In this document: piece by piece, positions 1 through 64,000 of the stretch
Layout of the letters: each line of letters begins with the position of its first letter
Numbering within the stretch: the first letter of the stretch is position 1
Assembly (NCBI GenBank): GCA_017435465.1
Contig: JAFSEX010000005.1
Location: 134,793 to 198,792, forward strand
Direction: 5' to 3'
Length of the DNA stretch: 64,000 nucleotides
Source of the DNA: Bacilli bacterium
Lineage (GTDB): Bacteria; Bacillota_I; Bacilli_A; RF39; UBA660
Notes under the pieces: generated by a model
Database searches by the model: none
Told to the model about the DNA's origin: nothing
The model's input: the letters and a program-made list of their open reading frames with translations, nothing else
Position numbers and translations under genes: made by a program

Positions 1-219
1 GATTGGTTTGTACGAAAATGTTTATGGTCAACCGCATCATCAGTTAAATCAACTGCTGCAAGTATTAAAAAATTTTATCAATGTATGAATGAATTAGGTT
101 ATGTTGATAAAAGTGACTATAGTATGCTATGCGATGAAATTAAAGATTCTATGGAGTTTTGGATTGAAAATGTAGAAGAATATAATTCTGGTGATTTTGA
201 TTATTATGGTATATTTTAA
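1..219 (+). CDS. 3' end of an upstream gene (hypothetical protein, C-terminal 72 aa)
   Basis: Frame 1 is open from the window edge to TAA at 217-219 (..FYQCMNELGYVDKSDY..GDFDYYGIF*). No recognisable motif. Confidence 0.35.
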   Translation, partial: DWFVRKCLWSTASSVKSTAASIKKFYQCMNELGYVDKSDYSMLCDEIKDSMEFWIENVEEYNSGDFDYYGIF

Positions 220-252
220 AAATTATTGAAAAATATTCAGAGGTGATTAATT

Positions 253-594
253 ATGAAACATGAAATGAGATTACATAATGAACCATTTGAATTAATTAAA
301 AATGGTACAAAAACTATTGAATTAAGACTTAATGATGAAAAAAGACAACTAATCAATATTGGTGATGTAATAGAATTTGAAAACAGGACTACATTAGAAA
401 AAATAAGTGTTAAAGTTATAAATCTTCATAAATATAATAGTTTTGAAGATTTATATAAACACTTTGATAAAATATCTATGGGATATAGTGAAGATGAAGA
501 AGCAAATCCTAAAGATATAGAAAAATACTATTCAAAAGAAGAACAAAATAAATATGATGTTGTAGGGATAGAAATGAAATTAATAGAAAAATAG
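253..594 (+). CDS. ASCH (PUA-like) domain protein
   Basis: 113 aa. N-terminal pattern M.LHNEPFELIKNGTKTIELRLNDEKR..I..GD.IEF is typical of ASCH-domain proteins. RBS gaggtga lies upstream. Confidence 0.6.
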   Translation: MKHEMRLHNEPFELIKNGTKTIELRLNDEKRQLINIGDVIEFENRTTLEKISVKVINLHKYNSFEDLYKHFDKISMGYSEDEEANPKDIEKYYSKEEQNKYDVVGIEMKLIEK

Positions 595-607
595 TAAACT
601 TTTGTAA

Positions 608-635
608 AATCTCTTATCATTTAAGAGATTTTTTT
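608..635 (+). terminator. Rho-independent terminator
   Basis: Stem aatctctta/taagagatt (608-616/622-630) followed by a T-run at 631-635. Confidence 0.7.
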
Positions 636-659
636 GTATAATTAAATTGGTGATTAAAA

Positions 660-1574
660 ATGACTAATTTAAATAACTTAGTAGAAACTCTTAAAAATAA
701 TCAAAACTTAAAAGAAATTGATAAAGAAATAATAGTTGATTTTGTAGGAGATTTATTAGAATTAGGTTATCCAACAATAGATTTAGATAATTTCACTCAA
801 AGTATGAAAGATTTTAGAATAGATACATATGCTGATATATATGAATCAAAAATTTCAGAATATGATAAAGAACAGAATAAAATGTTAGTTCATCAATTAA
901 TGTTTGAAAAACCTGAAAATATTACAAGCGAAGAATTAAAAAACAAAAAAGATTCAATAGATAGAAATTATAGATATCATATTTATAAATCTTTATTAAA
1001 ATGTGCATCAACTAAAAAAGAAAATGGAATAATATCAACAGGTGTTGTTGATAGCGAAAATAAAAATAATGCATTAAATGCGGCAATAACTGAAAGATTT
1101 ATAGAACTTATGCTTGGTTGTGAATATAATTTATTAGATTTAGAAATGGATAATTTCTCTAAAATTCAAGAAATAATAGGAATTGATACAATAATTGAAG
1201 CATATTTTAAAGCAGATTATAAAGCTTTAGAACAAGAATTTAATGCATATGATATTGACTTAAATGATTTATCAACTAAAATGGATAGAATAATGGATTT
1301 AAATTTAGGCAATAGTGTTGCAAATAATGATGAAACTTTAGTAAGTGATGTTGATAGAATACTAATGACTGGTTATGCAAAGAAAATATCTCGTGAAGAT
1401 ATCAATAATTTAAACATAGAAAATTATAGAGGTCATATTATAACAAAAGAAAGTGCACATACATATTCAAAACAACACTTAAATATATTTGAAAATACAG
1501 ATAGAAATATTGAATACTTTAATATGTTACTAAATGGAGTTATGGCATCAAAACAAGAAGTAAAGGAATACTAA
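660..1574 (+). CDS. hypothetical protein
   Basis: 304-aa ORF with RBS-like ggtga upstream. No motif I recognise. Confidence 0.5.
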   Translation: MTNLNNLVETLKNNQNLKEIDKEIIVDFVGDLLELGYPTIDLDNFTQSMKDFRIDTYADIYESKISEYDKEQNKMLVHQLMFEKPENITSEELKNKKDSIDRNYRYHIYKSLLKCASTKKENGIISTGVVDSENKNNALNAAITERFIELMLGCEYNLLDLEMDNFSKIQEIIGIDTIIEAYFKADYKALEQEFNAYDIDLNDLSTKMDRIMDLNLGNSVANNDETLVSDVDRILMTGYAKKISREDINNLNIENYRGHIITKESAHTYSKQHLNIFENTDRNIEYFNMLLNGVMASKQEVKEY

Positions 1575-1592
1575 AAATGGTATTCTTTTTTT
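1565..1592 (+). terminator. Rho-independent terminator
   Basis: Stem gaatac/gtattc followed by a T-run at 1586-1592. Confidence 0.6.
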
Positions 1593-1681
1593 GACAAATA
1601 AAATGTAAAGTTTTGTAAAATCTATTGTATTTAGATGTTTAAAAGTTTATATTATTATTATAGAGGGAGTGTGTGATACAT

Positions 1682-1879
1682 ATGATATATCCATCAATAG
1701 ATAAACTATTAAATATAGTTGATTCAAAATATGAATTAGTTCATATCGCTGCAAAACGTGCAAGACAAATAGAAAAAGAAAGTTTTTATCAAATGAAAGA
1801 AAATGAATATGAATCAGCTAAACCAATTGGTAGAGCATTAGAAGAATTATCTCAAGACTTAATTAAATTAAAAGATTAA
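1682..1879 (+). CDS. rpoZ: DNA-directed RNA polymerase subunit omega
   Basis: MIYPSIDKLL..SKYELVHIAAKRARQI is the RpoZ signature. ATG at 1682 is preferred over the in-frame GTG at 1673 given in the track. Confidence 0.85.
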   Translation: MIYPSIDKLLNIVDSKYELVHIAAKRARQIEKESFYQMKENEYESAKPIGRALEELSQDLIKLKD

Positions 1880-1936
1880 GTCTTTTTAACTAATTTAGAA
1901 TTTATGCATATAATATAGTAGAAAAACACACAAAAA

Positions 1937-1957
1937 GAGATGCATAAAACGCATCTC
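1937..1957 (-). terminator. Terminator of the minus-strand coat-protein gene
   Basis: Hairpin gagatgc/gcatctc. On the minus strand it is followed by tttttgtgtgttttt. Confidence 0.5.
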
Positions 1958-1986
1958 TAGCGGGGGATTAATAATGTGTGTTTTTT

Positions 1987-2463
1987 CTATAAACATTCAA
2001 CGTGAGTATCTTCTAAACATTTTAAAATTTTACAACAACATCCCATATCAATACTAAAGAAATCACTTGTTTTTACATATGGGAAACATGATGTTTGATC
2101 AGGATTAGGTGCTAAGCATCTAAAAGTACAAACACATCCATCAATTTTTTCTATTCTGAATATATTTGTTGTATTAGTATATCCATCTAGAGTATATTCT
2201 ATTAATAATGGATCACCACCACAAGAAAATAATTTTAAAGGTCTTGTATTACATTCTTGTACTTTTTTACAACAACCTAGAGTTGCTCTATCGCAAAATT
2301 CTTCTTCCTCCTCAAATCTTTCCGCACGTTCTTGTGCATTTAAAATTCTTTGTAATATTTGTATAATACCATCATTTTCACAGTTACATCCACATCCTTC
2401 ATTGTTTCTTTGGAATGTATTGGCTGCTGATGCCATTGATGCTTGATTATCAAAACATGACAT
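1987..2463 (-). CDS. CotY/CotZ/ExsY-family cysteine-rich spore coat protein
   Basis: 158 aa with many Cys. The C-terminal FRIEKIDGCVCTFR..DFFSIDMGCCCKILKCLEDTHVECL resembles the CotZ/CotY C-terminus (..VDLDCFCAINCLN..). It is a paralog of 60707-61150. Confidence 0.7.
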   Translation of the reverse strand: MSCFDNQASMASAANTFQRNNEGCGCNCENDGIIQILQRILNAQERAERFEEEEEFCDRATLGCCKKVQECNTRPLKLFSCGGDPLLIEYTLDGYTNTTNIFRIEKIDGCVCTFRCLAPNPDQTSCFPYVKTSDFFSIDMGCCCKILKCLEDTHVECL

Positions 2464-2576
2464 ATTTTTTTGATCTCCTTTCTATTTACACTTTAATATA
2501 TTCGACTTTTTTTCTAAAGAATAATTATAATAACCAAATTTATTAAAAATTTAATATTTACTTTTCGAACAAACGT

Positions 2577-3383
2577 ATGTTACAATTAAAAAGGGTGATA
2601 CATGTGGAAATAACAAAATTTAAAAAGAAAAATAAAGATCAATATGAACTATATTTAGATAATAATCAAAAAATAAATGTTTATGAAGATGTAATTATTA
2701 AAAATAATTTACTTGTTAATAAATATATAGATGAAGAATTACTAAATAAAATAAATAAAGATAATAATTCATCAAGTATATATTCAAAATGCATAAAATA
2801 CATTAGTTTAAGAATTAGAAGTGAAAAAGAAATACGTGATTATTTAGAAAAAAACGAATATGACATAGAACTTATCAACAAAACTGTTGATAGACTTAAA
2901 AATAATAAATTAATTAATGATAACTTGTTTACAGAGTCATTTATAAATGATAAAACAATACTTACAAATTATGGACCATTAAAAATTAAAAATGAGTTAT
3001 CAAAACATAAAATAGATATAAATGTAATCAATGAATATTTAGAAAAAGTTGATAAATCCATTTTTGATGAAAAAATAGAAAAAATAATAAATAAATATAT
3101 TAAAAATAATACTAAATATTCAAATACAATGTTAAAAAATAAAATACAAACACATTTAACGGATTTAGGATATCCAAAAGAAATGTATATATATAAATTA
3201 GATGAAACAAACATACACGAAAATGATGCGATTTTAGAAAAGGAATTTCAAAAAGAATATAAGAAACTATCAAGAAAATATACTGATAATGAACTTAAAT
3301 TAAAACTTAGACAAAAAATGTATCAAAAAGGATTTAATGTGTCAAAAATAGATAAATTTATAGATGAATTTATCCATTTATAG
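2577..3383 (+). CDS. recX: recombination regulator RecX
   Basis: 268 aa. KCIKYISLRIRSEKEIRDYLEKNEY plus repeated three-helix modules is typical of RecX. The true start may be the in-frame GTG at 2604, after aagggtga. Confidence 0.7.
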   Translation: MLQLKRVIHVEITKFKKKNKDQYELYLDNNQKINVYEDVIIKNNLLVNKYIDEELLNKINKDNNSSSIYSKCIKYISLRIRSEKEIRDYLEKNEYDIELINKTVDRLKNNKLINDNLFTESFINDKTILTNYGPLKIKNELSKHKIDINVINEYLEKVDKSIFDEKIEKIINKYIKNNTKYSNTMLKNKIQTHLTDLGYPKEMYIYKLDETNIHENDAILEKEFQKEYKKLSRKYTDNELKLKLRQKMYQKGFNVSKIDKFIDEFIHL

Positions 3384-3404
3384 TATAATCATAAATGAAA
3401 GCTG

Positions 3405-4370
3405 GTGAAGTGTATGAACAAAAAAGTAGTAGTGCTTGGTGGTGGAACCGGGTTATCAACTTTACTTAGAGGATTAAAACAATTTCCTGTTGATATAACT
3501 GCAGTTGTATCTGTTAGCGATGATGGAAGTTCAACAGGAAGACTTAGAGAAGAATTTAATATACCTGCTATTGGGGATTTAAGAAATGTAATGGTAAGTT
3601 TATCAGAAGTTGAACCAATTTTGGAACAATTATTACAATATAGATTTAAAACTAATAGTGATTTAAATGGGCATCCAGTAGGAAATTTATTACTTGCAGC
3701 AATGTTAGATGTTACAGGTGATATGGTAGGTGCAGTTTCAGCATTTGCAAAAATTTTAAATATTAAAGGTAAAATTTTACCGTTTACTGAAGAGCAAACA
3801 ACTTTAATGGCTGAAACAAGTGATGGAGAAATTTTAGAAGGTGAATCAAAAATCACTAAAGCTGGAAAAGTAATAAAAACAATTTATTATAAAGAAACAC
3901 CAAAAGTTGTTCCTGAAGTAATCGATGCAATTTTAAATTCGGATTTGATTGTGTTCTCAACAGGTAGTTTATATACAAGTATATTACCAAATATAATTTG
4001 TGATGAAATGACAGAAGCTATTAAAAAGAGTAAAGCTAAAAAAATGTATATTTGTAATATAATGACTGAACATGGAGAAACGGATAATTTCAAAGTTAGT
4101 GATTATGTAAAAATATTAAACAAATATGTAGGAACTGATTTTTTAGATGCAGTAGTTGTAAATTCAAAATATATTGATGTAGATATACAAGATAGATATA
4201 AAAGATTAGAAAAAAGTGAACCTGTAATAGTAGATGAACACGAACTAAAAAAATTAAATATTGAAGTTATTGCTGATAACTTGGTACATATAAATGATAA
4301 AAATCAAGTTAGACATAACTCAATGAAAACTGCATTTTTAATCTTTTCATATCTAATTAGAGGTGAATAA
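3405..4370 (+). CDS. yvcK: YvcK/GlmR (CofD-like) gluconeogenesis/cell-shape factor
   Basis: VVVLGGGTGLSTLLRGLK N-terminus and the conserved yvcK-whiA gene pair. Confidence 0.85.
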   Translation: MKCMNKKVVVLGGGTGLSTLLRGLKQFPVDITAVVSVSDDGSSTGRLREEFNIPAIGDLRNVMVSLSEVEPILEQLLQYRFKTNSDLNGHPVGNLLLAAMLDVTGDMVGAVSAFAKILNIKGKILPFTEEQTTLMAETSDGEILEGESKITKAGKVIKTIYYKETPKVVPEVIDAILNSDLIVFSTGSLYTSILPNIICDEMTEAIKKSKAKKMYICNIMTEHGETDNFKVSDYVKILNKYVGTDFLDAVVVNSKYIDVDIQDRYKRLEKSEPVIVDEHELKKLNIEVIADNLVHINDKNQVRHNSMKTAFLIFSYLIRGE

Positions 4371-4371
4371 T

Positions 4372-5304
4372 ATGTCATTTACTACAATTGTTAAAAATGA
4401 AGTATCAAAATTAGAATGTGATAAAAATGAATTTATTTCAGAACTATGTGGATTTTTAATTAATAGTTCAATAATTATTGATAATAAAATAATTATTACA
4501 ACTGAGAATGCAAGTATAGCGCGTAGATATTTTAGTCTAATTAAAAAACTATATAATATAGTTCCAAAAATTACTGTTCGTAGACAATATAATTTCAATA
4601 GAAATAATTCATATATTTTAGAATACATTGATGATAAGCATACTATACTAAACGACTTATCACTAATTGAAAACAATCAAATTAAAACTTTACCTAATGA
4701 ATATTTAATTAGTGATGATGAAGAAATTAAAGCATACTTAAGAGGTTGCTTTATTTCTAGTGGTAGTGTAAATGATCCTAAAACTTCTAGATACCATCTA
4801 GAAATTTTAGTGAAAGAAAAAGGACAAGCTGATTTAATTAATAAGTTATTGAATCATTTAGAACTTAAAAGTAAAGTTTTAAATAGGTCAAAAGGTTATA
4901 TGATATATATAAAAGAATCTGAGAAGATTAGTGATTTTTTAAGAGTGATGAAAGCTTATTCATCAGTTTTATATTTTGAGGATATTAGAATATATAGAGA
5001 TCATGTAAATATGACAAATAGATTAAATAATTGTGAACAAGCAAATGTAGAAAAAACTATAAATACCGCATATAAACAAATTGAATATATTAATATAATT
5101 AAAGATAATGATGCATTAGATTTGTTAGATGAAAAAACTAAAGAAGTAATTAATTATAGATTAAAATATCCAGAATCATCATTACAAGAATTAAGCGATA
5201 TAATGAATTTAGAAACAAATATAAAACTAAGTAAATCCGGACTTAATCATAAATTTAGGAGTATAAAAGATTTAGCACTAAAACTAGAAAGTAGGGACAA
5301 GTAG
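4372..5304 (+). CDS. whiA: DNA-binding protein WhiA
   Basis: MSFTTIVKNEVS.., LAGLIDADG-derived middle domain and C-terminal HTH. ATG 4372 follows the agaggtga RBS. Lies directly downstream of yvcK. Confidence 0.9.
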   Translation: MSFTTIVKNEVSKLECDKNEFISELCGFLINSSIIIDNKIIITTENASIARRYFSLIKKLYNIVPKITVRRQYNFNRNNSYILEYIDDKHTILNDLSLIENNQIKTLPNEYLISDDEEIKAYLRGCFISSGSVNDPKTSRYHLEILVKEKGQADLINKLLNHLELKSKVLNRSKGYMIYIKESEKISDFLRVMKAYSSVLYFEDIRIYRDHVNMTNRLNNCEQANVEKTINTAYKQIEYINIIKDNDALDLLDEKTKEVINYRLKYPESSLQELSDIMNLETNIKLSKSGLNHKFRSIKDLALKLESRDK

Positions 5305-5305
5305 T

Positions 5306-5824
5306 ATGATAAATTTATATATAGATTTTGATGGTGTAATAATGAATACAATTGAAGTGGGATATAAAAAGATTACTGATAGCGGAAAAGAAATAAATGA
5401 AGAAACTTGTACAGAAATGTATAGTAATCTTAATTGGAAAGTATTTATAAATAAAGAATGTTCTGAGATTAATAATTCAATCGAATGTATTCAAAAAATA
5501 ATAGATAGTAATATGTTTAACATAAATATATTATCACACGTAAATTCCTTAGAAGAAGCAATTGCTAAAATAGAATATATTAGAAAATATTTTAAAGATA
5601 TTACTTTTATTCCTGTGCCAAAGAAAATTTCAAAAACAAAAATGGTACATACAAAAGATGCAATACTAATTGATGATTTTGCTGGTAATTTAAGAGAATG
5701 GACAAAGGCTGGAGGAATTGGTGTTAGATTTTCCGAAAAATTAAATAGTAAAGGATTTTATGTTATTAATCATTTAGATCAAATAATAGATATAGTAAAC
5801 AATGAGGTGAATATTTATGGATAA
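5306..5824 (+). CDS. HAD-superfamily hydrolase, 5'(3')-deoxyribonucleotidase-like
   Basis: N-terminal IDFDGV (the DxDG HAD motif I) and C-terminal ILIDDF..NL..W...GG. Confidence 0.45.
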   Translation: MINLYIDFDGVIMNTIEVGYKKITDSGKEINEETCTEMYSNLNWKVFINKECSEINNSIECIQKIIDSNMFNINILSHVNSLEEAIAKIEYIRKYFKDITFIPVPKKISKTKMVHTKDAILIDDFAGNLREWTKAGGIGVRFSEKLNSKGFYVINHLDQIIDIVNNEVNIYG

Positions 5825-6683
5825 GAATTATGATATATTATCTATTTTAGAAAGTAAACAAATTGATTTAGATATGTTTATTATGTTAATCTTTGAAAAT
5901 TATCAAAAAAGAAAAAAAGAAGGTAATTTATATTCAAAAGATAATTATATTCCACAAAATATTATTAAAGCATATTATTCTGAAATAGATAATCCAAGAT
6001 TTGATAGTTTAGTTAATAAGTTTAAAAACAATTATATTAAAAATGAGAACGAAATAGAAAATGTTCATGAAAAATGTGAAAGGGAAGGACTAGAAGTTGC
6101 ATACGATTATATTCATAATGAAAAGAGAATGAATAATATTAATATTTATACGGTTTTAAGATTGCATCAATTAATTTATTCAAAAGCACCACATCCAGAA
6201 TTTGGGGGCAAATTAAGAAATCAACCCATTTTTTTACCTAATAGTGGAGTAGAAACGGAAGATTGGAGTTTTATTCCTCAAAAATTAAATGAATTATATT
6301 TACCAACACAGGATTTAATAAAAAGGGGATTACAACTTAAAAATGATAAAATAAGTAATATTGATAATATCATAGAATATATAGATGAATGTGTAGAACT
6401 AAAATGTAAATTAATTAAAATGCATCCATTTTTAGATGGGAATGGAAGATCAATAAGAGCATTTACAAATTTGTTATTTATTATTGCGGACATTCCACCA
6501 ATATATATAAAAGCTAGAGAAAGAGAAGAATATGGCAAAGTAATGAATATGGCAATAGTAGATGGTGATTTGACACAAATTAAAAGATTTTACTATTATA
6601 AAATATGTGATTCAATATATGAATTAGATATAAAACCAAAATTATCACAAGAAGTGGATGAAAGTGTTAGAAAAAAGTCTTAG
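5817..6683 (+). CDS. Fic-domain protein (AMPylase family)
   Basis: Canonical Fic motif HPFLDGNGRSIR. Confidence 0.8.
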   Translation: MDKNYDILSILESKQIDLDMFIMLIFENYQKRKKEGNLYSKDNYIPQNIIKAYYSEIDNPRFDSLVNKFKNNYIKNENEIENVHEKCEREGLEVAYDYIHNEKRMNNINIYTVLRLHQLIYSKAPHPEFGGKLRNQPIFLPNSGVETEDWSFIPQKLNELYLPTQDLIKRGLQLKNDKISNIDNIIEYIDECVELKCKLIKMHPFLDGNGRSIRAFTNLLFIIADIPPIYIKAREREEYGKVMNMAIVDGDLTQIKRFYYYKICDSIYELDIKPKLSQEVDESVRKKS

Positions 6684-6706
6684 CACTCACTATTGACAAG
6701 TGCTAA
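6680..6706. promoter_or_regulatory. CIRCE-like HrcA operator upstream of clpB
   Basis: TTAGCACTC-actattgac-AAGTGCTAA versus the consensus TTAGCACTC-N9-GAGTGCTAA, with one mismatch. It overlaps the -35 box. Confidence 0.65.
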
Positions 6707-6720
6707 AAAAGTGATATAAT
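6693..6720 (+). promoter_or_regulatory. sigmaA-type promoter for clpB
   Basis: TTGACA (6693-6698), 16-nt spacer, TATAAT (6715-6720). Confidence 0.55.
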
Positions 6721-6726
6721 TATTAA

Positions 6727-6753
6727 GTGAATGGAAGTGCCATTCACTTTTTT
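6727..6753 (+). terminator. Terminator-like hairpin in the clpB leader
   Basis: Stem gtgaatgg/ccattcac, loop aagtg, T-run at 6748-6753. It sits between the promoter and the clpB RBS. Confidence 0.4.
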
Positions 6754-6781
6754 GATAGAATAATTAGAAAGGACTGATATT

Positions 6782-8896
6782 ATGAACAATAACATGAATC
6801 CTTTTGCAGAATCTATTCAAAATCCTCTTGAAAAATTTGGTAGAAATATAGTTGAAGAAGTTAAGAAAGGAAAAATAGATCCTGTAATTGGTAGAGATGA
6901 AGAAGTAAGAAATATTACAAGAATTTTATCTCGTAAAACTAAAAATAATCCAGTTTTAATTGGTGAACCAGGTGTAGGTAAAACTGCAATTGTTGAAGGA
7001 CTTGCTTGGAGAATTGTAAAAGGTGATGTCCCAAACAGCCTAAAAGATAAATCAATTTTTGAACTTGATATGGGTGCTTTAATTGCAGGTGCTAAATATA
7101 GAGGTGAATTTGAAGAAAGATTAAAAGCTGTTCTAAAAGAAATAAAAGAAAGCGATGGAAAAATAATTTTATTTATAGATGAAATACATATGATAGTTGG
7201 TGCAGGTGCAACCGATGGGGCAATGGATGCGGGTAATATGTTGAAACCATTACTTGCTCGTGGTGAAATTCATACAATTGGTGCAACTACATTAAATGAA
7301 TATAGAAAATATATTGAAAAAGATGGTGCTCTTGAAAGACGTTTCCAAAAAGTAATAGTTTCTGAACCTAATGTATTAGATACAATTACAATATTACGTG
7401 GTTTAAAACAAAGATTTGAAGTTCATCATGGAGTTACAATATCTGATAAAGCATTAGTTGCTGCAGCTAATATGTCAAATAGATATATTACTGATAGATT
7501 TTTACCTGATAAGGCAATAGATCTTATTGATGAAGCTTGTGCAACAATAAAAGTACAAATGGATTCTGTACCAGTTGAATTAGATACACTAACTCGTAAA
7601 ATAATGAGATTAGAAATAGAAAAACAAGCTTTAAAAAAGGAAAAAGATGACATAAGTAAAAATAGAGTTGAAAAAATTAATGATGAGTTAGAAACTTTAA
7701 AAGCAAAAGAAGATAATATTCGTAAATCTTGGGAAGAAGAAAAATCTATAAATATAAATATTAATAAAAAGAAACAAGAACTAGAAGATGCAAAATTCAA
7801 ATTAGAAACTGCTGAAAATAATTATGATTTAGAAAGTGCAGCTAGACTAAGACACGGAACAATACCAAAATTAGAAACTGAACTTTCTGAATTAAAGAAA
7901 AAAGATTCTAATAAAATGTTAAGTGATACTGTTAGTGAAGAAGATGTAGCAAGTATTATTTCACGTTGGACTAAAATACCTATAACTAAATTAGTTGAAG
8001 GTGAAAAGGAAAAGTTATTAAATTTAGAAGAAAATATGAAAAAAAGAGTAATTGGTCAAGACAATGCATTAGAGTTAGTTAGTGAAGCAATAATTAGAGC
8101 TCGTGCAGGAATTAAAGATCCGAATAGACCAATTGGTTCATTCATATTTTTAGGACCAACAGGCGTTGGTAAAACAGAAGTTGCGCGCACATTAGCCTAC
8201 GAACTATTCGATGATGAAAAACATATTATTAGAATTGATATGAGTGAATATATGGAAGCTCATTCAGTTGCTAGATTAATTGGTTCTCCTCCAGGATATG
8301 TTGGATATGATGATGGAGGACAATTAACAGAAGCTGTAAGAAGAAATCCATATAGTATAATTTTATTTGATGAAATTGAAAAGGCTCATAGAGATGTATT
8401 TAATATATTATTACAAATATTAGATGATGGTAGAATTACAGATGGGCAAGGTAGAACTGTAGATTTTAAAAACACTATAATAATAATGACTTCTAACTTA
8501 GGTAGTGAATATATATTAAGTGAAGAATCAAAAGCAAATGAACTTGTTATGAAAGAGTTAAGAAACACATTTAGACCAGAATTCATAAATCGCATTGATG
8601 AAATAATTATATTTAATTCATTAAATCAAAAAACTATGTATAAAATTCTAGATAAACTAACTTTTGAATTAAATAAAAGATTAAGTGATAAAAATGTTAA
8701 TATTACTTTAACTGAAGAAGCTAAAAATTATATTGTTTCACATGGTAGTGATTCAATATATGGAGCTCGTCCACTAAAAAGATTTGTAAGTAAAAATATT
8801 GAAACATTACTTGCTAAAGAATTGGTTTTAGATAATATAAAATATGGAGAGCAATTAACAATAGATGTTGATAATAATAAATTAGTTATAAAATAA
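6782..8896 (+). CDS. clpB: ClpB disaggregase lacking the N-terminal domain
   Basis: Two AAA+ modules ([15 protein letters not shown]; [15 protein letters not shown]) and a coiled-coil middle domain. The protein begins at the position equivalent to the internal-start short ClpB isoform. Confidence 0.9.
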
Positions 8897-8916
8897 AAAG
8901 TGTTTGATTACACTTT

Positions 8917-10215
8917 TTATTTATTTTTTAAACTTTTATTAACTAATTTATAATGATGTAGAGTAACATATAAAACATTCACTATAGTAGCAATTATTAA
9001 TGGATACATTCCAATTCTAAGTAAAGATAATCCAAATAATAATATACATTTAATTATAATTCCTATTAGGGTTGCACTAAAGGCATCACGAGCTTTATTC
9101 ATTGCTTGCAAAGCACTTGTTAAAGGACCTTGAATATAGAATATTAAAAAGAATGGAGCTAAAACTCTTAAATAATTTACACCTTCAGTAGTGTTATAAA
9201 ATAATTTTAAGAAAAATTTAGGGAAAATAATTAAAGCACTTGTAACAATTAATCCTATACTAAATGAAATTACGCACGCTTGTTTAATTTTTTCTTTAGC
9301 ATGTTTTATGTGTCCATTAGAATAACTTTTACTTATTACAGGAATTAACGCTTGAGAAATTGCCATCGCGAAAAATGAAGGCATTAATAATGTTTGAATA
9401 ACATATCCAGAAATTATTCCATATTCATAGGTTATAAATTTAGTAGAGTAGCCTACTAAAAGCATAGTTTGTGTAATGATTATTGGTTCTAAAAAATAAC
9501 CAAGTGATCCAACTAACCTAGAAGAAGTTGTTGGAATAGATATTTGCATTACATCTTTAATTATTGATTTATCAGGTTTTAATTCTTCTTTTGTAACTCT
9601 AAATTTTTTTGGTAAATAAAAATATAAAATTAAAATAGATAATAATTCACTAACAACATTATAAATAACTAATCCTGCTACTGCAAAATTTATACCTCGT
9701 TTTAAAAGAATAGGAGTAATAAAAATTATTATTATTAGTCTTATAATTTGTTCAAAAACATTTGATACAACGTGTGGAATCATTTTTTGTTTTCCAAAAA
9801 AATATCCACGAGCAATACTTGAAATACCAATAAAGGGTAGGGTAAATCCAATGCAGACAATTGGTAAATATGTATTACTATTTTTTAATAAAATATTTGA
9901 CATAAAAGGAGCAATTAAAAATATTAATAATATTAATAATGTATTAAATATTATTGATACGAAGATTGTAGAAAATATAATTTTTTTATTATTTGTTTTA
10001 TCCTCACTTACTAACTTTGAAATCGCAATTGGAAAACCCAGTTGTGATAGTGTAATAAATAAATTAAAAGTAGGAGTAATTAACATGTAAAGTCCAATAC
10101 CTTCGGTTCCAACAATTCTTGTGGTAAAAACTTTAATAATCATTCCTAAAATTTTAGTAAGAAACCCTCCTAATACTAAAATAAGTGTAGATTTTATAAA
10201 AATATTCTTATTCAT
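8917..10215 (-). CDS. MOP-superfamily flippase (MurJ/SpoVB-like)
   Basis: 432-aa polytopic membrane protein. The N-terminus ..LILVLGGFLTKILGMIIKVFTTRIVGTEGIGLYML is typical of SpoVB/MurJ-type polysaccharide/lipid II flippases. Confidence 0.7.
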   Translation of the reverse strand: MNKNIFIKSTLILVLGGFLTKILGMIIKVFTTRIVGTEGIGLYMLITPTFNLFITLSQLGFPIAISKLVSEDKTNNKKIIFSTIFVSIIFNTLLILLIFLIAPFMSNILLKNSNTYLPIVCIGFTLPFIGISSIARGYFFGKQKMIPHVVSNVFEQIIRLIIIIFITPILLKRGINFAVAGLVIYNVVSELLSILILYFYLPKKFRVTKEELKPDKSIIKDVMQISIPTTSSRLVGSLGYFLEPIIITQTMLLVGYSTKFITYEYGIISGYVIQTLLMPSFFAMAISQALIPVISKSYSNGHIKHAKEKIKQACVISFSIGLIVTSALIIFPKFFLKLFYNTTEGVNYLRVLAPFFLIFYIQGPLTSALQAMNKARDAFSATLIGIIIKCILLFGLSLLRIGMYPLIIATIVNVLYVTLHHYKLVNKSLKNK

Positions 10216-10319
10216 AGTTCACCTTCATATCTATAATAAATATATGAATGAATACTTGTGAAAATGTATATTCTATGTTATTATGTATATAGGTGAGTGA
10301 AAACTCATAAAATAAAAAA

Positions 10320-10356
10320 GGATACATTTGACTCTCGTGAATCAAATGCTTTCCCT
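10320..10356 (+). repeat. Left copy of an inverted repeat with a hairpin
   Basis: ggatacatttga-ctctcgtgaa-tcaaatgctttccct. Its reverse-complement partner is at 21007-21037. Internal 7-bp stem catttga/tcaaatg. Confidence 0.5.
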
Positions 10357-10364
10357 ATTCGGGT

Positions 10365-10404
10365 GCATCTGAAATCAACTATTGTTGAAATCAGATGCTT
10401 TTAT
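10365..10404 (+). terminator. Rho-independent terminator after the left repeat
   Basis: gcatctgaaatcaac/gttgaaatcagatgc hairpin (13 of 15 paired) followed by ttttatt. Confidence 0.55.
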
Positions 10405-10886
10405 TATTTAAATAGTAAGACTATTACTATAAAGATGTTTCATACTATAAGTAATACAAAATTGAAAAACTTATTTTAAATGAATTGTTAATAAATGAAA
10501 ATTAATTTTAATTTTTTCATATAAATAAAATCTTATTATCATTATAAATAAGAGAATATCATTTTCTCATTAATTTTATAATTATAAAATAATATTTTAT
10601 GCTTTAAATTTGTGTAAATAGTATATCTTGTTTATATTAAATGTTTGCAAAAACTATGACATTCCAAGATTTGCTACATATAAAATTTTATGATATTATA
10701 GACACACTAAAGGGATATTAGTTTTCTAAAATTTTAAAAAGAAAAATAAAGTGTTTATTTAATATATAATATAATTGTAAGTTATATTATGGTGATAATT
10801 TAATTATATAATTACTCGTATACTCGTACAAAACTAAAAATTTATATAAATACTAATTGTAACATAATAAGGAGTTCGATTTTACT

Positions 10887-12479
10887 ATGGATTTAATAAA
10901 ATATGACTTTGAAAGAAAAGTGATTAATGATCTTAAAAAATATGATATGAAATATAATTTAAAAGAATTAAAAAAAATATATTGTGAATTTATTAAAATA
11001 ATAAACAATTCAAAAAACCATAGTAATATTGTTCGGTTCCATAAAAGAATTACTTACACTTATAGCAATATGAAATATGATAATTTTTACAATTTTTATT
11101 CCAAAAAAATTAATCGACTACAATTTGAAAAAAACAATAAAACAATACAAAAATTCAAAAATAAATATATTAAAACTTGTGATTTGTTATTTGATTATTT
11201 TCAAAAATTTTCTAGAAACAATAGTGATAATAAGTATTTATTGTATTTAAAACAAAATTATAAAATAAGTAAAGATGAATATTATATTAAATTTTATAAT
11301 AACTTTAAAGTAGATGTATTTGTTGAGAATAAAAAAATAATGGTCTCTTTTTCTAATATTTATGATTTAATGGATTTAATAAATTCCCATAGTAATAAAG
11401 AATATATATATCATAAATTTACAAAAAAAATAAATGAATATGAAAAAAGATTTAAAAAACACATTGTTTCCATTATTAATAACAATTTGTGTATTGAAAA
11501 TTATTTTTCAAATATTTTGACTGAAAACAATATAAATTATAACTGTTTATGTAATATAAAGACAATTATAAAAAGAAGTGAAATATTAAATATGTATGTT
11601 TCATATAAGAAAAAAATATTGAAAAATGATAATTTATTTCAAATTGAGCTATTCTCATATAATTATTATTATAATATTAATTTTAAATTAGAAAATATTC
11701 TAGAAGTATTTTCATTGTTTGGAGAAAATTACATAAGCAATATTAAAAATAAATTACAGAATAGTATTATTATTGATAATACATTGAATAATAAAGGATT
11801 AACCATTAGTAATTTATCTGGTAATGGATTTATATTAATCAAAAACCTTAATACTATTGAGAATATTTTTGTTACGGTACATGAATTGGGTCATTTAATG
11901 TATAATTATTATATTGATAACAAATTTATGACTTCTAAAGAAATTTTAATTTCAGAAATATCTGCCATTTTAAATGAAATTCTATTAAATGATTATTTGG
12001 TTAAAAACAATTTATCGAATAATATTTACTTTTTAGATAGTGTAATGAAAATATTAGTTAATGGTATAATAGAATTTGAATTTTTAGAGGACATTTATTT
12101 ATACCACAACAATGATTATTCTTATATTAAAGAAAAATATTATGAAATAACAAAAAATCTTTATAATGAAGAAGTTCATATAAATAAAGATAATATTGAT
12201 TTTATTATTGACAATAATATATATAATGACATATATCCATTACGTTATATTGTCGCGTTAATAATTTCAATAAATATATTTAAAAATATACAAGAAGATT
12301 CAAATTATATAAATAAGTATTTTAAATTTATAAAACAATCTTCTTCTGTTAACAGTATTGATGAAGCATTAAAAATTTTAAATATTAATTTAAAACAAAA
12401 AAAAGTTTATGAAAATATGATTAGTTATCTATATAATATTATTAATCATTGTATTATTTCTGAAAAAAACACTATGTAA
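10887..12479 (+). CDS. M3B-family oligoendopeptidase F-like metallopeptidase
   Basis: VHELGHLMY zinc motif with downstream EISAILNE (HExxH...E), 530 aa. Extremely Asn/Lys/Ile/Tyr-rich. Confidence 0.7.
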   Translation: MDLIKYDFERKVINDLKKYDMKYNLKELKKIYCEFIKIINNSKNHSNIVRFHKRITYTYSNMKYDNFYNFYSKKINRLQFEKNNKTIQKFKNKYIKTCDLLFDYFQKFSRNNSDNKYLLYLKQNYKISKDEYYIKFYNNFKVDVFVENKKIMVSFSNIYDLMDLINSHSNKEYIYHKFTKKINEYEKRFKKHIVSIINNNLCIENYFSNILTENNINYNCLCNIKTIIKRSEILNMYVSYKKKILKNDNLFQIELFSYNYYYNINFKLENILEVFSLFGENYISNIKNKLQNSIIIDNTLNNKGLTISNLSGNGFILIKNLNTIENIFVTVHELGHLMYNYYIDNKFMTSKEILISEISAILNEILLNDYLVKNNLSNNIYFLDSVMKILVNGIIEFEFLEDIYLYHNNDYSYIKEKYYEITKNLYNEEVHINKDNIDFIIDNNIYNDIYPLRYIVALIISINIFKNIQEDSNYINKYFKFIKQSSSVNSIDEALKILNINLKQKKVYENMISYLYNIINHCIISEKNTM

Positions 12480-12502
12480 ATTATTAAATATAATAAAATC
12501 TA

Positions 12503-12531
12503 TTGACAAAGCTTTAATTTATCATTATAAT
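12503..12531 (+). promoter_or_regulatory. Consensus sigmaA promoter for the sORF
   Basis: TTGACA (12503-12508), exactly 17 nt, TATAAT (12526-12531). Confidence 0.7.
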
Positions 12532-12554
12532 CCAATGATAAGGAGGGCTAATAT

Positions 12555-12644
12555 ATGATAAAATTTATCAAATCTTTATTTTTTAAGAAATTAGATAAAA
12601 ATGATTTAGAATTATTGGCTATTTGTGAGACACATAGATCATAA
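12555..12644 (+). CDS. 29-aa small peptide, candidate precursor/scaffold peptide (not in the ORF track)
   Basis: ATG at 12555, 7 nt after aggaggg. Translation is MIKFIKSLFFKKLDKNDLELLAICETHRS*. It has its own consensus promoter and a downstream hairpin, and lies immediately upstream of the enzyme operon. Confidence 0.55.
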   Translation: MIKFIKSLFFKKLDKNDLELLAICETHRS

Positions 12645-12660
12645 TCTAAATTGTGATTTG

Positions 12661-12690
12661 GACTGTATCAAATAGCGATACAGTCTTTTT
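12661..12690 (+). terminator. Hairpin/partial terminator after the sORF
   Basis: gactgtatc-aaatagc-gatacagtc followed by ttttt. It lies 36 nt before the next gene's start. Confidence 0.65.
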
Positions 12691-12725
12691 GGATTATTAG
12701 ATTTATGTAATGGAGGTAATAAAAA

Positions 12726-14675
12726 ATGAAAATTATGGATTTAAAAGATGCTACTTCAATTTCTGGAGGAAAAGCATCTGGATTAGCACTGTTGAATAAG
12801 ATGATGGTTCCAGTTCCTTCTGGATTTGTAATTAATGACACATTGAGTTTAAATTATGATAACAATGATATATATTTAATTCAACAATATTTAAAAAAAC
12901 TTGATTCATCAAAGAAATTAGCAGTAAGATCATCAGCATGTGCTGAAGATGGTATTAATAAATCGTTTGCTGGTATATTTGAAACTGAATTAAATGTAAA
13001 TAATGACATTGAAAGTGTTTTGAGAGCTATCCAAAAAGTTAATGCAAGTGCTACAACTGATGTTGTAAAAGCATATTCAAATAATGAAAGACAAATAATG
13101 AATATTGTAATACAGGAAATGGTTGAACCAAAAATTGCAGGTGTATTATTTTCTGACGCAATGGATATTAATGGCGATAATGTTATACTATTTGAATGTG
13201 TTGAGGGACTTGCTGATAAATTGGTAAGTGGGGCAGCAGAACCAGCACAAATAATAATTAAAGTTAAAAACAATGAGATAGATGAAACAAGTATAAGAGT
13301 AGAAGGAAATCTTTTAGATTTGAGCACATTAAAAAATATATTCCCTTTTGTTAATAAAATTAAAAAAATAAGTGATAGACCACTTGATATTGAATGGTGT
13401 ATTGATAAAAACGGGAATCCATATTTTGTACAAGCACGGCCTATTACTTCAACAGTATTTATTAATAAAACAACTGAAAATTCTGGAATAGTTGCTTCAA
13501 GAGGCTATGCGGAAGGTGAAACTTATGTAATTGATGAAAATCAATCGGATGAAGAAATAAAAAAAGAAATTGATAATTTTCCAGAAGGAGCAATTCTTGT
13601 TGCAGGAGTAACAGAAACATTATATATGCCAGCAATAAAAAAAGCAAAAGGAATTATTACAGAAGAAGGTTCAGCATTATCACATGCTGCTATTGTTTCA
13701 AGAGAGTTAGGAATACCATGTATCGCTGGGTACAAAAATGCTATTAATTTATTTCCTACTGGTACTAAAATAGTTCTAGATGCTTCAAATGGTAAAGTTA
13801 TATCAAATGGTATTGAAAATACATTAAATACCGAAAAAGGTTTTGAATTTGGAGAATTATATTGTTTTGATAATGCACATAGGGTTGATTTTGATAATTT
13901 TAATGTATTTTTTGAATCAACTTATGGCGGATTAATGTTACATATGAATAGTGAAAATGCTACTCCTAAAAATATGGAAAAAGTAGAAAAATATGCTAGA
14001 ACAATGTTTAATAGTTCACCAGAACAACATTTTGATGATAAATATTTATGGTATTTAGAAATAGAACGATTTAAAAAATTACCTTTTTATAATGAAATGA
14101 ATCAAAAAATGATGGAAATTGTAGAAAATAAAGACTCTATTATGCTTGAAACATTTTATAATGAGTCATTAAATATGTTAAGTGATTTAGTAAATTACAA
14201 ACAAAATGGCGCAAATGAAAAAGAAAAGTTAATCATTGATGAAATTGGTGCGGCTACTAATTTAATTTTAGATGCAATGTTGCCATTAGGTTACGCTTTA
14301 AGACAATGCTATTTTGATTCAATTAGCTTATTAAAAAAGTATAATTTAAATTTTAATGATTTATTTACTAATAGAAATTTAAACTTATCAGATGAAGAAT
14401 TAATCAAAATAAGAGATTTCTTATTTAGCGTATCTACAAATAGAAATGAAGTTTATGAAAAAATATGCAATATTGGTGCAACATCCCCAGAATATTTTGA
14501 ACTTAGAGATGGAGAAATAAGAAAAGCAAGTAATTATGATAATGATGCTAATATTGATACATTTTATAATTCTTTAACATATACTGATTTTGAAAATATT
14601 AGGTTAATAATGCAACGATATTTTTCTAAAAAAAAAAGTAACAATTCTTTAGTTTATGCTAGACATTCTAGGTAA
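12726..14675 (+). CDS. PEP-utilising enzyme family protein (ATP-grasp PPDK_N domain plus swivel phospho-His domain plus unassigned C-terminal domain)
   Basis: SGGKASGLALLNK..VPVPSGFVI, LAVRSSACAEDG..SFAGIFET (PPDK_N/ATP-grasp) and EEGSALSHAAIVSRELGIPCIAG (mobile His domain). About 290 C-terminal aa carry no motif I recognise. Confidence 0.8.
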   Translation: MKIMDLKDATSISGGKASGLALLNKMMVPVPSGFVINDTLSLNYDNNDIYLIQQYLKKLDSSKKLAVRSSACAEDGINKSFAGIFETELNVNNDIESVLRAIQKVNASATTDVVKAYSNNERQIMNIVIQEMVEPKIAGVLFSDAMDINGDNVILFECVEGLADKLVSGAAEPAQIIIKVKNNEIDETSIRVEGNLLDLSTLKNIFPFVNKIKKISDRPLDIEWCIDKNGNPYFVQARPITSTVFINKTTENSGIVASRGYAEGETYVIDENQSDEEIKKEIDNFPEGAILVAGVTETLYMPAIKKAKGIITEEGSALSHAAIVSRELGIPCIAGYKNAINLFPTGTKIVLDASNGKVISNGIENTLNTEKGFEFGELYCFDNAHRVDFDNFNVFFESTYGGLMLHMNSENATPKNMEKVEKYARTMFNSSPEQHFDDKYLWYLEIERFKKLPFYNEMNQKMMEIVENKDSIMLETFYNESLNMLSDLVNYKQNGANEKEKLIIDEIGAATNLILDAMLPLGYALRQCYFDSISLLKKYNLNFNDLFTNRNLNLSDEELIKIRDFLFSVSTNRNEVYEKICNIGATSPEYFELRDGEIRKASNYDNDANIDTFYNSLTYTDFENIRLIMQRYFSKKKSNNSLVYARHSR

Positions 14676-14688
14676 TAGGATAATTATT

Positions 14689-15678
14689 ATGACAAAATAT
14701 ATATTTAATGATAACACTAAACTTATTTTTATAAAGAACAATTATATTTTAATTCAAAATAATAATAAAAAGATAAAAGAAAAACTTGATGAGAATTTTT
14801 ATAATATGTTGTTTAAAGTTCAAAAAAACAATTATATTTTTTCTACTGATTTAAAATTTTTCACAGAAGAACAATTAAAGTTTTTATATGACAAATCGGT
14901 AATAAAAAAATTGAGTCCAATATCCGAAAAATATATCAACACTAGATATGAAAAATATCAAATATATTTGGAAAATATATTTTCGGATGCAAAAAAAATT
15001 GATTATATAAAAAATAATAACCAAAAAAAAATTTTATTTGTTGGCGCAGGTGGAGTTTGTACAGCAATAATCGACTATCTCATTTCTGTCGGATTTAATA
15101 GTTATGGAATTATTGATTTTGATATTGTAGAAACAACAAATTTTAATAGACAATTTAAATATAAGGAAACTGATGTTGGGAGTTTAAAAGTAAGTAAAAT
15201 AAAATCAAATCTAAATGAACAATATTCTGGATTAACAATTTCAACATATAATAAAAAAATCTGTTCTTCAAATGACCTTGATTATATTGTCGGTGATTAT
15301 AATCCTGACTTCATTGTCTGTGCAGCCGACACACCTATATTTTTGATTCAAAAATATATTGCTGAAGTATGTTTAAAAAGAAATATTGCTTGTATTTTCG
15401 GAGGAGTAGGTCAAACTAAGGGTGTGTTTGGACCACTATTATACAACAAAAAAGGGTTTAATAAATATTTAAAAAAAATTAATAATGTTTTATGTTCTTT
15501 AGAAGGTGTTTTTCCGTGTAAAGGATCATTTGGAATAACAAATTCTTTGATATCAAATTATATGGCAAAAGATATTATATTTTATATGATGAATAAAAAG
15601 AAAAAAGTAACCTCATTAAATAAAGAATGTGAAATTGATTTTGATAGGAATGTAATTTATGAAAAAGAAAGATATTAA
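14689..15678 (+). CDS. ThiF/E1-like adenylyltransferase (MccB/PaaA-like) with an N-terminal extension
   Basis: ILFVGAGGVCTAIIDYLISVGF..GIIDFDIVETTNFNRQ is a Rossmann/E1 signature starting near aa 115. The preceding ~110 aa are an extra domain. The start is uncertain (ATG 14689 or 14656). Confidence 0.75.
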   Translation: MTKYIFNDNTKLIFIKNNYILIQNNNKKIKEKLDENFYNMLFKVQKNNYIFSTDLKFFTEEQLKFLYDKSVIKKLSPISEKYINTRYEKYQIYLENIFSDAKKIDYIKNNNQKKILFVGAGGVCTAIIDYLISVGFNSYGIIDFDIVETTNFNRQFKYKETDVGSLKVSKIKSNLNEQYSGLTISTYNKKICSSNDLDYIVGDYNPDFIVCAADTPIFLIQKYIAEVCLKRNIACIFGGVGQTKGVFGPLLYNKKGFNKYLKKINNVLCSLEGVFPCKGSFGITNSLISNYMAKDIIFYMMNKKKKVTSLNKECEIDFDRNVIYEKERY

Positions 15679-16681
15679 TGATTTAATTAAAAATTATCAA
15701 GTAAACGAATCACCATTAATGTTATATGATTTATCACAATTAAAACTAAACATTCAAAAATTATTATTCTTAAAAACTAAATATAATGTTGAGTTTCTTT
15801 TTCCAGTTAAAGCATTTCCTGAATATAAAGTTTTAAAATTGTTTTTCGACTTTGGGTTTGGTTATGATATAGCTAATGAAAATGAATTTAACACAATTGA
15901 TAAAATCATAAACAAAGATACATTAATTTCTTTTAATGGTACTCCAACTATATCTAACAAAAAAGAATATAATAATATTATATATAATTTAAATAGTTTA
16001 AATGAATTAACTAACAAAACATTTTATAATGGAATAAGAATAAATACTTATATAAAAAACAAAACTGAATTTAGTAAATTTGGGATACCTATTGAAAAAA
16101 TAAAATCTATTAATAATAAAAAAATAAAATCTATTAGTTTTCATTTTTATGAGGAAAATAAAAAAAAGAAACTTAAGCATATTTTAAATTTTGCAAGAAA
16201 ATGTATAACTATATTTAAAAATCTAGATTATATTAATTTTGGTGGTAATTGGGATGTCATAGATGTTAGCAACTTCGAGAGAAACATAATTGAAATCAGA
16301 AAATATATAGATAATAAAATAAAAATTATATTTGAAGTTGGTGAAAATTGGTTTGAAAATTGTGGATATTTAGTTACCAAAGTTATAAGTACAAATGAGA
16401 TATCTAACAAAAAAATATTTTATATAAATGCTGGAAAAGATAGTGTTGCAAAATGGTCAGTTTTGAAACCTGTTAATTTGGAATATGAAAAAGAAGATAA
16501 GTTTACTTATATCATTTCTGGCAATAGTTGTTATGAGAAAGACATTTTTACTGTAACAAATAAAAAAGTTAATATATCAATTAATGATAAGATAGTTTTT
16601 GTTGGATTAAATGGATATTCTTATGCTTGGTGTAAAGAATTTAACGGTTCAAATTCTCCAGAGGTGATATTTTATGAATAG
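15659..16681 (+). CDS. Fold-type-III PLP-dependent decarboxylase (Orn/DAP/Arg decarboxylase family)
   Basis: FPVKAFP (PLP-Lys), GFGYDIANENEF and GNSCYEKDIF motifs. Its start overlaps the upstream stop by 20 nt. Confidence 0.75.
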   Translation: MKKKDINDLIKNYQVNESPLMLYDLSQLKLNIQKLLFLKTKYNVEFLFPVKAFPEYKVLKLFFDFGFGYDIANENEFNTIDKIINKDTLISFNGTPTISNKKEYNNIIYNLNSLNELTNKTFYNGIRINTYIKNKTEFSKFGIPIEKIKSINNKKIKSISFHFYEENKKKKLKHILNFARKCITIFKNLDYINFGGNWDVIDVSNFERNIIEIRKYIDNKIKIIFEVGENWFENCGYLVTKVISTNEISNKKIFYINAGKDSVAKWSVLKPVNLEYEKEDKFTYIISGNSCYEKDIFTVTNKKVNISINDKIVFVGLNGYSYAWCKEFNGSNSPEVIFYE

Positions 16682-17888
16682 TTATTATATTTATAAAAAA
16701 GATGAAATAAAGTATTTAGAAAATGAATATAAAGTTTCTTTACCACATAAATTATCTCTTAATGATTATATTGATTTTAAAAGAAATATATTTATTAATA
16801 TTCAAGGAAAATATAATATAACTGTAACAAATAAGAATTCAGTAGAATATGAAAATATCTTTACGAATAATCATATTTCATATAAATATTCTTATACAAG
16901 GTATGATAGCTATATTAATTATTCAAATTTTTGTAATGACTTTTATAAATTAGAAAAAAATAACCATTATAAGTCAAAGGTTTTTTTTACTAATAGTGGC
17001 ATGAGCGCAATAACATCTTTATTGTTAGCAATAAATACAGTTTTAGATGATTTTTCATTTTTATTACCAGATGAAGATATTTATTTTGAAACTTATGATT
17101 TTTATAATAAATATATAAAAGATAAAAATAATATTAATAAAAACATATTGTATATTGATACAATTGCGAAAAAATTCGATATTAAAAGATATATAAATCT
17201 TATAAATAATAATGATAATATTTTTGCTGTAGTAATTGATACTACTTGTTTTTTACCAAATGAGTTGAATAAACTGATTTCGAGCGTTATTAACAAAAAT
17301 TTATTGTGTGTTTTAGTTAGAAGTCATACTAAGTTAGATATGATGGGTTCTGAAATATCTAGTTTGGGTTCACTAGTATATTTAATACCACGCAAAACAG
17401 ATAATGAAAAATTTCAAATAATAAAAAGAATTATTTCAGAAAGTTATTATCTATTAGGTAAATTTGGAGCATTGTGTCTCCCTGATAAATTTCCAGAATT
17501 TATTTTTGATAAGAAATTTAAGAAAATAAATAATCAAAGAATAAAGCAAATAGAGAATAATAATTATAAATTATATACTTTTTTAAAAGATAATATTAAA
17601 AAAGGAAAAATAATATTACCAAAACATCAAAAATTTATCTTGTATGTTTTGAATGAAAAATTAGATAATGAATGTCAAAGTAATATTATAGAAAATAGTA
17701 TAAAATTATTTGTGAACAAAAATGAAAAACTATTTTATGCTTGTAGTTTTGGTTTTGATTATATAGCTCTTGATTCTTACTATGATATAAACGAAAAAAA
17801 TTATGTTATGAGAATATCCATGAATGATGATGAAAATAATGTTGATATTTTTAATGAAATTAAGGAGTTTATTAATGATAACTTTTAG
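16674..17888 (+). CDS. Fold-type-I PLP enzyme, Cys/Met-metabolism (CGS/CBL)-like
   Basis: FFTNSGMSAITS and VRSHTKLDMMGSE (the S-x-T-K PLP-lysine context). ATGAATAG start/stop overlap with the upstream gene. Confidence 0.5.
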   Translation: MNSYYIYKKDEIKYLENEYKVSLPHKLSLNDYIDFKRNIFINIQGKYNITVTNKNSVEYENIFTNNHISYKYSYTRYDSYINYSNFCNDFYKLEKNNHYKSKVFFTNSGMSAITSLLLAINTVLDDFSFLLPDEDIYFETYDFYNKYIKDKNNINKNILYIDTIAKKFDIKRYINLINNNDNIFAVVIDTTCFLPNELNKLISSVINKNLLCVLVRSHTKLDMMGSEISSLGSLVYLIPRKTDNEKFQIIKRIISESYYLLGKFGALCLPDKFPEFIFDKKFKKINNQRIKQIENNNYKLYTFLKDNIKKGKIILPKHQKFILYVLNEKLDNECQSNIIENSIKLFVNKNEKLFYACSFGFDYIALDSYYDINEKNYVMRISMNDDENNVDIFNEIKEFINDNF

Positions 17889-19152
17889 TATAGATACATT
17901 ACCTTTATCAAAAAATATTATTGATTCTAATGATTATTCTAGTAAAATAATATATTCTGCTACAAGCGATACTTTGTTTAAATATAGTTTAAAGAAAAAC
18001 AAAATAATTAAAAATTCTTGCAGTTACTATAAATATAGTAATAATAATAAAATTTTAACCATTAAAATTAGAGATGATTTATATTTTTATAACGGAGATA
18101 AAGTTACAGCAAACGATTATTATCATACTTTTAGACATATATTAAATTCAAAAACGCACATAGGGATAATATTTAGACATTTCTTTACTGATATAAAAAT
18201 ATTAGATGATTGTACATTTCAATTAGTAAATAAAACGAAAAATGATAAATCTTATGAAATATTATCAATTTATAGTGCTTGCTGTTTAAAAAACAATTAT
18301 ACTAGCGGTGCTTATTATATAGAAAAAACGGGGAAAAATTTTATTATATTAAAACGTAATGAATTTTATAGAGAAAAAATTCATAATAAAGATGCAGAAG
18401 TAATTAAGTTTATTTTAACTGATGGTCTAAATGATTATAAATTATTTAATAACAAGATAATTCAAATTACCAATAATACTATGTGTGATATCAATAATAT
18501 AGATAAATATAATTATATAAGAGAGAATAACTACATTTATTTAAATATCATTTTTTCTAATGAAATGATGAGAAATAGATATAAAAAAATCAGAAAAATC
18601 ATATCTGATATAATAGATAAAGATAAAATTGCTAATATGTTAGATAATAAGTATGATATTAATGAGTCTTTTATTGTAAATAATAGTATAACTAATATTA
18701 AGCGAAAAAAAATCAATATAAATATTGATACAACAAAGTCCATTAAACCCTTAACTTTGGGGTATAACAATTTTTATCCAAATAAAATAATTGCTGAAGA
18801 AATAAAAAAACAGTTAGAAGCAGTTGGATTTAAAATAGATTTAGTTGAAAATAAATTTAATATTAAAAATACATGTGATTTAAATATTACTCTTAACCAC
18901 TTAGAATACATTACAGAATCATCTATAATAAATGGTTCTTACTTTTTCGTGATTTTAGAAAAAAATTCAATTTATAAAACTATTCTTAAAATGTATAATG
19001 TAACACATAAAAAATATTTGTTGGATTTAATTAATAAAAAATTATTAAAATTAAAATATAAAATTCCGTTATTAAAAATGAATGGATACTATTTAAAATC
19101 AGATAAATATAATAAATTTAATTATATTGAACTTAATTTTAATGAAATGTAG
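17875..19152 (+). CDS. Family-5 solute-binding-protein-like protein without signal peptide or lipobox
   Basis: ATG 17875 lies 7 nt after AAGGAG. ..ATSDTLFKYS..LTIKIRDDLYFYNGDKVTANDYYHTF resembles the SBP_bac_5 (OppA/DppA/NikA) N-lobe. The N-terminus MITFSIDTLPLSK has no hydrophobic leader. Confidence 0.6.
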   Translation: MITFSIDTLPLSKNIIDSNDYSSKIIYSATSDTLFKYSLKKNKIIKNSCSYYKYSNNNKILTIKIRDDLYFYNGDKVTANDYYHTFRHILNSKTHIGIIFRHFFTDIKILDDCTFQLVNKTKNDKSYEILSIYSACCLKNNYTSGAYYIEKTGKNFIILKRNEFYREKIHNKDAEVIKFILTDGLNDYKLFNNKIIQITNNTMCDINNIDKYNYIRENNYIYLNIIFSNEMMRNRYKKIRKIISDIIDKDKIANMLDNKYDINESFIVNNSITNIKRKKININIDTTKSIKPLTLGYNNFYPNKIIAEEIKKQLEAVGFKIDLVENKFNIKNTCDLNITLNHLEYITESSIINGSYFFVILEKNSIYKTILKMYNVTHKKYLLDLINKKLLKLKYKIPLLKMNGYYLKSDKYNKFNYIELNFNEM

Positions 19153-19163
19153 GTGATTTATAT

Positions 19164-20831
19164 ATGATTGAAATAGCAGCATCACGTGTTAAAAAAAATT
19201 TTGGTTTCAAAAATGTTTTTGACTCTTTTGATTTAGAGGTTTCTACTGGTGAAAGAGTTGGTTTAATTGGCCCAAACGGATGTGGTAAATCTACTTTATT
19301 TAAACTAATAACGAAAGAAGAAACACCTGACTCTGGAATAATTACAATTAGAAAAGGTGCTAAAATAGGCTTTCTTTCACAAATGCCTTTTATTGATAAT
19401 AATGAAACGACAGTAAGGGAACTATTAAATTCAACTTTTAAAGATACTTATGATATTGCGACAGAAATGAAACGATTAGAAGAAAAAATGGGAATTGCTG
19501 ATAGTAAAGAATTAGAAAAGATATTAGACAGGTATGGTGTTTTACAACAAAGATTTGTTGATTTGGATGGTTATTCTATTGATTCAAAAATAAATGAAAT
19601 ATGTAATAAATTTAAAATTAATCATAATTTATTAGATAGACCATTTTTAAGTTTATCTGGTGGTGAAAAAACAATAGTCGGTTTTGCAACAATTATGCTC
19701 TCAAATCCAGATATTTTGCTTCTTGATGAACCAACCAATAATTTAGATATTGATACTTTAGAGTGGTTAGAAAAATATTTAAAAAATTATAGTGGAACAA
19801 TTATTATGAGCTCACATGATAGATATTTCTTAGATAAAGTAGCAAATAAAATAGTTTTAATCGAAAGGGGAAAATCAGAAATATTTTATGGGAATTATTC
19901 CTATTATCTAGAAGAAAACGAAAGAAGAACTTTATCTGAGTTTGAACAATATAAAGATCAACAAAAGATGATTGAGGCAATGAAAAAGAAAATAAAGCAA
20001 TTACAAGAATTCGGACGACTTGCTGCACCAAGCGGAGAATCATTTTTTAAAAGAGCAGCAAGTATACAAAAAAGGTTAGATAAAATAGAACTGTTAAATA
20101 AACCAGAAGAACAAAAAGAAATACCGTTAAATTTCCAAATGAATAACAGATCAGGGAAACAAGTGTTATTAATAAATAATCTTGATTTGAATATTGGTGA
20201 TAAAAATTTACTTAAAGATACTGAATTTAGTATTTATTTTAAAGATAAAATATGTTTGATGGGTAAAAATGGTTGTGGAAAATCAACATTAATAAAACAT
20301 ATAATTAATTTATATAATAATTCTGATAAAAGTGATGATGCAAATGTTAAAATAGGTAGCAATGTTTTAATAGGATATATCCCACAAATTATTGATTTTA
20401 AAAATAATAATGCAACTGTATTAGATGTTGCTAGAAAATATTTTAATGGAACTGAAACATATTTGAGAGCATCATTAGCAAAATTTATGTTTAATGGTGA
20501 TAATGTATTTAAAAAAGTAGGAAATCTTTCCGGTGGTGAAAAAATTCGATTAAAATTATTTGAACTTATGCAACAAAATATTAATTTTTTAATAATGGAT
20601 GAGCCAACTAATCATATTGATATAACAACCAAGGAAGTGTTGGAAAATTCCTTAAATGAATTTCAAGGAACAATTTTATTTATATCACATGATAGATATT
20701 TTATTAATGAACTGGCAAAAAAGATATTGTGCATTGATAATCAAACAATTACTGAATATTTAGGTAATTATGATGATTATAAAATAATAAAAGAAAAACA
20801 ATTAATTAGAGAAAAGAAATCTAGTAAATAA
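19164..20831 (+). CDS. ABC-F family ATPase (two ABC domains, no TMD)
   Basis: Two Walker A motifs (GPNGCGKST; GKNGCGKST), two LSGGE signatures, a charged inter-domain linker and SHDRYF motifs. Confidence 0.85.
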   Translation: MIEIAASRVKKNFGFKNVFDSFDLEVSTGERVGLIGPNGCGKSTLFKLITKEETPDSGIITIRKGAKIGFLSQMPFIDNNETTVRELLNSTFKDTYDIATEMKRLEEKMGIADSKELEKILDRYGVLQQRFVDLDGYSIDSKINEICNKFKINHNLLDRPFLSLSGGEKTIVGFATIMLSNPDILLLDEPTNNLDIDTLEWLEKYLKNYSGTIIMSSHDRYFLDKVANKIVLIERGKSEIFYGNYSYYLEENERRTLSEFEQYKDQQKMIEAMKKKIKQLQEFGRLAAPSGESFFKRAASIQKRLDKIELLNKPEEQKEIPLNFQMNNRSGKQVLLINNLDLNIGDKNLLKDTEFSIYFKDKICLMGKNGCGKSTLIKHIINLYNNSDKSDDANVKIGSNVLIGYIPQIIDFKNNNATVLDVARKYFNGTETYLRASLAKFMFNGDNVFKKVGNLSGGEKIRLKLFELMQQNINFLIMDEPTNHIDITTKEVLENSLNEFQGTILFISHDRYFINELAKKILCIDNQTITEYLGNYDDYKIIKEKQLIREKKSSK

Positions 20832-20852
20832 TTATTGAACTACTAGATTTCT
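20815..20852. terminator. Bidirectional terminator hairpin
   Basis: agaaatctagta / tactagatttct is a perfect 12-bp stem with a 14-nt loop. It overlaps the ABC-F stop codon. Confidence 0.6.
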
Positions 20853-20918
20853 TTGTTAACACATTACTGCTTAAATATTTATATTATATTATTTTATTTA
20901 TAAATAATGATTGAATTA

Positions 20919-20969
20919 TTAATATATATCAACAAAATTTGATATATAAAAAATTTCTCTTTTACTCAT
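20919..20969 (-). CDS. 16-codon sORF (MSKREIFYISNFVDIY) behind a strong SD
   Basis: On the minus strand: aggaaggtggtgg-tttt-ATG. It lies downstream of the right inverted-repeat copy and a TATAAT-like box. Coding status is unproven. Confidence 0.3.
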   Translation of the reverse strand: MSKREIFYISNFVDIY

Positions 20970-21006
20970 AAAACCACCACCTTCCTAGTATCAATAGATA
21001 AAAGAA

Positions 21007-21037
21007 AGGGAAAGCATCTGACTTTTCAAATGTATCC
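21007..21037 (-). repeat. Right copy of the inverted repeat with a hairpin
   Basis: The minus strand reads ggatacatttga-aaag-tcagatgctttccct. The stem catttga/tcagatg is kept through a U-A to U-G change. Confidence 0.5.
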
Positions 21038-21212
21038 ATATACATTATATAATATTATTGTTAACTGGTAAATAACTTTCACGAAATTTAGCGAACTTTT
21101 GTTCTGATGACAAAAAAATTAAATTTATATCAATACAAAAACTTATTAACCCCTTTAAAAATAAGTCTTTTTAATATATAATGTAAATATAAGAAAGGAA
21201 TAAAGTGGTAGT

Positions 21213-21491
21213 ATGAAAAAATTTAAAACTATCGAAGATTTATATAAAACAGTTTTCCCTGCACTAAAATCTAGAAAAGAAGATTTACATAGAGAAAAAT
21301 ATGTAATGGTAACTGAAGATGATATTTGGAATTATTTAGTTGAAACGAATTGGATAGATTCAGAAAATTTAGAATTATCAACAATAATTGATGATATTTT
21401 AAATGTAGATGGATATAAAGTAAGTCAATATGTTAAAGATAAAATGAATTCAAAAGAAAGATATTTATATTTTAAAGGTAATGAAGAATAA
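21213..21491 (+). CDS. ComN-like post-transcriptional regulator
   Basis: 92-aa protein immediately upstream of secDF, as B. subtilis comN (yrzD) is. ..EDDIWNYL...W motif. Confidence 0.5.
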   Translation: MKKFKTIEDLYKTVFPALKSRKEDLHREKYVMVTEDDIWNYLVETNWIDSENLELSTIIDDILNVDGYKVSQYVKDKMNSKERYLYFKGNEE

Positions 21492-21741
21492 TTTAAAATC
21501 TATTTTATTTTCAATTGTTTTCACAATATTATTTATCTTAATGATACTTATTGAATTACCAAGTTTATTAAACTATATAAAATATAAAGACATTTTAAAT
21601 ATAGTTCTATCATCATCACTAATTTTAATTGCAGCAACTGGATTATATATATCAATAATATATGGAATAGTAAAAATTTTAAATACTAAAAGTAAGAAAA
21701 CTCGAGGAGGAAGTAAAAATGGCAAAAAAAAGAAAAAATAA
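21481..21741 (+). CDS. small membrane protein with a Lys-rich tail
   Basis: Two predicted TM helices. Overlaps the comN-like stop and the secDF start. Confidence 0.4.
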   Translation: MKNNLKSILFSIVFTILFILMILIELPSLLNYIKYKDILNIVLSSSLILIAATGLYISIIYGIVKILNTKSKKTRGGSKNGKKKKK

Positions 21742-24031
21742 AAAGACAAAATTAGGGGTATTAATTATTTCTTTAATTATAATAGTTGCTTCTATTGTTG
21801 CGATAATGGTTCCATTATTCAAAAGTCTAAGTTTTGGATTAGACTTACAAGGTGGATTTGAAGTATTGTATCAATTAGAAAGTTTAGATGGAAAATCTAA
21901 AGTAACAACTGATATGGCAAATGCTACATATAAAACATTAACTAGAAGAATAGATGTTTTAGGTGTATCAGAACCAGAAATAGTTATTGAAGGAAACGAT
22001 AAAATAAGAGTTAAATTAGCAGGAATTAAAAATCCAGATGAAGCAAGAAAAATTTTAGGAACTCAAGCAAGTTTAACATTTAGAGATACATCAGATAATT
22101 TACTTATGAATGCAGATGTATTGAAAAGTGGTGGAGCTAAAGCTGCAAGAGATGAAAATGGACTTCCAGTTGTTAGCTTAAGTGTAAAAGATAAAGATGA
22201 ATTTTACAAACAAACATTAGCTGTTAGTCAAAAATCAGATAATAGAATTGTTATTTGGTTAGATTTTGATCCTGAAAAAAACAGTTTCTTTAGTGAACAA
22301 ACAAAATGTGGACAAGATAGTTCAAGTTGTTTATCTGCGGCAACTGTAAGTCAAGGTTTCGCATCTGATGTAATTATTCAAGGTAATTTTACTAATGAAG
22401 AAGTTACAAGTTTAGTAGAATTAATAAATAGTGGTAGCATGCCAACAAAACTTACAGAAATTTCATCAAGAACTGTAGATGCATCATTTGGTGAAGATTC
22501 ACTAAATAAAACACTAATTGCAGGAACAATTGGAATTGGACTTATAATTATTACATTAACTTTAATTTATAGATTATCAGGTCTAGTAGCAAGTATAAGT
22601 ATGCTAATATATACATTCTTAGTATTTTTAACTTTCTATTTAGTTGGAGGAGTTTTAACACTTCCAGGTATTGCTGCATTAGTATTAGGTATAGGTATGG
22701 CTGTAGATTCATCTGTAATTTCATTTGAAAGAATTAAAGAAGAATTATTAATAGGTAGAGATTTAAAAACTGCATTTAAAGAAGGTAATAAAAATAGTTT
22801 TTCAAGTATATTAGACGCTAACTTAACAACACTTATTGTTGCGATAATCCTATTTATATTTGGAGAAAGTAGTGTTAAAGGATTCGCAACAATGCTAATT
22901 ATTAATATATTTGTTACAATGTTTACAATGGTATTCTTAAATAGATGGGTATTATCATTATTTGTTAATACTGGTAAATTTGATAATAAATACAAATTAT
23001 TATTTGGACTTAAAAATACAAAAATAGAAAATCTAGCAAAAAACAAATCAAAACATGAAGTAATAGTAAATAGTAATATTAAATTTGATTTTGTTAAAAG
23101 TAGAAAAAAATTCTTTATAGTTACTGGATTAATATTATTAATTGGAATAATTTGTACATGTTTCTTAGGATTTAATTTAGGTGTTGACTATAAAGGTGGT
23201 TCTTCAATAACAATTTCATCATCTAATAATTTAGTTTTAAAAGATGTTAAAAAAGATTTAAAAGATATGAAATATAATGTATCTGACATCAATCATATAA
23301 ATAATAGTGAAAAAGAAGTTTATGTAAAAATTGAAGAAGTATTATCTAAAGAAGAAATAAATAGTCTATCAAATGAATTAAATGAAAAATATGAAGCAAA
23401 AACAGATATTGGTGTAGTATCAAACATTGTTAAAAAGGAATTAACAAAAAATGCAATATTATCAATTATCTTCGCATCAATTGGTGTTATAGTTTATGTA
23501 ACGTTTAGATTTACATTTAATTATGCATTCGCAGGAGTAGTTGCACTTATCCATGATGTTTTATTTATAATTGTTTTATTTAGTATATTTAGATTAGAAG
23601 TATCAACAATCTTCATTGCGGCAATTTTATCAATTATAGGATATTCAATAAATGATACAATTGTATGTTTTGATAGAATAAGAGAAAATTTAAAATTAAT
23701 GTATGATGATAAAATTAAAAATGAAAGTGAATTAATTAATGTTGTTAACACAAGTTTAAGACAAGTAATTGTAAGAAGTATTATTACTTCAATAACTACA
23801 ATTTTACCAGTAATTACTTTATTAGTATTTGGTTCACATAATATTTATACATTTAATATCGCAATGTTTATCGGTTTAATAGTAGGATGTTATTCATCAG
23901 TATTTATTGCGGCACAATTATGGTTAGAACTAGAAAAGAAAAATATTGGTAAAGAGCGTAAAAAAAGATTCTTTGAAATCGATGATGACGATGAATTAGA
24001 TGAAAAAGTTATTCATGGATTAAACAAATAA
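21719..24031 (+). CDS. secDF: protein translocase subunit SecDF (fused)
   Basis: 770 aa with 12 TM. LDLQGGFEVLYQ (SecD) and GVDYKGGSSITI (SecF) signatures. Confidence 0.9.
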   Translation: MAKKRKNKKTKLGVLIISLIIIVASIVAIMVPLFKSLSFGLDLQGGFEVLYQLESLDGKSKVTTDMANATYKTLTRRIDVLGVSEPEIVIEGNDKIRVKLAGIKNPDEARKILGTQASLTFRDTSDNLLMNADVLKSGGAKAARDENGLPVVSLSVKDKDEFYKQTLAVSQKSDNRIVIWLDFDPEKNSFFSEQTKCGQDSSSCLSAATVSQGFASDVIIQGNFTNEEVTSLVELINSGSMPTKLTEISSRTVDASFGEDSLNKTLIAGTIGIGLIIITLTLIYRLSGLVASISMLIYTFLVFLTFYLVGGVLTLPGIAALVLGIGMAVDSSVISFERIKEELLIGRDLKTAFKEGNKNSFSSILDANLTTLIVAIILFIFGESSVKGFATMLIINIFVTMFTMVFLNRWVLSLFVNTGKFDNKYKLLFGLKNTKIENLAKNKSKHEVIVNSNIKFDFVKSRKKFFIVTGLILLIGIICTCFLGFNLGVDYKGGSSITISSSNNLVLKDVKKDLKDMKYNVSDINHINNSEKEVYVKIEEVLSKEEINSLSNELNEKYEAKTDIGVVSNIVKKELTKNAILSIIFASIGVIVYVTFRFTFNYAFAGVVALIHDVLFIIVLFSIFRLEVSTIFIAAILSIIGYSINDTIVCFDRIRENLKLMYDDKIKNESELINVVNTSLRQVIVRSIITSITTILPVITLLVFGSHNIYTFNIAMFIGLIVGCYSSVFIAAQLWLELEKKNIGKERKKRFFEIDDDDELDEKVIHGLNK

Positions 24032-24035
24032 TAAT

Positions 24036-24067
24036 TTAAGAGTTCTAATAAGTTTTAGAACTCTTAA
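24036..24067 (+). terminator. secDF terminator
   Basis: ttaagagttcta/tagaactcttaa 12-bp stem followed by attttat. Confidence 0.7.
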
Positions 24068-24135
24068 ATTTTATATAAAAGAATATAAAATTTAATAAAT
24101 TTATTGTATAATATATTTATATTGGAGGATTTAAT

Positions 24136-25344
24136 ATGGAAAAGAAAAAAAGGGTTTTAATGGGTATACTAATAATAATTATTATACTAATATTAGGAAC
24201 TATTTTATATTTAATGTTTAATAAAACTAAATATAATTATGAAGATTATATTTATAAAATACATTATTTTGAAGACTATGTACCTGGATATAATCATGAT
24301 ATTTATTTTCTTAAAGATAAAAAAATTAAAGTTATTTCTAATCCTGGATGTAGTATTCCAAATTGCAAAGTTGAATCTAAAACAACATATGTAAATTTTT
24401 CTAACAAAAATATTGAAATAATTTGGAATTGGGCTAAAAATATAATGAATAATACAAATTATATGGAAATATTATCATCAAATATAGATAATGATACTAA
24501 AAACATAATTGATAGTATTATATATAATAATGAAAAATATTTAGATAAATCAAATACTACTAAATATAAAGAGATTCATTTTAAAGATTATAAAATTATT
24601 AATAATGATTTAGAAATTATAAAAGAACAAAGTTTTAAGTTAAAAATAAAAGATCATATTATTTATATTAATAATGTTAAAACTAATATTCAAAATGATT
24701 ATGATGAATTTTATGTGGTTGATATTGATAATGATAATATAAAAGAAATAATTACAAGAACAACAACAAAGGATGTTTCACCATTTACTAATAATTATCA
24801 TATATATAAATATTTTACTGATAATAATTATTTTGAAGAGATTGTTACAATTTCAATTATGGGAAGTATAAATTCTTTTTATGTAAATGGTCCAGATATA
24901 AAAGTAGTATATAATCCTTTTGAGCCAAAAGAAGATTATATTGAGGAAAAGCATTATCAATTTATATCTGAAGATTACGAAATTAGTATTAAACCAATAT
25001 ATTTATATCAAACACCAAATAGTTTAATTTTATATAAAAATAATTATTTGATAACTAAATCATTTGATACTTCAAATTATAAAAATATGATTCATCATTT
25101 TAATAATTATTACATTGATATTAATGCTATTAAAAATAATATAATAAAACAAGATTTAAAAGAAGAATATTTAAAATGTGATGTTACTGAAATTGATGGG
25201 AAATTAGAAGAAGCATGTTACGTTTTTTATGCTGTTAAATTTAAAAATGATGATAAAGAATATTATTTGAATAAAGATAGTTCTGTACTTAATGATATTA
25301 TAAATAAATTAAATTATACTGATCAAATTTGGTATGTAAACTAG
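24136..25344 (+). CDS. membrane-anchored hypothetical protein
   Basis: N-terminal TM anchor (VLMGILIIIIILILGTILYLMF) followed by a 370-aa extracytoplasmic part. No known motif. Confidence 0.5.
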   Translation: MEKKKRVLMGILIIIIILILGTILYLMFNKTKYNYEDYIYKIHYFEDYVPGYNHDIYFLKDKKIKVISNPGCSIPNCKVESKTTYVNFSNKNIEIIWNWAKNIMNNTNYMEILSSNIDNDTKNIIDSIIYNNEKYLDKSNTTKYKEIHFKDYKIINNDLEIIKEQSFKLKIKDHIIYINNVKTNIQNDYDEFYVVDIDNDNIKEIITRTTTKDVSPFTNNYHIYKYFTDNNYFEEIVTISIMGSINSFYVNGPDIKVVYNPFEPKEDYIEEKHYQFISEDYEISIKPIYLYQTPNSLILYKNNYLITKSFDTSNYKNMIHHFNNYYIDINAIKNNIIKQDLKEEYLKCDVTEIDGKLEEACYVFYAVKFKNDDKEYYLNKDSSVLNDIINKLNYTDQIWYVN

Positions 25345-25366
25345 TAATGAAGGTAGGTGAAAAATC

Positions 25367-27103
25367 ATGAAATTATTTAAACTCTTAAAAGAACAATGGA
25401 AATATATGAAAGATGACAAAGGAAAAATAATATACGCAATAATACTTACACTTCTTGCATCTCTAATAGGTATAACTTATGGATATTTAATAGGGGCGGC
25501 AACAGAAGCAATAACAGAAAAAGATTTAAGAAGTGCAACTATGTATTTATTAATATATATAGGTACAAGTATTATTTGTCATTTAATATTACATAGAGGA
25601 AGTAGTAAGGCATTTAATAAAATAAGAATCAATTTAACAAAGAAAATGGGACTTGCATTATACAATAAAACTTTAATGCTTCCATCACGTGCTTTTGAAG
25701 AAAAGAAATCTGGAGAAATAATTAATAGAATAATAAATGATACATCAACCGTAACAGATTTATTAAAACAATTAATAAGTATGGCAATTAGAATTTTAAG
25801 TTGTATTATAATTTATATTTATATAGTTATTGAATCATGGCTAGTTGCTTTCGAAATATTAATTTTTATATTAATTACATATGTAATTTCTAAAATATTC
25901 TTACCAAAAATGAAGGAAGAAAATAAAAAAATTCAAGAAGAAAAAGACAATTGTATTTTAGATGTTAATCAAGGAGTACTTGGAATTAGGGAAATTAAAT
26001 CCTTAGGTAATAGAAATATTATTTTTTCAAATTTTAAAAAGTTAGTTGCTAAAACTTTTAAAGATCAAAATACTTTAGCTGATTATGAAGTAAATTATAA
26101 TCAAACAATTTATACATTAAATTCAATATTTGAAGCTTTAGTATTTCTTACATGTGGATTTTTAATATTTTATGATAAAGCATCAATTACTTTTTTTATC
26201 GCAATGACTTATTATGTATATAGATTTATTTATATAACAGAATTGTTTTCTCAAATAAGTACATCATATCAAAAAGTCGTTGTTTCAATGGAAAGAATTA
26301 GTGAAATATTAGATAATAAACTATATAATGATGAAAAATTTGGTGACGTTGATACTAAAGAAATTAAAGGTAATATTACTTTTAAAGATGTGGATTTTGG
26401 ATATGAAAAAGACAATTTGATGTTAAGGGATTTTAATTTGGAATTAGAAACAAATAAAAAAATAGCGATAGTAGGTAAAAGTGGTGGAGGAAAAACTACA
26501 TTATTCAATTTACTACTTAGATTATTTGATCCAATACAAGGTGATATATTTATTGATGATATAAATATCCGTGATTTTAATGAAGAAACTCTAAGAAGTC
26601 ATATTTCAATAATTAGACAAGATCCATTCTTGTTTAATAAAACAATATTAGAAAATTTTAAAATTGTAAATCCAGATATAACATTAGATGAAGTTAGAGA
26701 TTTTTGTAAGAAGGCGTGTATCGATGAATATATAGTGAGTTTAGAAAAACAATATGATACTTTAATTGGTGAAGGTGGAGTAAACTTATCTGGTGGACAA
26801 AAACAAAGATTAGCAATTGCAAGAACTCTAATGAAAAACAGTAAAATCATATTATTTGATGAAGCTACAAGTGCGCTAGATAATGAAAGTCAAGAATATA
26901 TTAAACATACAATAGATGAACTTGCTAAAAACCATACTGTAATAATAATCGCACATAGATTATCAACAATAAAAGATGCTGATAAAATATATTTAATAGA
27001 TAATGGACAAGTTATCGCAAGTGGTAAGCATGATTATCTATTGAAAAATAATAAAATATATAAGAAACTTTATAATCCAGAACAAATAGAATTAAATATA
27101 TAA
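25367..27103 (+). CDS. ABC exporter, fused permease/ATPase (MsbA/multidrug type)
   Basis: Six-TM N-domain, GKSGGGKTT Walker A, LSGGQKQRLAIAR, ILFDEATSALD. Confidence 0.85.
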   Translation: MKLFKLLKEQWKYMKDDKGKIIYAIILTLLASLIGITYGYLIGAATEAITEKDLRSATMYLLIYIGTSIICHLILHRGSSKAFNKIRINLTKKMGLALYNKTLMLPSRAFEEKKSGEIINRIINDTSTVTDLLKQLISMAIRILSCIIIYIYIVIESWLVAFEILIFILITYVISKIFLPKMKEENKKIQEEKDNCILDVNQGVLGIREIKSLGNRNIIFSNFKKLVAKTFKDQNTLADYEVNYNQTIYTLNSIFEALVFLTCGFLIFYDKASITFFIAMTYYVYRFIYITELFSQISTSYQKVVVSMERISEILDNKLYNDEKFGDVDTKEIKGNITFKDVDFGYEKDNLMLRDFNLELETNKKIAIVGKSGGGKTTLFNLLLRLFDPIQGDIFIDDINIRDFNEETLRSHISIIRQDPFLFNKTILENFKIVNPDITLDEVRDFCKKACIDEYIVSLEKQYDTLIGEGGVNLSGGQKQRLAIARTLMKNSKIILFDEATSALDNESQEYIKHTIDELAKNHTVIIIAHRLSTIKDADKIYLIDNGQVIASGKHDYLLKNNKIYKKLYNPEQIELNI

Positions 27104-27111
27104 AGAATTGA

Positions 27112-29289
27112 GTGATGAAAATGAGTAAAAGTGGAATAACAAAATTTGAAGATTTAGAGATAAAAATTAGAAAATATATCACAAATGAAGAAGAAATTTC
27201 TAAAATTAAAAAAGCTTATGAATACGCAAAGGATGCACATTTAGGAATGTTAAGAAAAAGTGGCGAGCCATATATCCAACATCCTTTAAATGTTGCTTAT
27301 ATCTTAACTAGGGTATATGCTGATACACCTACATTATGTGCCGCATTACTTCATGATACAGTAGAAGATACAGATACTACATTAGAAGATATTACAAAAT
27401 TATTTGACAGTGAAGTTTCACTTCTTGTAAATGGAGTAACTAAGATAAATAAATTGAACTTTTCAACAACTAATGAAGCAATTATCGCAAATCAAAGAAA
27501 AATATTTGTGGGGCTATCTGAAGATGTTAGAGTTATAATTTTAAAACTTGCAGATAGATTACATAATATGAGAACACTATGGGCATTATCCGAAGAAAAA
27601 CAAAAAGAAAACGCTCGTGAAACTCTAGAAATTTTAACACCTATCGCGCATAGACTTGGTATTCATAAATTAAAAAGTGAATTAGAAGATTTATCTTTAA
27701 GATATTTAAAACCAGATGCATTCTATTCAATAGTGGAAAATTTAAATCAAACTAAATTAGAACGTGATCAAACTGTTCAAGATATGTTAAAAGATGTATC
27801 AGATTTACTTAATGAGCATGATATTAAACATGAAATTAAGGGTAGAGCAAAATCAATTTATAGTATTTATAATAAATTAGATAAAGGAAGAAACTTTAAT
27901 GATATATTTGATTTACTTGCTTTAAGAATTTTAGTTGATACAGAACAAGAATGTTATGTCGCACTAGGTTTAATACATTCAAAATATAGACCAATTCCTA
28001 AAAGGTTTAAAGATTATATTGCTAGACCTAAAACAAATATGTATCAATCATTACATACAACTGTATTTGGAATAGATGGATTCTTATTTGAAATTCAAAT
28101 TAGAACACATGATATGAATCAAATTGCAGAATATGGTATCGCTTCACACTGGTCGTATAAAGAACATAGTGATGCAAGTAAAAGTATGCAAAATGATATG
28201 GAACAAAAATTACAATTCTTCAGAAATATAATTGAATTACAAGAAGAAAATACGAGCGCAGAAGAATTTGTTAATACTGTAAAAAGTGATATCTTAAAAT
28301 CTAGCATATATGTATTTACACCTAAAGGAGATGTTATTGAACTTCCAAAAGGCGCAACTCCAATAGACTTCGCATATAAAGTTCATACTGAAGTAGGAGA
28401 TAAAATGGTAGGGGCAATAGTAAATAATTCAATAGTTCCATTAGATTATGAATTAAAAAGCAATGATATAGTAAAAATCAATACAAATAAAACATCTATT
28501 GGGCCAAATAAAGAATGGATTAATATTGCTAAAACTAATCAAGCTAAAAATAAAATAAAAGCATTTTTCTTTAAAAAAGATAAATTAGAGTATATTGATA
28601 AAGGTAATGAATTATTAAAAAAAGAATTACGTAAGAAAAAATTAGTATTTAATGAAATATTAAGTGAACAGAATTTAGATAAAATACTTAATGAATTTAA
28701 GTTAAAAGATATTGATGATTTATATTTTAATATAGGAACAGGTAAATATAGCGTTGGTCATATAATAAATATTTTAACAGATAATTTTAAACCAAAAGAA
28801 GAATACATGTTAGACAAAGTTGGTAATAAAGAAACTAAAAATATAAATATTAAAAACGACATAATAGTTAGTGGAATAGATGATATAAAAATTAATCTTG
28901 CATCATGTTGTAAACCTGTTAAGAATGATGACATAATTGGTTTTATAACTAAAGGTAATGGTATAAGTATACATCGCAAAAATTGTCACAATATTTTTGA
29001 TTTGGATGAAAGATTAATTGACGTTAGATGGAATGAAAATATAACTAACAAAAAATATCCAACTACAATTACTATACATTCTGAACCTACTAAAAATCCA
29101 CTTTTAGATGTAATTACAAAAGCATCTAATAACAATATAAACATTGAAAATATTAATACTGTTAGTAAATCTGATGTTACTGTTTATGAAGTTACAATTT
29201 TAGTTAGTGATTATGAAAATTTAGATAAATTTATAAATGATTTATATAATTTAATATATATTAAAAAAGTAGAAAGAATTATTAAATAA
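27112..29289 (+). CDS. relA: bifunctional (p)ppGpp synthetase/hydrolase Rel
   Basis: HD hydrolase (HPLNVA..LLHDTVEDT), synthetase (RAKSIYSIYNKL; YQSLHTTV), TGS and ACT-like C-terminus. Confidence 0.9.
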   Translation: MMKMSKSGITKFEDLEIKIRKYITNEEEISKIKKAYEYAKDAHLGMLRKSGEPYIQHPLNVAYILTRVYADTPTLCAALLHDTVEDTDTTLEDITKLFDSEVSLLVNGVTKINKLNFSTTNEAIIANQRKIFVGLSEDVRVIILKLADRLHNMRTLWALSEEKQKENARETLEILTPIAHRLGIHKLKSELEDLSLRYLKPDAFYSIVENLNQTKLERDQTVQDMLKDVSDLLNEHDIKHEIKGRAKSIYSIYNKLDKGRNFNDIFDLLALRILVDTEQECYVALGLIHSKYRPIPKRFKDYIARPKTNMYQSLHTTVFGIDGFLFEIQIRTHDMNQIAEYGIASHWSYKEHSDASKSMQNDMEQKLQFFRNIIELQEENTSAEEFVNTVKSDILKSSIYVFTPKGDVIELPKGATPIDFAYKVHTEVGDKMVGAIVNNSIVPLDYELKSNDIVKINTNKTSIGPNKEWINIAKTNQAKNKIKAFFFKKDKLEYIDKGNELLKKELRKKKLVFNEILSEQNLDKILNEFKLKDIDDLYFNIGTGKYSVGHIINILTDNFKPKEEYMLDKVGNKETKNINIKNDIIVSGIDDIKINLASCCKPVKNDDIIGFITKGNGISIHRKNCHNIFDLDERLIDVRWNENITNKKYPTTITIHSEPTKNPLLDVITKASNNNINIENINTVSKSDVTVYEVTILVSDYENLDKFINDLYNLIYIKKVERIIK

Positions 29290-29744
29290 TGAAAATAGTT
29301 GTACAACGTGTCACTAATTCAAATGTAGTAGTAAATGAAAAAATAGTTGGAAAATGTAATAAAGGATTAATGTTATTAATAGGATTTACACATGATGATA
29401 CATCAAATGATATAGATTATATGGTTAAAAAAGTTTTAAATCTTAGAATCTTTGATGATGAAAAAGGCGTTATGAATAAGAGTATATTAGATGTAAATGG
29501 GAACATACTATCAATATCACAGTTTACATTATACGCAGATACAACCAAAGGTAATAGACCAAGTTATGTAAATGCAGCAAAATCAGAATACGCAACTAAA
29601 TTATATGACGAATTTAATGAGAAATTAAAAGAACACATTAACGTTGAAACAGGAATATTTGGGGCTGAAATGTTTGTAAGCCTAGTAAATGATGGACCAA
29701 TAACAATTATATTAGAAAGCAGGGGTGGTAAAGGTGTTAAATAA
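29289..29744 (+). CDS. dtd: D-aminoacyl-tRNA deacylase
   Basis: MKIVVQRV.., SQFTLYADT.KGNRPS, GPITIILES. Conserved rel-dtd linkage. Confidence 0.9.
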   Translation: MKIVVQRVTNSNVVVNEKIVGKCNKGLMLLIGFTHDDTSNDIDYMVKKVLNLRIFDDEKGVMNKSILDVNGNILSISQFTLYADTTKGNRPSYVNAAKSEYATKLYDEFNEKLKEHINVETGIFGAEMFVSLVNDGPITIILESRGGKGVK

Positions 29745-30783
29745 AAGAATAAATTTTGGATTAGTTAATTTAGTATTAGTTGCTTTATTAGTATTAATAT
29801 GTGTATTAACTAGCAACTTTTGGCTTTGGTGGGCTAAGAAATTATTTGATATTTTAATGCCTTTTGTATTAGCCTTTGCACTTGCTTATATTGCTTATCC
29901 ATTTTTAAAAATGTTAGAAAACAACGGTATACCTAAAGCACTAGCAATAACAATTATTATTATATTATTTCTTGGTTTCATTGGTTTAATAATTTATCTA
30001 TTAATACCACTTGTATATGATCAAATAGTTGGATTAATATCTAATATAATTAGGTTTATTCAATATATATCAACTGAATATGAACTTGATTTACATTATA
30101 TTCAAAGTGGTGTTTCAAATTTAAATAATATTGTTTTAGATTTGGGTAAATTTATTTCTGATAGCGCAATAAATATAATAAATGTATCAATAAGTATTTT
30201 TACAAATTCTATAATTGCTTTTTTCACAGCTATATACTTTTTAGCTGATATGGATAAAATAAGAGAAAAAATAAAAATATTATGTAAAAGAAAAGGGAAA
30301 AAAAGATATTTATATATTAAAAGTTTAGATGATGAAATGAAAAATTACTCAGTAGGATTATCAAAATACATTTTAGTTCAGTTAATTGAGTATACATTAG
30401 TATTTTATTTAATAGGACATCCATATTTCTTAATTCTTGGAATACTTGCATCTTTTACAACAATAATTCCTTATTTTGGAGGAATATTTACAAATATAAT
30501 TGCACTTATAACTGCGCTTGTTGTAAGTCCAAAATTATTTGTTTTAACTCTAATAGTTGCTTTAGTTTTACCTAATATTGATGGATATTTTTGGTCACCT
30601 AGAATTTATGGCAAAACAAATGATATACATCCAGTATTAACTATTTTTGGAGTATTTGCAGGTGGTGCGTTACTTGGTGTAACTGGTATTATTATTGCTT
30701 TACCAGTAACAATTATCTTATCTCAAACATATAAATTTTATAAAGACGATATTGAAAATTTAAAAACTAAAAAAGTTGCTTAA
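29725..30783 (+). CDS. AI-2E family (PerM/UPF0118) transporter
   Basis: 352-aa polytopic protein with the topology and C-terminal G..G.I.ALP pattern typical of the family. Confidence 0.7.
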   Translation: MVKVLNKRINFGLVNLVLVALLVLICVLTSNFWLWWAKKLFDILMPFVLAFALAYIAYPFLKMLENNGIPKALAITIIIILFLGFIGLIIYLLIPLVYDQIVGLISNIIRFIQYISTEYELDLHYIQSGVSNLNNIVLDLGKFISDSAINIINVSISIFTNSIIAFFTAIYFLADMDKIREKIKILCKRKGKKRYLYIKSLDDEMKNYSVGLSKYILVQLIEYTLVFYLIGHPYFLILGILASFTTIIPYFGGIFTNIIALITALVVSPKLFVLTLIVALVLPNIDGYFWSPRIYGKTNDIHPVLTIFGVFAGGALLGVTGIIIALPVTIILSQTYKFYKDDIENLKTKKVA

Positions 30784-30883
30784 AAGGAATACCAGTTTAT
30801 TTTGATATTCCTTTTTTTATATTGTAATTTTGAGTGAATTGGTGTATAATTCTTTTATAATAGATGGATAGTATTGATGGGAG

Positions 30884-33214
30884 TTGGAATGTGTGAAATA
30901 TTTAAAAAATATATTTTTTACAATTGGAATAATATGTCTTTTATTTATACCAAACAAAATTTTTGCAGCAACAATTTTAACATGTGATAAGGAAACACTA
31001 AGTGCATTAGAATCAACAACTTGCAATATATCAATTCAAGGAGCAAATGAAACTTTAACTTCATTTTCAGGAACTGTATCGTTGAGTGGGAATTTAGAAT
31101 TAGTATCTGCAAAAGATGTATGGAATGGAAATACAAATAATGGACAATTTAATTTAACTTCAACAAACGGTGGTTCAAATATAGGAACAATTGTAGTGAA
31201 AGTAAAAGAAGGAATTTCAAATAGTAGTGAAACCATAGCAATTAGAAATATAAATATTAATGGACAAAGTTATACTGATGTTTCAACATCAATTAATGTT
31301 CCATCATTTTCAAATCCAAACTTAAATAGTTTATCTATAGCTGGAGGAACATTATCTCCAACATTTAATGGGAATACAACTAATTATACTGCAAATGTAA
31401 ATACAAGTAGTGTAACAATAAGTGCAACTGCACCAAATAAAGGAAGTGTAAGTGGTATAGGTAGTAAACCCCTAAATTATGGAAAAAATACATTTAAAGT
31501 TGTTTCAACTGCAGAAAATGGTACAACCAAAACATATACAATAACAATTACAAGAAAAGATACTGAAGTTAGGCTAAAATCTTTAGAACCGGTTAATAAC
31601 TTTACAATGGGAACAACATTATATAATGTAACATTACCAAGTACTCAAGATACATATACACTTAATGCAATTCCTATGTCTGAAAGATCAAAAGTAAATA
31701 TTTTACCAAGCGCAACAATTAAACTGATACCTGGTGAAAGAAAAACTATTAGTGTTACAGTAACTTCAGAAAGTGGTAATACCAAAACATATACCGTTAA
31801 TGTTTTTCGTAAAGATGATAAAAATGGAGATACTACATTAAAAAATCTAACATTAAAAGATGTTGACATTAAATTTAAGTCAAATACTTCATCATATAAA
31901 GCAACTGTTGAAAATAATATAGAAGAAATTGAAATTAATGCTGAAGCATCAGATAAAAATGCTAAAATTGAAGGACTAGGTAAGCATAAACTTAATGTTG
32001 GAAGCAATACGATTAGAGTAGTTGTAACTGCCCAAAATGGAAGTGAAAAAACATATACTATTACTGTAGTTAGAAAAGATGAAAAGGGTAATGTAGAGAA
32101 TTTATCAAATAATACAAAAATTAAAAGTATAAAAATTAATAATGAGGATATAAATATTAAGGATAATGTATTTACATATTCATTAAGTGTTGAAAATAAC
32201 ATAAGTATAGTAGATTTAACATATGAACTAGAAGATGAGAAATCATCTGCAACAGTAGAAGGTAATAATGAATTAATTGTAGGAAACAACAAATTTAAAA
32301 TTATAGTAACTGCCGAAGATGGAACTACTAAAACATACGAAATACTAATTGAAAGAAAAGAATTAAATAATACAATTGAAAATAACAAAGAAAGTATTTT
32401 AAATGCTATTAAAGATTCAGAAAGTGATATAATCGTAATTACTGTAAAAAATAATGATGTTAATCGTATAATTGATAAAGAAATTTTAGAAGAATTAAAA
32501 TCCAAAAATAAAACGTTAATATATCAAATATTAAATGAGTACAAAGGCTTAAGTTATTCAATTACGGTAAAAGGTAATGATGTTACTAGTACTACTGATA
32601 ATTTAGATTATGGATTATCATTTAAAAGTAAAAATCAAAACACAATTAATAATTTGTCAAATAATTCTAAATCAATATATTTAAATTTTAATAGTCAAGG
32701 TAAATTACCTGCGTTATCAATATTTAAGATATTTGTAGGAGACAAATTCAAAGATGGTGATAAATTATATTTATATTACTTTAATGAAGAAACAAATAAA
32801 TTAGAATTAGTAAAAAGTAATTTAGAAATTAAAGATAGTTATGTAGAATTTGAAATGAAACATTTCTCAGAATATATTTTAGTTAATTCTTTAATAAATG
32901 AAAATAATACCACTGATTCATCAGATAATTCTCAAAAAATTATTATAATTGGAATTGCATTATTTATAATAATTGGATTAATGATTTTTATTGTTATTAA
33001 AAGTAAGAAAAATAAACTAAAAGAAAAAAATACAGATGTAATAGATAATACCAATATTAATAAGGATATTAAAAATGAAACGAAGGAAGTTTCTTTGAAG
33101 GATGAAATAAAAGTAGAAAAACAAGAAACTAAGGAAGAGATGAGTACAGATAATAAGGGTACTGAAAATACTGAAAAAGAAGAAACTGAAGATATTGAAA
33201 TAATTGATATGTAA
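30884..33214 (+). CDS. cell-surface protein with four cadherin-like beta-sandwich repeats and a C-terminal TM anchor
   Basis: Signal peptide (..LLFIPNKIFAA), four ~85-aa modules each ending ..G(T/S)xKTYT(I/V)x(I/V)xRK, then TM IIIIGIALFIIIGLMIFIVI and a Glu/Lys-rich tail. GTG 30893 is a possible alternative start. Confidence 0.7.
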   Translation: MECVKYLKNIFFTIGIICLLFIPNKIFAATILTCDKETLSALESTTCNISIQGANETLTSFSGTVSLSGNLELVSAKDVWNGNTNNGQFNLTSTNGGSNIGTIVVKVKEGISNSSETIAIRNININGQSYTDVSTSINVPSFSNPNLNSLSIAGGTLSPTFNGNTTNYTANVNTSSVTISATAPNKGSVSGIGSKPLNYGKNTFKVVSTAENGTTKTYTITITRKDTEVRLKSLEPVNNFTMGTTLYNVTLPSTQDTYTLNAIPMSERSKVNILPSATIKLIPGERKTISVTVTSESGNTKTYTVNVFRKDDKNGDTTLKNLTLKDVDIKFKSNTSSYKATVENNIEEIEINAEASDKNAKIEGLGKHKLNVGSNTIRVVVTAQNGSEKTYTITVVRKDEKGNVENLSNNTKIKSIKINNEDINIKDNVFTYSLSVENNISIVDLTYELEDEKSSATVEGNNELIVGNNKFKIIVTAEDGTTKTYEILIERKELNNTIENNKESILNAIKDSESDIIVITVKNNDVNRIIDKEILEELKSKNKTLIYQILNEYKGLSYSITVKGNDVTSTTDNLDYGLSFKSKNQNTINNLSNNSKSIYLNFNSQGKLPALSIFKIFVGDKFKDGDKLYLYYFNEETNKLELVKSNLEIKDSYVEFEMKHFSEYILVNSLINENNTTDSSDNSQKIIIIGIALFIIIGLMIFIVIKSKKNKLKEKNTDVIDNTNINKDIKNETKEVSLKDEIKVEKQETKEEMSTDNKGTENTEKEETEDIEIIDM
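31313..32360 (+). repeat. Four tandem divergent domain repeats (coding)
   Basis: Repeat ends are TKTYTITITRKD, TKTYTVNVFRKD, EKTYTITVVRKD and TKTYEILIERKE. Confidence 0.6.
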
Positions 33215-33245
33215 AAAAGTTGGGCTCTAGATAATCTAGTGTGAG

Positions 33246-33272
33246 GATAACAATAAAAATTGTTATCTTTTT
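33246..33272 (+). terminator. Terminator of the surface-protein gene
   Basis: gataacaat-aaaa-attgttatc followed by ttttt. Confidence 0.7.
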
Positions 33273-33607
33273 GTGTGTGCCGTGCATGGCATATATCTAG
33301 TTGGTGAAAGTCCAATACACGCGTAGGTATCAACCAAGTGTTAGGAAAACACAAGGCATCAGTCGTGAGACTCGGGGCTAAAGGAAGTGTGAAAGGGTAT
33401 CATATCAATAAAAGTAAATTTTATTGAAAATTTACTCTATTCGATTATATAATAAAGTTGAAAAAGTGCATGATATAAATAAATTATTGAGTCTGTATAA
33501 TTATAAAATAATAAAATAGAAGAAAGAAATGAGAAAAAAGGATGTTAAAAATAATATATGTAGAAAGCAAAAACAAAAAGGATAAATATCTGTAAAGATT
33601 CAGGGTT

Positions 33608-33738
33608 AAAAGAATTTGAAGAAGCATCAAAAACAATAGAAAATCGGTAATATATATATATTTAATTCATTTATAGACAAAAGATTTTTAAATAGATATA
33701 TAGAAGGATTAAATAATAAAATAAAGGTAGTAAAAAGA
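33608..33738 (+). pseudogene. ISL3-family transposase C-terminal fragment
   Basis: ..KEFEEASKTIENR* then FNSF....NRYIEGLNNKIKVVKR. Compare the ISL3 C-terminal pattern TNG.(I/L)EG.NNKIK.IKR. Confidence 0.4.
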
Positions 33739-34290
33739 GTTGCAAGAAGAATGAAAATTTTAGGATTAAGAAGTATTATTGTAAGAAAATATAATAATGC
33801 AGGAAAATCAACTATTGATAACATAAAAGAATATCCAATCCATTTAGAACAAGACTTTTTTGCTGATGTACCTAATCAAAAATGGGTTGGCGATATAACT
33901 TATATATACAAAAGAAAAAGGATGGACATATCTAGCGATAGCAATGGATTTATTTGATTTGAAAGTTGTTGGATGGAGTTATGGAATAAATATGACAGAT
34001 GATTTAGTAATAGGTGTATTTAATAGAGCAGCAATAAATCGTGGATTAAAAAAAAAATGGAATATTTCATTCAGATAGAGGAAGCCAGTATACATCAAAT
34101 GATTATGAAAAATTGTTATCCGAATTGAATATTAAATATTCATACAGTAAAAAAGGGTACCCATATCATAATACTAGTATGGAAAGCTTAAATGCCATAT
34201 TAAAAAAAGAAGAAGTAAATGTTAATAATTATGAAACATTTAAAGAAGCAAAATTAGCAATATTTGAATTTAAAGTAGAAATCAATAAGC
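33739..34290 (+). pseudogene. IS3-family transposase (OrfB, DDE/rve) fragment, frameshifted
   Basis: VARRMKILGLRS..PNQKWVGDITYI (D), ..HSDRGSQYTSNDY (D), ..YHNTSMESLNAILKKE (E) are spread over three frames. It lacks OrfA and the N-terminus. Confidence 0.7.
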
Positions 34291-34476
34291 CACTATAATT
34301 ATTATGGTGTAAGAGATAATAGCTATTCATTGAATAACTATTATAGTTGTATAATATATCTTTCATATAAATGGTTAAACAGAAGAAGTCAAAGAAATAG
34401 TTATTCAACTAAAAACTTTATATTTATGGTTAAAACAAACAGTTTACCAACACCTAAAATAATGGTTAATATTTGA
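34291..34476 (+). pseudogene. C-terminal remnant of a group II intron reverse transcriptase/maturase
   Basis: HYNYYGV.DN..SL....Y...YKWLNRRSQRNSYS..NF......SLPTPKIMVNI* matches the recurrent ..NYYG....N......KWLNRRSQ(K/R)......F.....PLP.P.I C-terminus of bacterial intron-encoded proteins. Confidence 0.55.
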
Positions 34477-34505
34477 TACTAGATGAATAAATACTATATT
34501 ATGAA

Positions 34506-34539
34506 AAGCCGTATGAAAGAAAGTCTCACGTATGGATTT
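34506..34539 (+). ncRNA. Group II intron domain V-like hairpin
   Basis: AAGCCGUAUGAAAGAAAGUCUCACGUAUGGAUUU versus the canonical GAGCCGUAU....GAAA....ACGUACGGUUC. The AGC triad and AC bulge are present. Two positions in the 3' arm are weakened. Confidence 0.5.
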
Positions 34540-34589
34540 GGAAGGGTTGCATAGGGTAACTTATGTTTCTATTTGATAATTAAAAATAA

Positions 34590-34798
34590 ATAGACTAGAT
34601 ATAAAAGATATTGGGTAATTAGAATTTTATGTAAAATATTATGATACAGAAATAAAGAAAGATTTCTATAATACAACAATAGGTATAATAATTTGCAAGA
34701 AAAATGATTCCAATATTTCAAAATATAATAACTCTAACATTTTTGTTTCTAGATATGAATTAATTAATAATGGTAAATATGCTTGTTTAAAAATCTAA
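34590..34798 (+). pseudogene. C-terminal fragment of a YhcG/DUF1016 PDDEXK nuclease gene
   Basis: ..LDIKDIG*(frameshift)LEFYVKYYDTEIKKDFYNTTIGIIICKKN...NIFVSRYEL aligns with ..DLKIGKITHQDIGQMQMYVNYYNREIKSNDENSTIGILLCTNN..NIFASEYKL of 57934-58956. Confidence 0.55.
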
Positions 34799-34828
34799 AA
34801 TGAAGTAGAATAAAAATAGGGTGGTGCA

Positions 34829-35722
34829 ATGGAAAAATATTTGGAAGATTTTAAAAAATATATTGAATTTCAAAGAGGATATTCAACAAATACCATTATA
34901 AACTATGAAAATGATATAAAAGAATTTTTAGAATTTTTAAATAAAGAAAATATTGATAATATTAAAAATGCAAATTATTCATTAGTAAGGTTTTATTTAA
35001 TGGATTTGTATGATAAAAAATTTTCAAGAAATTCTGTTTCAAGAAAACTTAGTTCATTAAGAAGTTTTTTTAAATATTTGCACAAAGAAAATATAGTTGA
35101 GGCTAATCCTTTCTCATTAGTTTCTTCACCAAAAAAAGAAAAAAAATTACCAAAATTTTTATATAATGATGATATAGAAAAAGTATTTGATGTTCCAAAT
35201 CTTAATTCATCATTAGGTCAAAGAGATATGCTAATCTTAGAAATACTATATGATACAGGAATAAGAGTTAGTGAACTTGTTAATATTAAATTAAAAGATA
35301 TAGATTTTGACAATAAAAGTATACGAATACTTGGAAAAGGAAATAAAGAAAGAATAGTTTTATATGGAAGTTATGCTGAAGACATTTTAAATGAATATAT
35401 GAAAGATGGAAGAAAAAGAATTTTAAAAGAAAAAAATAATGAATATTTAATCTTGAATGCTAAAGGTGAAAATATTACAAGTAGAGGAGTAAGATTGATT
35501 TTAGATAATATAATAAAAAAAGCTTGTTTAAAAGTACATATTTCACCACATACACTAAGACATACTTTTGCAACACATTTACTTGAAAATGGCGCAGATT
35601 TATTAACGGTAAAAGAACTTCTTGGACATTCGTCATTGTCATCAACAGGTATATACACACATGTAACAAATGAAAGGCTTAGAAATGTTTATCTGCATTC
35701 ACATCCAAGGGCTAGAAAATAG
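34829..35722 (+). CDS. xerC: tyrosine recombinase XerC/XerD family
   Basis: SAM-like N-domain, catalytic R..(HTLRHTFATHLL)..GHSSLSSTGIYTHV pattern, 297 aa. Confidence 0.8.
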   Translation: MEKYLEDFKKYIEFQRGYSTNTIINYENDIKEFLEFLNKENIDNIKNANYSLVRFYLMDLYDKKFSRNSVSRKLSSLRSFFKYLHKENIVEANPFSLVSSPKKEKKLPKFLYNDDIEKVFDVPNLNSSLGQRDMLILEILYDTGIRVSELVNIKLKDIDFDNKSIRILGKGNKERIVLYGSYAEDILNEYMKDGRKRILKEKNNEYLILNAKGENITSRGVRLILDNIIKKACLKVHISPHTLRHTFATHLLENGADLLTVKELLGHSSLSSTGIYTHVTNERLRNVYLHSHPRARK

Positions 35723-35760
35723 ATAAGTTTTATGATATATTTATAATAGGAGATGATAAA

Positions 35761-35976
35761 ATGGATAGTTTAAAAAGAAATGGATTAAATGTTAATTCAA
35801 GTCCAATACAACCAAGAAATACTACGCTTGGAGCTGCCAATAATGTATTACGTCCAAACATGCAAAAATTAAAGACTACTCAAGGAATGGTTAAAGACAA
35901 TAGAGAAACAAGAGTTAATAATATTACGAAAGGAATTGGAAGTTTTAATTCGGGGTGGATTAATAAGAATAAATAA
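35761..35976 (+). CDS. small hypothetical protein
   Basis: 71 aa. Good RBS (aggaga) and a 2-nt gap to tdk. Confidence 0.45.
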   Translation: MDSLKRNGLNVNSSPIQPRNTTLGAANNVLRPNMQKLKTTQGMVKDNRETRVNNITKGIGSFNSGWINKNK

Positions 35977-35978
35977 TT

Positions 35979-36554
35979 ATGGCAAAATTATATTTTAAAT
36001 ATGGAGCAATGAATTCTGGAAAAACAACAGTTTTAATTCAAACAGCTTATAATTATGAAAGTCAAGGAATGAAAGTAATAGTTATAAAACCAAGCAAAGA
36101 TATTAAAGGTGAAGAAAAAATTATATCAAGAGTAGGACTTTCAAGAAAAGTAGATTATCTAATTAAAGATGGAGATAATATATATGAATTAATCAATAAT
36201 AAACACAAAGACATAGCTTGTTTGTTAGTTGATGAAGTTCAATTCTTAGAAGAAAAGCAAATAGATGAATTACTAATGATTTCATCCCTTTTAAATATTC
36301 CAGTTATATGTTATGGTCTTAGAACAGATTTTAGAATGGAAGGTTTTAGAGGGAGTCCAAGATTACTTTTAATCGCAGATAAAATAGAAGAAATAAAAAC
36401 TATCTGCAAATGTGGTAAAAAAGCAACCATAAATGTAAGAAAAGTAAATAATGAGTATGTATTTGAAGGAGACCAAATCGCTATTGATGGATTTTGTGAT
36501 GTTAAATACGAAAGCATGTGTCCTACGTGCTCTTATAAAATAAGAAAAATATAA
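35979..36554 (+). CDS. tdk: thymidine kinase
   Basis: GAMNSGKTT P-loop, VDEVQFL, C-terminal zinc ribbon C.CG....C..C. Confidence 0.9.
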   Translation: MAKLYFKYGAMNSGKTTVLIQTAYNYESQGMKVIVIKPSKDIKGEEKIISRVGLSRKVDYLIKDGDNIYELINNKHKDIACLLVDEVQFLEEKQIDELLMISSLLNIPVICYGLRTDFRMEGFRGSPRLLLIADKIEEIKTICKCGKKATINVRKVNNEYVFEGDQIAIDGFCDVKYESMCPTCSYKIRKI

Positions 36555-36652
36555 AAAAGTGTGTTAAAAACTATAAAACTACATAAAAATTCTTGTGTAG
36601 TTTTCTTTATTTTGTTATGATAAATGTGTACATTAAAAGGAGGAATAATGTT

Positions 36653-39289
36653 ATGACAAAATTTGTATACTCTTTTAGAGAGGGTAATGCAGACATGAGA
36701 AACCTTCTTGGTGGAAAAGGTGCTAACTTAGCAGAAATGACTAATTTAGGATTACCAATTCCTCAAGGTTTTACAGTAACAACTGAAGCATGTACTGATT
36801 ACTATAATAATGATAAGAAAATCAGTGAAACAATTGAAACACAAATTTTCGAAGCTATGAAAGAACTTGAAAAAATTCAAGGAAAAACATTTGGAGATAC
36901 TAAAGATCCATTATTAGTATCAGTAAGAAGTGGTGCTAGAGCATCAATGCCTGGTATGATGGATACTATTCTTAACTTAGGATTAAATGATGAAGCAGTT
37001 GAAGGATTTGCTACAAAAACTGGAAATCCAAGATTTGCATATGATTCATATAGAAGATTTATTCAAATGTATTCTGACGTAGTTATGGAAGTTAACAAAA
37101 GTTTCTTTGAAAAAATTATCGATGAATTAAAAGAAGAAAAAGGAATTAAATATGATACAGAAATGACTGTTGAAGATTTAAAAGAATTAGTTAATAAATT
37201 CAAAGATGTTTATTCTGAACACATGAATGGTGCTGAATTCCCACAAGATCCAAAAGAACAATTAATGGGAGCTGTTAAAGCTGTATTTAGATCATGGGAT
37301 AATCCACGTGCAATCGTTTACAGAAGAATGAATGATATTCCAGGAGACTGGGGAACTGCTGTAAACGTTCAAGCAATGGTATTTGGTAATATGGGTGAAA
37401 CTTCAGGAACTGGGGTTGCATTTACAAGAAATCCATCTACTGGTGAAAAAGGTATTTATGGTGAATACTTAATTAATGCTCAAGGTGAAGACGTTGTTGC
37501 TGGTGTTAGAACTCCACAACCAATTTCTAAACTAGAAGAAGATATGCCTGAATGTTATAAAGAATTCATGGAAATCGCAACTAAACTAGAAAATCACTAT
37601 AGAGACATGCAAGATATGGAATTTACTATTCAAGAAGGTAAATTATATTTCTTACAAACAAGAAATGGTAAAAGAACTGCTCCTGCAGCAATTCAAATCG
37701 CATGTGATTTAGTTGATGAAGGAATGATTACTAAAGAAGAAGCAATTTTAAGAATTGAAGCAAAAAGTTTAGATCAATTATTACATCCAACATTTGATGC
37801 AGCTGCATTAAAAGCAGGTGAAGTAATTGGTTCAGCACTTCCAGCATCACCTGGTGCAGCAGCAGGTTATGTAGTATTTACTGCTGAAGATGCAAAAAGA
37901 GAAGGTATCAATGGTAAAGGTGAAAGAGTTATTTTAGTTAGACTTGAAACTACACCAGAAGATATCGAAGGGATGATTGCTGCTCAAGGTATTTTAACTG
38001 TACGTGGTGGTATGACTTCACATGCTGCAGTAGTTGCTCGTGGTATGGGTACTTGCTGTGTATCAGGATGTGGAGAAATCAAAATTAATGAAGAAGAAAA
38101 ATACTTTGAACTTGGTGGATATACTTTCAGGGAAGGTGATTATATCTCATTAGATGGTACAACAGGAAAAATCTATAAAGGAGATATTAAAACTGTTGAA
38201 GCATCAGTATCTGGAAATTTTGGACGTATTATGGCATGGGCTGATGAGATGAGAACACTAAAAGTTAGAACAAATGCTGATAACCCAAGAGATACACGTC
38301 AAGCAGTAGAATTAGGTGCTGAAGGTATTGGACTTTGTAGAACAGAACACATGTTCTTTGACGAAGTTAGAATTCCAAAAATCAGAAAAATGATTTTATC
38401 TGAAACTGTTGAAGCTAGAGAAGCTGCATTAAATGAATTAATTCCATTCCAAAAAGCAGACTTCAAAGCTATGTATAAAGAATTAAAAGGTCTACCAATG
38501 ACTGTTCGTTATTTAGACCCACCTTTACATGAATTCTTACCAACTTTAGAAGAAGATATTATTGCTTTAGCTAATGAAATGGGAGTAAGCGTAGAACAAT
38601 TAAAAAATAAATGTGCAGATTTACATGAATTTAACCCAATGATGGGACATAGAGGATGTCGTTTAGCTGTAACATATCCAGAAATTGCTAAAATGCAAAC
38701 AAGAGCACTTATGGAAGCTGCTATTGAAGTTAAGGAAGAAGATGGATATGACATCACTCCTGAAATTATGATTCCACTTGTTGGAGAAAAGAAAGAGTTA
38801 AAATTTGTTAAAGATGTAGTTATTGAAACAGCTGAAAAAGTAAAAGCAGAAAAAGCATCAGACATTGAATACCATATTGGTACAATGATTGAAATCCCAA
38901 GAGCTGCATTACTTGCAGATGAAATAGCTTCCGAAGCTGAATTCTTCTCATTTGGAACAAATGACTTAACACAAATGACATTTGGATTCTCAAGAGATGA
39001 TGCTGGTAAATTCTTAGATGCTTACTATCAAAGTAAAATCTATGAATCAGATCCGTTTGCAAAATTAGATCAAAATGGTGTTGGACAATTAGTTAAAATG
39101 GCTGTTGAAAAAGGTAAACAAACTCGTCCAAACATTAAACTTGGAATTTGTGGTGAACATGGTGGAGAACCATCTTCAGTTGAATTTTGTCATAATGTAG
39201 GATTATCTTATGTATCATGTAGTCCATTTAGAGTTCCTATTGCAAGATTAGCTGCTGCACAAGCGGCCATAAAGTCGAGCCAAAAATAG
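36653..39289 (+). CDS. ppdK: pyruvate, phosphate dikinase
   Basis: MTKFVYSFREGNADMRNLLGGKGANLAEM.., GGMTSHAAVVARGMG catalytic His, CGEHGG. ATG 36653 follows aaaaggagg; the track start at 36593 is upstream read-through. The last ~9 codons appear to be supplied by the integrated element. Confidence 0.92.
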   Translation: MTKFVYSFREGNADMRNLLGGKGANLAEMTNLGLPIPQGFTVTTEACTDYYNNDKKISETIETQIFEAMKELEKIQGKTFGDTKDPLLVSVRSGARASMPGMMDTILNLGLNDEAVEGFATKTGNPRFAYDSYRRFIQMYSDVVMEVNKSFFEKIIDELKEEKGIKYDTEMTVEDLKELVNKFKDVYSEHMNGAEFPQDPKEQLMGAVKAVFRSWDNPRAIVYRRMNDIPGDWGTAVNVQAMVFGNMGETSGTGVAFTRNPSTGEKGIYGEYLINAQGEDVVAGVRTPQPISKLEEDMPECYKEFMEIATKLENHYRDMQDMEFTIQEGKLYFLQTRNGKRTAPAAIQIACDLVDEGMITKEEAILRIEAKSLDQLLHPTFDAAALKAGEVIGSALPASPGAAAGYVVFTAEDAKREGINGKGERVILVRLETTPEDIEGMIAAQGILTVRGGMTSHAAVVARGMGTCCVSGCGEIKINEEEKYFELGGYTFREGDYISLDGTTGKIYKGDIKTVEASVSGNFGRIMAWADEMRTLKVRTNADNPRDTRQAVELGAEGIGLCRTEHMFFDEVRIPKIRKMILSETVEAREAALNELIPFQKADFKAMYKELKGLPMTVRYLDPPLHEFLPTLEEDIIALANEMGVSVEQLKNKCADLHEFNPMMGHRGCRLAVTYPEIAKMQTRALMEAAIEVKEEDGYDITPEIMIPLVGEKKELKFVKDVVIETAEKVKAEKASDIEYHIGTMIEIPRAALLADEIASEAEFFSFGTNDLTQMTFGFSRDDAGKFLDAYYQSKIYESDPFAKLDQNGVGQLVKMAVEKGKQTRPNIKLGICGEHGGEPSSVEFCHNVGLSYVSCSPFRVPIARLAAAQAAIKSSQK
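39258..39264 (+). repeat. attL core (CACAAGC)
   Basis: The identical 7-mer recurs at 45976-45982 in the same reading-frame context (AQAAIK / SQAAIK). Confidence 0.5.
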
Positions 39290-39323
39290 AACGAGAAGTC
39301 GTTCCAATAAAAATAAATACTTA

Positions 39324-39345
39324 AAGAACCGAAAGGTTCTTTTTT
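39324..39345 (+). terminator. Element-borne terminator serving ppdK
   Basis: aagaacc-gaaa-ggttctt followed by tttt. Confidence 0.65.
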
Positions 39346-39510
39346 GTTGCAATAGAAGGAGAGTGATTAGTATTAAAATATGTTTTACTAAATGAAAGGA
39401 GGGGGGTTGAAAATTTATTATATTATTTATTTTAGACAAAAGTAGTCGCCATAAGGTTTGGACGACTTTTTTATTTGTAAGAAAATGTAAAACGAAAGGA
39501 GAGATAAAAT

Positions 39511-39969
39511 ATGTTTTACAAAAAAGAATTATTAGAGAATATGTCACAAGGGGCAAGATTAAAATTTATAAGGAAGAATAAAGGGATAGAACTTAATGAT
39601 ATAGCTGCATATTTGGGTTATAGCAGTAATAAACCAATTCGTGAATGGGAAAATAATACAAAGAGTCCAGATGCAAGAAATTTGTCTAGGTTAGCAGAAG
39701 CATATGGTGTATGTATTGATGCAATAAAAAAATATGATTTCATTGATCCAATAGATGAAATATATTATCAAATGTGGTATGAAGAACAATACCCATATTA
39801 TCAGTTTCAATTACCAGAAAGATTTGCAGGTTCAGCATATAACTTTAATGTTCAAAATGGAATAAATGAATGGTTAAAGATGAGAGAAAAAAGAGAAAAT
39901 TATGAAATAACAGATCAAGAATATCTTGAATGGAAATTAAACTATAAATTAGAAAGTTTAATAAAATAA
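39511..39969 (+). CDS. XRE-family HTH regulator
   Basis: GARLKFIRKNKGIELNDIAAYLGYS....IREWENN...P....LSRLAEAYGV is an HTH_3-type pattern. RBS aaaggagag. Confidence 0.6.
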   Translation: MFYKKELLENMSQGARLKFIRKNKGIELNDIAAYLGYSSNKPIREWENNTKSPDARNLSRLAEAYGVCIDAIKKYDFIDPIDEIYYQMWYEEQYPYYQFQLPERFAGSAYNFNVQNGINEWLKMREKRENYEITDQEYLEWKLNYKLESLIK

Positions 39970-40009
39970 ATTTAAAAATGTATGATATAATAATTAAACA
40001 GGTGATTAT

Positions 40010-41119
40010 ATGGGAAAGTACTTAGACAATTTAAATGATGAAGTAAGAGAATATTTTAGTATCTTATCACCAACATTTCCAGAATGGTTATTAGAATATA
40101 TAGATACCCCAGAAATGGAAAGAATTGGGAAAATAAGTATGAGTTGTGGAACAGATTACTCTAAATGCTTTAATCTAAGGTATTGGTATTCTAATTTAGA
40201 TCATAGTGTTGGAGTAGCATTAATAATATGGAATTTTACTCATGACAAAAAACAAACTTTAGCTGGATTATTTCATGATATAGCAACTCCAGTATTTAAA
40301 CATTGTATAGATTTTATGAATGGCGATTCAGAAACACAAGAATCTACTGAAGAAAGAACAACTGATATTATTAAAAATTCAAAAGAGATAATGAATTTAT
40401 TAAATAGAGACGGAATAAAATTGGAAGAAGTAGATGACTATCATATATATCCAATTGCTGATAATGATACTCCAAGATTGTCAGCTGATAGATTTGAATA
40501 TACTTTTGCTAGTGGATTAACATTTTTTAGAGTATGGGAATTAGAACAAATAAGAAAGATGTACAATAATATAATAATTGTAAAAAATGAAGATGGCATA
40601 GATGAACTAGCATTTAAGGATAAAGAAGTGTGTGAAGAATATATTTATACTATATCAAGACTTTGGCCTGAATGGGTAAGTGATAAAGATAGGACTGTTA
40701 TGCAATTTTTAGCAGATATGTGTAAATCTATGAGCAATGCTGGATATTTAACAATAGATGATTTATATGCATTATCAGAAGAAGAAATAATTAATAAATT
40801 TTTAAATTGTAATGATGCTTATCTATCTGATAGTTTTAGAAGATTTCAAAATGCTGATACAGTTTATCAAAGTGTTGAATATGTTGATGGAAGATATTGT
40901 GTAAATATTAGAGCAAAAACAAGATATGTTACTCCATTAGTTTTAACTGAAAATGGTCCAGTAAGAATTAATATTATATCTAAAAAAGCAAATGAAGAAA
41001 TAAATAAATATTTATGTTTACCAAAAGGTGGATACTATACATATTTTGATTTTGACTTTAAGCCATATGAAGGTCCAGTAAAAAAACTAGTAAAAACAAA
41101 TGTAACAAATAACCAATAA
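40010..41119 (+). CDS. HD-domain phosphohydrolase, divergent SAMHD1/YwfO (dNTPase-like) type
   Basis: ..TPEMERIGKISMSCGTDY......YSNLDHSVGVALI...(19 aa)..LAGLFHDIATPVFKH parallels F.RL..I.Q.G.......SR.EHSLGV...ALLHD.GHGPFSH. Confidence 0.6.
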   Translation: MGKYLDNLNDEVREYFSILSPTFPEWLLEYIDTPEMERIGKISMSCGTDYSKCFNLRYWYSNLDHSVGVALIIWNFTHDKKQTLAGLFHDIATPVFKHCIDFMNGDSETQESTEERTTDIIKNSKEIMNLLNRDGIKLEEVDDYHIYPIADNDTPRLSADRFEYTFASGLTFFRVWELEQIRKMYNNIIIVKNEDGIDELAFKDKEVCEEYIYTISRLWPEWVSDKDRTVMQFLADMCKSMSNAGYLTIDDLYALSEEEIINKFLNCNDAYLSDSFRRFQNADTVYQSVEYVDGRYCVNIRAKTRYVTPLVLTENGPVRINIISKKANEEINKYLCLPKGGYYTYFDFDFKPYEGPVKKLVKTNVTNNQ

Positions 41120-41261
41120 TTATTTAAAAAAATCTTTCGAATATGAGCATTCAAAGAAGTAGAAACACTTCCTTTTCTTATGCTAAATAAATATGAAAGA
41201 ATAACAAATAGATGCAAAACTGTTAACTATAATAGTAAAAATATGTTATAATAAAAATAGC

Positions 41262-41285
41262 GAATATCTTATGATATTCTTTTTT
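41262..41285 (+). terminator. Terminator-like hairpin just upstream of the KAP NTPase gene
   Basis: gaatatc-ttat-gatattc followed by tttttt. It is preceded by TATAAT boxes at 41228-41233 and 41247-41252. Confidence 0.45.
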
Positions 41286-41313
41286 CTTTTTATATAGGTA
41301 GGAGGTTTTAGTA

Positions 41314-44199
41314 ATGATTTGTAATAAGATAACCAACGACAAAAAAACTAGTGTTGATAAAAATAAAGGAGAATATGAAAATAAATATGAAAGTATGTCT
41401 CCAAAAGATGATATAGAAATAAATCAATATAGCGAGTTGATACATGCTCTAAGTAATGACAAACTTTTAAATATAGGTGTAACTGGACCATATAGTTCCG
41501 GAAAATCATCAGTCATTAAATCTATATTTAAGAAAAAAGAGTTATTAAAAAATACATTATTTGTTTCTTTTGCTGATTTTAAAGGTAAAAAAGTAAAAAG
41601 TAATATAGTTGGTACTAATTATGATGAAAATTCTGTTGATATAAGTGAATTAGAAAAAACAATAATTGATGAAATATGTAATTATTCAGTCATAAAGAAA
41701 TTTAAATCGAAAAAGTACTGGAAGAGATTTTTAATCCTTTTATTAATATTTATTTTGGGCAGTTTAGTGTTTATAAAAAGTATTTGTGAGTTTATATGCA
41801 ATAATACTTTAATATCAGTACCAATTTTTCTGCTATGCATTATAACTTTATTAATTATTTCATATTATATTAATAATTTTAGTTTCAAAATAACATATTC
41901 TAATTTTGAAGTTGATGTTAAAAATAAAGATGAAATATTTGATCATAATATTAATTATCTTATAGAAATATTAAAAACACTTAAAATCAAGTATATAGTT
42001 TTTGAGGATATCGATAGATATCAAGATGTTGAGATATTTGAAAAAATCCATAATATGAATACTTTGATCAATCTTAGTTTAGAATCAAAAGTAAAGTTTA
42101 TATATGTTGTATCTGATAACTTAATAGGAGATGGGTTAAATAGAGTTAAATTTTTTGATTATATTTATCCTATAATACCGTTTGTTTCTTATAGTACATC
42201 TGGTGATAAGGCACTTACTAGATTAAAAACACTTGGTCTTATTGGTAAAAATGGTTTAGATAGAAAATTCATATATAATACATTTTTGTATATAAATGAC
42301 TATAGAATTGTAACTGATATTATTAACGAATATATTGTTTATTTAAATGCGATAGATGAAAGTATAAAAAATTGTAATTATTTTAATTATAATTCTTTAT
42401 TTGCAATAATAAGTTATAAAGTATTATTCCCAGAAGATTTTTCAAAATTGGAAAAGGAATCAGATGATTGTATTTTATTAAGTGCTTTTGATTGCAAATC
42501 ATTTAAAGAAATAAAAGAAAAAGCAACAGAGATAATGAATGAAGAAGATAAAGAAGAAAAACTAAAAACATTATCTGAAGCATTAAAATTATTAGCCTAT
42601 TTTATTACTTCTGGCTATATATTAAGAGAAACGTATAAAATGTATATTAAGAGATATTATTTTGATGAAATGGATATAAATGATTTTAATTTTATTCAAC
42701 AAGCAAATATGAAAAATATTGAAGAAAAAGATATTGATTTTAAGTTAGCAATAACACATCCTGATATTGTTATTGAAAGATTAGATGAGACTTCATATAA
42801 CAATATATCTTCATTGAATTATAACTTGTTATCTGAATTATTAAGCAAGAATACATCAAATTATAAAGAATTACTAAAAAAATATATAGATACCATATTT
42901 AATTTAAAAAACAAATATAAGTTTCTTTATGGCTTTTATGAATTTTCCGGTAAAAAGTTTGATAAGTTATTAAAGCAAATTATTGATGAAGAAAAGGACA
43001 TCATTAATGACTTAATTGACTTGGATGAGTGTAGTTACAAGAACGATTTTATATATCTAATTTTAAATAAATATGGATTACCTGAGTTAAAAATAGCCGA
43101 CATTAATTATGAAAAATTAATAAAAATTATAAGAAATAGTAAAATTGGGATAAAAAATGAAGTAAGTGGTGTTTTTACCACAAATATTGCTGAACTATCT
43201 ACAAAGGGCTTGAAATATGATGATCTTAGAGGAATTAAATCTGATGAATTACTTGAGACCATAGTTGAAAATGATTCATATGAAATTAATAAAGATAATA
43301 TTAATTTAATTTTAAAAAGATACTATGAATATTCAAATAAGAATATAAAAAAACAGCCAATTAAATTAATACTTGATAAAAATAATTCATATATTCTTTC
43401 TGATAAAAATAGAATTGTAGGTATATATTGTGAAAATGTTTCGGATTTATACGTAGATGATCAAGATATTATTAAAACAATATTATCTGATTCTTCAATC
43501 TCAACTATAAGTAAGGAAAATTTTATTCATAGTGAGAAAACTAAAATAGAAGATATTAGTTATATAATTGATGTAGATGTGTTAAATAAAATTATCGAGG
43601 AAGATAGACTTGTATGCAGTTGGGATAATATTTATTATTACTATGCTAAGGCATCTTCAAAAGATATATTATCAAATTATTTATCTTCTAATGCTGGAAA
43701 CAATCTTTCCAATGAAGACATAAATGACAATATTAAACAAGATTTTTCTTTCTTGAAATATGTTATATCAATAGGTAATATTTCAAATGAATTATTTGAT
43801 AAAATATTAAATACATATCCTGATAAATATAATTTGTTAGAAATGTTTTCTACAAAAACTATTGCTATGGATGAATATAAATTAGACAAATTATTAAATA
43901 TACATGATTTTAATCATAAAGAAGAAATCCAACGATTTAAGATTAAAATTATAAATAATAATTTTGATCTCATCAATGAAACTAATGTATCTGATAAATT
44001 GAATAAAATAGGTCATGATTATTCTTGGATGTTAATAAATAACAAAAAGCCTGAAATATCTAACAATATAGAAACAAAGAATCTAATAGAAAATTTAAAT
44101 TCTAAATTAAAATATAATATTGACTATGAAGAAAGTAATGAAAGAATTTTTATCAAAGGTAGAAGAAATAAGAAACAAGTTTATAGTTTAAATAGGTAA
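41314..44199 (+). CDS. KAP/YobI-type P-loop NTPase with TM helices inserted in the NTPase domain
   Basis: Walker A GVTGPYSSGKSS (nt ~41476-41511). Two hydrophobic helices (RFLILLLIFILGSLVFI; VPIFLLCIITLLIISYYI) lie before Walker B KYIVFEDIDRY. Long C-terminal region. Strong RBS taggagg. Confidence 0.7.
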   Translation: MICNKITNDKKTSVDKNKGEYENKYESMSPKDDIEINQYSELIHALSNDKLLNIGVTGPYSSGKSSVIKSIFKKKELLKNTLFVSFADFKGKKVKSNIVGTNYDENSVDISELEKTIIDEICNYSVIKKFKSKKYWKRFLILLLIFILGSLVFIKSICEFICNNTLISVPIFLLCIITLLIISYYINNFSFKITYSNFEVDVKNKDEIFDHNINYLIEILKTLKIKYIVFEDIDRYQDVEIFEKIHNMNTLINLSLESKVKFIYVVSDNLIGDGLNRVKFFDYIYPIIPFVSYSTSGDKALTRLKTLGLIGKNGLDRKFIYNTFLYINDYRIVTDIINEYIVYLNAIDESIKNCNYFNYNSLFAIISYKVLFPEDFSKLEKESDDCILLSAFDCKSFKEIKEKATEIMNEEDKEEKLKTLSEALKLLAYFITSGYILRETYKMYIKRYYFDEMDINDFNFIQQANMKNIEEKDIDFKLAITHPDIVIERLDETSYNNISSLNYNLLSELLSKNTSNYKELLKKYIDTIFNLKNKYKFLYGFYEFSGKKFDKLLKQIIDEEKDIINDLIDLDECSYKNDFIYLILNKYGLPELKIADINYEKLIKIIRNSKIGIKNEVSGVFTTNIAELSTKGLKYDDLRGIKSDELLETIVENDSYEINKDNINLILKRYYEYSNKNIKKQPIKLILDKNNSYILSDKNRIVGIYCENVSDLYVDDQDIIKTILSDSSISTISKENFIHSEKTKIEDISYIIDVDVLNKIIEEDRLVCSWDNIYYYYAKASSKDILSNYLSSNAGNNLSNEDINDNIKQDFSFLKYVISIGNISNELFDKILNTYPDKYNLLEMFSTKTIAMDEYKLDKLLNIHDFNHKEEIQRFKIKIINNNFDLINETNVSDKLNKIGHDYSWMLINNKKPEISNNIETKNLIENLNSKLKYNIDYEESNERIFIKGRRNKKQVYSLNR

Positions 44200-44216
44200 A
44201 TGTCAAATGCGCGATG

Positions 44217-44240
44217 AAAGAAGTAAAAATACTTCTTTTT
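44217..44240 (+). terminator. Terminator after the KAP NTPase gene
   Basis: aaagaagta-aaaa-tacttcttt followed by tt. Confidence 0.6.
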
Positions 44241-44309
44241 ATTATGTGCAAAATCGCACCCTAAACTTATTTATATAAAAGTGATAATTTCTTTGTAGAG
44301 GTGAGAAAA

Positions 44310-45908
44310 ATGAAAAGAAAGGTAGCAATTTATGCTAGAGTTTCAACTGAACATGAAGCTCAATTATCTGCTTTAGATAATCAAGTTCAATACTATGATG
44401 AAATTTTAAAGAAGAATCCTGATTGGATTCTTTATGATAGATACATAGATGAAGGAATAACAGGAACATCTACAAAGAAAAGAAAAAACTTTATGAGAAT
44501 GATAGAGGATGCAAAAGCAGGAAGATTTGATTTAATAGTTACTCGTGAGGTATCAAGATTTGCAAGAAATACAGTTGATACATTACAAGAAACTAGAAAG
44601 TTAAAAAATATTGGAGTAGAAGTATATTTTATTGAAGATAATATATGGACATTTAATGATGAGGATGGGGAATTAAAACTTACTATTATGGCTACACTTG
44701 CTCAAAATGAAAGTAAGAAAACATCTCAAAGAGTTAAAGCAGGACAAATGATATCATTTCAAAATGGTGTGTTCTATGGAACAGGAAATATACTTGGTTA
44801 TAACAAAGTGGGAAAGGATTTGGTAGTCAATGAAGAACAAGCTGAGATAGTAAAATTCATTTATTCTGAATATTTAAGTGGTAAAGGGACAGTTAAAATA
44901 GCAGATGAATTAACAAAAATGGAAGCACAAACATCAATGGGATTAACTAATTGGAGTGCTTCTTATGTGTCTAGAGTATTAAGGAATCCATTCTATTGTG
45001 GAACTATAGTTTATCGAAAATCATACATACCAGATTACTTGGAACAAAAACCTAAAATGAATTATGGAGAAGTTGAACAAGTAATAGTTGAAGGAAAACA
45101 TGAACCACTAGTGTCAAAAGAAGATTTTAAAAAGGTTCAACAAATAATGGATAGTCATTCTAAACCAATTAAAGTAGGAAGAAGACAAGCTACAGGAGTA
45201 CCTAGAAATATATGGAGTAAAAAATTAGTATGTGAATGTGGTTCTAATTTTAATAGAAAGATTTATCACAAAAATAAAAAAGATACTACATATTGTTATG
45301 TATGTTATAACAAGAAAAACAGACCTAAGAGTAGATTTAAAGAAGCCTGCGGTATGAAAGAAGTTCAAGAATGGAAATTACAATATATGGCTGAATATAT
45401 TTTTAGAAATCTTACTCAAAATCCTGATAATAGAAAACAATTATTTGAACGATTAATGAAAGGAGTAGATATAGATGCACATCCTGAGATAAAGATAAGA
45501 CAAAGAATTGATAAATTAAATCAATTAATAGAAAAAGAAAATGAAAAGTTTGATAGACTTATAGATACATATTTAGATAAAACAATAGATATAAATTTAT
45601 ATGATATGTTTCAAAAAAAGTTATCAAGTAGAATAGAAAAATATAAAATAGAAATAATAGAATTAGAAAAGAAATGTGAATCAATTGAACCATTAGAAGT
45701 TAGAATTGAGAATGCAAAAAAGAGTATTAGAAGATTACTTGATATCAACTATAATGGTGTTGATGATAAAATAATAGAAGAATTTGTAGAAAAGATTATA
45801 GTTCATAAAGATTACTTTGAATGGAAATTAAACTTTATGAATGATACAATAAAATTAGAAATAAGCGGAAAAAGCAAAAAAGATGGATTTTTAATAGAAC
45901 GCGAATAA
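44310..45908 (+). CDS. large serine recombinase
   Basis: VAIYARVSTEHEAQLSALDNQ (catalytic Ser), resolvase domain, recombinase domain, Cys-rich zinc ribbon (CECG...C.VC) and coiled-coil tail. ATG 44310 follows agaggtga. Confidence 0.9.
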   Translation: MKRKVAIYARVSTEHEAQLSALDNQVQYYDEILKKNPDWILYDRYIDEGITGTSTKKRKNFMRMIEDAKAGRFDLIVTREVSRFARNTVDTLQETRKLKNIGVEVYFIEDNIWTFNDEDGELKLTIMATLAQNESKKTSQRVKAGQMISFQNGVFYGTGNILGYNKVGKDLVVNEEQAEIVKFIYSEYLSGKGTVKIADELTKMEAQTSMGLTNWSASYVSRVLRNPFYCGTIVYRKSYIPDYLEQKPKMNYGEVEQVIVEGKHEPLVSKEDFKKVQQIMDSHSKPIKVGRRQATGVPRNIWSKKLVCECGSNFNRKIYHKNKKDTTYCYVCYNKKNRPKSRFKEACGMKEVQEWKLQYMAEYIFRNLTQNPDNRKQLFERLMKGVDIDAHPEIKIRQRIDKLNQLIEKENEKFDRLIDTYLDKTIDINLYDMFQKKLSSRIEKYKIEIIELEKKCESIEPLEVRIENAKKSIRRLLDINYNGVDDKIIEEFVEKIIVHKDYFEWKLNFMNDTIKLEISGKSKKDGFLIERE

Positions 45909-45974
45909 TAATAAGTCATTTTAGTCTCAATGGAGCGTGTAGGGGCTCCAAATCGGTTTCCTTTGGTTTATGGT

Positions 45975-46004
45975 TCACAAGCTGCTATTAAAGCTGGAAA
46001 ATAA
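45975..46004 (+). pseudogene. Displaced native 3' end of ppdK
   Basis: tca caa gct gct att aaa gct gga aaa taa = SQAAIKAGK*, compared with the present ppdK end AQAAIKSSQK*. Confidence 0.55.
45976..45982 (+). repeat. attR core (CACAAGC)
   Basis: Same 7-mer as 39258-39264. The flanks differ to the left and are similar to the right. Confidence 0.5.
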
Positions 46005-46015
46005 TTAATAAATTA

Positions 46016-46045
46016 AGACTAAGATTTAAAAATCTTGGTCTTTTT
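46016..46045 (+). terminator. Probable native ppdK terminator
   Basis: agactaagat/atcttggtct 10-bp stem followed by ttttt. Confidence 0.6.
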
Positions 46046-46107
46046 ATATAAATTGACAAAACGATAACACACATTAAAAAAAATTACATAAACTAACTAT
46101 AGGTGAT

Positions 46108-47031
46108 TTGATGAATTGTGATTATAATTTTGGTAATCAGTGTTATAACTACTATGGTGATACTGGTATAAAGAGTTTAAAATATGAAATACTTGCTCCA
46201 GAGCAAGAACAAATTAAACAACCTGGAATGGAATATTTAATGACTCCAAAACCTATATTTGATAATCCTAATTATATAGGTAGTGGTAAATTAAAAAATA
46301 AAGTTGCAATCATAACAGGTGCAGATAGTGGTCTTGGTAGAGCGGCAGCTGTTGCTTTTGTAAAAGAGGGTGCAAAAGTAGTAATTCCTTATTACGATGA
46401 ACATAGAGATGCTATGGAAACAAAAGAATATATAGAAATGCTTGGTGGGGAATGTGAATTGCTGTCAGGAGACATTAGTGATAAAAACTTTTGTAAACAT
46501 ATTGTGGATTTTACACTTCAAAGATTTGGTAAAATAGATATACTTGTTAATAATGCAGGAGTACAATATCAACAAGATACTTTAGAATGTATATCAGATG
46601 AACAATTTGATAGAACTATGAAAGTAAATATATATGGTATGTTTTATTTAACGAAAGAAGTTTTGCCACATTTAAAAAGTGGTTCTTCTATAATAAATTT
46701 ATCTTCAGTAACAACTTTCTATGGGGAGCCACAATTAATAGATTATGTTACAACAAAAGGTGCGATAATAGGATTTACTAGATCACTTGCTAGAAATCTT
46801 GCTTTAAAAAATATAAGAGTAAATGCTATTGCGCCTGGTTTCTTTTGGACACCACTTCAACCTGCTTGTTGGGTAAAAGAAAAAATACCATCTCTAGGCA
46901 GTGATGCAGCTATGGCAAGAGGTGCTATGCCATATGAATTAGCTCCTACATTTGTATTTTTAGCTAGTGATGATTCTAGTTATGTAACGGGTCAAGTAAT
47001 ACACAATAATGGTGGGCAAGTAATGGGATAA
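46108..47031 (+). CDS. short-chain dehydrogenase/reductase (YhdF/YdaD general-stress type)
   Basis: KVAIITGADSGLGRA (TGxxxGxG), NNAG, S...Y...K pattern, and the long N-terminal extension typical of this subgroup. Alternative ATG at 46111. Confidence 0.85.
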   Translation: MMNCDYNFGNQCYNYYGDTGIKSLKYEILAPEQEQIKQPGMEYLMTPKPIFDNPNYIGSGKLKNKVAIITGADSGLGRAAAVAFVKEGAKVVIPYYDEHRDAMETKEYIEMLGGECELLSGDISDKNFCKHIVDFTLQRFGKIDILVNNAGVQYQQDTLECISDEQFDRTMKVNIYGMFYLTKEVLPHLKSGSSIINLSSVTTFYGEPQLIDYVTTKGAIIGFTRSLARNLALKNIRVNAIAPGFFWTPLQPACWVKEKIPSLGSDAAMARGAMPYELAPTFVFLASDDSSYVTGQVIHNNGGQVMG

Positions 47032-47262
47032 AATATAAATTAATACTAGGAGAATCTAACTTTTTTGAAGAAAAAATATTGTAATAAACATTTTCTTTAT
47101 GTATAATTATCTTGTATTAAATAGTTTGCCTGATATTTATATGACAATTTAATCGATAAGGGATAATTCTAAAGGCAAAATAGAAATATTCATGATGCGG
47201 AAGATACTTATTTTAAGATAAGTGTCTTCTTTTTTTGTTATTTTAAAAGGAGGAAAAACATT

Positions 47263-48144
47263 ATGAATGAAATAATAGAAAAAGAAAACATAATAATTGA
47301 AGATATGATTTATGAAGTTAGAGAAATGCAAGTTATGTTAGATTCTGATATAGCAAAACTATATCAAGTTGAAACTAAAAGAATAAATGAAGCTGTAAAA
47401 AATAATCTGGATAAATTTCCAGAAAGATATAGTTGGTTATTAACAAGAGAAGAAACAAAAAAATTAAGGTCGAAAATTTCGACCTTAGAAATAAAAGGAC
47501 AAGGAAAATATAGTAAATATGTTCCAAGAGTATTTACAGAACAAGGTTTATATATGTTAGCTACAATATTAAAATCTAAAGTGGCAACAGAAGTTACAAT
47601 TTCAATTATGGATACTTTTGTAAAAATGAGACATTATATAAATTATAATAAGAAATTTTTACCACATAAATTTATGCTGCTAGAGAAGCAAGTAGATGAT
47701 AATACCAAAAGAATAAATGAACTATTTGATAAATTTGATCCTAAAGTTATAGTCAAAGATTATATATTTTTTGAAGGAGAATTTTATGATGCATACTCAT
47801 TATTGTTAGATATTTTTAACAATACTAAAGAAGAAACTATAATAATAGATAATTATGCTTCTAAGGATTTGTTAGATATATTAAAGAAAATAGATAAGAA
47901 AATAATAATAGTATCTAAAAATATAGATGAAATATTAAAGAAGAAATATGAAAGTCAATATAATAATATAACATTTATAAATAATAATTCATTTCATGAT
48001 AGATTTATCATAATAGATAAACAAAAATTATATTCATGTGGTGCTTCATTTAAAGATTTGGGTAAAAAATGTTTTGCAATCCACGAATTTAATGAAAAAG
48101 AATATTTAAACAAACTATTAAATATATTAAATTTGCAATTTTAA
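47263..48144 (+). CDS. ORF6N-domain DNA-binding protein with a C-terminal HDRF...GAS domain
   Basis: IYEVREMQVMLDSDIAKLYQVETKRINEAVKNN..FPE...LT.EE...LRS is the ORF6N/KilA-N-like pattern. The C-terminus has IIIDNY....FHDRFIIID...LYSCGASFKDLGKK. Confidence 0.65.
   Translation: MNEIIEKENIIIEDMIYEVREMQVMLDSDIAKLYQVETKRINEAVKNNLDKFPERYSWLLTREETKKLRSKISTLEIKGQGKYSKYVPRVFTEQGLYMLATILKSKVATEVTISIMDTFVKMRHYINYNKKFLPHKFMLLEKQVDDNTKRINELFDKFDPKVIVKDYIFFEGEFYDAYSLLLDIFNNTKEETIIIDNYASKDLLDILKKIDKKIIIVSKNIDEILKKKYESQYNNITFINNNSFHDRFIIIDKQKLYSCGASFKDLGKKCFAIHEFNEKEYLNKLLNILNLQF
47466..47486. repeat. Perfect 21-nt palindrome inside the ORF6N gene
   Basis: aaggtcgaaa-a-tttcgacctt, encoding LRSKISTL. Confidence 0.8.
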
Positions 48145-48162
48145 AAAGCAGTTAAAAATAAG

Positions 48163-48450
48163 ATGAATAAAATAATAGAAAAAGAAAATATAACAATTGA
48201 AGATATGATTTATGAAGTTAGTGGTGTACAAGTAATACTTTCTTCTGATGTAGCTAAATTATATCAAGTTGAAACTAAAGTATTAAATCAGGTTATTAAT
48301 AGAAATATAAATAGATTTTCAGAAAGATTTTGTTTTCAATTAAATAATACTGAAATTGATAATTTATCTTTAAGGTCACAATTTGTGACCTTAAACAAAA
48401 ATAATAATAAGATTAAGATTTTAAAAATTTTATATTTTTTTAATTTTTAA
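48163..48450 (+). CDS. truncated ORF6N-domain paralog
   Basis: The first ~60 nt are nearly identical to 47263-. Homology ends at the palindrome and is followed by a low-complexity tail NKNNNKIKILKILYFFNF*. Confidence 0.5.
   Translation: MNKIIEKENITIEDMIYEVSGVQVILSSDVAKLYQVETKVLNQVINRNINRFSERFCFQLNNTEIDNLSLRSQFVTLNKNNNKIKILKILYFFNF
48372..48392. repeat. Perfect 21-nt palindrome inside the truncated paralog
   Basis: aaggtcacaa-t-ttgtgacctt, encoding LRSQFVTL. It differs from the first palindrome by two compensated pairs. Confidence 0.8.
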
Positions 48451-48514
48451 TGATTAGTAACTAAAAATAAAAAAGTATGCTATAATATTTTTAATACTTA
48501 AAAGAGGTGGTTTT

Positions 48515-49108
48515 GTGGAAAAAGAAAAATTATATAATATTTTACTAAGTGATAATGTTGTAACTACTATTAATGATAATTTAGATTTTATTTTGACTTT
48601 AATTCCTGAATTAAAAGCTTTAATAGGATTTGAACATAATCATCCACATCACCATCTTGATGTTTGGAATCACACTTTGTTAACACTAAATCTCTCTCCA
48701 AGCAATTTTGAAATAAGATTGGTGTTATTATTACACGATATTGGGAAACCTAATTCCTACCAAGATGAAGAAGTAAGGCATTTCAGAGAACATACTAAAA
48801 TATCATCTAATATGTCATTTAATATTTTAAAGAGATTAAATTTTAATGAGGATGAAATATTTAAATTATGTTATTTAATAGAACAACACGATACTCTGAT
48901 AACAGATGAAGAAATAGATAATAATAAGAAATTAGCAACAATAAAATTTAAAATCCAATGTTGTGATGCATTAGCTCATAATCCTACAAAATTAGAAAAA
49001 AGAATAAAATATTTACTAGATATCAACGAAAAAATAAATACAGGAAAAGAAAAAGATAAATGTAAAAAACTAATATCTAAAATTTCTAAAGAAATTACAG
49101 AGGAATAG
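48515..49108 (+). CDS. stand-alone HD-domain protein (CCA-enzyme-type HD)
   Basis: HNHPHHHLDVWNHTLLTL ... RLVLLLHDIGKP resembles the HD phosphohydrolase domain fused to some CCA-adding enzymes. Confidence 0.6.
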   Translation: MEKEKLYNILLSDNVVTTINDNLDFILTLIPELKALIGFEHNHPHHHLDVWNHTLLTLNLSPSNFEIRLVLLLHDIGKPNSYQDEEVRHFREHTKISSNMSFNILKRLNFNEDEIFKLCYLIEQHDTLITDEEIDNNKKLATIKFKIQCCDALAHNPTKLEKRIKYLLDINEKINTGKEKDKCKKLISKISKEITEE

Positions 49109-49109
49109 T

Positions 49110-49571
49110 ATGGTAGTTTATAGAGTATGTAAAAAAGAAGAACTTAAAAAAATTTTAGAAGATAATAGTTTTAGAAATATCGGATACAATTTTTTTGATT
49201 CAAATTTAAATACACACAAATACAATATAAATAGTAAATACTTACATTTTTTTCTAAACAAAGATAGTATCCTTTATTTAAGAACCTTAAAAGATAGGTA
49301 TATTTGTATTTATGATATTCCAGAGGATATTTTAAAACAAAGTGAAGGAATAGGGTATTATTGGGATTATATTAATTATAGAGTTTTAAATGAAGTAACA
49401 GAATATGCTGTTGAAAGTAGTAATATTAAAATGATTTATTTAAAACAAGTTAGTTATATAAAAAAAGATATAGATTATGAAGAATTTTTAGATGATTATG
49501 ATTTATCAGAATATGTTGATACTATTTATAATAGTGTTGAAGGAAAAAGATTGTTATTAAAAAAATTTTAG
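49110..49571 (+). CDS. hypothetical protein, translationally coupled to the HD protein
   Basis: The ATG lies 1 nt after the upstream TAG. 153 aa with no recognised motif. Confidence 0.45.
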   Translation: MVVYRVCKKEELKKILEDNSFRNIGYNFFDSNLNTHKYNINSKYLHFFLNKDSILYLRTLKDRYICIYDIPEDILKQSEGIGYYWDYINYRVLNEVTEYAVESSNIKMIYLKQVSYIKKDIDYEEFLDDYDLSEYVDTIYNSVEGKRLLLKKF

Positions 49572-49678
49572 GGATAAATATGGAAATAGAAAGTATTAGT
49601 TTTTTTGAATTTTATAAATACTTTATTTGCAACTTCCCCAATATATTGTATAATTATTTTAGAATGTGAGGCTAAAAT

Positions 49679-51664
49679 ATGAATCCAATTGATAAAAAAA
49701 TAGTAGATATAATTAAATGTTTAGGAATTGATATGATTGATAAAGCAAATAGTGGTCATCCTGGAATAGTACTTAGTGCTGCACCAATTATTTATACATT
49801 ATATTCTAGACATATTAATATTAATCCAAAAGACGATAAATGGCTTAATAGAGATAGATTTATTTTATCTGCAGGTCATGGTTCTGCATTATTATATTCA
49901 ACATTATATATGGCGGGATTTAATATTTCTTTAGATGATTTAAAAAACTTTAGACAAATTGGAAGCAAAACACCTGGACATCCAGAAATAAATGTTACAC
50001 CAGGAGTAGATATGTCTACAGGTCCATTAGGTCAAGGTTTTGCTTCTAGTGTAGGCATGGCAATTGCAGAAAAGTATTTAAAATCAAATTATAACACCAA
50101 AATAAACAATACGAATTATGAAATATTTAATCATAAAATATATGTACTATGTGGTGATGGTGATTTAATGGAAGGTGTTAGCTATGAAGCTGCATCACTT
50201 GCTGGGACCTTAAAACTAAATAATTTAATAGTTTTATATGATTCAAATGACACATCACTAGATGGTAAAACATCCAATACATTCACAGAAAATGTTATTA
50301 ATAGATTTAATTCAATGAATTGGAATACAATTTTAGTCAAAAATGGAGAAAACATTGATGAAATAGATAAAGCAATTACACAAGCTAAAAAAAGTGATAA
50401 ACCAACTTTAATCGAAATTAAAACAACTTTAGGAAAAGGATCTCTGTTAGAAGGTAGTCATAAAACACATGGGTCTCCTTTATCAGTTGAAGATATTGAA
50501 CAATTAAAAAATAAAATGGGAATAAGAAATATTCCATTTACCCCATCAGATGATGCCGTATCAGAATTTAGAAATATGATAGGTAGTAGAGTAAATAATA
50601 TATATAATAAATGGAATGATATGTATCGTGAGTATATAGATTTAGTAGATAATGATATAAGACATGATTTTAATATATTAAATGGTGAAATTTCTAAATT
50701 AAATTTAAATGAATTACCAAAACATTTTGATAATGATTTAGAAGAAGCTCTAAGAGTAACAAATGGAAAAATATTGAATGAAATTGCAAAAAATAATAGA
50801 TTATTAATAGGGGGTAGCGCAGATCTTTTTAGTTCTACGAAAACATATATAGAAAACGGCGGGGATTTTTCTAAAGATAATTATAAAGGTAAAAATATAT
50901 GGTTTGGTGTAAGAGAACATGCAATGGGAGCAATTTTAAATGGAATTTCTTTATATAACATAAGGACATTTGGGTCTACTTTCTTAAGTTTTAGCGATTA
51001 TTTAAAACCTGCAATTAGAATGAGTGCATTAATGAATTTACCAGTTACTTATATATTTACACATGATTCAATTAATATTGGAGAAGATGGTCCAACACAT
51101 CAACCAGTTGAACATTTAACAATGTTAAGAAGTATTCCAAATTTTACAGTATATAGACCGTGTGATGCAAAGGAACTAATTGGATGCATTACACATTTAA
51201 ATCATGTAAATTCACCATCATGTTTAGTCTTATCGAGAAACAATGTAAAATTACAAGAAAATTCTAATAGTAAAAAAATAGAACTCGGGGCATATATAAT
51301 TAGAAAAGAAAAAGGAAAACTAAATGGAATAATCATTTCAAGTGGAAGTGATGTAGAAACATCTGTTAAAATTGCTGAAGAATTAAATAATGAAAATATT
51401 GGTATTCGTGTTATATCAATGCCATCAACAAATTTATTCTTTAAACAATCTAGTGAATATCAAAATGAAATTTTACCAGTTGGAATAAAGAAAATAATAA
51501 TTGAATCTTCAAATACAATTGGATTAGAGCAACTAGTATATGGTTCAAAATATTTAATAAATATTAATAACTTTGGAACTAGTGGAAAAAAAGAAGATGT
51601 ATTAAAACACATGAACTTTGATTATGAAACCATTAAAGAAAAAGTTAAAAATTTACTTAATTAA
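49679..51664 (+). CDS. tkt: transketolase
   Basis: SGHPG, GDGDLMEG.S.EA, GEDGPTHQP motifs. 661 aa. Confidence 0.92.
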   Translation: MNPIDKKIVDIIKCLGIDMIDKANSGHPGIVLSAAPIIYTLYSRHININPKDDKWLNRDRFILSAGHGSALLYSTLYMAGFNISLDDLKNFRQIGSKTPGHPEINVTPGVDMSTGPLGQGFASSVGMAIAEKYLKSNYNTKINNTNYEIFNHKIYVLCGDGDLMEGVSYEAASLAGTLKLNNLIVLYDSNDTSLDGKTSNTFTENVINRFNSMNWNTILVKNGENIDEIDKAITQAKKSDKPTLIEIKTTLGKGSLLEGSHKTHGSPLSVEDIEQLKNKMGIRNIPFTPSDDAVSEFRNMIGSRVNNIYNKWNDMYREYIDLVDNDIRHDFNILNGEISKLNLNELPKHFDNDLEEALRVTNGKILNEIAKNNRLLIGGSADLFSSTKTYIENGGDFSKDNYKGKNIWFGVREHAMGAILNGISLYNIRTFGSTFLSFSDYLKPAIRMSALMNLPVTYIFTHDSINIGEDGPTHQPVEHLTMLRSIPNFTVYRPCDAKELIGCITHLNHVNSPSCLVLSRNNVKLQENSNSKKIELGAYIIRKEKGKLNGIIISSGSDVETSVKIAEELNNENIGIRVISMPSTNLFFKQSSEYQNEILPVGIKKIIIESSNTIGLEQLVYGSKYLININNFGTSGKKEDVLKHMNFDYETIKEKVKNLLN

Positions 51665-51758
51665 TCGACAAAAAGAGTAAAGATTCAAAAATCTTTATTC
51701 TTTTGTTAGTCTAAAAATCATATAATATGATATAATACATTTAAGGATGTGATCTAAA

Positions 51759-52847
51759 TTGAGAACTATCGTCTGTGGTGGAGGAACTGGAGGACATATT
51801 TATCCAGCTTTAGCGATTATTAATAAAATAAGAGAAGAAGAGCCAAATAGTGACATATTATATATTGGTACACATAATAGAATGGAAAAAGATATAATTC
51901 CAAAATATAATATAAGTTATATGCCACTTAGAATGTATGGATTAAAACGTAGTTTAAGTCTTTCAAATATTAAAACAGCTTACTACTATTTAAATTCAAT
52001 AAAACGTGCGAAAAAAGTTATTAAAGATTTTAATCCAGATATAGTTATTGGTGTAGGTGGATATATTACCGCACCAGTTATTCAAGCCGCTAAAAAATTA
52101 GGACATAAAACTTTAATACATGAACAAAATAGTATTCCAGGATTATCAAATAGACATTTAATTAAATATGCAGATAAAATTGCAATTTCTTTTGAAAGTT
52201 CAAAAAAATATTTTAAAGATCAAGATAAAATTGTGTATACAGGTAATCCGTGTGGAGATAATGCATTAAAATCTAAAAAAATTGATAAAAAAGAACTTGG
52301 ACTAACTAAAGAAAAAAAATTAGTTTTAATAGTAATGGGATCACTGGGCTCATTAAAAGTTAATGAAAAAATAACAAAAATGTTACCAATGTTTAATGAT
52401 CGTGATTATGAAGTATTATTTGTAACTGGAAAAGAGTATTATGAAGAAATAAAAGAAAATGTAAAATGTCCAAACAATGTTAAAATAGTTCCATATATAG
52501 AAAATATGACAAGAGTTATGAAAGCAACTGACCTTATGGTTTCACGTGCAGGTGCTTCAACAATGAGTGAAATTATGTCATTAGAAATTCCAACAATCTT
52601 TATACCAAGTCCATATGTTACAGATAATCATCAATTTAAAAACGCAAGTGACTTAGTAAATAAAGGTGCGGCACTTTTAGTAGAAGAAAAAGAATTAGAT
52701 TCAGATAAATTAGTTAGAACTATAGACAATATTCTAAGAGATAAGATAAAATATAATAAATTAAAAGAAAACCTAAAAGGCATTGGAGTAAAAAATAGTT
52801 CAGATAAAATCTATAGAATTATTAAAAATTTAACAGAGGAGAAGTAG
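51759..52847 (+). CDS. murG: UDP-N-acetylglucosamine--LPS/lipid I transferase MurG
   Basis: GGGTGGHIYPALA N-terminus and C-terminal SRAGAST..E motif. dcw context. Confidence 0.9.
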   Translation: MRTIVCGGGTGGHIYPALAIINKIREEEPNSDILYIGTHNRMEKDIIPKYNISYMPLRMYGLKRSLSLSNIKTAYYYLNSIKRAKKVIKDFNPDIVIGVGGYITAPVIQAAKKLGHKTLIHEQNSIPGLSNRHLIKYADKIAISFESSKKYFKDQDKIVYTGNPCGDNALKSKKIDKKELGLTKEKKLVLIVMGSLGSLKVNEKITKMLPMFNDRDYEVLFVTGKEYYEEIKENVKCPNNVKIVPYIENMTRVMKATDLMVSRAGASTMSEIMSLEIPTIFIPSPYVTDNHQFKNASDLVNKGAALLVEEKELDSDKLVRTIDNILRDKIKYNKLKENLKGIGVKNSSDKIYRIIKNLTEEK

Positions 52848-52848
52848 T

Positions 52849-53754
52849 ATGAAAGATATAATCTCTTTAATAGAAAAACAAAAAATTGGTAAAGTTTTAA
52901 TTGATGAACCTCTAAAAAAATATAATACATATAAAATAGGTGGAATTGCTAAATGTATTGTATTTCCTAAAAATGAAGAAAAATTAATAAAACTATTAAA
53001 AATAATTAAAGATAATAATATAAAATTTAAAGTTATTGGAAAAGGTTCAAATATAATTTTTTCATCGAAAGATTATGATGGAATATTAATTCGTTTAGAC
53101 GAATTTAATAAAATTGAAGTTGATGATATAAAAGTAGTTGTGGGAGCAGGATATAGTTTAATGAAACTGGCACTTGAAATGACTAAAAAAGGACTTTCAG
53201 GATTAGAATTTGCAACTGGTATTCCAGGTAGTATTGGTGGAGCCGTATACATGAATGCTGGTGCATACAATTCAGATATGGGATATATAGTTAGTGAAGT
53301 GAAAGTAATTGATCCAAATTTAAATATAATAACTTTATATAATAAGGATTTAGATTTTCATTATAGAACATCATTTTTTCAAAAAAATCCTGAATATATT
53401 TGTATAGAAGCAACAATTATTTTGAAAAATGCTGATAAAAAAATAATGATGGATATAATTGAAGATAGAAAAAGAAGAAGATTAATGACTCAACCATTAG
53501 AATATCCAAGTGCAGGAAGTGTATTTAGAAATCCAGAAAATGTACCTGCAGGAAAACTTATTGAAGATGCAGGATTAAAAGGTAAAACTATTGGTGGGGC
53601 GATGGTAAGTAAAAAACATGCAAACTTCATAATAAATTATGATAATGCAACTAGTGATGATATATATAATTTAATAAATTTAGTAAAAAAAGAAATCAAA
53701 GAAAAAACAGGAATTGAATTAAAACAAGAACAAGAATTTGTGAATTGGGAGTAA
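52849..53754 (+). CDS. murB: UDP-N-acetylenolpyruvoylglucosamine reductase
   Basis: FAD-binding GKGSNI, GIPGSIGGAVYMNAGAY and SAGSVFRNP motifs. Confidence 0.9.
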   Translation: MKDIISLIEKQKIGKVLIDEPLKKYNTYKIGGIAKCIVFPKNEEKLIKLLKIIKDNNIKFKVIGKGSNIIFSSKDYDGILIRLDEFNKIEVDDIKVVVGAGYSLMKLALEMTKKGLSGLEFATGIPGSIGGAVYMNAGAYNSDMGYIVSEVKVIDPNLNIITLYNKDLDFHYRTSFFQKNPEYICIEATIILKNADKKIMMDIIEDRKRRRLMTQPLEYPSAGSVFRNPENVPAGKLIEDAGLKGKTIGGAMVSKKHANFIINYDNATSDDIYNLINLVKKEIKEKTGIELKQEQEFVNWE

Positions 53755-53759
53755 TATAT

Positions 53760-54461
53760 ATGGCTACAACAGTTAAAGTAAAGAAAAAAAGGTTAAAAAT
53801 TAAAACAATAATAATGTTTTTACTTATTATTGTTTTAATCGTATATTTGTTTTTCTTTATCTTTAGTGGATTAATAAATACTAAAATTAAAAATATTTAT
53901 ATAATAGGAAATGACATCTTAAAAGATGATGAAATTATTACTCTTGCAAAAATAGAAAATTATCCCAAAATATTAAGCATAACATCAAATGAAATGGAAC
54001 GAAGAATAAAAACAAATCCATATATAAAAAGTGTAGATGTTAAAAAGAAATTTGGTAGTCAAGTATATGTTTATATTGAAGAATATTTACCATTATTTTA
54101 TAATATTACAAATAATAAATTAGTATTAGAAAATGAAAAGCAAGTATTACTAGAAGAAACATTTAATGATATTCCAATATTAATAAATTTTGTAACTGAT
54201 GAAAATGTTTATAAAAGACTAATGGACAAGTTTGTTAAAATAAATGATGATATAAAACAAAAAATTTCAGAAATAAAATATGATCCGAATGAAGTAGATA
54301 AAGAAAGATTTTTATTCACTATGAATGATGGAAATTATGTTTATATTACATTAGCTAAAATAAATGAAATAAATTATTATATGGATATTTTACCAACTTT
54401 AGAAAACAAAAAAGGTATACTATATTTAGACTCTGGTAAGTACTTTCAAATTTTTGAATAA
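53760..54461 (+). CDS. divIB: cell division protein DivIB/FtsQ
   Basis: N-terminal TM followed by a POTRA-like region (IKNIYIIGNDILKDDEI). Positioned between murB and ftsA. ATG 53760 is preferred over TTG 53745. Confidence 0.65.
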   Translation: MATTVKVKKKRLKIKTIIMFLLIIVLIVYLFFFIFSGLINTKIKNIYIIGNDILKDDEIITLAKIENYPKILSITSNEMERRIKTNPYIKSVDVKKKFGSQVYVYIEEYLPLFYNITNNKLVLENEKQVLLEETFNDIPILINFVTDENVYKRLMDKFVKINDDIKQKISEIKYDPNEVDKERFLFTMNDGNYVYITLAKINEINYYMDILPTLENKKGILYLDSGKYFQIFE

Positions 54462-54508
54462 TGTAGTATAATAATACTAATAACAAAAAATAGAAAGCGG
54501 GTTTGCTG

Positions 54509-55753
54509 ATGAAAAAAATATATACAAGTGTTGATCTTGGTTCAGATACAATTAAAATAGTTACAGCTGAAATATATAAAAATAGATGTAACGTTTTAGC
54601 ATCTACATCTTTAAAATGTGAAGGAATTAAAAATGGACTTATTGTTGATGGTGCTAAAGCAATTGTTTCGGTTAAAGAAGCAATTGCAAGTATAGAAAGA
54701 ATATTAAGTATCAAAATAAAAAATGTAATCGCATCTGTTCCATGTAATAATGCAGAATTTTCACTTGTAGATGGATATATAAATATTACAAATGAAGATG
54801 GGCTAGTAACAGGAAATGATGTTATCAAATGTTTAAAAGCCTGTGTATATAATAAAATAGATGAAACACATGAACTAATCACAACAAATCCAATAGAATT
54901 TTCAATAGATGGAGAAACGGGAATTAAAGATCCAAAAGGAATTAAATGTGAAAGACTTGGGGTTAAAGCAATAATGATAACAACTCCAAAGAAAAACGTT
55001 TATTCTGTAATAAGTTTATTAGAAGCTGTAGGGTTAAAAGTTATTGATATAACATTTAATTCAATAGGTGATTATTACGAAATTAGAAATAAGGAAATGG
55101 ATAGTACAGTATCAGGTATAATAAATATTGGATCTGATACGACAACTGTTTCAGTATTTAATAAAGGTATTTTAATGAATACAAAAGTATTAAATATTGG
55201 AAGTAAAAACATAGATAAAGATATAACTTATGTATATAAATTAAATTTAAGAGATAGTCAAAAACTTAAAGAAAACTTTGCGATTGCTCACAAACGTTTT
55301 GCGCAAGTCAATGAAACTTTTGACATAATAAATAATGTTGGAGACAAACTAAAAATAAACCAATATGAAGTATCAGAAATTTGTATGGACAGATTAATAG
55401 AAATATTAAAAATTGCAAAAAATGAGATAAAAGACTTAACAAATAAAGAAATAAGTTATATAATTATTACAGGAGGGGCTAGCGAGTTTAGTGGTTTTAA
55501 CACGTTGCTTAATGAATTTAGTAGTAGAAATATTGCGATAGCAGATGTTAATACTATTGGTGTTAGAAAAAACCGTTTTTCATCGTCCCTAGGAATGATT
55601 AAATATTTTAATAAAAAATCAGAATTTAGAGGAAGAGAATATTCAATGTTCGATGAAGAACAAATAAATGAATTAGTATCTACTAAAAAGAAATCAAATC
55701 TTTCCAATGATTCGTTTGTTGGAAAAGTTTTCGGATATTTTTTTGATAATTAA
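54509..55753 (+). CDS. ftsA: cell division protein FtsA
   Basis: [11 protein letters not shown], actin-like fold motifs (IITGGASEF) and position upstream of ftsZ. Confidence 0.9.
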
Positions 55754-55764
55754 GGAGGCACATT

Positions 55765-56859
55765 ATGTTTGGATTAGAAATGGATCAATTAGCAAAAATT
55801 AAAGTAATTGGTGTTGGTGGTGGAGGTAACAACGCTGTTAACCGAATGATAGAATCTGGAGTTAAAGGTGTTGAATTTATTGTAGCTAATACTGACTTAC
55901 AAGTTTTAAATACATCAAAGGCATCTATTAAAATTCAATTAGGTGCAGCTTTAACTGACGGTTTAGGTGCTGGTGCAAATCCAGAAGTAGGTAAAGAAGC
56001 CGCAATGGAATCAAAAAAAGAAATCGAAGAAGTTCTAAAAGGAGCTGACATGGTATTCGTAACTTGTGGTATGGGTGGAGGAACTGGTACTGGAGCAGCT
56101 CCAGTAATTGCAGAAATCGCTCAAAACCTAGGTGCACTTACTGTTGGTATTGTTACTAAACCATTTAGTTTCGAAGGAAGAAAAAGAATGGAACACGCAA
56201 TGAGTGGTCTAGAAGAATTAAAAAAACATGTAGACACATTAATTGTTATTCCAAATGATAGATTAAGAGAAATAATTGATAAATCCACACCTATGTTAGA
56301 TGCATTTAGAGAAGTAGACAATGTCTTAAGACGTGGTGTTCAATCAATATCAGACTTAATTGCAGTTGCAGGGTTAGTTAACCTTGACTTTGCTGACGTT
56401 AAAGCTGTAATGAGCAAACGTGGTAATGCAATTATTGGTATTGGTATTGGAGTAGGAGAAGATAGAGCAATTGAAGCTGCTAGACAAGCTGTTTCTAGTC
56501 CATTACTTGAAACATCAATTGTTGGAGCTACTGATGCAATCATAAATATTACTGGTGGAGGTAACTTAACACTATTTGAAGCGGAAGATGCTGCTCAAGT
56601 AGTAAGGGATGCTGCTAACACTGAAATCAATACAATCTTTGGTGCTGTTATCAATGAAAACTTAACAGACGAAGTAATTGTTACTGTAATTGCTACAGGT
56701 TTCGAAGAAGAAGCAGAACCTTTATACCAATCATATACAAATCAAAAAAGGGAAGAAATCAGAAATACACGTGCTGCACAAATTTTAGATGATGACGACG
56801 ATGATGATGATTCTGATTTAGATATCCCACCATTTTTAAGAAGCAAAAGAGGATTTTAA
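55765..56859 (+). CDS. ftsZ: cell division protein FtsZ
   Basis: [34 protein letters not shown], and the C-terminal DIPPFLR peptide. Confidence 0.95.
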
Positions 56860-57219
56860 TTAATCCTCTTTCTTTTGTTTCGCAATTATCCCACCACTCA
56901 TTGATGAAACAACTAAAATTAAATAATACATTAAGTTTTTCAATTCAAATTTATCATTGAAACCTAATAATGATATTAAAAGTATAAAAATAGATATTAA
57001 TAGCCCCATTTTAATTCCTTCAATAATTCCTCGTTTACTACTATTTCTAGATAAATAAAATCCTCCAAAACCTAAAGCAATTACAGGTAATATAATTTTT
57101 AAAATATTCATAACTTTATCACTAATGATATTAAAATAATTTAAAAATGTAAAAATAAAAAGTCCAATTAAAATAGTTCCCAAAACATAACCAATATCTT
57201 TTAAATAAATTTTTAACAT
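56860..57219 (-). CDS. small integral membrane protein
   Basis: 119 aa with four TM segments. RBS gggtga. Confidence 0.5.
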   Translation of the reverse strand: MLKIYLKDIGYVLGTILIGLFIFTFLNYFNIISDKVMNILKIILPVIALGFGGFYLSRNSSKRGIIEGIKMGLLISIFILLISLLGFNDKFELKNLMYYLILVVSSMSGGIIAKQKKED

Positions 57220-57294
57220 GTAAATTCACCCAATAAATACTATGCAATTGAATAAAAAAATATACTACTGTACATAATTATAATAGGTGATTAT

Positions 57295-57942
57295 ATGAAA
57301 TTTCTACCAATAATATTAAGAACAATGTTTTTCTATTTTGTAGTTTTAACTTTATATAGAATAATGGGTAAACGAGAAGTTGGAAAACTTGGAATAATCG
57401 ATCTAATTGTATCTATTTTAATTGCCGAATTAGTTGCAATAAGTATAGAAAATTATGATCAAAGTTTATGGATGTCACTACTTCCAATCATAGTTTTATG
57501 CATTCTACAAGTTGGTTTAGCATTTCTTTCTTTAAACGTACCAAAAGCTCGTGATTTTTTAGATGGAAAACCATCAGTAATAATCAAAAATGGAAATATA
57601 AATTTTAAAGAAATGTCAAAACAAAAATATAATCTTAATGATTTATTAATGCAACTTAGAATAAATGGAATTAGAAATTTAGAGGAAGTTGAATATGCTG
57701 TATTAGAAAATAGTGGACAATTGTCAATATTCAAAAAAAATCCTTTAGATATTCCAACTAGTTATCCATTTGCGGTAATCATTGATGGTAAAATACAAGA
57801 TGATGTATTAAAGGGATTAAAGAAAAATAGAACATGGATTTTAAATATTTTAAAAAAACAAAATATTGAATTAGAAAATGTATTTTATGCATTTTATAAA
57901 GGATATAAAACCTTTATTATTAGAAAAAGTGATTTAAATTAA
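57295..57942 (+). CDS. DUF421 (YetF/YdfS-like) membrane protein
   Basis: ..RIMGKREVGKLGIIDLIVSILIAELVA.. N-terminal pattern plus a C-terminal soluble domain. Confidence 0.7.
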   Translation: MKFLPIILRTMFFYFVVLTLYRIMGKREVGKLGIIDLIVSILIAELVAISIENYDQSLWMSLLPIIVLCILQVGLAFLSLNVPKARDFLDGKPSVIIKNGNINFKEMSKQKYNLNDLLMQLRINGIRNLEEVEYAVLENSGQLSIFKKNPLDIPTSYPFAVIIDGKIQDDVLKGLKKNRTWILNILKKQNIELENVFYAFYKGYKTFIIRKSDLN

Positions 57943-58956
57943 TTCAAAATTTTTCTTTTCTTCTTCAATAGTGTCAATTAATTCTTTTTCACTAGGTAAA
58001 TGAAGTTTATATTCTGATGCAAAAATATTTTCGTTATTCTCGGGCAAAGTATACTTTACAACAGTTTTATTATTATTTGTACATAATAAAATTCCAATTG
58101 TAGAATTTTCGTCATTACTTTTTATTTCTCTATTATAATAATTAACATACATTTGCATTTGTCCAATATCTTGATGTGTTATTTTACCAATTTTTAAATC
58201 AATTATAACGAAACATTTTAAGATTCTATTGTAAAATACTAAATCAGGATAAAAATGATCTTCTTCTAATGTAATTCTTACTTGTGAACCAACAAACATA
58301 AATCCTTTTCCAAGTTCTAATAAAAATTCTTTTAAATGTTTCAATATATTTTTTTCTAAATCTGATTCTAAGTAATCGGTATTTTCTTTTATATCTAAAA
58401 ACTCAAGTACAAATGGATCTTTTATTAAATCTTTTCCTTGATTTATAACTTGTCCTTTTTTAGATAACTCTAATACTTTATTTTTATTTGATGAAAATAT
58501 TAGTCTTTCATATAATAATGAACTAATTTGTCTTTGAAGTTCTCGAACACTCCATTTAGTATTAATAGTTTCTTTCAAATAGAAATTCCTTTTATTATTA
58601 TTATTAATTTTTAATAACTCTAAATAATGTGACCAACTTAATTCGTTCAACACTGTTGAACGAATTGGAAATAAAGAATAAAATTTTCTCATCCTTCTTA
58701 AATTTATAATCGAAAATCCTTTTCCAAATTCTTCAGTTAATTTTATAGATAATTTTTTTAGAACTAAATCCCCATAATTAGCTCTTTTATTACCTTTTTG
58801 AATTTCAATTATAATTTTACCAATATGCCAATATAAATTTAACATTTCAGTATTAATGGTAGTATAAATCTTATTTTTACTATTAATGACTAATCCTTTA
58901 ATTTCTTCAAATATATTATTAAATTTTTCTTCATTTTCTAATAAATTATTATTCAT
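57934..58956 (-). CDS. YhcG/DUF1016 PDDEXK-type nuclease
   Basis: ..LNLYWHIGKII......ANYG..VLKKLS..L...FGKGFS..NL..M..FY.. N-domain and C-terminal D..(I)DLK PDDEXK-like core. ATG 58956 (RBS ggtga) is preferred over 58995. Its 3' end overlaps the convergent DUF421 gene by 9 nt. Confidence 0.7.
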   Translation of the reverse strand: MNNNLLENEEKFNNIFEEIKGLVINSKNKIYTTINTEMLNLYWHIGKIIIEIQKGNKRANYGDLVLKKLSIKLTEEFGKGFSIINLRRMRKFYSLFPIRSTVLNELSWSHYLELLKINNNNKRNFYLKETINTKWSVRELQRQISSLLYERLIFSSNKNKVLELSKKGQVINQGKDLIKDPFVLEFLDIKENTDYLESDLEKNILKHLKEFLLELGKGFMFVGSQVRITLEEDHFYPDLVFYNRILKCFVIIDLKIGKITHQDIGQMQMYVNYYNREIKSNDENSTIGILLCTNNNKTVVKYTLPENNENIFASEYKLHLPSEKELIDTIEEEKKNFELI

Positions 58957-59103
58957 ATATAAAATCACCAGTTTTAATACTAGCATAATTTTCATTATTA
59001 TAAAAATTGATGTTTTTTCTTATTTGAATACAATAATTATTAAAAATATAAAATCAGATTAAAAAATATTATAAATTTTAATCTGATTTTTTTGTTAATT
59101 AAT

Positions 59104-60234
59104 TTAATTTGTATATCTTAAATTTTCATTAGAAACACTAAATACAATTCCTGCCATAATCATATAAGAAAGTAGGGATGAACCTCCATAACTAATAAAG
59201 GGAAGAGTAATACCTGTAATTGGAAGTAATCCAATAGTCATACCTATATTTTGAATTTGTTGATAAAGTAACATACCCACAACACCTGCAATTGCATACT
59301 TATTAATATTATTAACACTTTTAACACCTAAGTTAATTATTTTAACATCTAAAAATACTAATAATGCAACAAGCAAGATAGAACCAATTAAACCATAGTT
59401 ACTAGCAAATACAGCAAAGATAAAATCTGTATGTGGTTCTGGAAAATATACTGGAGTATTATTAAATCCTTTACCAAATAATCCACCAGATCCAATTGCC
59501 ATCAAAGCATTTTCTAACTGCATTCCACTACCACTTTGCCAATCTAAAATTCTATCGATTCGATAAAAGAAATCTATTCCGAATATCTTAATAAATAAAT
59601 CTTGACTTAAAAAATATGTACCAACAACTGCACCAATTAAAATAAATAAAAATCCAAAGGCAAATATAAACCATCTATATCTTATACCACTAACAAATAA
59701 CATACATAAAGTAATTAATAAATATATTAATACAACACCTGTATCTGGTTGTAAAAATGTTAAAATAGATGGTATACCTACAATTAATAAAATTTTAAGT
59801 AAAAATTTAAATTCTTCTTCTATTGTTGGATTATCATGTTCATCATTAAAATCATTTATTGTTCTAGCAAGTGTCAATATCAAAATTATTTTCATAAATT
59901 CACTAGGTTGAATAGTACCAATTCCAGGTATTGAAAACCAACATTTTGAATTATTTATGGGATCTGCAAAGAGTAGTAACCCAATTAAAGCAATTACACC
60001 AATCCAATATAATATATATACATTTTTGTACAAAAAATCATTTCCAATATACATTATTAAATAGGCAAGTACAAATCCTACAAAAAACCATAAACCTTGT
60101 TTAATAAATAATGAGCCATGACTACTATCTAAAAGACTTTGTGCACTAAAAATAGTAGTTATACTAATTATTGCTAAAATAATTAAAGGGATTAAAACTG
60201 ATTTTTCAACTTTATATCTTGATACGTTTTTCAT
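59104..60234 (-). CDS. rodA: SEDS-family peptidoglycan polymerase (RodA/FtsW)
   Basis: Ten-TM protein with QPSEFMK, HTDFIFA and LPFISYGGSS motifs. ATG 60234 follows aggtg. Confidence 0.85.
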   Translation of the reverse strand: MKNVSRYKVEKSVLIPLIILAIISITTIFSAQSLLDSSHGSLFIKQGLWFFVGFVLAYLIMYIGNDFLYKNVYILYWIGVIALIGLLLFADPINNSKCWFSIPGIGTIQPSEFMKIILILTLARTINDFNDEHDNPTIEEEFKFLLKILLIVGIPSILTFLQPDTGVVLIYLLITLCMLFVSGIRYRWFIFAFGFLFILIGAVVGTYFLSQDLFIKIFGIDFFYRIDRILDWQSGSGMQLENALMAIGSGGLFGKGFNNTPVYFPEPHTDFIFAVFASNYGLIGSILLVALLVFLDVKIINLGVKSVNNINKYAIAGVVGMLLYQQIQNIGMTIGLLPITGITLPFISYGGSSLLSYMIMAGIVFSVSNENLRYTN

Positions 60235-60328
60235 TAAAATCACCTATTAATATAATATACCAAAATACCCAATTTTACAATGAAAGTTTTGTAAAGTTTT
60301 ATCATATTATTAATTAGGAGTTGATAAT

Positions 60329-60682
60329 ATGGAAGAAAAGTTACCTAAAGTTTTTGCAAATAAAATAGAAAATGTCCAAAATAATAAAAAATATTATTAT
60401 TCTGAAAGAGATAATGATAGAAGTCAAATAACAAATAATAATATAGATAAAAAAATAATAAATAAATATAATCTTAATAAAACTGTACAATCTGCAGATA
60501 TAAATAAAATAATAATAGATTTATTTAAATCGCCAACAAATGTATATAAAGTAAAAGCAAGTATTAAAATAAATGGAAAAACAATTACTAAATATTTAAT
60601 TGGAAGAACTAATACAACTTTAATTACTTTAGATGACGAAGTAATTAATATTGCGGATATAGAAGATATAAATATGATTTAA
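60329..60682 (+). CDS. hypothetical protein
   Basis: 117 aa. RBS taggag. Confidence 0.45.
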   Translation: MEEKLPKVFANKIENVQNNKKYYYSERDNDRSQITNNNIDKKIINKYNLNKTVQSADINKIIIDLFKSPTNVYKVKASIKINGKTITKYLIGRTNTTLITLDDEVINIADIEDINMI

Positions 60683-60683
60683 A

Positions 60684-60708
60684 AAAAGGCCTTTTATGGC
60701 CTTTTTTT
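60684..60708. terminator. Bidirectional terminator
   Basis: aaaaggcc-ttttat-ggcctttt with an A-run upstream and a T-run downstream, between convergent genes. Confidence 0.65.
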
Positions 60709-61150
60709 ATAAGCAATCAACAAATGTATCATTTAAACATTTAATAGCGCATACACAACCCAAATCAATTGTAAAGAATGAATCAGTCGCAATATATTCA
60801 CTATTACATGTTGTAGCATTTGGATTTAGTGCTAAAACACGGAATGTAGCACAGCAATCTTCAAGTTTTTCAATTCTAAATACACATGAACAAGTATTTG
60901 GTTCTCTATTGCAATCCATAACTTCTTTAGTTGTTGGCATACACCATGGTGTACCGTTACCACAGCAAGTATATAAAGTTACTGGTCTAGTATTGCAATT
61001 AACAGGAGTACCACAACCTAACATAGGTTTATCACAAGTATCTAAACAAGTATCAGGTCCACATGCATTTTGTTGTAAAATTAAAATAACTTTTAAGATT
61101 TCATGGATACATCCACAATTTTCGTTTTTTCCACACATTTTATATTCCAC
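60707..61150 (-). CDS. CotY/CotZ/ExsY-family cysteine-rich spore coat protein (second paralog)
   Basis: FRIEKLEDCCATFRVLALNPN..SFFTIDLGCVCAIKCLNDTFVDCL. Paralog of 1987-2463. Confidence 0.7.
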   Translation of the reverse strand: MEYKMCGKNENCGCIHEILKVILILQQNACGPDTCLDTCDKPMLGCGTPVNCNTRPVTLYTCCGNGTPWCMPTTKEVMDCNREPNTCSCVFRIEKLEDCCATFRVLALNPNATTCNSEYIATDSFFTIDLGCVCAIKCLNDTFVDCL

Positions 61151-61278
61151 CCCTTTTTCAATATTAACTTATGATAAAAATTTAAAAAGGTATAATGATA
61201 TTACCTAAATTAGAAGATTTTATTATTTTATTCAAATAAGATTATATTTATTGTATAATTGTTATTGATAATAAGGAG

Positions 61279-61965
61279 TTGTTTTTTGTGCCAAGTTGGA
61301 ATATTCATTTAGCGATCGCAAAAGAAATAAATAAAAAATTAAAACTAGATAAAAATTCTTTTTATTTTGGAAATCTTGTTCCAGATGTTGATTATGATAT
61401 GTATATCAAAAGAAAAGATATACATTATTATAATGTTAAATGTTCTAGTTGCCCTAAAGAAATTTTGCCTGATCTAAATTTGTTTTTAAAAGATTATAAA
61501 AAACATTTATCTAATCCAATAATCATGGGAATGTATATACATTTATTAACAGATTATTATTATAATAATGAAATTTTTTCAAAATATTGGGTGCAAGATA
61601 TTAATAATAATATTCTTGGAGCAAAACTTTTAAATGGAAAAATAACAAATGATAAAAAGAAATATAAACACTATGATTTAGAATTATATGGAAAATATTT
61701 ATTTAATAATAAAAAAATAGAAATGCCTAAAATGAATAAAAATTTATTAAATAATATGAAAGATGTTAAGAATAATTGTTATAGTAAAGAAAGTATTGAA
61801 AAAAGAATTAAATATTTAAATAAAGATTATATTAATAAAAATAAATATAAATTATTTGAAAAATTATTTGGTTTAAAGTATAAAATGATTTCAAAACAAG
61901 AATTAGATATAATGTATAAAAATTGTATAGAATATATATTAATAAATATTAAAAATTGTTATTAA
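61279..61965 (+). CDS. hypothetical protein (possible metal-dependent hydrolase)
   Basis: TTG start 5 nt after aaggag. W..H..IA.......FGNLVPDVD...H.LTD hints at a zinc-phospholipase-C/YdjM-like fold, but the support is weak. Confidence 0.35.
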   Translation: MFFVPSWNIHLAIAKEINKKLKLDKNSFYFGNLVPDVDYDMYIKRKDIHYYNVKCSSCPKEILPDLNLFLKDYKKHLSNPIIMGMYIHLLTDYYYNNEIFSKYWVQDINNNILGAKLLNGKITNDKKKYKHYDLELYGKYLFNNKKIEMPKMNKNLLNNMKDVKNNCYSKESIEKRIKYLNKDYINKNKYKLFEKLFGLKYKMISKQELDIMYKNCIEYILINIKNCY

Positions 61966-62018
61966 CAAAATATTTTGTATTTTTGAAATTTTATAGTATA
62001 ATATAATAGGTGATGGAA

Positions 62019-62345
62019 ATGGCATATCAATATATAATAATTGTAGTTGTCTTATTTATTGTCGCACTAGCGATAGTTAGACTAAATAAAAAAGACGTAA
62101 GAATCGAAATGAATAAACTTGTAAGCTTCCTTGGCGGAAAAGATAATATTATAAATGTTGAAGTAAACAAAAGTAGATGTAAAGTGGATCTAAAAGATAT
62201 TTCTTTAGTTAATAAAGAAGCAATTCAAAAATTAGGAGCTAAAGGAATCGTTGAAATTGATAATCAACTAAAAATAATATTAGGTAGTGAAGCAAGAACA
62301 TTAAAAAAATATATTGATGATTATATTTTAGATAATAAGAAGTAA
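62019..62345 (+). CDS. membrane-anchored PTS EIIB-like domain protein
   Basis: N-terminal TM then LVSFLGGKDNIINVE....RCKVDLKD...VNKEAIQKLGAKGIV resembles a glucose-type EIIB domain with a degenerate Cys loop. Confidence 0.45.
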   Translation: MAYQYIIIVVVLFIVALAIVRLNKKDVRIEMNKLVSFLGGKDNIINVEVNKSRCKVDLKDISLVNKEAIQKLGAKGIVEIDNQLKIILGSEARTLKKYIDDYILDNKK

Positions 62346-62434
62346 TAATTTTTAACTTCTTATTTTTTTAGACATTTTTCGACAAAATTAGATTAAATGA
62401 TACTATATAATACAAAATAGAAAAGAGGAATAGA

Positions 62435-63634
62435 ATGAATATCGCAAATAATATCATAGTTAGTATAATTTATATAATATTTCCAATATTATGTTATTTA
62501 TTTTATGTTTCATATAATGAAATGTTTTCTAAAAAAACTAATAATTTATTTTTAGAAATCGCACTATTCACATCTACATATTTATGTATAAAAGTTGGAA
62601 ATGGTACATTAATGCTTTTTAATATACCATTATTAATTTCTTATTTAAAAAATCGAAAAACTTGTAGTTTAATAATTTCAGGTATTATAATTTATCATTA
62701 TATATTGTTAGAATATAATCCAATATTTATAACGTTATCTTATTTATTAATCTATATAATTTTCTTAGTTTTATATAAAAATAAATTGGTTAAAAAACAT
62801 TTTACATATCTATTTATTACTTTAAATATGTTTTTCTATTTACTATATAATATAAATAATTTATATATGACATCAATTAATATTTTTTCATTTGCTATAA
62901 TAAGTATAATAATTTTATTTGTATTAAAAAAAGCAGAAAGTATAGTATCGATACACATGTCAGTTAAACAATTAGAAAATAGTAAAGAAATAAGAAATTC
63001 ATTATTTAAAATTACACATGAAATTAAAAATCCTATTGCGGTATGTAAAGGATATTTAGATATGTTTGATAAGAATAATCCTAAGCATGTAGAAAAATTT
63101 ATACCAATTATTCAAAGTGAAATAAATCGAACTCTAACTATTATGAATGATTTTATGGAATTTTCAAAAGTAAAATTGGATTTAGATATAATGGATATTG
63201 AAATGTTGCTAGAAGAAGTTTTAATAAGTCTTGATAATTTAATTAATTCTAAACATATAAATTTAAATTATGAAATAATAGGCGATGAAATATTTATAAA
63301 TGGAGATTATAATAGATTAAAACAAGTATTTGTAAATCTACTTAAAAATAGTGTAGAAGCATTAGAAAATATTAATAATGGGAAAATAGATGTAAATTAT
63401 ATAGTTGAAAATAATAATATTATTATAAATATTAAAGATAATGGAATAGGTATGGATTCTGAAACATTAAGTAAAATATATGAAGCATTCTATACTACAA
63501 AAAATTTAGGAACTGGTCTTGGTGTTAGTTTATCTAAGGAAATAATTGAAGGACATCATGGTAATATAGAGTATATTTCAGAAGTAAATAATGGAACAAA
63601 TGTTAAAGTTACTTTGCCATTAGTTGATTTTTAG
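62435..63634 (+). CDS. orphan sensor histidine kinase
   Basis: About six N-terminal TM helices, H-box FKITHEIKNPIAV, N/G boxes (LLKNSVEA; DNGIGM; GTGLGVSL). No adjacent response regulator. Confidence 0.8.
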   Translation: MNIANNIIVSIIYIIFPILCYLFYVSYNEMFSKKTNNLFLEIALFTSTYLCIKVGNGTLMLFNIPLLISYLKNRKTCSLIISGIIIYHYILLEYNPIFITLSYLLIYIIFLVLYKNKLVKKHFTYLFITLNMFFYLLYNINNLYMTSINIFSFAIISIIILFVLKKAESIVSIHMSVKQLENSKEIRNSLFKITHEIKNPIAVCKGYLDMFDKNNPKHVEKFIPIIQSEINRTLTIMNDFMEFSKVKLDLDIMDIEMLLEEVLISLDNLINSKHINLNYEIIGDEIFINGDYNRLKQVFVNLLKNSVEALENINNGKIDVNYIVENNNIIINIKDNGIGMDSETLSKIYEAFYTTKNLGTGLGVSLSKEIIEGHHGNIEYISEVNNGTNVKVTLPLVDF

Positions 63635-63767
63635 AAAAAAAGCCTTATTTTTATTAAAAATATTAATAAAATTATTGATTTAAATATTAAAACATGATAT
63701 GTTATAAATGTAAGCATAGAAGAGCGCTTATTATTTAATTTATGACAAAATTTAGGAGGTAGAAAAC

Positions 63768-64000
63768 ATGTCAAAACAAGAATTAGTTGAATTAATCGCT
63801 GAAAAAGCTGGTTTAAGTAAAGCTGATGCAACTCGTGCATTAGACGCTACTATGGAATCAATTAAAGAAGGATTAAAAAAAGAAGGAAAAGTTGCTTTAG
63901 TAGGATTCGGAACTTTCGAAGCTAAAAAAAGAGAAGCTAGAGAAGGAAGAAATCCATTAACTGGAGAAAAAGTACAAATTGCTGCAAAAGTTGTACCATC
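63768..64000 (+). CDS. hup: DNA-binding protein HU (3' end beyond the window)
   Basis: MSKQELVELIAEKAGLSKADATRALDA..GFGTFE...REAREGRNPLTGE. RBS taggagg. Confidence 0.9.
   Translation, partial: MSKQELVELIAEKAGLSKADATRALDATMESIKEGLKKEGKVALVGFGTFEAKKREAREGRNPLTGEKVQIAAKVVP

Follow-up and report, generated by a model that had tools for sequence, protein, structure and literature searches.

A predicted subfamily of MccB-type RiPP gene clusters with a PEP-synthase-like phosphotransferase in Bacilli

In the analysed window (the whole 64 000-nt stretch of contig JAFSEX010000005.1) we found an operon that we assign, with reasonable though far from complete confidence, to a subfamily of ThiF-like (MccB-type) RiPP gene clusters that has not been described before and for which a mechanism can be proposed. 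The product of the subfamily is probably translation-targeting; all chemical steps are inferred, chemistry at the C-terminal Ser is unproven and no product is known. The operon itself is confirmed as real; the arrangement is far beyond chance since the same small ORF (sORF) and gene set recur in unrelated genomic contexts. An earlier note on this DNA had read the genes as a RiPP or scaffold-peptide pathway with an MccB/PaaA-like E1 enzyme at its centre, and every available computational test agrees with that proposal. A matching family is absent from two 2025 reviews and the 2024 survey of ThiF-RiPP types; the operon is apparently undescribed so far.

Operon organization and expression signals

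A check of ORFs in the window placed the precursor-peptide gene at 12555..12644 (+ strand), followed by six tightly coupled plus-strand genes. When all ORFs and junctions were re-checked, the stop/start pairs were 14675/14689, 15678/15659, 16681/16674, 17888/17875 and 19152/19164. These coordinates are as previously noted; the accompanying statement that gaps do not exceed 12 nt does not hold for 14675/14689 (13 nt). The internal starts of the ThiF-like protein (14689) and the SBP5-like protein (17875) are both backed by homologues. An enrichment in Asn, Lys, Ile and Tyr, noted earlier for the genes at large, is present in five proteins only: the M3B, ThiF-like, decarboxylase, CGS-like and SBP5-like products contain 43–52% N+K+I+Y versus 28–35% in sampled housekeeping genes, while the PEP-utilising protein and the ABC-F, at 31% and 33%, show no such enrichment.

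As had been claimed, the sORF has a consensus promoter directly before it; its ribosome-binding site is strong, and a terminator hairpin follows. The sigma-70-type promoter of the precursor and operon (12503..12531, +) is the sole 12/12 match to TTGACA-17-TATAAT within 10.2–21.3 kb; its hexamers are kept in L085, L005 and L006, with a different spacer. Directly 3′ of the precursor stop codon is a hairpin that outranks all other terminator-like ones in the region, an intrinsic terminator or attenuator (12660..12686, +) with a 10-bp stem and a T-run (fold z-score −3.9; none of 200 shuffles was equally good). In L005 and L006 the hairpin carries one compensatory G-C to A-T change, and a hairpin follows the sORF in ∼12 of 14 loci, with sequences differing and position kept. 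Promoter and hairpin are observed, as is their conservation; how they act in expression is inferred. Given a terminator-like hairpin after the precursor stop, expression of the enzymes should need read-through. The strong promoter would thus drive synthesis of the 29-aa precursor, the terminator would give surplus precursor mRNA and read-through would supply the enzymes.

The precursor peptide family

The 29-residue product of the sORF, MIKFIKSLFFKKLDKNDLELLAICETHRS, combines a leader motif and a D-x-E-L-L box with the conserved C-terminal Arg-Ser; an AAGGAGG ribosome-binding site lies 5′ of the gene. The family was defined from 14 sORFs in related loci (13 distinct peptides, at least three architectural variants) and 24 further database variants. 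Common features are the N-terminal M-x-K-F-x-K-x-L-F leader, the D-x-E-L-L box and the terminal Arg-Ser, with K3, R28 and S29 invariant among the 13 distinct peptides. Exceptions to the Arg-Ser end, all from the protein collection, are two rare Arg-Thr variants (known from two single-contig records; no residue other than Thr was seen in place of the terminal Ser), a 33-aa variant running on beyond Ser and one L170-type variant with an aberrant tail.

The protein collection holds 19 near-identical precursor variants on ∼480 contig records, none of which carries a name. Variation is located mainly in the N-terminal half, and the sequence DLELLAICETH before Arg-Ser is almost invariant inside a group. 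Changes at variable precursor codons in four loci were synonymous in seven cases and non-synonymous in three. In all full-length related clusters a homologous sORF with a GGAGG ribosome-binding site adjoins the PEP-utilising gene; homologous operons lacking any sORF, part of what the earlier note would have counted against a peptide-derived pathway, did not appear among them. Judged by sequence, the sORF homologues are a precursor family conserved as peptide in all full-length related clusters. NCBIfam contains no model for it.

Cluster family and core enzymes

The conserved core consists of the sORF, the PEP-synthase-like phosphotransferase, the MccB-like ThiF enzyme and a short cytosolic SBP5-like protein. 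Variable tailoring genes encode a norspermidine-type PLP decarboxylase, a Cys/Met-family PLP enzyme, radical SAM enzymes, a methyltransferase and an M3B peptidase; the minimal clusters L166 and L168 have neither PLP enzyme nor peptidase. PEP-utilising and ThiF-like genes do co-occur with an sORF elsewhere, and the decarboxylase, about which the earlier note had also asked, is a variable tailoring gene. Related clusters were seen at a prophage edge, in a conjugative element and as an insertion beside a recombinase; none of the related loci examined lay inside a recognised primary-metabolic pathway, and no conserved exporter was found across the clusters. The subfamily is horizontally mobile, and most of its hosts are uncultured low-GC Bacilli from the guts of animals and humans. 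Profile searches of the window proteins were clear for PPDK_N, PEP-utilizers, ThiF and SBP_bac_5, weak for Orn_DAP_Arg_deC and Orn_Arg_deC_N and very weak for Cys_Met_Meta_PP.

The MccB-type ThiF-like adenylyltransferase (14689..15678, +, 329 aa; ThiF 4e-31, in line with the earlier E1-like call) has an N-terminal peptide-clamp/RRE-like domain (residues ∼1–95). The family profile matches MccB at 6e-30 (residues 58–316) and PaaA at 5e-17, and the motifs GxGGxG, NxNRQ and (A/S)AD are invariant. The AF2 model (pLDDT 89.5) can be aligned from end to end with MccB and, next, with PaaA: the top 24 Foldseek matches are all MccB (∼345 aligned columns), whereas MoeB and ThiF align with the adenylation domain only. 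Absence of a clamp fold, which would have spoken against a peptide-derived pathway, is not what the model predicts, as the superposition on MccB includes the N-domain.

The PEP-synthase/rifampin-phosphotransferase-like enzyme (12726..14675, +, 649 aa) had been read as an ATP-grasp/swivel-His protein, and matches to PPDK_N (4e-35) and PEP-utilizers (3e-22) bear this out. It comprises an ATP-grasp domain (∼1–250), a phospho-His swivel domain (∼285–356, with His320) and a family-specific C-terminal domain (∼364–635); His320 and the ATP-grasp motifs are invariant across 55 homologues. The C-domain has no match in Pfam or PDB, and Foldseek matches of the AF2 model (pLDDT 87.9) to PPDK, RPH and PEPS run through the N-terminal domains only. 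Just 45 clusters among 1.84 billion representatives contain this domain, full-length matches all being at the same position in proteins of ∼600–680 aa; as far as such comparisons can tell, the domain is novel.

The short SBP_bac_5-like protein (17875..19152, +, 425 aa; 2e-18) lacks an export signal, as had been observed: no hydrophobic signal peptide was seen at the N-termini of the family (e.g. MITFSIDT). Its 33 clusters, all of 400–426 aa, are unnamed, and weak PDB matches are to peptide- and nickel-binding proteins. The gene is present wherever a cluster has a ThiF-like gene; we presume that this core component is a peptide-binding partner.

The ABC-F ATPase and variable genes

The ABC-F ATPase (19164..20831, +, 555 aa), already recognised as such, is of ribosomal-protection type, passing NCBIfam NF000355 ‘ribosomal protection-like ABC-F’ with 443 bits against a cut-off of 380. 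It has two ABC_tran domains and an ABC_tran_Xtn linker; the Pfam/NCBIfam domain search found no membrane domain. Cluster-linked ABC-Fs share 39–76% identity with each other versus ∼30% with a housekeeping paralogue. Groups A, B and C all carry the gene, as do L169 and L170, though neither its position nor its strand is constant. By these comparisons it is a conserved, orthologous cluster member that occurs in every variant class; its role is presumed to be self-protection. In L165 it is gone along with the cluster, which supports the linkage. Remnants remain in L004 and L087; that L005/L006, L087, L089 and L090 have no ABC-F gene or only a degraded one counts against the explanation that we prefer, as does the lack of a conserved exporter.

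The fold-type III PLP decarboxylase (15659..16681, +, 340 aa) gave weak domain matches (Orn_DAP_Arg_deC 7e-7, Orn_Arg_deC_N 4e-4). The family profile supports the earlier assignment, pointing to the carboxynorspermidine/DAP-decarboxylase type (carboxynorspermidine decarboxylase 5e-21; DAP and ornithine decarboxylases full-length); nspC is the best NCBIfam match. Residues K51, H162, G195-G196, E226 and C291/E293/D295 are invariant. The closest relatives convert amino-carboxypropyl to aminopropyl groups. In group C the decarboxylase is fused with a methyltransferase-fold domain, and in L090 these are two separate genes.

The next gene (16674..17888, +) encodes a highly divergent 404-aa Cys/Met-metabolism-type (fold-type I) PLP enzyme. 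Its proposed CGS/CBL-like identity stands at the family level, 7 of 10 members matching Cys_Met_Meta_PP (best 3.7e-7), but remains weak for the window protein itself (0.005); a PDB sequence search with the protein gave no match. Residues G109-M110-S111, D189, S217, K220 and R380 are invariant in the family. The gene adjoins the decarboxylase gene in the window, L004, L005, L006, L085, L089, L090, L169–L172 and L175, and the pair is also adjacent in a Sphingomonas ThiF cluster, alongside a ThiF-like gene.

Upstream of the promoter, a divergent M3B (PepF-like) zinc peptidase gene (10887..12479, +, 530 aa) retains the HELGH motif noted earlier and matches TIGR00181 pepF at 7e-20, under the cut-off; Pfam gave nothing at E ≤ 0.01. 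Homologues lie directly 5′ of the sORF in L085, L171/L172 and L005 and are absent there in other groups. The peptidase, confined to the window's own subgroup, is an accessory gene and a candidate leader/processing peptidase.

Proposed mechanism and alternative explanations

The ThiF-like enzyme resembles MccB of microcin C over its full length, and the methyltransferase–decarboxylase fusion of relatives is an arrangement similar to MccD/MccE. A microcin C copy is ruled out, as the earlier note had concluded: the peptide has no C-terminal Asn, and MccC, MccD and MccF are absent, no MFS, methyltransferase or S66 peptidase being found among the window genes. Nor had the earlier note seen a membrane exporter encoded.

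We propose that the RRE-like clamp of the MccB-like enzyme grips the N-terminal leader and that the Ser29 carboxylate is adenylated; this is inferred from homology, intact ATP motifs and the conserved C-terminal Arg-Ser, and for E1-type chemistry at a C-terminal Ser we know of no characterised precedent, which weighs against the proposal. The SBP5-like protein would grip the peptide tail. A phosphoryl group would pass from ATP via His320 of the PEP-synthase-like enzyme to the peptide, most likely to the terminal Ser hydroxyl, where Thr is the only natural replacement seen. Either the warhead itself, perhaps a phospho- or nucleotidyl-serine derivative at the C-terminus, or an inactive phospho-prodrug that protects the producer might arise in this step. 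In the window subgroup, the CGS-like enzyme and decarboxylase may, as a pair, install an amino-carboxypropyl group that is then decarboxylated to aminopropyl, with an outcome as for MccD/MccE. PLP enzymes require a free alpha-amine and cannot use an internal residue, so this idea rests on analogy only. The M3B peptidase would trim or free the product, and the cluster-specific ABC-F would shield the producer ribosome; from such protection a translation-targeting product is inferred.

It is possible, though unlikely, that in the same RiPP cluster the PEP-utilising protein serves immunity in the manner of rifampin phosphotransferase, inactivating the mature product or holding it back as a phospho-prodrug, while the ThiF-like, SBP5-like and tailoring enzymes make the active compound, for example with a C-terminal lactone or cyclised Arg-Ser warhead. 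Rifampin phosphotransferase is among the closest characterised architectures, and when the window is compared with L085 no other operon protein is as well conserved (78% identity; ABC-F 76%; ThiF-like, decarboxylase, CGS-like and SBP5-like proteins 58–64%). Intact orphan copies without ThiF or SBP5 partners exist in L165, L167, L174 and L173 (the last with a radical SAM gene), and further lone copies in unrelated genomes. An orphan in a strain of the L001 species lacks the sORF and the radical SAM, ThiF, SBP5, aminotransferase and ABC-F genes; its flanks are 99% identical, the gene itself only 94%, and 127 sequences belong to its 90%-identity cluster. Since an intact orphan exists, the protein may serve immunity instead of, or besides, biosynthesis; a resistance role accounts for the orphan copies no less well than a biosynthetic role does, which counts against our best explanation. 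However, no cluster lacks the gene, and in nearly all of them it follows the precursor immediately, ahead of the other enzyme genes; two immunity genes (PEP-utilising and ABC-F) beside one clear core enzyme would be unusual, and the orphans may have other substrates. We regard as improbable a scaffold or carrier role for the 29-mer, in which E1-activated C-terminal residues would become a small amino-acid-derived metabolite or cofactor, released by the peptidase and finished by PLP enzymes, a logic known from mycofactocin, PQQ, pearlins and the CysO/HcyS thiocarboxylate carriers. Such a role is compatible with invariance across all groups being limited, besides Lys3, to the last two residues, with the lack of a conserved exporter and with the M3B peptidase of group A; the free amine needed by PLP enzymes suits a released small molecule, and ThiF-like and Cys/Met-family PLP enzymes act together in protein-thiocarboxylate-dependent homocysteine/cysteine synthesis. 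Yet the minimal clusters L166 and L168 dispense with PLP enzyme and peptidase, there is no Gly-Gly-ended beta-grasp carrier, rhodanese/sulfurtransferase or LanB-like PEARL enzyme, the near-invariance of DLELLAICETH within a group exceeds what a scaffold needs, ABC-F linkage suggests a toxic product directed at translation, and mobile, patchy clusters are not typical of cofactor pathways.

Very little speaks for the sORF being merely a regulatory leader peptide for ribosome-mediated attenuation, as before many ABC-F resistance genes, with a metabolite unrelated to it. The terminator immediately 3′ of the sORF and the ABC-F gene in the operon would suit this role, but the sORF is kept in the ABC-F-less clusters L005, L006, L089, L090, L166 and L168; in L170 it heads the PEP-utilising gene only, with the ABC-F on the other strand, and in L169 it lies between two enzyme genes on the opposite strand. 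Moreover, the N-terminal motif, 20–30 residues before the stop, is conserved though cluster enzymes are only 33–45% identical, and the adjacent E1-like enzyme has an MccB-type peptide clamp. Under the preferred reading as an MccB-type RiPP cluster, the MccB-like enzyme, the phosphotransferase and the ribosome-protection protein together point to a new translation-targeting peptide antibiotic.

RESULTS

Gene content and surroundings of the operon

The ORFs found in the 10.9–20.8 kb interval were exactly those listed in the earlier note. They are plus-strand genes for an M3B peptidase, a 29-aa peptide (a short ORF, sORF), a PEP-utilising-like protein, a ThiF-like enzyme, a PLP-dependent decarboxylase, a divergent PLP enzyme of Cys/Met-metabolism type (CGS-like), a short SBP_bac_5-type protein (SBP5-like) and an ABC-F ATPase. 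The gene junctions agreed with the description given there, apart from the 14675/14689 gap, which measures 13 nt and not 12 nt or less. Homologues fixed the true starts of the ThiF-like gene (14689; 329 aa) and of the SBP5-like gene (17875). Pfam and NCBIfam scans confirmed the proposed domains PPDK_N plus PEP-utilizers, ThiF, SBP_bac_5 and ABC-F; the domains expected for the two PLP enzymes were also found, but the match was weak for the fold-type III decarboxylase and very weak for Cys_Met_Meta_PP. The M3B peptidase is divergent and PepF-like, with the HELGH motif present. The remark that these proteins are richer in Asn, Lys, Ile and Tyr than those of the flanking housekeeping genes was true for five of the seven and not for the other two. 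GC content is ∼23–25% throughout the window, which reads cleanly with genetic code 11. An Rfam scan of the whole window returned no RNA family, thus no riboswitch or T-box was identified upstream of the operon. A protein of the window is 100% identical to its counterpart in an uncultured ‘Bacilli bacterium’ MAG.

The block is flanked by a MurJ/SpoVB-like gene on one side and by a ComN-like gene, then SecDF, on the other. A 670-bp, very AT-rich non-coding stretch (10216–10886) separates the MurJ/SpoVB-like gene from the M3B gene; the GC content of 10001–12000 is 18.6%, the minimum of the window. Relatives have a radical SAM gene upstream of the M3B peptidase gene; a remnant of such a gene was looked for upstream of the M3B gene of the window and none was detectable. 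A 402-aa ORF located between SecDF and an ABC exporter (24136–25344) had no Pfam match at E ≤ 1e-5. The sole stretch with negative GC skew (57900–60250; −0.25 in 58001–60000) coincides with minus-strand ORFs at 57934–58995 and 59104–60243 in a window otherwise almost entirely plus-strand. A gene for a Fic/DOC-domain protein is present within a few kb of the cluster in the window (5817–6683) and again in the unrelated relative L004 (14096–14707), which may be a coincidence.

Related loci and mobility

About 20 related loci were gathered from gut and other metagenomes and MAGs, with the ThiF-like and PEP-utilising proteins as queries, and were annotated by BLAST against the window proteins. The hosts are uncultured gut Bacilli with 22–36% GC. 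The core of the cluster has four parts, the sORF and the genes of the PEP-utilising-like, ThiF-like and SBP5-like proteins; the minimal clusters (L166 and L168) consist of this core and a radical SAM enzyme only. Among the three main groups, the M3B peptidase is present only in the group of the window itself (window, L085, L171/L172 and L005). The accessories of the second group are radical SAM enzymes and an aminotransferase. In the third, the decarboxylase is fused to a methyltransferase-fold domain; it makes the C-terminal half of such a fusion in L004, L089 and L175, and in L090 the two are separate genes. The decarboxylase and CGS-like genes were found as a pair in the window and in L004, L005, L006, L085, L089, L090, L169–L172 and L175.

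The cluster adjoins a phage holin and lysin in L171, conjugation genes in L168 and an apparent large serine recombinase interrupting a cell-wall gene cluster in L005/L006. Since genomic contexts differ among the loci, we conclude that the cluster is mobile.

In L171/L172 (972–2478 and 18427–20819) the cluster directly follows the phage holin and GH25 lysin pair, while an Xre-type regulator and several small ORFs are situated 3′ of it. This version is the most abundant in the human gut (its PEP-utilising protein, database entry P0035, occurs in 239 blocks of the contig collection) and is possibly a prophage-borne moron. In L005 (7786–9447) and L006 (7026–8687), both from rabbit gut, no ABC-F gene comes after the SBP5-like gene; its place is taken by a 553-aa ORF that resembles a large serine recombinase, as judged from the N-terminal motif alone. 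This ORF precedes a truncated gene for a penicillin-binding protein, as well as MraY and a Mur ligase. The cluster seems to be carried by an element that has inserted into a cell-wall gene cluster.

The precursor peptide and its expression signals

The sORF (12555–12644; 29 codons) encodes MIKFIKSLFFKKLDKNDLELLAICETHRS and has an AAGGAGG ribosome-binding site. A TTGACA-17-TATAAT promoter at 12503–12531, 5′ of the sORF, is the sole perfect match in 11 kb. The best terminator-like hairpin of the region is located directly 3′ of the sORF, at 12660–12686 (fold z-score −3.9; no shuffled sequence folds equally well). The operon has a conserved gene for a small peptide, read as strongly expressed and followed by a terminator.

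In every full-length cluster an sORF with a GGAGG ribosome-binding site adjoins the PEP-utilising gene. The 14 sORFs read from the loci gave 13 distinct peptides, which were aligned; one more sORF was read in L175. The peptides, 23–35 aa in length, carry a leader-like N-terminal motif, M-x-K-(F/L)-x-K-x-(L/I)-F, and an acidic box, D/E-x-(E/K)-L-(L/A); residues K3, R28 and S29 are invariant in the 13 aligned peptides. All 14 sORFs end in Arg-Ser and none in Asn. Tails that were read include ...AICETHRS in the group of the window, ...NCCIHRS and ...KCCVHRS in the group with a radical SAM/SPASM enzyme and a class I/II aminotransferase, and ...KMSMSQRS in the group with the methyltransferase-decarboxylase fusion; further variants end in ...LVNTHRS, ...MCATHRS, ...VCMSARS and ...YFSKRS. 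Placement varies as well. The sORF of L169, placed between the PEP-utilising and ThiF-like genes, is read from the opposite strand, while that of L170 heads the PEP-utilising gene only, the remaining genes being divergent.

Nucleotide alignment of the window's group showed 7 synonymous versus 3 non-synonymous variable codons, and one compensatory change in the hairpin. A hairpin is present 3′ of the sORF in ∼12 of the 14 loci, with a sequence that varies from group to group. The excess of synonymous changes, the compensatory change and the positional conservation of the hairpins support a coding, selected peptide. In a collection of 15 billion proteins, the window-type peptide was found as 19 variants on ∼480 contigs, none of them named, and NCBIfam has no model for the precursors. 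Variation in the collection falls mostly in the N-terminal half; the terminal Ser is replaced by Thr only (two single-contig records ending in Arg-Thr). There are two outliers, one variant that runs four residues beyond Ser and one L170-type variant with an aberrant end, LGSSG. Taken together, these observations are the mark of a translated, selected peptide with a C-terminus that matters, and not of a chance ORF.

The ThiF-like enzyme is of the MccB type

A search of PDB with the ThiF-like family profile matched MccB (6e-30, residues 58–316) and PaaA (5e-17). The ATP-binding and catalytic motifs GxGGxG, NxNRQ and (A/S)AD are invariant. In a Foldseek search with the AlphaFold (AF2) model (pLDDT 89.5) the best 24 matches were all MccB, aligned over ∼345 columns, i.e. 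the whole protein including the N-terminal domain; PaaA came next, and MoeB and ThiF matched over ∼245 columns only. Absence of a peptide-clamp or RRE-like fold from the N-terminal domain had been named as an outcome that would refute a peptide pathway; this outcome was not met, as the alignment to MccB spans that domain. The operon encodes an MccB-type enzyme with a peptide clamp and an intact adenylation site. Two definitions are satisfied: the one of a microcin C-type enzyme (MccB-type ThiF-like protein with N-terminal peptide clamp and intact ATP motifs) and the broad one of a RiPP pathway with a ThiF-like adenylyltransferase, TLAT (short precursor gene adjacent to a TLAT with RRE, conserved C-terminal motif). 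Matches of the ThiF-like protein in plasmids (tblastn) were unrelated ThiF genes.

The PEP-utilising-like protein and its orphan copies

The PEP-utilising-like protein matched PPDK_N (4e-35) and PEP-utilizers (3e-22), which meets the requirement of an ATP-grasp plus a swivel domain; both domains, with His320, are invariant in 55 homologues. The same pair of domains with the catalytic His is characteristic of rifampin phosphotransferase (RPH), PEP synthase and PigC/RedH, and the chemistry expected by comparison with these enzymes is transfer from ATP to His~P and further to a substrate oxygen. Unlike all these proteins, the present one is embedded in a peptide-modifying operon. Its domain order is that of PEP synthase and not of RPH. 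Identity with PEP synthase was rejected since all NCBIfam PEP synthase models scored far below cut-off and a TIM barrel is missing: no match to PEP-utilizers_C was found, and the requirement of a C-terminal PEP/pyruvate TIM barrel, as in PEP synthase and PPDK, was not met. Identity with rifampin phosphotransferase was rejected as well (NF041857, 114 bits against a cut-off of 999; His domain central, not C-terminal as in RPH, where it comes after the ATP-grasp and drug-binding domains).

The C-terminal domain (residues ∼364–635) was modelled with confidence (pLDDT 87.9) as a small β-sheet and a long helical bundle. It had no Pfam match, and a PDB profile search gave chance-level matches only; Foldseek matches of the full-length model run through the ATP-grasp and swivel domains only. 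Among 1.84 billion representative proteins the domain occurs in only 45 clusters; full-length matches have it at the same position in proteins of ∼600–680 aa, the others being fragments.

Several copies of this gene stand without the cluster. L165 comes from a strain of the species of L001, with flanks 99% identical and the PEP-utilising gene only 94%. It keeps an intact gene for a 634-aa protein (9001–10911; compare 6858–8744 in L001) and lacks the sORF and the genes for radical SAM, ThiF-like, SBP5-like, aminotransferase and ABC-F proteins. The orphan represents a protein cluster of 127 member sequences and looks like a resistance or immunity gene. An internal stop was considered and rejected: the TGA in question (10903–10905) is two codons from the end and is read as Trp in database protein P0081, which implies that one metagenome pipeline used genetic code 4 on this low-GC contig. 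Lone copies are also present in the unrelated genomes of L167 and L174, and in L173 the partners of the gene are a radical SAM enzyme and a small, unrelated ORF.

The lone copy in L167 (3928–10818; 37% identical) is adjoined by three genes resembling class I aminoacyl-tRNA synthetases, by an ORF of 41 codons and by two S51 peptidases, in an archaeal-type context (archaeal-type AdoMet synthase, thermosome). Additional copies of aaRS genes are a classic mark of self-resistance.

The PLP enzymes and the SBP5-like protein

The decarboxylase keeps the full catalytic set and qualifies as fold-type III by its PLP lysine, Gly-rich loop, E-x-G and C-x-E-x-D. Its nearest relatives are carboxynorspermidine decarboxylase (5e-21, over the full length) and the diaminopimelate (DAP) and ornithine decarboxylases. 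Enzymes of these kinds act on a terminal α-amino-acid moiety, and carboxynorspermidine decarboxylase converts an amino-carboxypropyl group to an aminopropyl group. The CGS-like protein of the window matched PF01053 (Cys_Met_Meta_PP) weakly, below cut-off (E = 0.005); seven of 10 relatives match this family (best 3.7e-7). Invariant residues include a G-M-S loop, Asp189, Ser217, Lys220 and Arg380, and the family profile gave chance-level matches only in PDB. Cys(−6) of the precursor was rejected as the general nucleophile for the CGS-like enzyme, as L004, L089, L090 and L170 have the enzyme and Cys-less precursors.

A ThiF-like gene and homologues of the decarboxylase and CGS-like genes are located together in Sphingomonas pituitosa NBRC 102491 (68% GC; L017, 9635–17061), along with a probable B12-binding radical SAM gene and without a PEP-utilising or SBP5-like gene. 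Presence of the pair in a ThiF-like cluster without a PEP-utilising gene suggests that the decarboxylase and the CGS-like enzyme are a portable tailoring pair shared by distant ThiF-type clusters.

The SBP5-like family (400–426 aa) has no signal peptide. NCBIfam has no model for the CGS-like or SBP5-like protein.

A co-inherited ABC-F protein

The ABC-F protein has two ABC_tran domains, an ABC_tran_Xtn linker and no membrane domain, similarly to the ARE ABC-Fs of antibiotic producers and of pathogens (Vga, Lsa, Msr, OptrA). Its score of 443 bits against NF000355 (‘ribosomal protection-like ABC-F’; cut-off 380) meets the family criterion, while it does not reach the cut-off of any named ARE subfamily (Vga, Lsa, Msr, OptrA, producer type). 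The gene is represented in each of the three main groups, as well as in L169 and L170, with position and orientation that vary; degraded remnants are present in L004 and L087. The cluster-linked ABC-Fs are 39–76% identical to each other and only ∼30% to a neighbouring housekeeping ABC-F, and in L165 the ABC-F is missing together with other cluster genes. On the strength of this mutual identity and joint absence, we take the ABC-F to be an ancestral, co-inherited member of the cluster. Linkage to a biosynthetic cluster is known for the ARE ABC-Fs of producers (TlrC/CarA/OleB/SrmB, LmrC); linkage to a ribosomal-peptide cluster sets the present one apart, and we found no literature report of a RiPP gene cluster that includes an ABC-F. 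Along with the precursor and the MccB-type enzyme, the operon thus encodes a His-swivel phosphotransferase, a cytosolic homologue of peptide-binding proteins and a co-inherited ABC-F.

Comparison with microcin C and other ThiF-dependent pathways

The layout of the operon parallels that of microcin C (mccABCDEF): an intrinsic terminator stands between a short precursor gene and the genes of the modifying enzymes, as in mccA-mccB. Further parallels are the MccB-clade enzyme with an N-terminal peptide clamp (the best match in both sequence and structure), strict conservation of the C-terminal residue of the precursor and a fold-type III PLP decarboxylase of the amino-carboxypropyl to aminopropyl kind, as in the MccE N-domain. 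Fusion of the decarboxylase to a methyltransferase-fold domain in relatives resembles MccD plus MccE; this likeness does not come from a sequence match, as tblastn searches against plasmids with the decarboxylase and the group-C methyltransferase (that of the fusion) did not hit E. coli MccE or MccD.

The differences are substantial. The precursor (23–35 aa, including a leader-like motif) ends in Arg-Ser and not in Asn, which rules out the succinimide/phosphoramidate route of MccB. The absence of MccD, MccC and MccF from the window was borne out by Pfam and NCBIfam scans of the seven window proteins, which detected no MFS (the MccC exporter), S66 peptidase (MccF), GNAT (the MccE acetyltransferase domain) or HIT domain. 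Unlike mcc clusters, the core has in addition the His-swivel phosphotransferase and the cytosolic SBP5-like protein, and an ABC-F is present in place of the immunity genes for an aaRS-directed compound. The cluster is thus of microcin C type in layout and key enzyme, yet it fails the defining tests of the microcin C family, having no C-terminal Asn and no MccC, MccF or MccE-CTD.

In L170 only, a RimL-type GNAT (11531–12073; Acetyltransf_3, 8.5e-29) is located just downstream of the PEP-utilising gene; it belongs to the family of the MccE C-terminal immunity domain.

Known ThiF-like RiPPs include, along with microcin C, pantocin A (PaaA), enterofaecin (WWIII) and the IndF indolylamide (NWYFI), as well as the VEGR, NICxxxK, CxxxC and GxxQY types (PMC11256085, PMC12250964, PMC12596934); we took the list of types from a 2024 survey of ThiF-RiPPs and consulted two 2025 reviews of the field. 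With other TLAT RiPPs the present family shares a ThiF-like enzyme with RRE, short precursors with a subfamily-specific C-terminal motif, variable decarboxylases, PLP enzymes, radical SAM enzymes and methyltransferases, and signs of horizontal transfer. PaaA acts on an internal Glu-Glu-Asn, unlike what is expected for a family with C-terminal Arg-Ser. No type described in the 2024 survey ends in [H/Q/K/A]-R-S, and neither the survey nor the two reviews report an ...HRS type, or a PEP-utilising, SBP5-like or ABC-F partner for the described types. Literature searches combining ThiF/MccB with PEP-utilising, PPDK, rifampin phosphotransferase or ABC-F returned nothing relevant. Within the literature searched the family is undescribed; we place it outside the microcin C family, as a new subfamily among the ThiF-like-dependent RiPP pathways.

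Known anti-phage defence was rejected: PADLOC gave no specific model, only generic E1 and ABC/AAA similarities.

DISCUSSION

The operon is real, and the earlier interpretation as a peptide pathway stands: the locus is very probably a peptide-modifying, RiPP-type system. We propose that the MccB-like enzyme would bind the leader and adenylate the carboxylate of the C-terminal Ser, that the phosphotransferase would phosphorylate the peptide, for which the hydroxyl of the terminal Ser/Thr is the simplest acceptor, and that the SBP5-like protein would present the peptide tail. The PLP pair may add a decoration of aminopropyl type, the counterpart of what MccD/MccE add in microcin C; a pair of PLP alkyl-transferase and decarboxylase does likewise in muraymycin-type nucleoside antibiotics. 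The M3B peptidase would process the peptide and the ABC-F would protect the ribosome of the producer. That the product targets translation is, in our estimate, an even bet. Any specific chemistry is doubtful, and sequence cannot tell what structure the C-terminal modification has. The complete scheme (a translation-targeting RiPP made by a swivel-His phosphotransferase acting on a ribosomal peptide, E1-like activation of C-terminal Ser, a phospho-/nucleotidyl-seryl or lactone warhead, aminopropylation by the PLP pair, and ABC-F immunity) is offered as a tentative one that may well prove wrong.

For the PEP-utilising-like protein, a role in self-protection or in prodrug handling is a serious rival to a role in peptide phosphorylation, given that the pattern of orphan copies resembles that of immunity and resistance genes and given the analogy to rifampin phosphotransferase. 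The system as a whole could instead be a scaffold- or carrier-peptide pathway similar to mycofactocin, pearlin or CysO, which would fit the PLP enzymes and the missing exporter, as well as the fact that little past the last two residues of the precursor is invariant across groups. Still, the minimal clusters have neither PLP enzymes nor peptidases, the stretch before Arg-Ser is nearly invariant within groups, and no Gly-Gly β-grasp carrier, rhodanese or PEARL enzyme is present. Two particular versions were rejected directly. Sulfur-carrier systems (ThiS/MoaD/CysO/HcyS) use a β-grasp carrier of ∼65–100 aa ending in Gly-Gly, a clamp-less E1 and often a rhodanese domain, while here the peptide has 23–35 aa and an Arg-Ser end, the enzyme has an MccB-type clamp and rhodanese is absent. 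A PEARL/pearlin pathway would need a LanB-like peptide aminoacyl-tRNA ligase, and no such domain was found in the window proteins or in the called genes of the related loci. The notion that the sORF is purely a regulatory leader is contradicted by its persistence without the ABC-F, its varied placement, its conserved N-terminus and the adjacent peptide-clamp enzyme.

Pathways of ThiF-like RiPPs make a small, fast-growing field where, to our knowledge, each new subfamily so far has brought new chemistry (phosphoramidate, indolizidone, cyclic imide, indolylamide). The RiPP-type subfamily proposed here adds two partners without RiPP precedent, a swivel-His phosphotransferase with an orphan domain and a cytosolic solute-binding-protein homologue, as well as a conserved C-terminal Arg-Ser, an end beyond the reach of known MccB chemistry. 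There is no precedent for this combination of enzymes. The conserved ABC-F leads to a testable prediction of the target, translation. The cluster is widespread in gut metagenomes and, being compact (seven genes and a 29-mer), is well suited to refactoring. If the complete scheme were true, there would be three firsts: a PEP-synthase-type enzyme acting on a ribosomal peptide, an E1-activated C-terminal serine and dedicated ABC-F immunity; the product would then represent an antibiotic class of the gut microbiome with a new ribosome- or aaRS-directed pharmacophore. With ∼480 contigs from human and animal gut metagenomes, all of uncultured organisms, the system may be an ecologically relevant factor of antagonism.

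Follow-up and report, generated by a model that had tools for sequence, protein, structure and literature searches.

Introduction

Several described systems place a short peptide gene next to components that resemble those of the locus analyzed herein. In microcin C, the mccA-terminator-mccB scheme has been shown experimentally: a tiny precursor gene with strong signals is followed by an intrinsic terminator and then by the enzyme genes (PMC4231749). In the GRC-type RaS-RiPPs, the precursor of the GrcA/GrcB thiolactone (Johnson et al. 2024, as summarized in PMC12596934 and PMC12250964) is about 39 aa long and ends with Gly-Arg-Cys, and the RRE-ThiF enzyme acts near the C-terminus. RRE-ThiF enzymes also work on precursors of about 30 aa in the pantocin A (PaaP/PaaA) and IndA/IndF systems. 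The binding of PaaP to PaaA needs F4, L7, R10, and I11 of the PaaP N-terminus (PMC12250964), and IndF adenylates the C-terminal carboxylate, closing the macrocycle (PMC12150305). A short ORF with a good Shine-Dalgarno (SD) sequence, a terminator-like hairpin, and a downstream gene are also combined in the leader-peptide attenuators, such as the erm, cat, and ABC-F resistance leaders and tnaC.

Herein, a small ORF (sORF) of 29 codons was studied within a window of 64 kb, the window being the whole stretch of DNA that was analyzed. A first-pass annotation had proposed a stand-alone expression cassette around this sORF and a RiPP precursor as its product. Comparison with homologous loci (L numbers below) indicates that the sORF is a genuine peptide gene, served by a strong promoter and an intrinsic terminator of its own, and that its product is probably the substrate (precursor or scaffold) of the surrounding gene set.

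Promoter, Shine-Dalgarno, and terminator cassette

The elements of the cassette are as follows.

12503..12531, + strand: promoter of the sigma-70 type, TTGACA-17-TATAAT, with a 12/12 consensus match.
12541..12547, + strand: SD sequence AGGAGGG of the sORF, by direct reading, 7 nt before ATG 12555.
12555..12644, + strand: sORF of 29 aa, MIKFIKSLFFKKLDKNDLELLAICETHRS, the proposed precursor/scaffold peptide, with an N-terminal recognition part and a C-terminal -H-R-S core.
12601..12654, + strand: H1, a hairpin predicted by folding, in which codons 17-20 pair with bases past the stop codon and the stop is enclosed.
12660..12691, + strand: H2, an intrinsic-terminator-like hairpin (10 bp stem, 7-nt loop) with a U tract, from scan, folding, and covariation.

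The perfect promoter that had been read from the letters was verified. TTGACA (12503-12508) and TATAAT (12526-12531) are separated by a 17-nt spacer, and the exact pattern occurs only once on both strands of the 64 kb window. By chance, 0.08 matches are expected, and at least one match was present in 8 of 100 shuffles. Weaker promoter-like matches were at the chance level in this DNA of 17-29% GC (29 observed vs 23 expected), and weight was therefore placed on the perfect match only. Promoter hexamers with a 12/12 score and unrelated spacers were found in L081, L083, L085, L091, and L096, and hexamers with an 11/12 score in L088 and L098. The AGGAGGG reported 7 nt before the start codon was likewise located, and at all homologous loci a purine-rich SD (GGAGG-like, or AGAGG, GGGGG, or AAGGA) lies 6-9 nt 5' of the sORF ATG.

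The scan of the 2 kb region gave 2 terminator-like sites vs 0.2 expected. The stem of H2 (12660-12686) has 4 G-C pairs and is followed by TTTTT; folded alone, it reached -13.4 kcal/mol with z = -4.0. Across 9 loci, 95.6% of the cells were paired, and compensatory changes on both sides were present in 3 of the 10 pairs. Hairpins analogous to H2 were found in L088, L095, L098, L102, and L103. These data demonstrate the conservation of the predicted terminator structure. The hairpin had been annotated with a 9-bp stem immediately before the enzyme genes; the hairpin and its T5 tract are present, but the stem has ten pairs starting at 12660 and H2 ends 35-40 nt before the PEP-dikinase-like (PEP-like) gene, which starts at ATG 12726 and has its own GGAGG at 12713-12717.

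The whole cassette, consisting of promoter, SD, an ORF of 23-35 codons, and terminator hairpin, recurs beside the PEP-dikinase-like orthologues at about 15 loci, where enzyme identity ranges from 78% down to about 35%. The recurrence at orthologous loci indicates that the cassette is more than a product of chance. The order of precursor gene, intrinsic terminator, and enzyme genes is that of microcin C, the terminator here being predicted. The sORF lies on the same strand as the PEP-like gene, 50-107 nt upstream of it and with the hairpin in between, at 14 of the 15 loci. In L098, a candidate cassette is encoded on the other strand, flanked by the PEP-like gene and the ThiF gene, and its ORF has its own 11/12 promoter and its own 10-bp terminator; the term stand-alone would hold literally there. 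The peptide HMM did not detect this inverted ORF. It is a candidate member of the family on the basis of its context, its ...DL..L.I..HRRC end, and the rarity of R[STC] ends, which were found in only about 0.4% of the background sORFs. The PEP-like gene is the tightest linkage of the sORF and sometimes the only one: L092 and L095 consist of the sORF and the PEP-like gene only, and no ThiF gene was found within 9 kb. This indicates that ThiF is not an obligatory neighbor.

The searches for homologous loci included a metagenome scan with a 5-sequence alignment of the C-terminal domain of the PEP-like enzyme. A contig scan with the full-length alignment gave only unrelated PEP-utilizing enzymes, matching residues 1-360.

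Conservation of the sORF and its peptide

The codon changes within the sORF, which ends with TAA, were compared between loci. Between the window and L085, the sORF had 8 synonymous and 3 non-synonymous changes, vs 163 and 253 in the adjacent gene. Similarly, L085 and L091 differed by 12 synonymous and 2 non-synonymous changes in the sORF. Between clades the DNA diverges, and the amino-acid pattern, the frame, and the SD motif are maintained, as is the exact placement of the stop codon behind R-[S/T/C]. When 2835 sORFs were searched with an HMM built from three clades, L095 was found at E 2e-12 and L099 at E 0.004. At the level of sequence comparison, these data establish that the sORF is a genuine gene, that its protein product is under selection, and that it belongs to the cluster. 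The 29-aa ORF starting at 12555 was thus confirmed as a gene by its homologous loci and by the codon-change pattern. A search upstream of homologous PEP-utilizing/ThiF gene pairs had been suggested, and every clade with a readable flank had a similar sORF there, most strongly conserved at the C-terminus. In clade 1, hardly any site in the 3' half of the sORF varies, synonymous sites included, which indicates that an RNA-level constraint acts there as well.

The C-terminus of the peptide follows the rule [H/Q/K/R]-R-[S/T/C]-stop. Only two positions are universal: Arg(-1), which does not vary across the family, and the terminal Ser position, which is occupied by Ser, Thr, or Cys only. Swaps at the last residue occur within clade 1 (HRS/HRT) and within clade 2 (KRS/KRT/KRC). 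The Cys, Thr, and Ser of the C-terminal CETHRS had all been named as nucleophiles; the terminal one holds for every member, but Cys24 is absent in two clades and Thr26, like Glu25, is variable. The N-terminus is conserved too, as M-I-K-F-I-K-x-L-F, and the N-terminal half is amphipathic and Lys-rich. No hydrophobic membrane-spanning stretch or export signal was found in the peptide. No second copy of the sORF was found within the window, no other conserved sORF was found in the clusters, and Pfam and NCBIfam hold no family for the peptide.

The peptide shares features with the precursors of the described systems and differs from each of them. Unlike the microcin C precursor, it has 23-35 aa with a conserved N-terminal part, and it ends with Arg-Ser/Thr/Cys in all variants, never with Asn. 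Lacking a C-terminal Asn, the succinimide and N-P phosphoramidate chemistry is unavailable, and the locus is therefore not a member of the microcin C family. With the GRC-type precursor, it shares an Arg followed by a terminal nucleophilic residue, and the Glu four residues before the last one in the window peptide is comparable with Glu35-Cys39 of GrcA. However, the Gly is absent here, and Glu(-4) is present in some clades only, with Ala, Met, Phe, or Asn elsewhere. With pantocin A, it shares a conserved N-terminus, and PaaP also starts with MIKF; unlike the pantocin A and IndA precursors, it has neither a central Glu-Glu-Asn core nor a C-terminal NWYFI-type motif, and the partner enzymes differ.

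Two ring-forming reactions were considered and rejected as general reactions of the family. A GrcB-like (thio)lactone between Glu(-4) and the terminal residue cannot be general because Glu(-4) is not conserved, being replaced in L088, L096, L099, L102, and L103. An AIP-like thiolactone between Cys(-5) and the C-terminus was rejected because the Cys is missing in clade 2 and in L102.

Enzymes and other genes of the cluster

The genes around the sORF in the window are as follows.

10887..12479, + strand: M3 (PepF-like) oligoendopeptidase with an HELGH motif, a candidate leader/scaffold peptidase (NCBIfam match to pepF at E 7e-20, short of the curated cut-off).
12726..14675, + strand: PEP-dikinase-like enzyme with ATP-grasp PPDK_N, a phospho-His swivel in which H320 is invariant, and about 285 aa of C-terminal domain without known relative (Pfam, invariant residues).
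14689..15678, + strand: MccB/PaaA-like ThiF adenylyltransferase with an N-terminal peptide-binding (RRE-type) domain (sequence, model, Foldseek).
15659..16681, + strand: fold-III PLP decarboxylase-like protein of the Orn/DAP/Arg family, nearest to the carboxynorspermidine and DAP decarboxylase models.
16674..17888, + strand: 404-aa protein in which an SHTKLD motif is invariant, with a weak likeness to the PLP enzymes of Cys/Met metabolism (sub-threshold Pfam match, E 0.005).
17875..19152, + strand: OppA/DppE-like family-5 solute-binding protein without signal peptide.
19164..20831, + strand: ABC-F ATPase, ribosomal-protection-like, a candidate self-protection gene (NCBIfam NF000355, 442.8 bits vs a cut-off of 380).

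The ThiF ORF opens at 14656, and its M12 is the probable start of the protein. Its best sequence match in the PDB was MccB (E 1e-11), and the residues of the adenylation motif are invariant throughout the ThiF alignment. The structural model has a pLDDT of 89.9. By Foldseek, it matched MccB (about 340 columns, E 3e-21) and PaaA, the second-best structural match (E 3e-17), over the full length and including the peptide-binding N-terminal domain. The modeled ThiF thus clearly adopts the MccB/PaaA fold. As no sequence-level RRE/PqqD match to the N-terminal domain was found in Pfam, the RRE-type assignment is made from the fold match alone. MccB of microcin C is accordingly the nearest relative in both sequence and fold, the N-terminal peptide clamp included, and RRE-ThiF enzymes are also shared with the GRC-type clusters.

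The PEP-like enzyme falls in the superfamily that includes rifampin phosphotransferase, and its sequence matches in the PDB cover the N-terminal part only. The C-terminal domain was modeled with a pLDDT of 87.4, and Foldseek with this model gave nothing better than E 0.1. No match to the domain was found in the plasmid and phage collections. No similarity was found by hhalign between its first 85 residues (beta-beta-beta-alpha) and the N-terminal domain of ThiF. Unlike the present locus, no described mcc cluster has a PEP-dikinase-like enzyme after the terminator.

The OppA-like gene, found in all ThiF-containing loci, belongs to the core of the cluster, and its product presumably binds peptides in the cytoplasm. 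Other genes are less widely distributed. The decarboxylase-like gene is present in the window, L081, L086, L088, L091, L096, L103, and L104, and the ABC-F gene is co-located in the window, L081, L088, L096, L103, and L104. The M3 peptidase is restricted to clade 1, with orthologues directly 5' of the sORF in L081 and L085. A profile of the 404-aa protein matched CBL, MGL, and CGS in the PDB at E 0.01-0.7. One radical-SAM gene each was found in L081, L085, L099, and L102, and none was found in the window by tblastn. In L086 and L104, a gene with a class-I methyltransferase fold lies between the ThiF and decarboxylase genes.

These genes extend the comparison with the described systems. The fold-III PLP decarboxylase is comparable with the N-terminal domain of MccE, and the methyltransferase-fold gene of L086 and L104 gives an order comparable with mccB-mccD-mccE. 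Microcin C targets translation, and the ABC-F gene suggests a link to translation here. In contrast to the mcc clusters, no MccC exporter gene and no MccF or MccE-CTD immunity gene is present among the cluster genes, and no exporter gene of any kind was found in the cluster of the window. The radical-SAM genes of four loci are a further likeness to the GRC type. The GRC type, however, has two radical-SAM enzymes; the shp/rgg quorum-sensing operon, the stand-alone RRE, and the transporter are absent here, and the grc clusters as described are without PEP-like enzyme, OppA-like protein, PLP enzymes, and ABC-F.

Proposed function of the peptide and its enzymes

Two general features of RiPP precursors are present: a short conserved peptide gene inside an enzyme cluster, and an enzyme with an RRE-type domain by fold match. 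The initial proposal of a RiPP precursor gained support from the protein-level selection, the MccB/PaaA-like ThiF, the OppA-like core protein, and the conserved promoter and hairpin, and it is the best-supported reading of the sequence data. The modification site is best read as the C-terminal Arg-(Ser/Thr/Cys), in an mccA-like promoter-terminator layout.

In the proposed mechanism, most transcripts would end at the 12660-12691 hairpin, giving a short and abundant message of about 150 nt, and the read-through transcripts would allow the enzymes to be expressed. We infer from this layout that the terminator is leaky and that the peptide is in stoichiometric excess. The N-terminal domain of ThiF would bind the peptide, and a carboxylate, most simply the C-terminal one, would be adenylated. 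The PEP-dikinase-like enzyme would use its phospho-histidine to act at the C-terminal residue or beside it, and the signal-less OppA-like protein may hold the peptide. Tailoring and release would be carried out by the two PLP-type enzymes, the M3 peptidase, and, at other loci, the products of the radical-SAM or methyltransferase genes. The ABC-F gene would point to a product that targets translation.

A more specific and tentative proposal, which we regard as less likely than not, is that the PEP-synthase/PPDK-type dikinase with its unprecedented C-terminal domain is a new RiPP-modifying enzyme acting on Arg-(Ser/Thr/Cys). It might phosphorylate the side chain, or it might O-phosphorylate the carbonyl and so drive a YcaO-independent cyclodehydration of the azoline type. 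PigC and RedH, from the same superfamily, carry out dehydrative condensations and are a precedent for the second option. Together with ThiF and the OppA-like protein, such an enzyme might build a new translation-targeting class of peptide-derived products, with ABC-F as the immunity, in abundant human-gut Bacilli.

Alternative explanations

The sORF could be a cis-acting regulatory leader rather than a precursor gene. Ribosome behavior, such as drug- or metabolite-dependent stalling at -R-(S/T/C)-stop, would then control the terminator and the expression of the PEP-like gene. In that case, the latter might encode an inducible enzyme of the rifampin phosphotransferase kind, followed by the other genes of the operon. 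The position of the sORF at 14 of the 15 loci, 5' of the PEP-like gene with an intervening hairpin, fits this explanation. The inverted candidate cassette of L098, with its own signals and opposed to both neighbors, could exert no cis action on the PEP-like gene and argues against a purely cis-acting leader. At the RNA level, the near-invariance in clade 1 of the 3' half of the sORF and the next 45 nt, and the predicted hairpin H1 around the stop codon, are what a leader might show. However, H1 was rejected as a proven structure because essentially no covariation was found: its bases are almost invariant in clade 1, with a change on both sides in only 1 of 23 pairs. In folds of the nascent transcript H1 and H2 coexist, and no competing, mutually exclusive anti-terminator structure was detected, unlike in the known attenuators; a longer fold gave an alternative long-range pairing for which no conservation was seen.

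The peptide itself bears on the same question. TnaC also has conserved C-terminal residues next to the stop codon, whereas here the N-terminal MIKFIK..LF is as conserved as the C-terminus. The equivalence of Ser, Thr, and Cys at the last codon makes chemical sense, and we know of no ribosome-stalling rationale for it. The rifampin phosphotransferase superfamily membership of the PEP-like enzyme, the ABC-F gene within the operon, and the sORF/PEP-like pairs of L092 and L095 without nearby ThiF are also compatible with a leader, but the cassette travels with peptide-binding and peptide-modifying enzymes, and no other conserved sORF in the clusters could supply the peptide required by the RRE-type ThiF and the cytoplasmic OppA-like protein. 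The leader explanation is therefore considered unlikely.

It is similarly improbable that the peptide, although made, has a role other than that of a natural-product precursor. It might be a partner of the PEP-like enzyme, either as a phospho-acceptor or carrier via its terminal Ser/Thr/Cys or as an activator subunit, or it might serve, without modification, as a small amphipathic toxin or as a signal. The linkage to the PEP-like gene, the sole one in L092 and L095, would be natural for such a partner. Relays from phospho-His to Cys, Ser, or His are established chemistry in the related PTS Enzyme I family. The amphipathic, Lys-rich N-terminal half also fits this explanation, but the peptide is without membrane-spanning stretch or export signal, and no antitoxin-like or transporter gene was found attached to the sORF. 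Most clades also carry the MccB-like ThiF, the OppA-like binder, and tailoring enzymes, sometimes with a radical-SAM/SPASM maturase or the M3 peptidase, and this is the make-up of a peptide-maturation cluster, as expected for a precursor.

Finally, the explanation that the frame is open by chance in AT-rich intergenic DNA, with a conserved element that is purely RNA (a terminator, an sRNA, or a riboswitch-like leader) could draw on the low GC content, in which promoter-like hexamers and short ORFs are common, and on the nucleotide conservation within clade 1, but it is effectively refuted by a coding pattern that outlasts the DNA divergence between clades, by the excess of synonymous over non-synonymous changes, and by the lack of any Rfam match over 10000-22000 at E up to 1.

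Novelty, occurrence, and annotation

No paper was found in the literature on ThiF with a PEP-utilizing enzyme, on ThiF with ABC-F, or on the peptide motifs, and no paper or curated family describing the system was found. The pairing of an MccB-type adenylyltransferase with a PEP-dikinase-type enzyme whose C-terminal domain is without known structural relative was thus not found in the searchable literature. The locus is most likely an uncharacterized peptide-modifying cluster of gut Bacilli, with its substrate peptide encoded by the sORF. If the precursor reading is true, an uncharacterized peptide natural-product pathway hinges on this 90-nt gene. The [H/Q/K/R]-Arg-[Ser/Thr/Cys] C-terminus would define the substrate for chemists and make the choice of mutants straightforward, and the linked ABC-F gene would be a clue towards the ribosome as the target.

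The relatives of the peptide were sought by exact look-up and by searching 1.84 billion representative proteins with a profile. Gene callers find the sORF and leave it unnamed: it had already been called on hundreds of contigs, each time without a name, and the cluster is uninterpretable without it. By exact look-up, one variant of the peptide was present on 260 contigs and another on 153, and at least one locus came from a human gut metagenome.

Cassette and gene neighbourhood in the window

The first-pass annotation had claimed a perfect promoter, a Shine-Dalgarno motif before an ORF of 29 codons, and a 9-bp hairpin with a T5 tract. All of these were read directly in the sequence; only the hairpin needed correction, as its stem has 10 pairs and begins at 12660, and it ends 35-40 nt short of the enzyme gene instead of adjoining it. 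The cassette lies within a co-directional gene set (10887-20831).

Features of the cassette and the surrounding genes
10887-12479, +, PepF-like M3 peptidase (HELGH)
12503-12531, +, promoter TTGACA-17 nt-TATAAT, 12/12 consensus match
12541-12547, +, Shine-Dalgarno AGGAGGG, 7 nt before ATG 12555
12555-12644, +, sORF of 29 codons, MIKFIKSLFFKKLDKNDLELLAICETHRS, TAA at 12642-12644
12660-12686, +, stem of terminator-like hairpin H2 (10 pairs, 4 G-C, 7-nt loop), then TTTTT
12726-14675, +, PEP-synthase/PPDK-type (PEP-like) enzyme with ATP-grasp, phospho-His swivel and a 285-aa C-terminal domain
14689-15678, +, ThiF-family enzyme
15659-16681, +, Orn/DAP/Arg-type PLP decarboxylase-like protein
16674-17888, +, 404-aa protein, weak likeness to Cys/Met-metabolism PLP enzymes
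17875-19152, +, family-5 solute-binding protein, OppA/DppE/PrgZ-like
19164-20831, +, ABC-F ATPase

The GC content of the DNA is only 17-29%, and weaker promoter-like matches therefore occur at chance level (29 observed vs 23 expected). The 12/12 match is unique in the 64 kb window, where 0.08 would be expected. The folding energy of H2 is -13.4 kcal/mol (z = -4.0), and the PEP-like gene starting at 12726 has its own GGAGG. No Rfam family was matched in the cassette and cluster region. A 7-codon ORF (MIRRANI, 12535-12558) extends across both the Shine-Dalgarno motif and the sORF start codon; it is probably meaningless, since its first codon precedes the expected transcription start and it lacks a Shine-Dalgarno motif of its own. 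Elsewhere in the window, a 158-aa ORF at 1987-2463 (-) is unusually Cys-rich, with runs such as CCKK and CCCK.

Conservation of the peptide

Many orthologues of the PEP-like enzyme were found, and the flanking DNA was compared for a selection spanning 81% to about 34% identity (loci L081-L104). An ORF of the same family, with 23-35 codons, adjoins the PEP-like gene in every clade with a readable flank and a ThiF cluster.

Family peptides encoded beside the PEP-like gene
Clade 1 (window, L081-L083, L089-L093): M[ILV]K[FIL][IV]KSLF[SF]KKLD[KE]NDLELLAICE[TA]HRS
L085: MLKFIKSLFSKKSKRLDKTDLELLAICETHRS
L086: MIKLIREYFNSRKVVKLDNIEKKLLESCEAQRT
L095: MIKFIKWIINSRRTVSLDAIEKELLQLCEAQRC
L099: MKSIAKTFKAKKVNVSLSEAKLLSMCATHRS
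L102: MNKEQEITSTDLELLELVNTHRS
L103: MIKFIKSFFTKSEIKNIDAELASCAMSQRS
L096: MENKEVKTVEIESTTAAELDAVDVEILECSMTQRC
Clade 2 (L088, L104): MIKF[FI]K[KR]LFGIKEHAYATASIEKELDNVYF[ST]KRS
L098 (candidate): MFAKVLAFLTRAFGHSSSVSKADLAALGILQHRRC

The penultimate residue is Arg in all comparisons, and the last is Ser, Thr or Cys, which interchange within clade 1 (HRS/HRT) and clade 2 (KRS/KRT/KRC). Among background sORFs, such R[STC] ends have a frequency of only about 0.4%. At position -2 the family has His, Gln, Lys or Arg. Many members have a Cys(-5/-6), which clade 2 and L102 lack, and Glu(-4) and Thr(-3) vary across the family. An N-terminal MIKFIK-x-LF motif is common to several clades.

Exact look-up showed that gene callers have already predicted family peptides on hundreds of contigs, always unnamed, with one variant on 260 contigs and another on 153. 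The variants ...CESHRS, ...VYFSKRC and ...VYFTKRT were added by a profile search of 1.84 billion representative proteins. Among 2835 sORFs, a three-clade profile found the peptides of L095 (E 2e-12) and L099 (E 0.004) and did not recover those of L096 and L098, which are candidate members by their position, cassette signals and R-C end.

Between the window and L085, the sORF shows 8 synonymous and 3 non-synonymous differences, and between L085 and L091 it shows 12 and 2. The PEP-like gene shows the reverse, with 163 and 253 in the first comparison and 162 and 248 in the second, and its codon differs at 34-47% of conserved residues. Clades whose DNA has diverged still share the reading frame, the Shine-Dalgarno motif and a stop codon immediately behind R-[S/T/C]. 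This excess of synonymous changes in the sORF, together with the kept frame and stop, shows that selection acts on the translated product. The first-pass annotation had proposed a RiPP precursor and had asked whether the sORF and its C-terminus recur at homologous loci. The answer is clearly positive and supports that interpretation.

Promoters, terminators and RNA structure across loci

The sORF is preceded by consensus promoter hexamers, separated by unrelated spacers, at 12/12 in L081, L083, L085, L091 and L096 and at 11/12 in L088 and L098. Over the nine alignable loci, 95.6% of cells in the H2 stem are paired; in three of its 10 pairs both partners have changed, one such pair being A-U in four loci and G-C in four. 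Behind the sORF of L088, L095, L098, L102 and L103 there are analogous hairpins, again with T-rich tails.

Another predicted hairpin, H1 (12601-12654), encloses the sORF stop codon and varies hardly at all within clade 1; there, the sORF's 3' half and the next 45 nt are almost fixed, synonymous sites included. The near-invariant stretch (window 12597-12654) is almost unchanged in L081, L083, L085 and L091-L093, with the neighbouring enzyme only 62-78% identical. Covariation in H1 was essentially nil (1 of 23 pairs changed on both sides). The stretch points to an unexplained RNA-level constraint, and the hairpin itself is a prediction.

Genes that travel together

The core set consists of the sORF, the PEP-like enzyme, ThiF and the OppA-like protein. 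A decarboxylase-like protein, a 400-aa PLP-like protein and ABC-F are frequent accessories, found in the window, L081, L088, L096, L103 and L104, and the M3 peptidase is an accessory in clade 1. A class-I methyltransferase-fold gene, absent from the window, lies between ThiF and the decarboxylase-like gene in L086 (4191-4931) and L104 (5409-6137). Radical-SAM/SPASM or B12-radical-SAM genes occur in L081, L085, L099 and L102; no radical-SAM homologue was found anywhere in the 64 kb of the window. In relatives such as L081 the M3 peptidase is preceded by a radical-SAM/SPASM gene (L081:4872-6158); the corresponding stretch of the window (10216-10886) is non-coding over about 670 nt.

Isolated pairs of sORF and PEP-like gene were found at L092:7741-9819 and L095:5410-7543, with no ThiF, OppA-like, PLP or ABC-F genes in the available flanks. 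The L092 pair is flanked by a YlqF-like GTPase gene and an RNase HII gene. At L098:4174-4281 (-), the 35-codon candidate member (...ADLAALGILQHRRC) is inverted between the PEP-like and ThiF genes, convergent with the former and divergent from the latter. It has its own 11/12 promoter and its own 10-bp G+C-rich terminator, a hairpin that also sits just past the end of the PEP-like gene.

Neighbouring enzymes

The best matches of ThiF among solved structures are MccB (E 1e-11) and PaaA. Its AlphaFold model (pLDDT 89.9) matches MccB with E 3e-21 over about 340 columns and PaaA with E 3e-17. The modelled match is full-length and includes the N-terminal peptide-clamp (RRE) domain that sets RiPP-modifying ThiF enzymes apart from ThiF and MoeB (PMC12596934, PMC12250964); sequence methods detected no RRE in ThiF. 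The nucleotide-binding and catalytic motifs are invariant. The solute-binding protein starts where the OppA/DppE/PrgZ mature domains start and so lacks a signal peptide. ABC-F scores 442.8 bits, with an NCBI cut-off of 380 for 'ribosomal protection-like ABC-F'.

The PEP-like enzyme retains the catalytic His (H320) and the ATP-grasp residues. Its C-terminal domain (residues 365-649, window 13818-14672) gives a confident model (pLDDT 87.4), in which a long helical bundle comes after a small beta-sheet. No structure in the PDB matches it with E below 0.1, and it belongs to no Pfam family.

Proposed function and alternatives

The peptide is best explained as a substrate, either precursor or scaffold, of the surrounding enzymes, with C-terminal Arg-(Ser/Thr/Cys) as its business end. 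The equivalence of Ser, Thr and Cys is expected of a residue whose side chain acts as a nucleophile or accepts phosphate. A ThiF of the RRE type and an oligopeptide binder in the cytoplasm both need a peptide, and the clusters hold no other conserved sORF. The order of strong promoter, sORF, structured terminator and enzymes matches the microcin C operon, where experiments showed that it yields a short, abundant mccA transcript and a minor read-through transcript (PMC4231749).

ThiF would adenylate the C-terminal carboxylate, after MccB and IndF. The dikinase-type enzyme could phosphorylate the terminal side chain, or may instead activate a carbonyl oxygen as PigC and RedH of the same superfamily do. 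The two PLP-type enzymes look like a pair for aminocarboxypropyl transfer and decarboxylation, perhaps analogous to MccD/MccE. The presence of ABC-F suggests that the product targets translation.

A cis-regulatory leader peptide is unlikely, although the sORF immediately precedes the PEP-like gene in the same orientation at 14 of 15 loci, the two genes also occur as isolated pairs, and RNA-level constraint is evident. A leader acting purely in cis would not readily account for the inverted L098 candidate, no anti-terminator was detectable, the N-terminus is conserved, and the neighbours handle peptides. A dual role in precursor supply and regulation, by analogy with mccA, would be compatible with the substrate reading. 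It is also improbable that the peptide acts unmodified as a toxin, or that it serves the dikinase as a small partner or phospho-carrier. A chance ORF or pure RNA element is effectively excluded.

The cluster appears to work most like the microcin C system, with which it shares the MccB-like enzyme, the precursor-terminator logic and the decarboxylase; the methyltransferase-fold gene order in L086 and L104 recalls mccB-mccD-mccE. However, it is not a member, because the peptides lack the defining C-terminal Asn. The GRC-type RiPPs share the Arg plus terminal nucleophile motif and an RRE-ThiF with it; the sORF family lacks the Gly and a conserved Glu(-4), and its clusters lack the paired radical-SAM/RRE/shp-rgg set.

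Known ThiF-RiPP chemistries comprise phosphoramidate, indolizidinone, thiolactone, cyclic imide and indolylamide formation, none with a PEP-utilising enzyme (PMC12596934, PMC12250964, PMC12150305, PMC11256085). For this reason, and because full-text literature searches turned up neither this gene combination nor the peptide motifs, the family is rated an uncharacterised RiPP-like family. As a candidate for a new peptide-modification pathway it is well defined, abundant and amenable to experiment, and it includes a PEP-like enzyme whose substrate domain has no known relative.

Distant PEP-like genes

The distant PEP-like genes of L087 and L100 are without an sORF. At L100:2928-9818, the PEP-like enzyme (37% identity) lies beside three aminoacyl-tRNA-synthetase-family genes and two Peptidase_S51 genes, with neither sORF nor ThiF. 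At L101:6439-9863, a radical-SAM gene runs at its end into the gene for a PEP-like enzyme (34% identity), and a 42-codon ORF of another kind (...IVMSGRLY) lies ahead of the radical-SAM gene; the arrangement could represent a distinct peptide system that uses this enzyme family.

Follow-up and report, generated by a model that had tools for sequence, protein, structure and literature searches.

Several peptide-modifying enzymes of the ThiF type are known, and these are the closest described systems to the locus analyzed here. MccB, the microcin C7 synthetase (PDB 3H5N, 6OM4), combines an N-terminal peptide-binding domain with an E1 adenylation domain and acts on a short precursor whose gene is followed by a terminator; its chemistry needs a C-terminal Asn, whose side-chain amide forms a succinimide and then an N–P bond, and aminopropylation of the product by MccD and MccE is documented. 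PaaA (pantocin A, PDB 5FF5), GrcB (thiolactone), EnfB (imide and amidation) and IndF (indolylamide) are RRE-fused E1 enzymes for other ribosomally made, post-translationally modified peptides (RiPPs). Every characterised ThiF-type RiPP enzyme activates a peptide carboxylate with ATP and lets a nucleophile displace AMP, and five reaction types are known so far, i.e., phosphoramidate, indolizidinone, thiolactone, imide and indolylamide. We compared with these systems a locus in a window of 64,000 nucleotides (the whole stretch of DNA analyzed), for which an earlier note had proposed an MccB/PaaA-like E1 gene overlapping an MccE-N-like PLP decarboxylase gene.

The observation of two overlapping genes was confirmed, and the pair was found to be genes 4 and 5 of an eight-gene operon (10887–20831; Table 1), which is conserved in uncultured gut bacteria and was not described in the literature searched. 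The E1 and decarboxylase genes overlap by exactly 20 nt, and both starts have AGGA-type ribosome-binding sites 8–9 nt upstream. Although the longest ORF for the E1 starts further upstream, independent gene calls on other contigs and all 22 homologues, which begin M-x-K-Y-I, support the start given in the earlier note. Neither gene is a chance ORF: the E1 matched Pfam ThiF (E = 3e-31) and has about 28 full-length homologues in 5.8 billion protein clusters, and the decarboxylase matched Orn_DAP_Arg_deC (E = 7e-7) and has about 30 close homologues.

Table 1. Features of the operon and its signals, with positions in the window.
Position	Strand	Length	Feature
10887–12479	+		Divergent M3 (PepF-like) oligoendopeptidase with an HELGH zinc motif; candidate leader peptidase
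12503–12531	+		Consensus sigma-70-type promoter, TTGACA-17-TATAAT, in front of the precursor gene
12540–12546			AAGGAGG ribosome-binding site of the precursor gene
12555–12644	+	29 aa	Precursor peptide gene: MIKFIKSLFFKKLDKNDLELLAICETHRS
12660–12696	+		Intrinsic-terminator-like hairpin plus T-run immediately after the precursor gene; probable partial terminator
12726–14675	+		PEP-synthase/rifampin-phosphotransferase-like enzyme: ATP-grasp (PPDK_N) domain, phosphohistidine swivel domain, family-specific 290-aa C-terminal domain
14656			Longest-ORF start of the E1 gene
14677–14680			Ribosome-binding site of the E1 gene
14689–15678	+	329 aa	RiPP-type E1/ThiF-like adenylyltransferase: N-terminal domain (RRE/peptide-clamp-like in the model) plus adenylation domain
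15646–15649			Ribosome-binding site of the decarboxylase gene
15659–15678		20 nt	Overlap of the E1 and decarboxylase genes (decarboxylase ATG at 15659, E1 stop TAA at 15676–15678)
15659–16681	+	340 aa	Fold-type III PLP decarboxylase of the carboxynorspermidine-decarboxylase lineage; optional tailoring enzyme
16674–17888	+		Divergent fold-type I PLP enzyme (methionine-gamma-lyase/Cys-Met family-like, Lys220)
17875–19152	+		Cytoplasmic homologue of family-5 peptide/nickel solute-binding proteins; possible substrate holder or product binder
19164–20831	+		ABC-F ATPase of the ribosomal-protection-like type; candidate self-protection (or sensing) factor; last gene

The interpretation in the earlier note was only partly supported, and two of its statements were corrected. 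It had placed the start of the E1 core at about residue 115; the nucleotide-binding loop GxGG is at residues 117–122 and the Pfam match starts at residue 111, but homology to the MccB adenylation domain already starts at residue 76–84, and the separate N-terminal domain is therefore about 85 residues. It had also taken the overlap to mean that the genes are almost certainly co-translated, whereas a 20-nt overlap indicates co-transcription and probably translational coupling. The overlap is not special to this pair, because the decarboxylase and PLP-enzyme genes overlap by 8 nt, the PLP-enzyme and binding-protein genes overlap by 14 nt, and in relatives the E1 gene overlaps whatever gene follows it, i.e., a methyltransferase, a fusion protein or the binding protein.

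The assignment of the E1 to the MccB/PaaA (RiPP) type rather than to ThiF/MoeB sulfur-carrier activators was supported. The best PDB sequence hit was MccB (E = 1e-11), and an AlphaFold model (AF2, pLDDT 92) searched with Foldseek ranked MccB first (E = 2e-21, about 340–358 columns) and PaaA second (E = 1e-17, 344 columns), both aligned over the full length, followed by MoeB and ThiF, which aligned over only about 245 columns of the core. The residues equivalent to the ATP/Mg site (G119, G121, G122, D143, D145, N151, R154, Q155, K167 and D214) are invariant in 23 sequences down to 29% identity, and R154, K167 and D214 have the same spacing as the essential R167, K180 and D225 of EnfB (PMC12250964). 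A conserved precursor-peptide gene lies two genes upstream of the E1 gene. Both grounds for rejection named in the earlier note failed: no rhodanese or nitroreductase fold was found in the N-terminal extension, and no ThiS/MoaD partner was found, since no ORF of 40–130 aa ending in Gly-Gly exists in the window. The view that the N-terminal domain is a peptide clamp or RRE rests on the predicted structure alone: its modeled topology (four strands, then three helices with two short intervening strands) is RRE-like, but the full-length TM-score to MccB is only 0.67 (rmsd 7–8 Å), sequence profiles of the protein aligned only residues 76–245 to an MccB-type protein, and no Pfam RRE model was hit.

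The precursor gene was read directly from the sequence and was called as a gene on independent contigs. Homologous small ORFs sit at the same position in 13 related loci with a readable precursor, and these gave 12 distinct sequences from independent metagenomes, which share the leader motif M-x-K-[FL]-[IFL]-[KR]-x-x-F in 11 of 12 and all end in [HQ]-R-[STC]: nine in Ser, two in Thr, one in Cys and none in Asn. The promoter before the gene is the only 12/12 match in 10200–21300; because promoter-like sites overall are not enriched over shuffles, this is suggestive only. The hairpin after the gene has a 10-bp stem with 4 GC pairs followed by TTTTT, 4 terminator-like sites having been found against 1.1 expected in shuffles, and it may set a high precursor-to-enzyme ratio. 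The peptidase upstream matched TIGR00181 pepF with E = 7e-20 and 71 bits, far below the cutoff of 490; its homologues lie directly upstream of the precursor in the related loci L009, L093 (as Pfam Peptidase_M3) and L096 (L numbers denote related loci hereafter) but are absent from several other loci.

The gene order is conserved across E1 identities of 36–72%, in gut, rabbit, Hadza and sediment samples, and the invariant core consists of the precursor, the phosphotransferase, the E1 and the binding protein. The phosphotransferase matched Pfam PPDK_N (E = 4e-35) and PEP-utilizers (E = 3e-22), with PEP synthase and rifampin phosphotransferase as PDB hits; the His motif (His320 in GSALSHAAI) is conserved in 7 of 7 orthologues, and the C-terminal domain has only 45 representatives among 1.84 billion proteins. 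The binding-protein homologue matched Pfam SBP_bac_5 (E = 2e-18) and had weak PDB hits to OppA-, NikA-, PrgZ- and DppE-type binders; all 7 orthologues start directly with M-x-x-F-S-[IL]-D and have no leader or signal peptide. The ABC-F is usually present, with orthologues at the same position in L097, L094, L006, L103 and L183. The window protein has two ABC domains with a linker and no membrane domain and scored 443 bits against the cutoff of 380 for the NCBI ribosomal-protection-like model NF000355; the orthologues scanned (L006, L094 and L103) scored 447–480, while a second, non-cluster ABC-F of L006, a housekeeping paralogue, scored 310. However, no named ARE subfamily model reached its cutoff, and the inter-domain region is of ordinary length (about 179 residues from Walker B1 to Walker A2).

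The decarboxylase and its PLP partner always occur together and form an optional cassette: the earlier note's pairing of E1 and decarboxylase is not obligatory, because L093 and L006, relatives with the same E1 and even the same core peptide, lack the decarboxylase; L093 has the same CETHRS core, and the decarboxylase is therefore not needed for the core chemistry. The note's term MccE-N-like is correct at the superfamily level (fold-type III PLP decarboxylase), and the nearest characterised relatives are carboxynorspermidine decarboxylases (PDB 3n29, E = 1e-7), with which the PLP lysine and all other active-site positions are shared (K51, H162, G195–G196, E226, C291, D295, Y320 and FNG328–330). 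A tblastn search of the decarboxylase against 72,556 plasmids gave no mcc hit, and a Salmonella mccB-like locus that was found has no mccD/E. The decarboxylase is orthologous to the C-terminal half of methyltransferase–decarboxylase fusions in L094 and L009, and it is fused or adjacent to a class-I methyltransferase in L094, L009, L183 and L099, which is an MccD/MccE-like arrangement. In the PLP enzyme, the motifs FTNSGMSAI, IDTTC and RSHTKLD are invariant; no PDB sequence hit was obtained, but Foldseek with its model (AF2 pLDDT 89) placed methionine gamma-lyases, CndF, MppP and LmbF at the top, with TM about 0.5. A homologous decarboxylase plus Cys/Met-type PLP pair sits in a peptide-free cluster with an arginase-family gene on a Mammaliicoccus plasmid and looks like a polyamine pathway (compare the carboxyaminopropylagmatine pathway, PMC10599626).

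We consider it somewhat more likely than not that the operon makes a RiPP of an undescribed family. What the analysis itself establishes is the precursor gene with its strong-looking promoter and leaky-terminator-like hairpin, the restriction of its universally conserved features to a leader motif and the C-terminal tripeptide, and an E1 with a predicted MccB/PaaA-like two-domain architecture and an intact adenylation site; expression of the precursor, leader binding by the N-terminal domain, and adenylation by ATP of the free alpha-carboxylate of the terminal Ser/Thr/Cys, followed by displacement of AMP by some nucleophile, are inferred. The note's suggestion of chemistry at a C-terminal carboxylate fits, since the C-terminus is the only carboxylate conserved in all 12 precursor sequences. 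It is likewise inferred that the PEP-synthase-like enzyme, through its phosphohistidine, and the binding-protein homologue act on the same C-terminal motif, because these proteins, the E1 and that motif are the invariant core.

More speculatively, the cassette would build an aminoalkyl group, probably of the aminopropyl type, the PLP enzyme attaching or making an amino-carboxy-alkyl unit and the decarboxylase removing its carboxylate, either on the peptide or on a free amine that the E1 then couples to the activated C-terminus; EnfB can, in a side reaction, amidate its activated C-terminus with free amines, a precedent for coupling a decarboxylase-made amine, and the logic would be that of MccD plus the MccE N-domain, carried out by different enzymes on a different acceptor. 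Fold-type III decarboxylases need a free alpha-amino acid, which does not exist on an unmodified peptide, so the substrate is hypothetical, and because the methyltransferase-containing relatives also keep the PLP enzyme, the donor of an amino-carboxy-propyl unit cannot be named on present evidence. After removal of the leader by the M3 peptidase, the cationic product would act on the ribosome, and the producer would be protected by, or would sense the product through, the ABC-F protein; a distinct RiPP cluster carrying a homologue of the PLP enzyme encodes a TetM-like protection GTPase. On the other hand, no dedicated exporter is conserved in the cluster, which is unusual for an antibiotic, and cluster-encoded ABC-Fs can also be regulators rather than resistance factors (LmrC, PMC8546547). 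A bolder and rather unlikely possibility, not excluded at present, is a new RiPP class in which the E1, the phosphohistidine enzyme (a PEP-synthase type never before seen acting on a peptide) and the binding-protein homologue rebuild the C-terminal Arg-Ser/Thr/Cys into a phosphorylated, cyclised or aminoalkyl-capped warhead that binds the ribosome, the ABC-F being the first dedicated ribosome-protection immunity factor of a RiPP.

Among the alternatives, a macrocyclase reading survives best, though we regard it as unlikely. In this view, the adenylated C-terminus is attacked by an internal side chain, the Cys five to six residues upstream (C-E-T-H-R-S) giving an autoinducer-like thiolactone, or by the terminal Ser/Thr/Cys heteroatom or the Arg guanidine, while the decarboxylase and PLP enzyme decorate something else. 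GrcB, IndF and EnfB all resolve the adenylate intramolecularly, a Cys lies 5–6 residues before the end in 11 of 12 precursor sequences, and the core chemistry does not need the decarboxylase. However, the L009 precursor (KMSMSQRS) has no Cys, although that cluster also has a fragmented ABC-F and may be decaying; and this reading gives no role to the invariant phosphotransferase and binding protein and does not explain why Ser, Thr and Cys are interchangeable at the last position.

More doubtful is a YcaO-analogue reading, in which the PEP-synthase-like enzyme phosphorylates a backbone hemiorthoamide or carbonyl so that the terminal residue cyclises onto the Arg carbonyl, giving an azoline or an acyl shift, and the E1 mainly binds the leader, as E1-like 'C' proteins do for YcaO cyclodehydratases. 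Ser/Thr/Cys equivalence is the signature of such chemistry, E1-like proteins are established docking partners of ATP-dependent cyclodehydratases, the phosphohistidine is invariant, and azole peptides such as klebsazolicin and phazolicin target the ribosome; NCBIfam hits relate the phosphotransferase family to PigC/RedH ligases, which use ATP to drive a condensation. Docking-only E1 proteins are described as serving primarily a peptide-binding role rather than carrying out a reaction with the adenylation domain, and they have typically lost the ATP-site residues, so that the invariant residues here argue for a working adenylation site; furthermore, no dehydrogenase for azole formation is present, and there is no precedent for a PEP-synthase-type enzyme acting on a peptide backbone.

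A true microcin-C-type system, in which a nucleotide is attached through a phosphoramidate and the decarboxylase completes aminopropylation of that phosphate, is very unlikely: MccB is the closest solved structure and sequence, and the terminator after the precursor gene and the decarboxylase with or without a methyltransferase recall mccA-mccD-mccE, but none of the 12 precursor sequences ends in the Asn that MccB chemistry needs, nothing indicates the nucleotidylation that the earlier note had listed beside cyclisation and amino-acid addition followed by decarboxylation, and a ribosome-associated ABC-F is not the immunity factor expected for an aminoacyl-tRNA-synthetase poison. The reading that no peptide is involved, with a sulfur-carrier activator or other primary-metabolism enzyme, a polyamine- or cofactor-forming PLP pair and a fortuitous small ORF, can be dismissed almost entirely, because, although the best named NCBIfam hits of the E1 are ThiF and MoeB (all far below cutoff, e.g., 75 against 275) and the PLP pair also occurs in the peptide-free plasmid cluster, no thiamin or molybdopterin genes lie nearby, the small ORF is conserved in sequence and position in 13 loci and has a strong ribosome-binding site, the extra N-terminal domain aligns with MccB and PaaA, and the family is far rarer than primary-metabolism enzymes are.

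ThiF-type enzymes are a small but growing source of new peptide chemistry, and this family adds a sixth precursor motif and a combination of E1, phosphotransferase, cytoplasmic binding protein and an optional pair of PLP enzymes that was not found in the literature; a new C-terminal modification is therefore likely. The usual presence of a ribosome-protection-type ABC-F predicts that the product acts on translation, and such a resistance-gene marker for a RiPP has not been described to our knowledge. Since the producers are uncultured, very AT-rich Bacilli from human and animal guts, the product may matter for gut microbial competition, and the compact operon (about 10 kb, one strand) is well suited to synthesis and heterologous expression. 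For annotation, the decarboxylase, the PLP enzyme and the precursor are at present 'hypothetical protein' or not called at all.

We finally compare the locus with the described systems one by one. The phosphotransferase has the ATP-grasp domain and the swivelling phosphohistidine domain of PEP synthase, rifampin phosphotransferase and PigC, but the third domain is replaced by the family-specific one, and its association with a precursor peptide and an E1 was not found in the literature. For PaaA, GrcB, EnfB and IndF, the precursor motifs are different (EEN, a GrcA precursor cross-linked between Glu35 and Cys39, WWIVI and NWYFI), and those clusters are small (enzyme, transporter, with or without a peptidase) and lack the phosphotransferase, binding protein, PLP pair and ABC-F; a weaker E1 relative (P0029, 31%) does sit in a PaaA-like plasmid cluster, but the E1 of the window does not. 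Compared with MccB and the mccA-F system, the identity in the structural alignment is only 22%, the precursors are 29–35 aa and their ends make the succinimide/phosphoramidate route unavailable, the E1 has no CxxC zinc site, and the operon contains no MccC-type exporter (MFS), MccF peptidase (S66) or MccE-C acetyltransferase (GNAT), while the phosphohistidine enzyme, the binding protein and an ABC-F are additional. Compared with carboxynorspermidine/carboxyspermidine decarboxylase (NspC, PDB 3N29), the decarboxylase is about 40 residues shorter, scores 47.9 bits against a cutoff of 409 for TIGR01047 and is encoded inside a peptide-modification operon, but it aligns over its full length at 24% identity with the same invariant catalytic positions, including the C-terminal FNG motif, which implies, as by analogy for the MccE N-terminal domain, a substrate with a distal amino-carboxy-alkyl group that becomes an aminoalkyl group.

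We first examined whether the two overlapping ORFs pointed out in the earlier note are genuine genes, and the observation was confirmed. The window, which derives from a metagenome-assembled Bacilli bacterium (contig ERZ28018825 k141_1963071), is very AT-rich with about 22% G+C; the ORFs of 329 and 340 aa lie on the same strand and overlap by 20 nt, and each has an AGGA ribosome-binding site 8–9 nt before its ATG. For the first ORF, the start at 14689, rather than that of the longer ORF at 14656, was supported by independent gene calls and by all homologues. The first ORF encodes a ThiF/E1-family protein (Pfam E = 3e-31) and the second a fold-type III PLP decarboxylase. The overlap is one of several in a tightly packed operon, the next two junctions overlapping by 8 and 14 nt, and it indicates translational coupling in general and not a special E1–decarboxylase relationship. 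Rfam and tRNA scans of the 64 kb found no Rfam family and no tRNA gene; nearly all genes are on the + strand, with a positive GC skew until about 58 kb, where the skew reverses.

Features of the window and of the other loci mentioned in the text (L numbers denote the loci examined for comparison)
Sequence	Coordinates	Strand	Feature
window	8917-10215	-	MurJ/SpoVB-like MOP-family flippase gene
window	10887-12479	+	Divergent M3/PepF-like peptidase (HELGH)
window	12503-12531		TTGACA-17-TATAAT promoter match
window	12555-12644	+	29-aa ORF MIKFIKSLFFKKLDKNDLELLAICETHRS
window	12660-12686		Intrinsic-terminator-like hairpin, plus a T-run
window	12726-14675	+	ATP-grasp plus phosphohistidine-swivel enzyme
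window	14689-15678	+	E1
window	15659-16681	+	Decarboxylase
window	16674-17888	+	404-aa protein, predicted divergent fold-type I PLP enzyme
window	17875-19152	+	SBP_bac_5 homologue without signal peptide
window	19164-20831	+	ABC-F ATPase
L006	4807-6645		Asparagine-synthase-like (AsnB-type) gene
L010	9851-11967		Pantocin-A-like cluster
L093	7988-15507		Radical-SAM variant, followed by five genes
L098	4682-11909		Peptide-free cluster with two decarboxylases
L101	2371-10212		Different peptide cluster with two radical-SAM enzymes

We next explain the E1 in more detail. By sequence, its best solved relative is MccB (E = 1e-11, query residues 84-257), which ranks ahead of eukaryotic E1s, MoeB (1e-6) and PaaA (6e-6). 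An AlphaFold2 model built on 23 family members is confident (pLDDT 92, pTM 0.89), and a Foldseek search against the PDB ranked every MccB chain first (E = 2e-21 to 1e-18, 340-362 aligned columns), followed by PaaA (1e-17, 344 columns) and then by MoeB and ThiF with only about 242-267 columns. In the model, the roughly 85 N-terminal residues run, in order, four strands, a helix, a short strand, a helix, a short strand and a helix, and this predicted domain is therefore alignable to the MccB/PaaA peptide-clamp/RRE domain, although the full-length TM-score is only 0.67, hhalign of the family profile against an MccB-type protein aligned only residues 76-245, which belong to the adenylation domain, and no RRE model hit in the Pfam and NCBIfam scans. 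Across 23 sequences, down to 29% identity, the nucleotide-binding residues G119, G121, G122, D143, D145, N151, R154, Q155, K167 and D214 are invariant, and R154, K167 and D214 have the spacing of the essential R167, K180 and D225 of EnfB (PMC12250964); this argues for a catalytically active adenylating enzyme rather than a docking-only E1. There is no CxxC zinc site. We also checked for a ThiS/MoaD-type partner, whose presence had been named beforehand as a sign against this assignment, and no ORF of 40-130 aa in the 64-kb window ends in Gly-Gly; the sulfur-carrier hypothesis was therefore rejected.

Upstream and downstream genes on the same strand form one unit of eight genes with the E1 and the decarboxylase. 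The 29-aa ORF has an AAGGAGG ribosome-binding site, the promoter match before it is the only perfect one in the region, and the terminator-like hairpin follows it. The phosphotransferase is related to PEP synthase and rifampin phosphotransferase and has a family-specific C-terminal domain. The 404-aa protein has invariant FTNSGMSAI, IDTTC and RSHTKLD motifs; because a PDB sequence search with its profile gave no hit even at E = 1, a structure was predicted, and this confident model (pLDDT 89) shows a divergent fold-type I PLP enzyme that is closest to methionine gamma-lyases, CndF, MppP and LmbF/CcbF, with TM about 0.5.

The E1 family is very rare: about 28 full-length relatives were found among 5.8 billion protein clusters, all from metagenomes. 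A scan of the GTDB species representatives found only two close relatives, both uncultured rabbit-gut Bacilli, and a scan of JGI metagenomes found one more family member (L103). We examined 14 related loci, 13 of them with a readable precursor, and a BLAST table confirmed orthology of each component. The precursor, the phosphotransferase, the E1 and the binding-protein homologue are always present. The ABC-F gene is the last gene in the window and in L097, L094, L006, L103 and L183, and is fragmented in L009. The variable part consists of the decarboxylase plus the PLP enzyme in the window, L097, L096, L103 and, by BLAST, L100; of a methyltransferase–decarboxylase fusion plus the PLP enzyme in L094, L009 and L183; of a separate methyltransferase, decarboxylase and PLP enzyme in L099; and of a radical-SAM/SPASM enzyme instead in L093 and in L006, the latter of which also has a class I/II aminotransferase. 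In L006, a relative from the Hadza gut, the AsnB-type gene lies directly upstream of the precursor in place of the M3 peptidase and may or may not belong to the cluster. L093 has no ABC-F and is followed by five genes with little or no Pfam annotation (224, 435, 1091 [DUF5411], 438 and 273 aa) that might be alternative tailoring, export or immunity genes.

Precursor peptides of the window and of related loci
Locus	Precursor
window	MIKFIKSLFFKKLDKNDLELLAICETHRS
L013 / L014	M[IV]KFIKSLFSKKLDKTDLELLAICETHRS
L097	MVKLIKSLFSKKLDENDLELLAICETHRS
L096	MIKFIKSLFTKKLDKSDLELLAICETHRT
L093	MLKFIKSLFSKKSKRLDKTDLELLAICETHRS
L006	MIKFFRRVFSKRSELTDKQLLTNCCIHRS
L094	MIKFIKSLFIKSEIEDIDAELASCSMSQRS
L183	MIKFIKSFFTKSEIKNIDAELASCAMSQRS
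L009	MTKLLKMLFGSNKIENIDDELVKMSMSQRS
L099	MIKLIREYFNSRKVVKLDNIEKKLLESCEAQRT
L103	MENKEVKTVEIESTTAAELDAVDVEILECSMTQRC

The invariant feature of these precursors is the C-terminal [H/Q]-R-[S/T/C], and a Cys lies five or six residues before the end in all but L009. No acidic residue in the core is conserved, so the only universal carboxylate in the core is the C-terminus; a Glu side chain as the E1 target was rejected, because the Glu in CETHRS is absent from CCIHRS and SMSQRS. The catalytic His motif of the phosphotransferase (GS.LSHAAI) is conserved in all seven orthologues checked, and all seven binding-protein homologues checked lack a signal peptide. The C-terminal domain of the phosphotransferase has only 45 representatives among 1.84 billion proteins, nearly all with the same 630-655-aa architecture.

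Beyond about 30 family members, the nearest relatives of the decarboxylase are carboxynorspermidine decarboxylases, at 24% identity over 99% of the length. An alignment shows that it shares every invariant position with them, namely K51 (the PLP lysine), H162, G195-G196, E226, C291, D295, Y320 and F328-N329-G330, and on this sequence evidence it should be active, although it fails the curated NspC model with 48 bits against 409. It always travels with the gamma-lyase-like PLP enzyme. A 28%-identical decarboxylase, again next to a Cys/Met-type PLP transferase, occurs on Mammaliicoccus sciuri plasmid pWHA07 (L098; NZ_CP077961.1), where the neighbours are another PLP decarboxylase, an arginase-family protein, an ABC-2 exporter and a GNAT, with no peptide or E1. 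That cluster resembles the agmatine-based carboxyaminopropyl route to spermidine (PMC10599626), with a PLP enzyme where the carboxyaminopropyl dehydrogenase would be, and thus looks like an unusual polyamine pathway; it suggests that the pair is a portable module that adds an amino-carboxy-alkyl unit and then decarboxylates it. In microcin C the same two-step logic is carried out by MccD (SAM-dependent) and the MccE N-domain, and the methyltransferase–decarboxylase fusions in L094, L009 and L183 echo that arrangement. A tblastn search with the decarboxylase against all PLSDB plasmids found no mcc plasmid, and a Salmonella mccB-like locus, opened after a search with the E1 for mccB-bearing plasmids, has only the E1, an MFS transporter and a hypothetical gene.

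On the basis of these data, what the analysis itself establishes is the architecture, the conservation and the intact active sites, whereas the mechanism is inferred from the behaviour of all characterised ThiF-type RiPP enzymes: the E1 would bind the leader and adenylate the terminal carboxylate, and a nucleophile would then displace AMP. Three candidate nucleophiles remain: an amine supplied or finished by the decarboxylase cassette, since EnfB shows such amidation; the upstream Cys, giving a thiolactone as GrcB does; and the terminal residue's own heteroatom or a backbone atom. The interchangeability of Ser, Thr and Cys at the last position points to chemistry that needs a beta-heteroatom, such as cyclisation onto the Arg carbonyl, an acyl shift or esterification, and argues against simple O-phosphorylation as the sole purpose of the phosphotransferase. 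We also considered phosphorylation of the terminal Ser/Thr by the phosphotransferase followed by lanthionine-type elimination; one family member ends in Cys (L103) and one lacks the upstream Cys (L009), which weakens this idea but does not exclude it. Because L093 has the identical CETHRS core without a decarboxylase, the decarboxylase is a tailoring step and not part of the core reaction. PLP decarboxylases of this fold need a free alpha-amino acid, so their substrate must be an added unit or a free metabolite, and this is the weakest link in the model.

A ribosome-directed product is suggested by two lines of evidence, and the protective role of the ABC-F remains likewise inferred. The cluster ABC-Fs scanned pass NCBI's ribosomal-protection-like model (cutoff 380 bits), with 443 bits for the window protein and 447-480 for L094, L006 and L103. 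The window protein is 40-59% identical to the L094, L097 and L006 orthologues, and the ABC-F of L103 is 43% identical to that of L097, while the window protein is only 30% identical to a second ABC-F in L006, which fails the model at 310 bits. We should note, however, that no exporter is conserved, that no named resistance subfamily model is passed, and that cluster ABC-Fs can be signalling components (PMC8546547); the flippase gene divergently oriented next to the operon is the only nearby membrane transporter, but it is not conserved next to the cluster in other loci and is probably housekeeping rather than a dedicated exporter. Independently, a 31-37% homologue of the gamma-lyase-like enzyme sits in an unrelated radical-SAM peptide cluster (L101, JGI 3300029705, and L102, ERZ27248370), which has a 30-aa precursor MKKQVKPTITVITKNNGNQSYMAVGVCHCN, two radical-SAM enzymes, a TetM-like ribosomal-protection GTPase (NF012153 525 bits, below the cutoff of 775 but well above EF-G models), an M29 aminopeptidase and a GNAT; this is a second candidate ribosome-targeting RiPP family.

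The interpretation in the earlier note is thus supported in part. Its core idea, a RiPP-type E1 next to a PLP decarboxylase with chemistry at a C-terminal carboxylate, is right as far as sequence and predicted structure can show, but its description is incomplete: the unit is an eight-gene operon whose invariant core excludes the decarboxylase, and a microcin-C-type nucleotidylation is unlikely. Two 2025 reviews of ThiF-type enzymes list five RiPP reaction types (phosphoramidate, indolizidinone, thiolactone, imide and indolylamide) plus the non-RiPP oxazolone, and neither mentions a PEP-synthase-like partner, a binding-protein homologue or an ABC-F; full-text literature searches on ThiF-type RiPPs in combination with PEP-utilizing enzymes, PEP synthase, rifampin phosphotransferase or ABC-F found no relevant papers. 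We therefore regard the E1 as belonging to a class already described and its association with these partners as new, with a realistic chance of new chemistry.

When compared with the known systems individually, the E1 is not a sulfur-carrier activator. It is not a microcin C synthetase in the strict sense, as there is no C-terminal Asn and no mccC/F, and it is not a PaaA, as there is no EEN core and no oxygenase. The most distant full-length E1 relative (P0029, 31% identical) does sit in a pantocin-A-like cluster on small Rep3/MobA plasmids from metagenomes (L010, L011 and L012), with a 48-aa ORF (MHHNNTSHYNEANFESKTSNVSDDEYEYNLSIEMIEVDIVTSDFVMRT), the E1 and a Cupin_8/JmjC-like oxygenase, alongside a divergently oriented methyltransferase and MFS transporter. 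The E1 of the window belongs to the class of RiPP ThiF-like adenylyltransferases.
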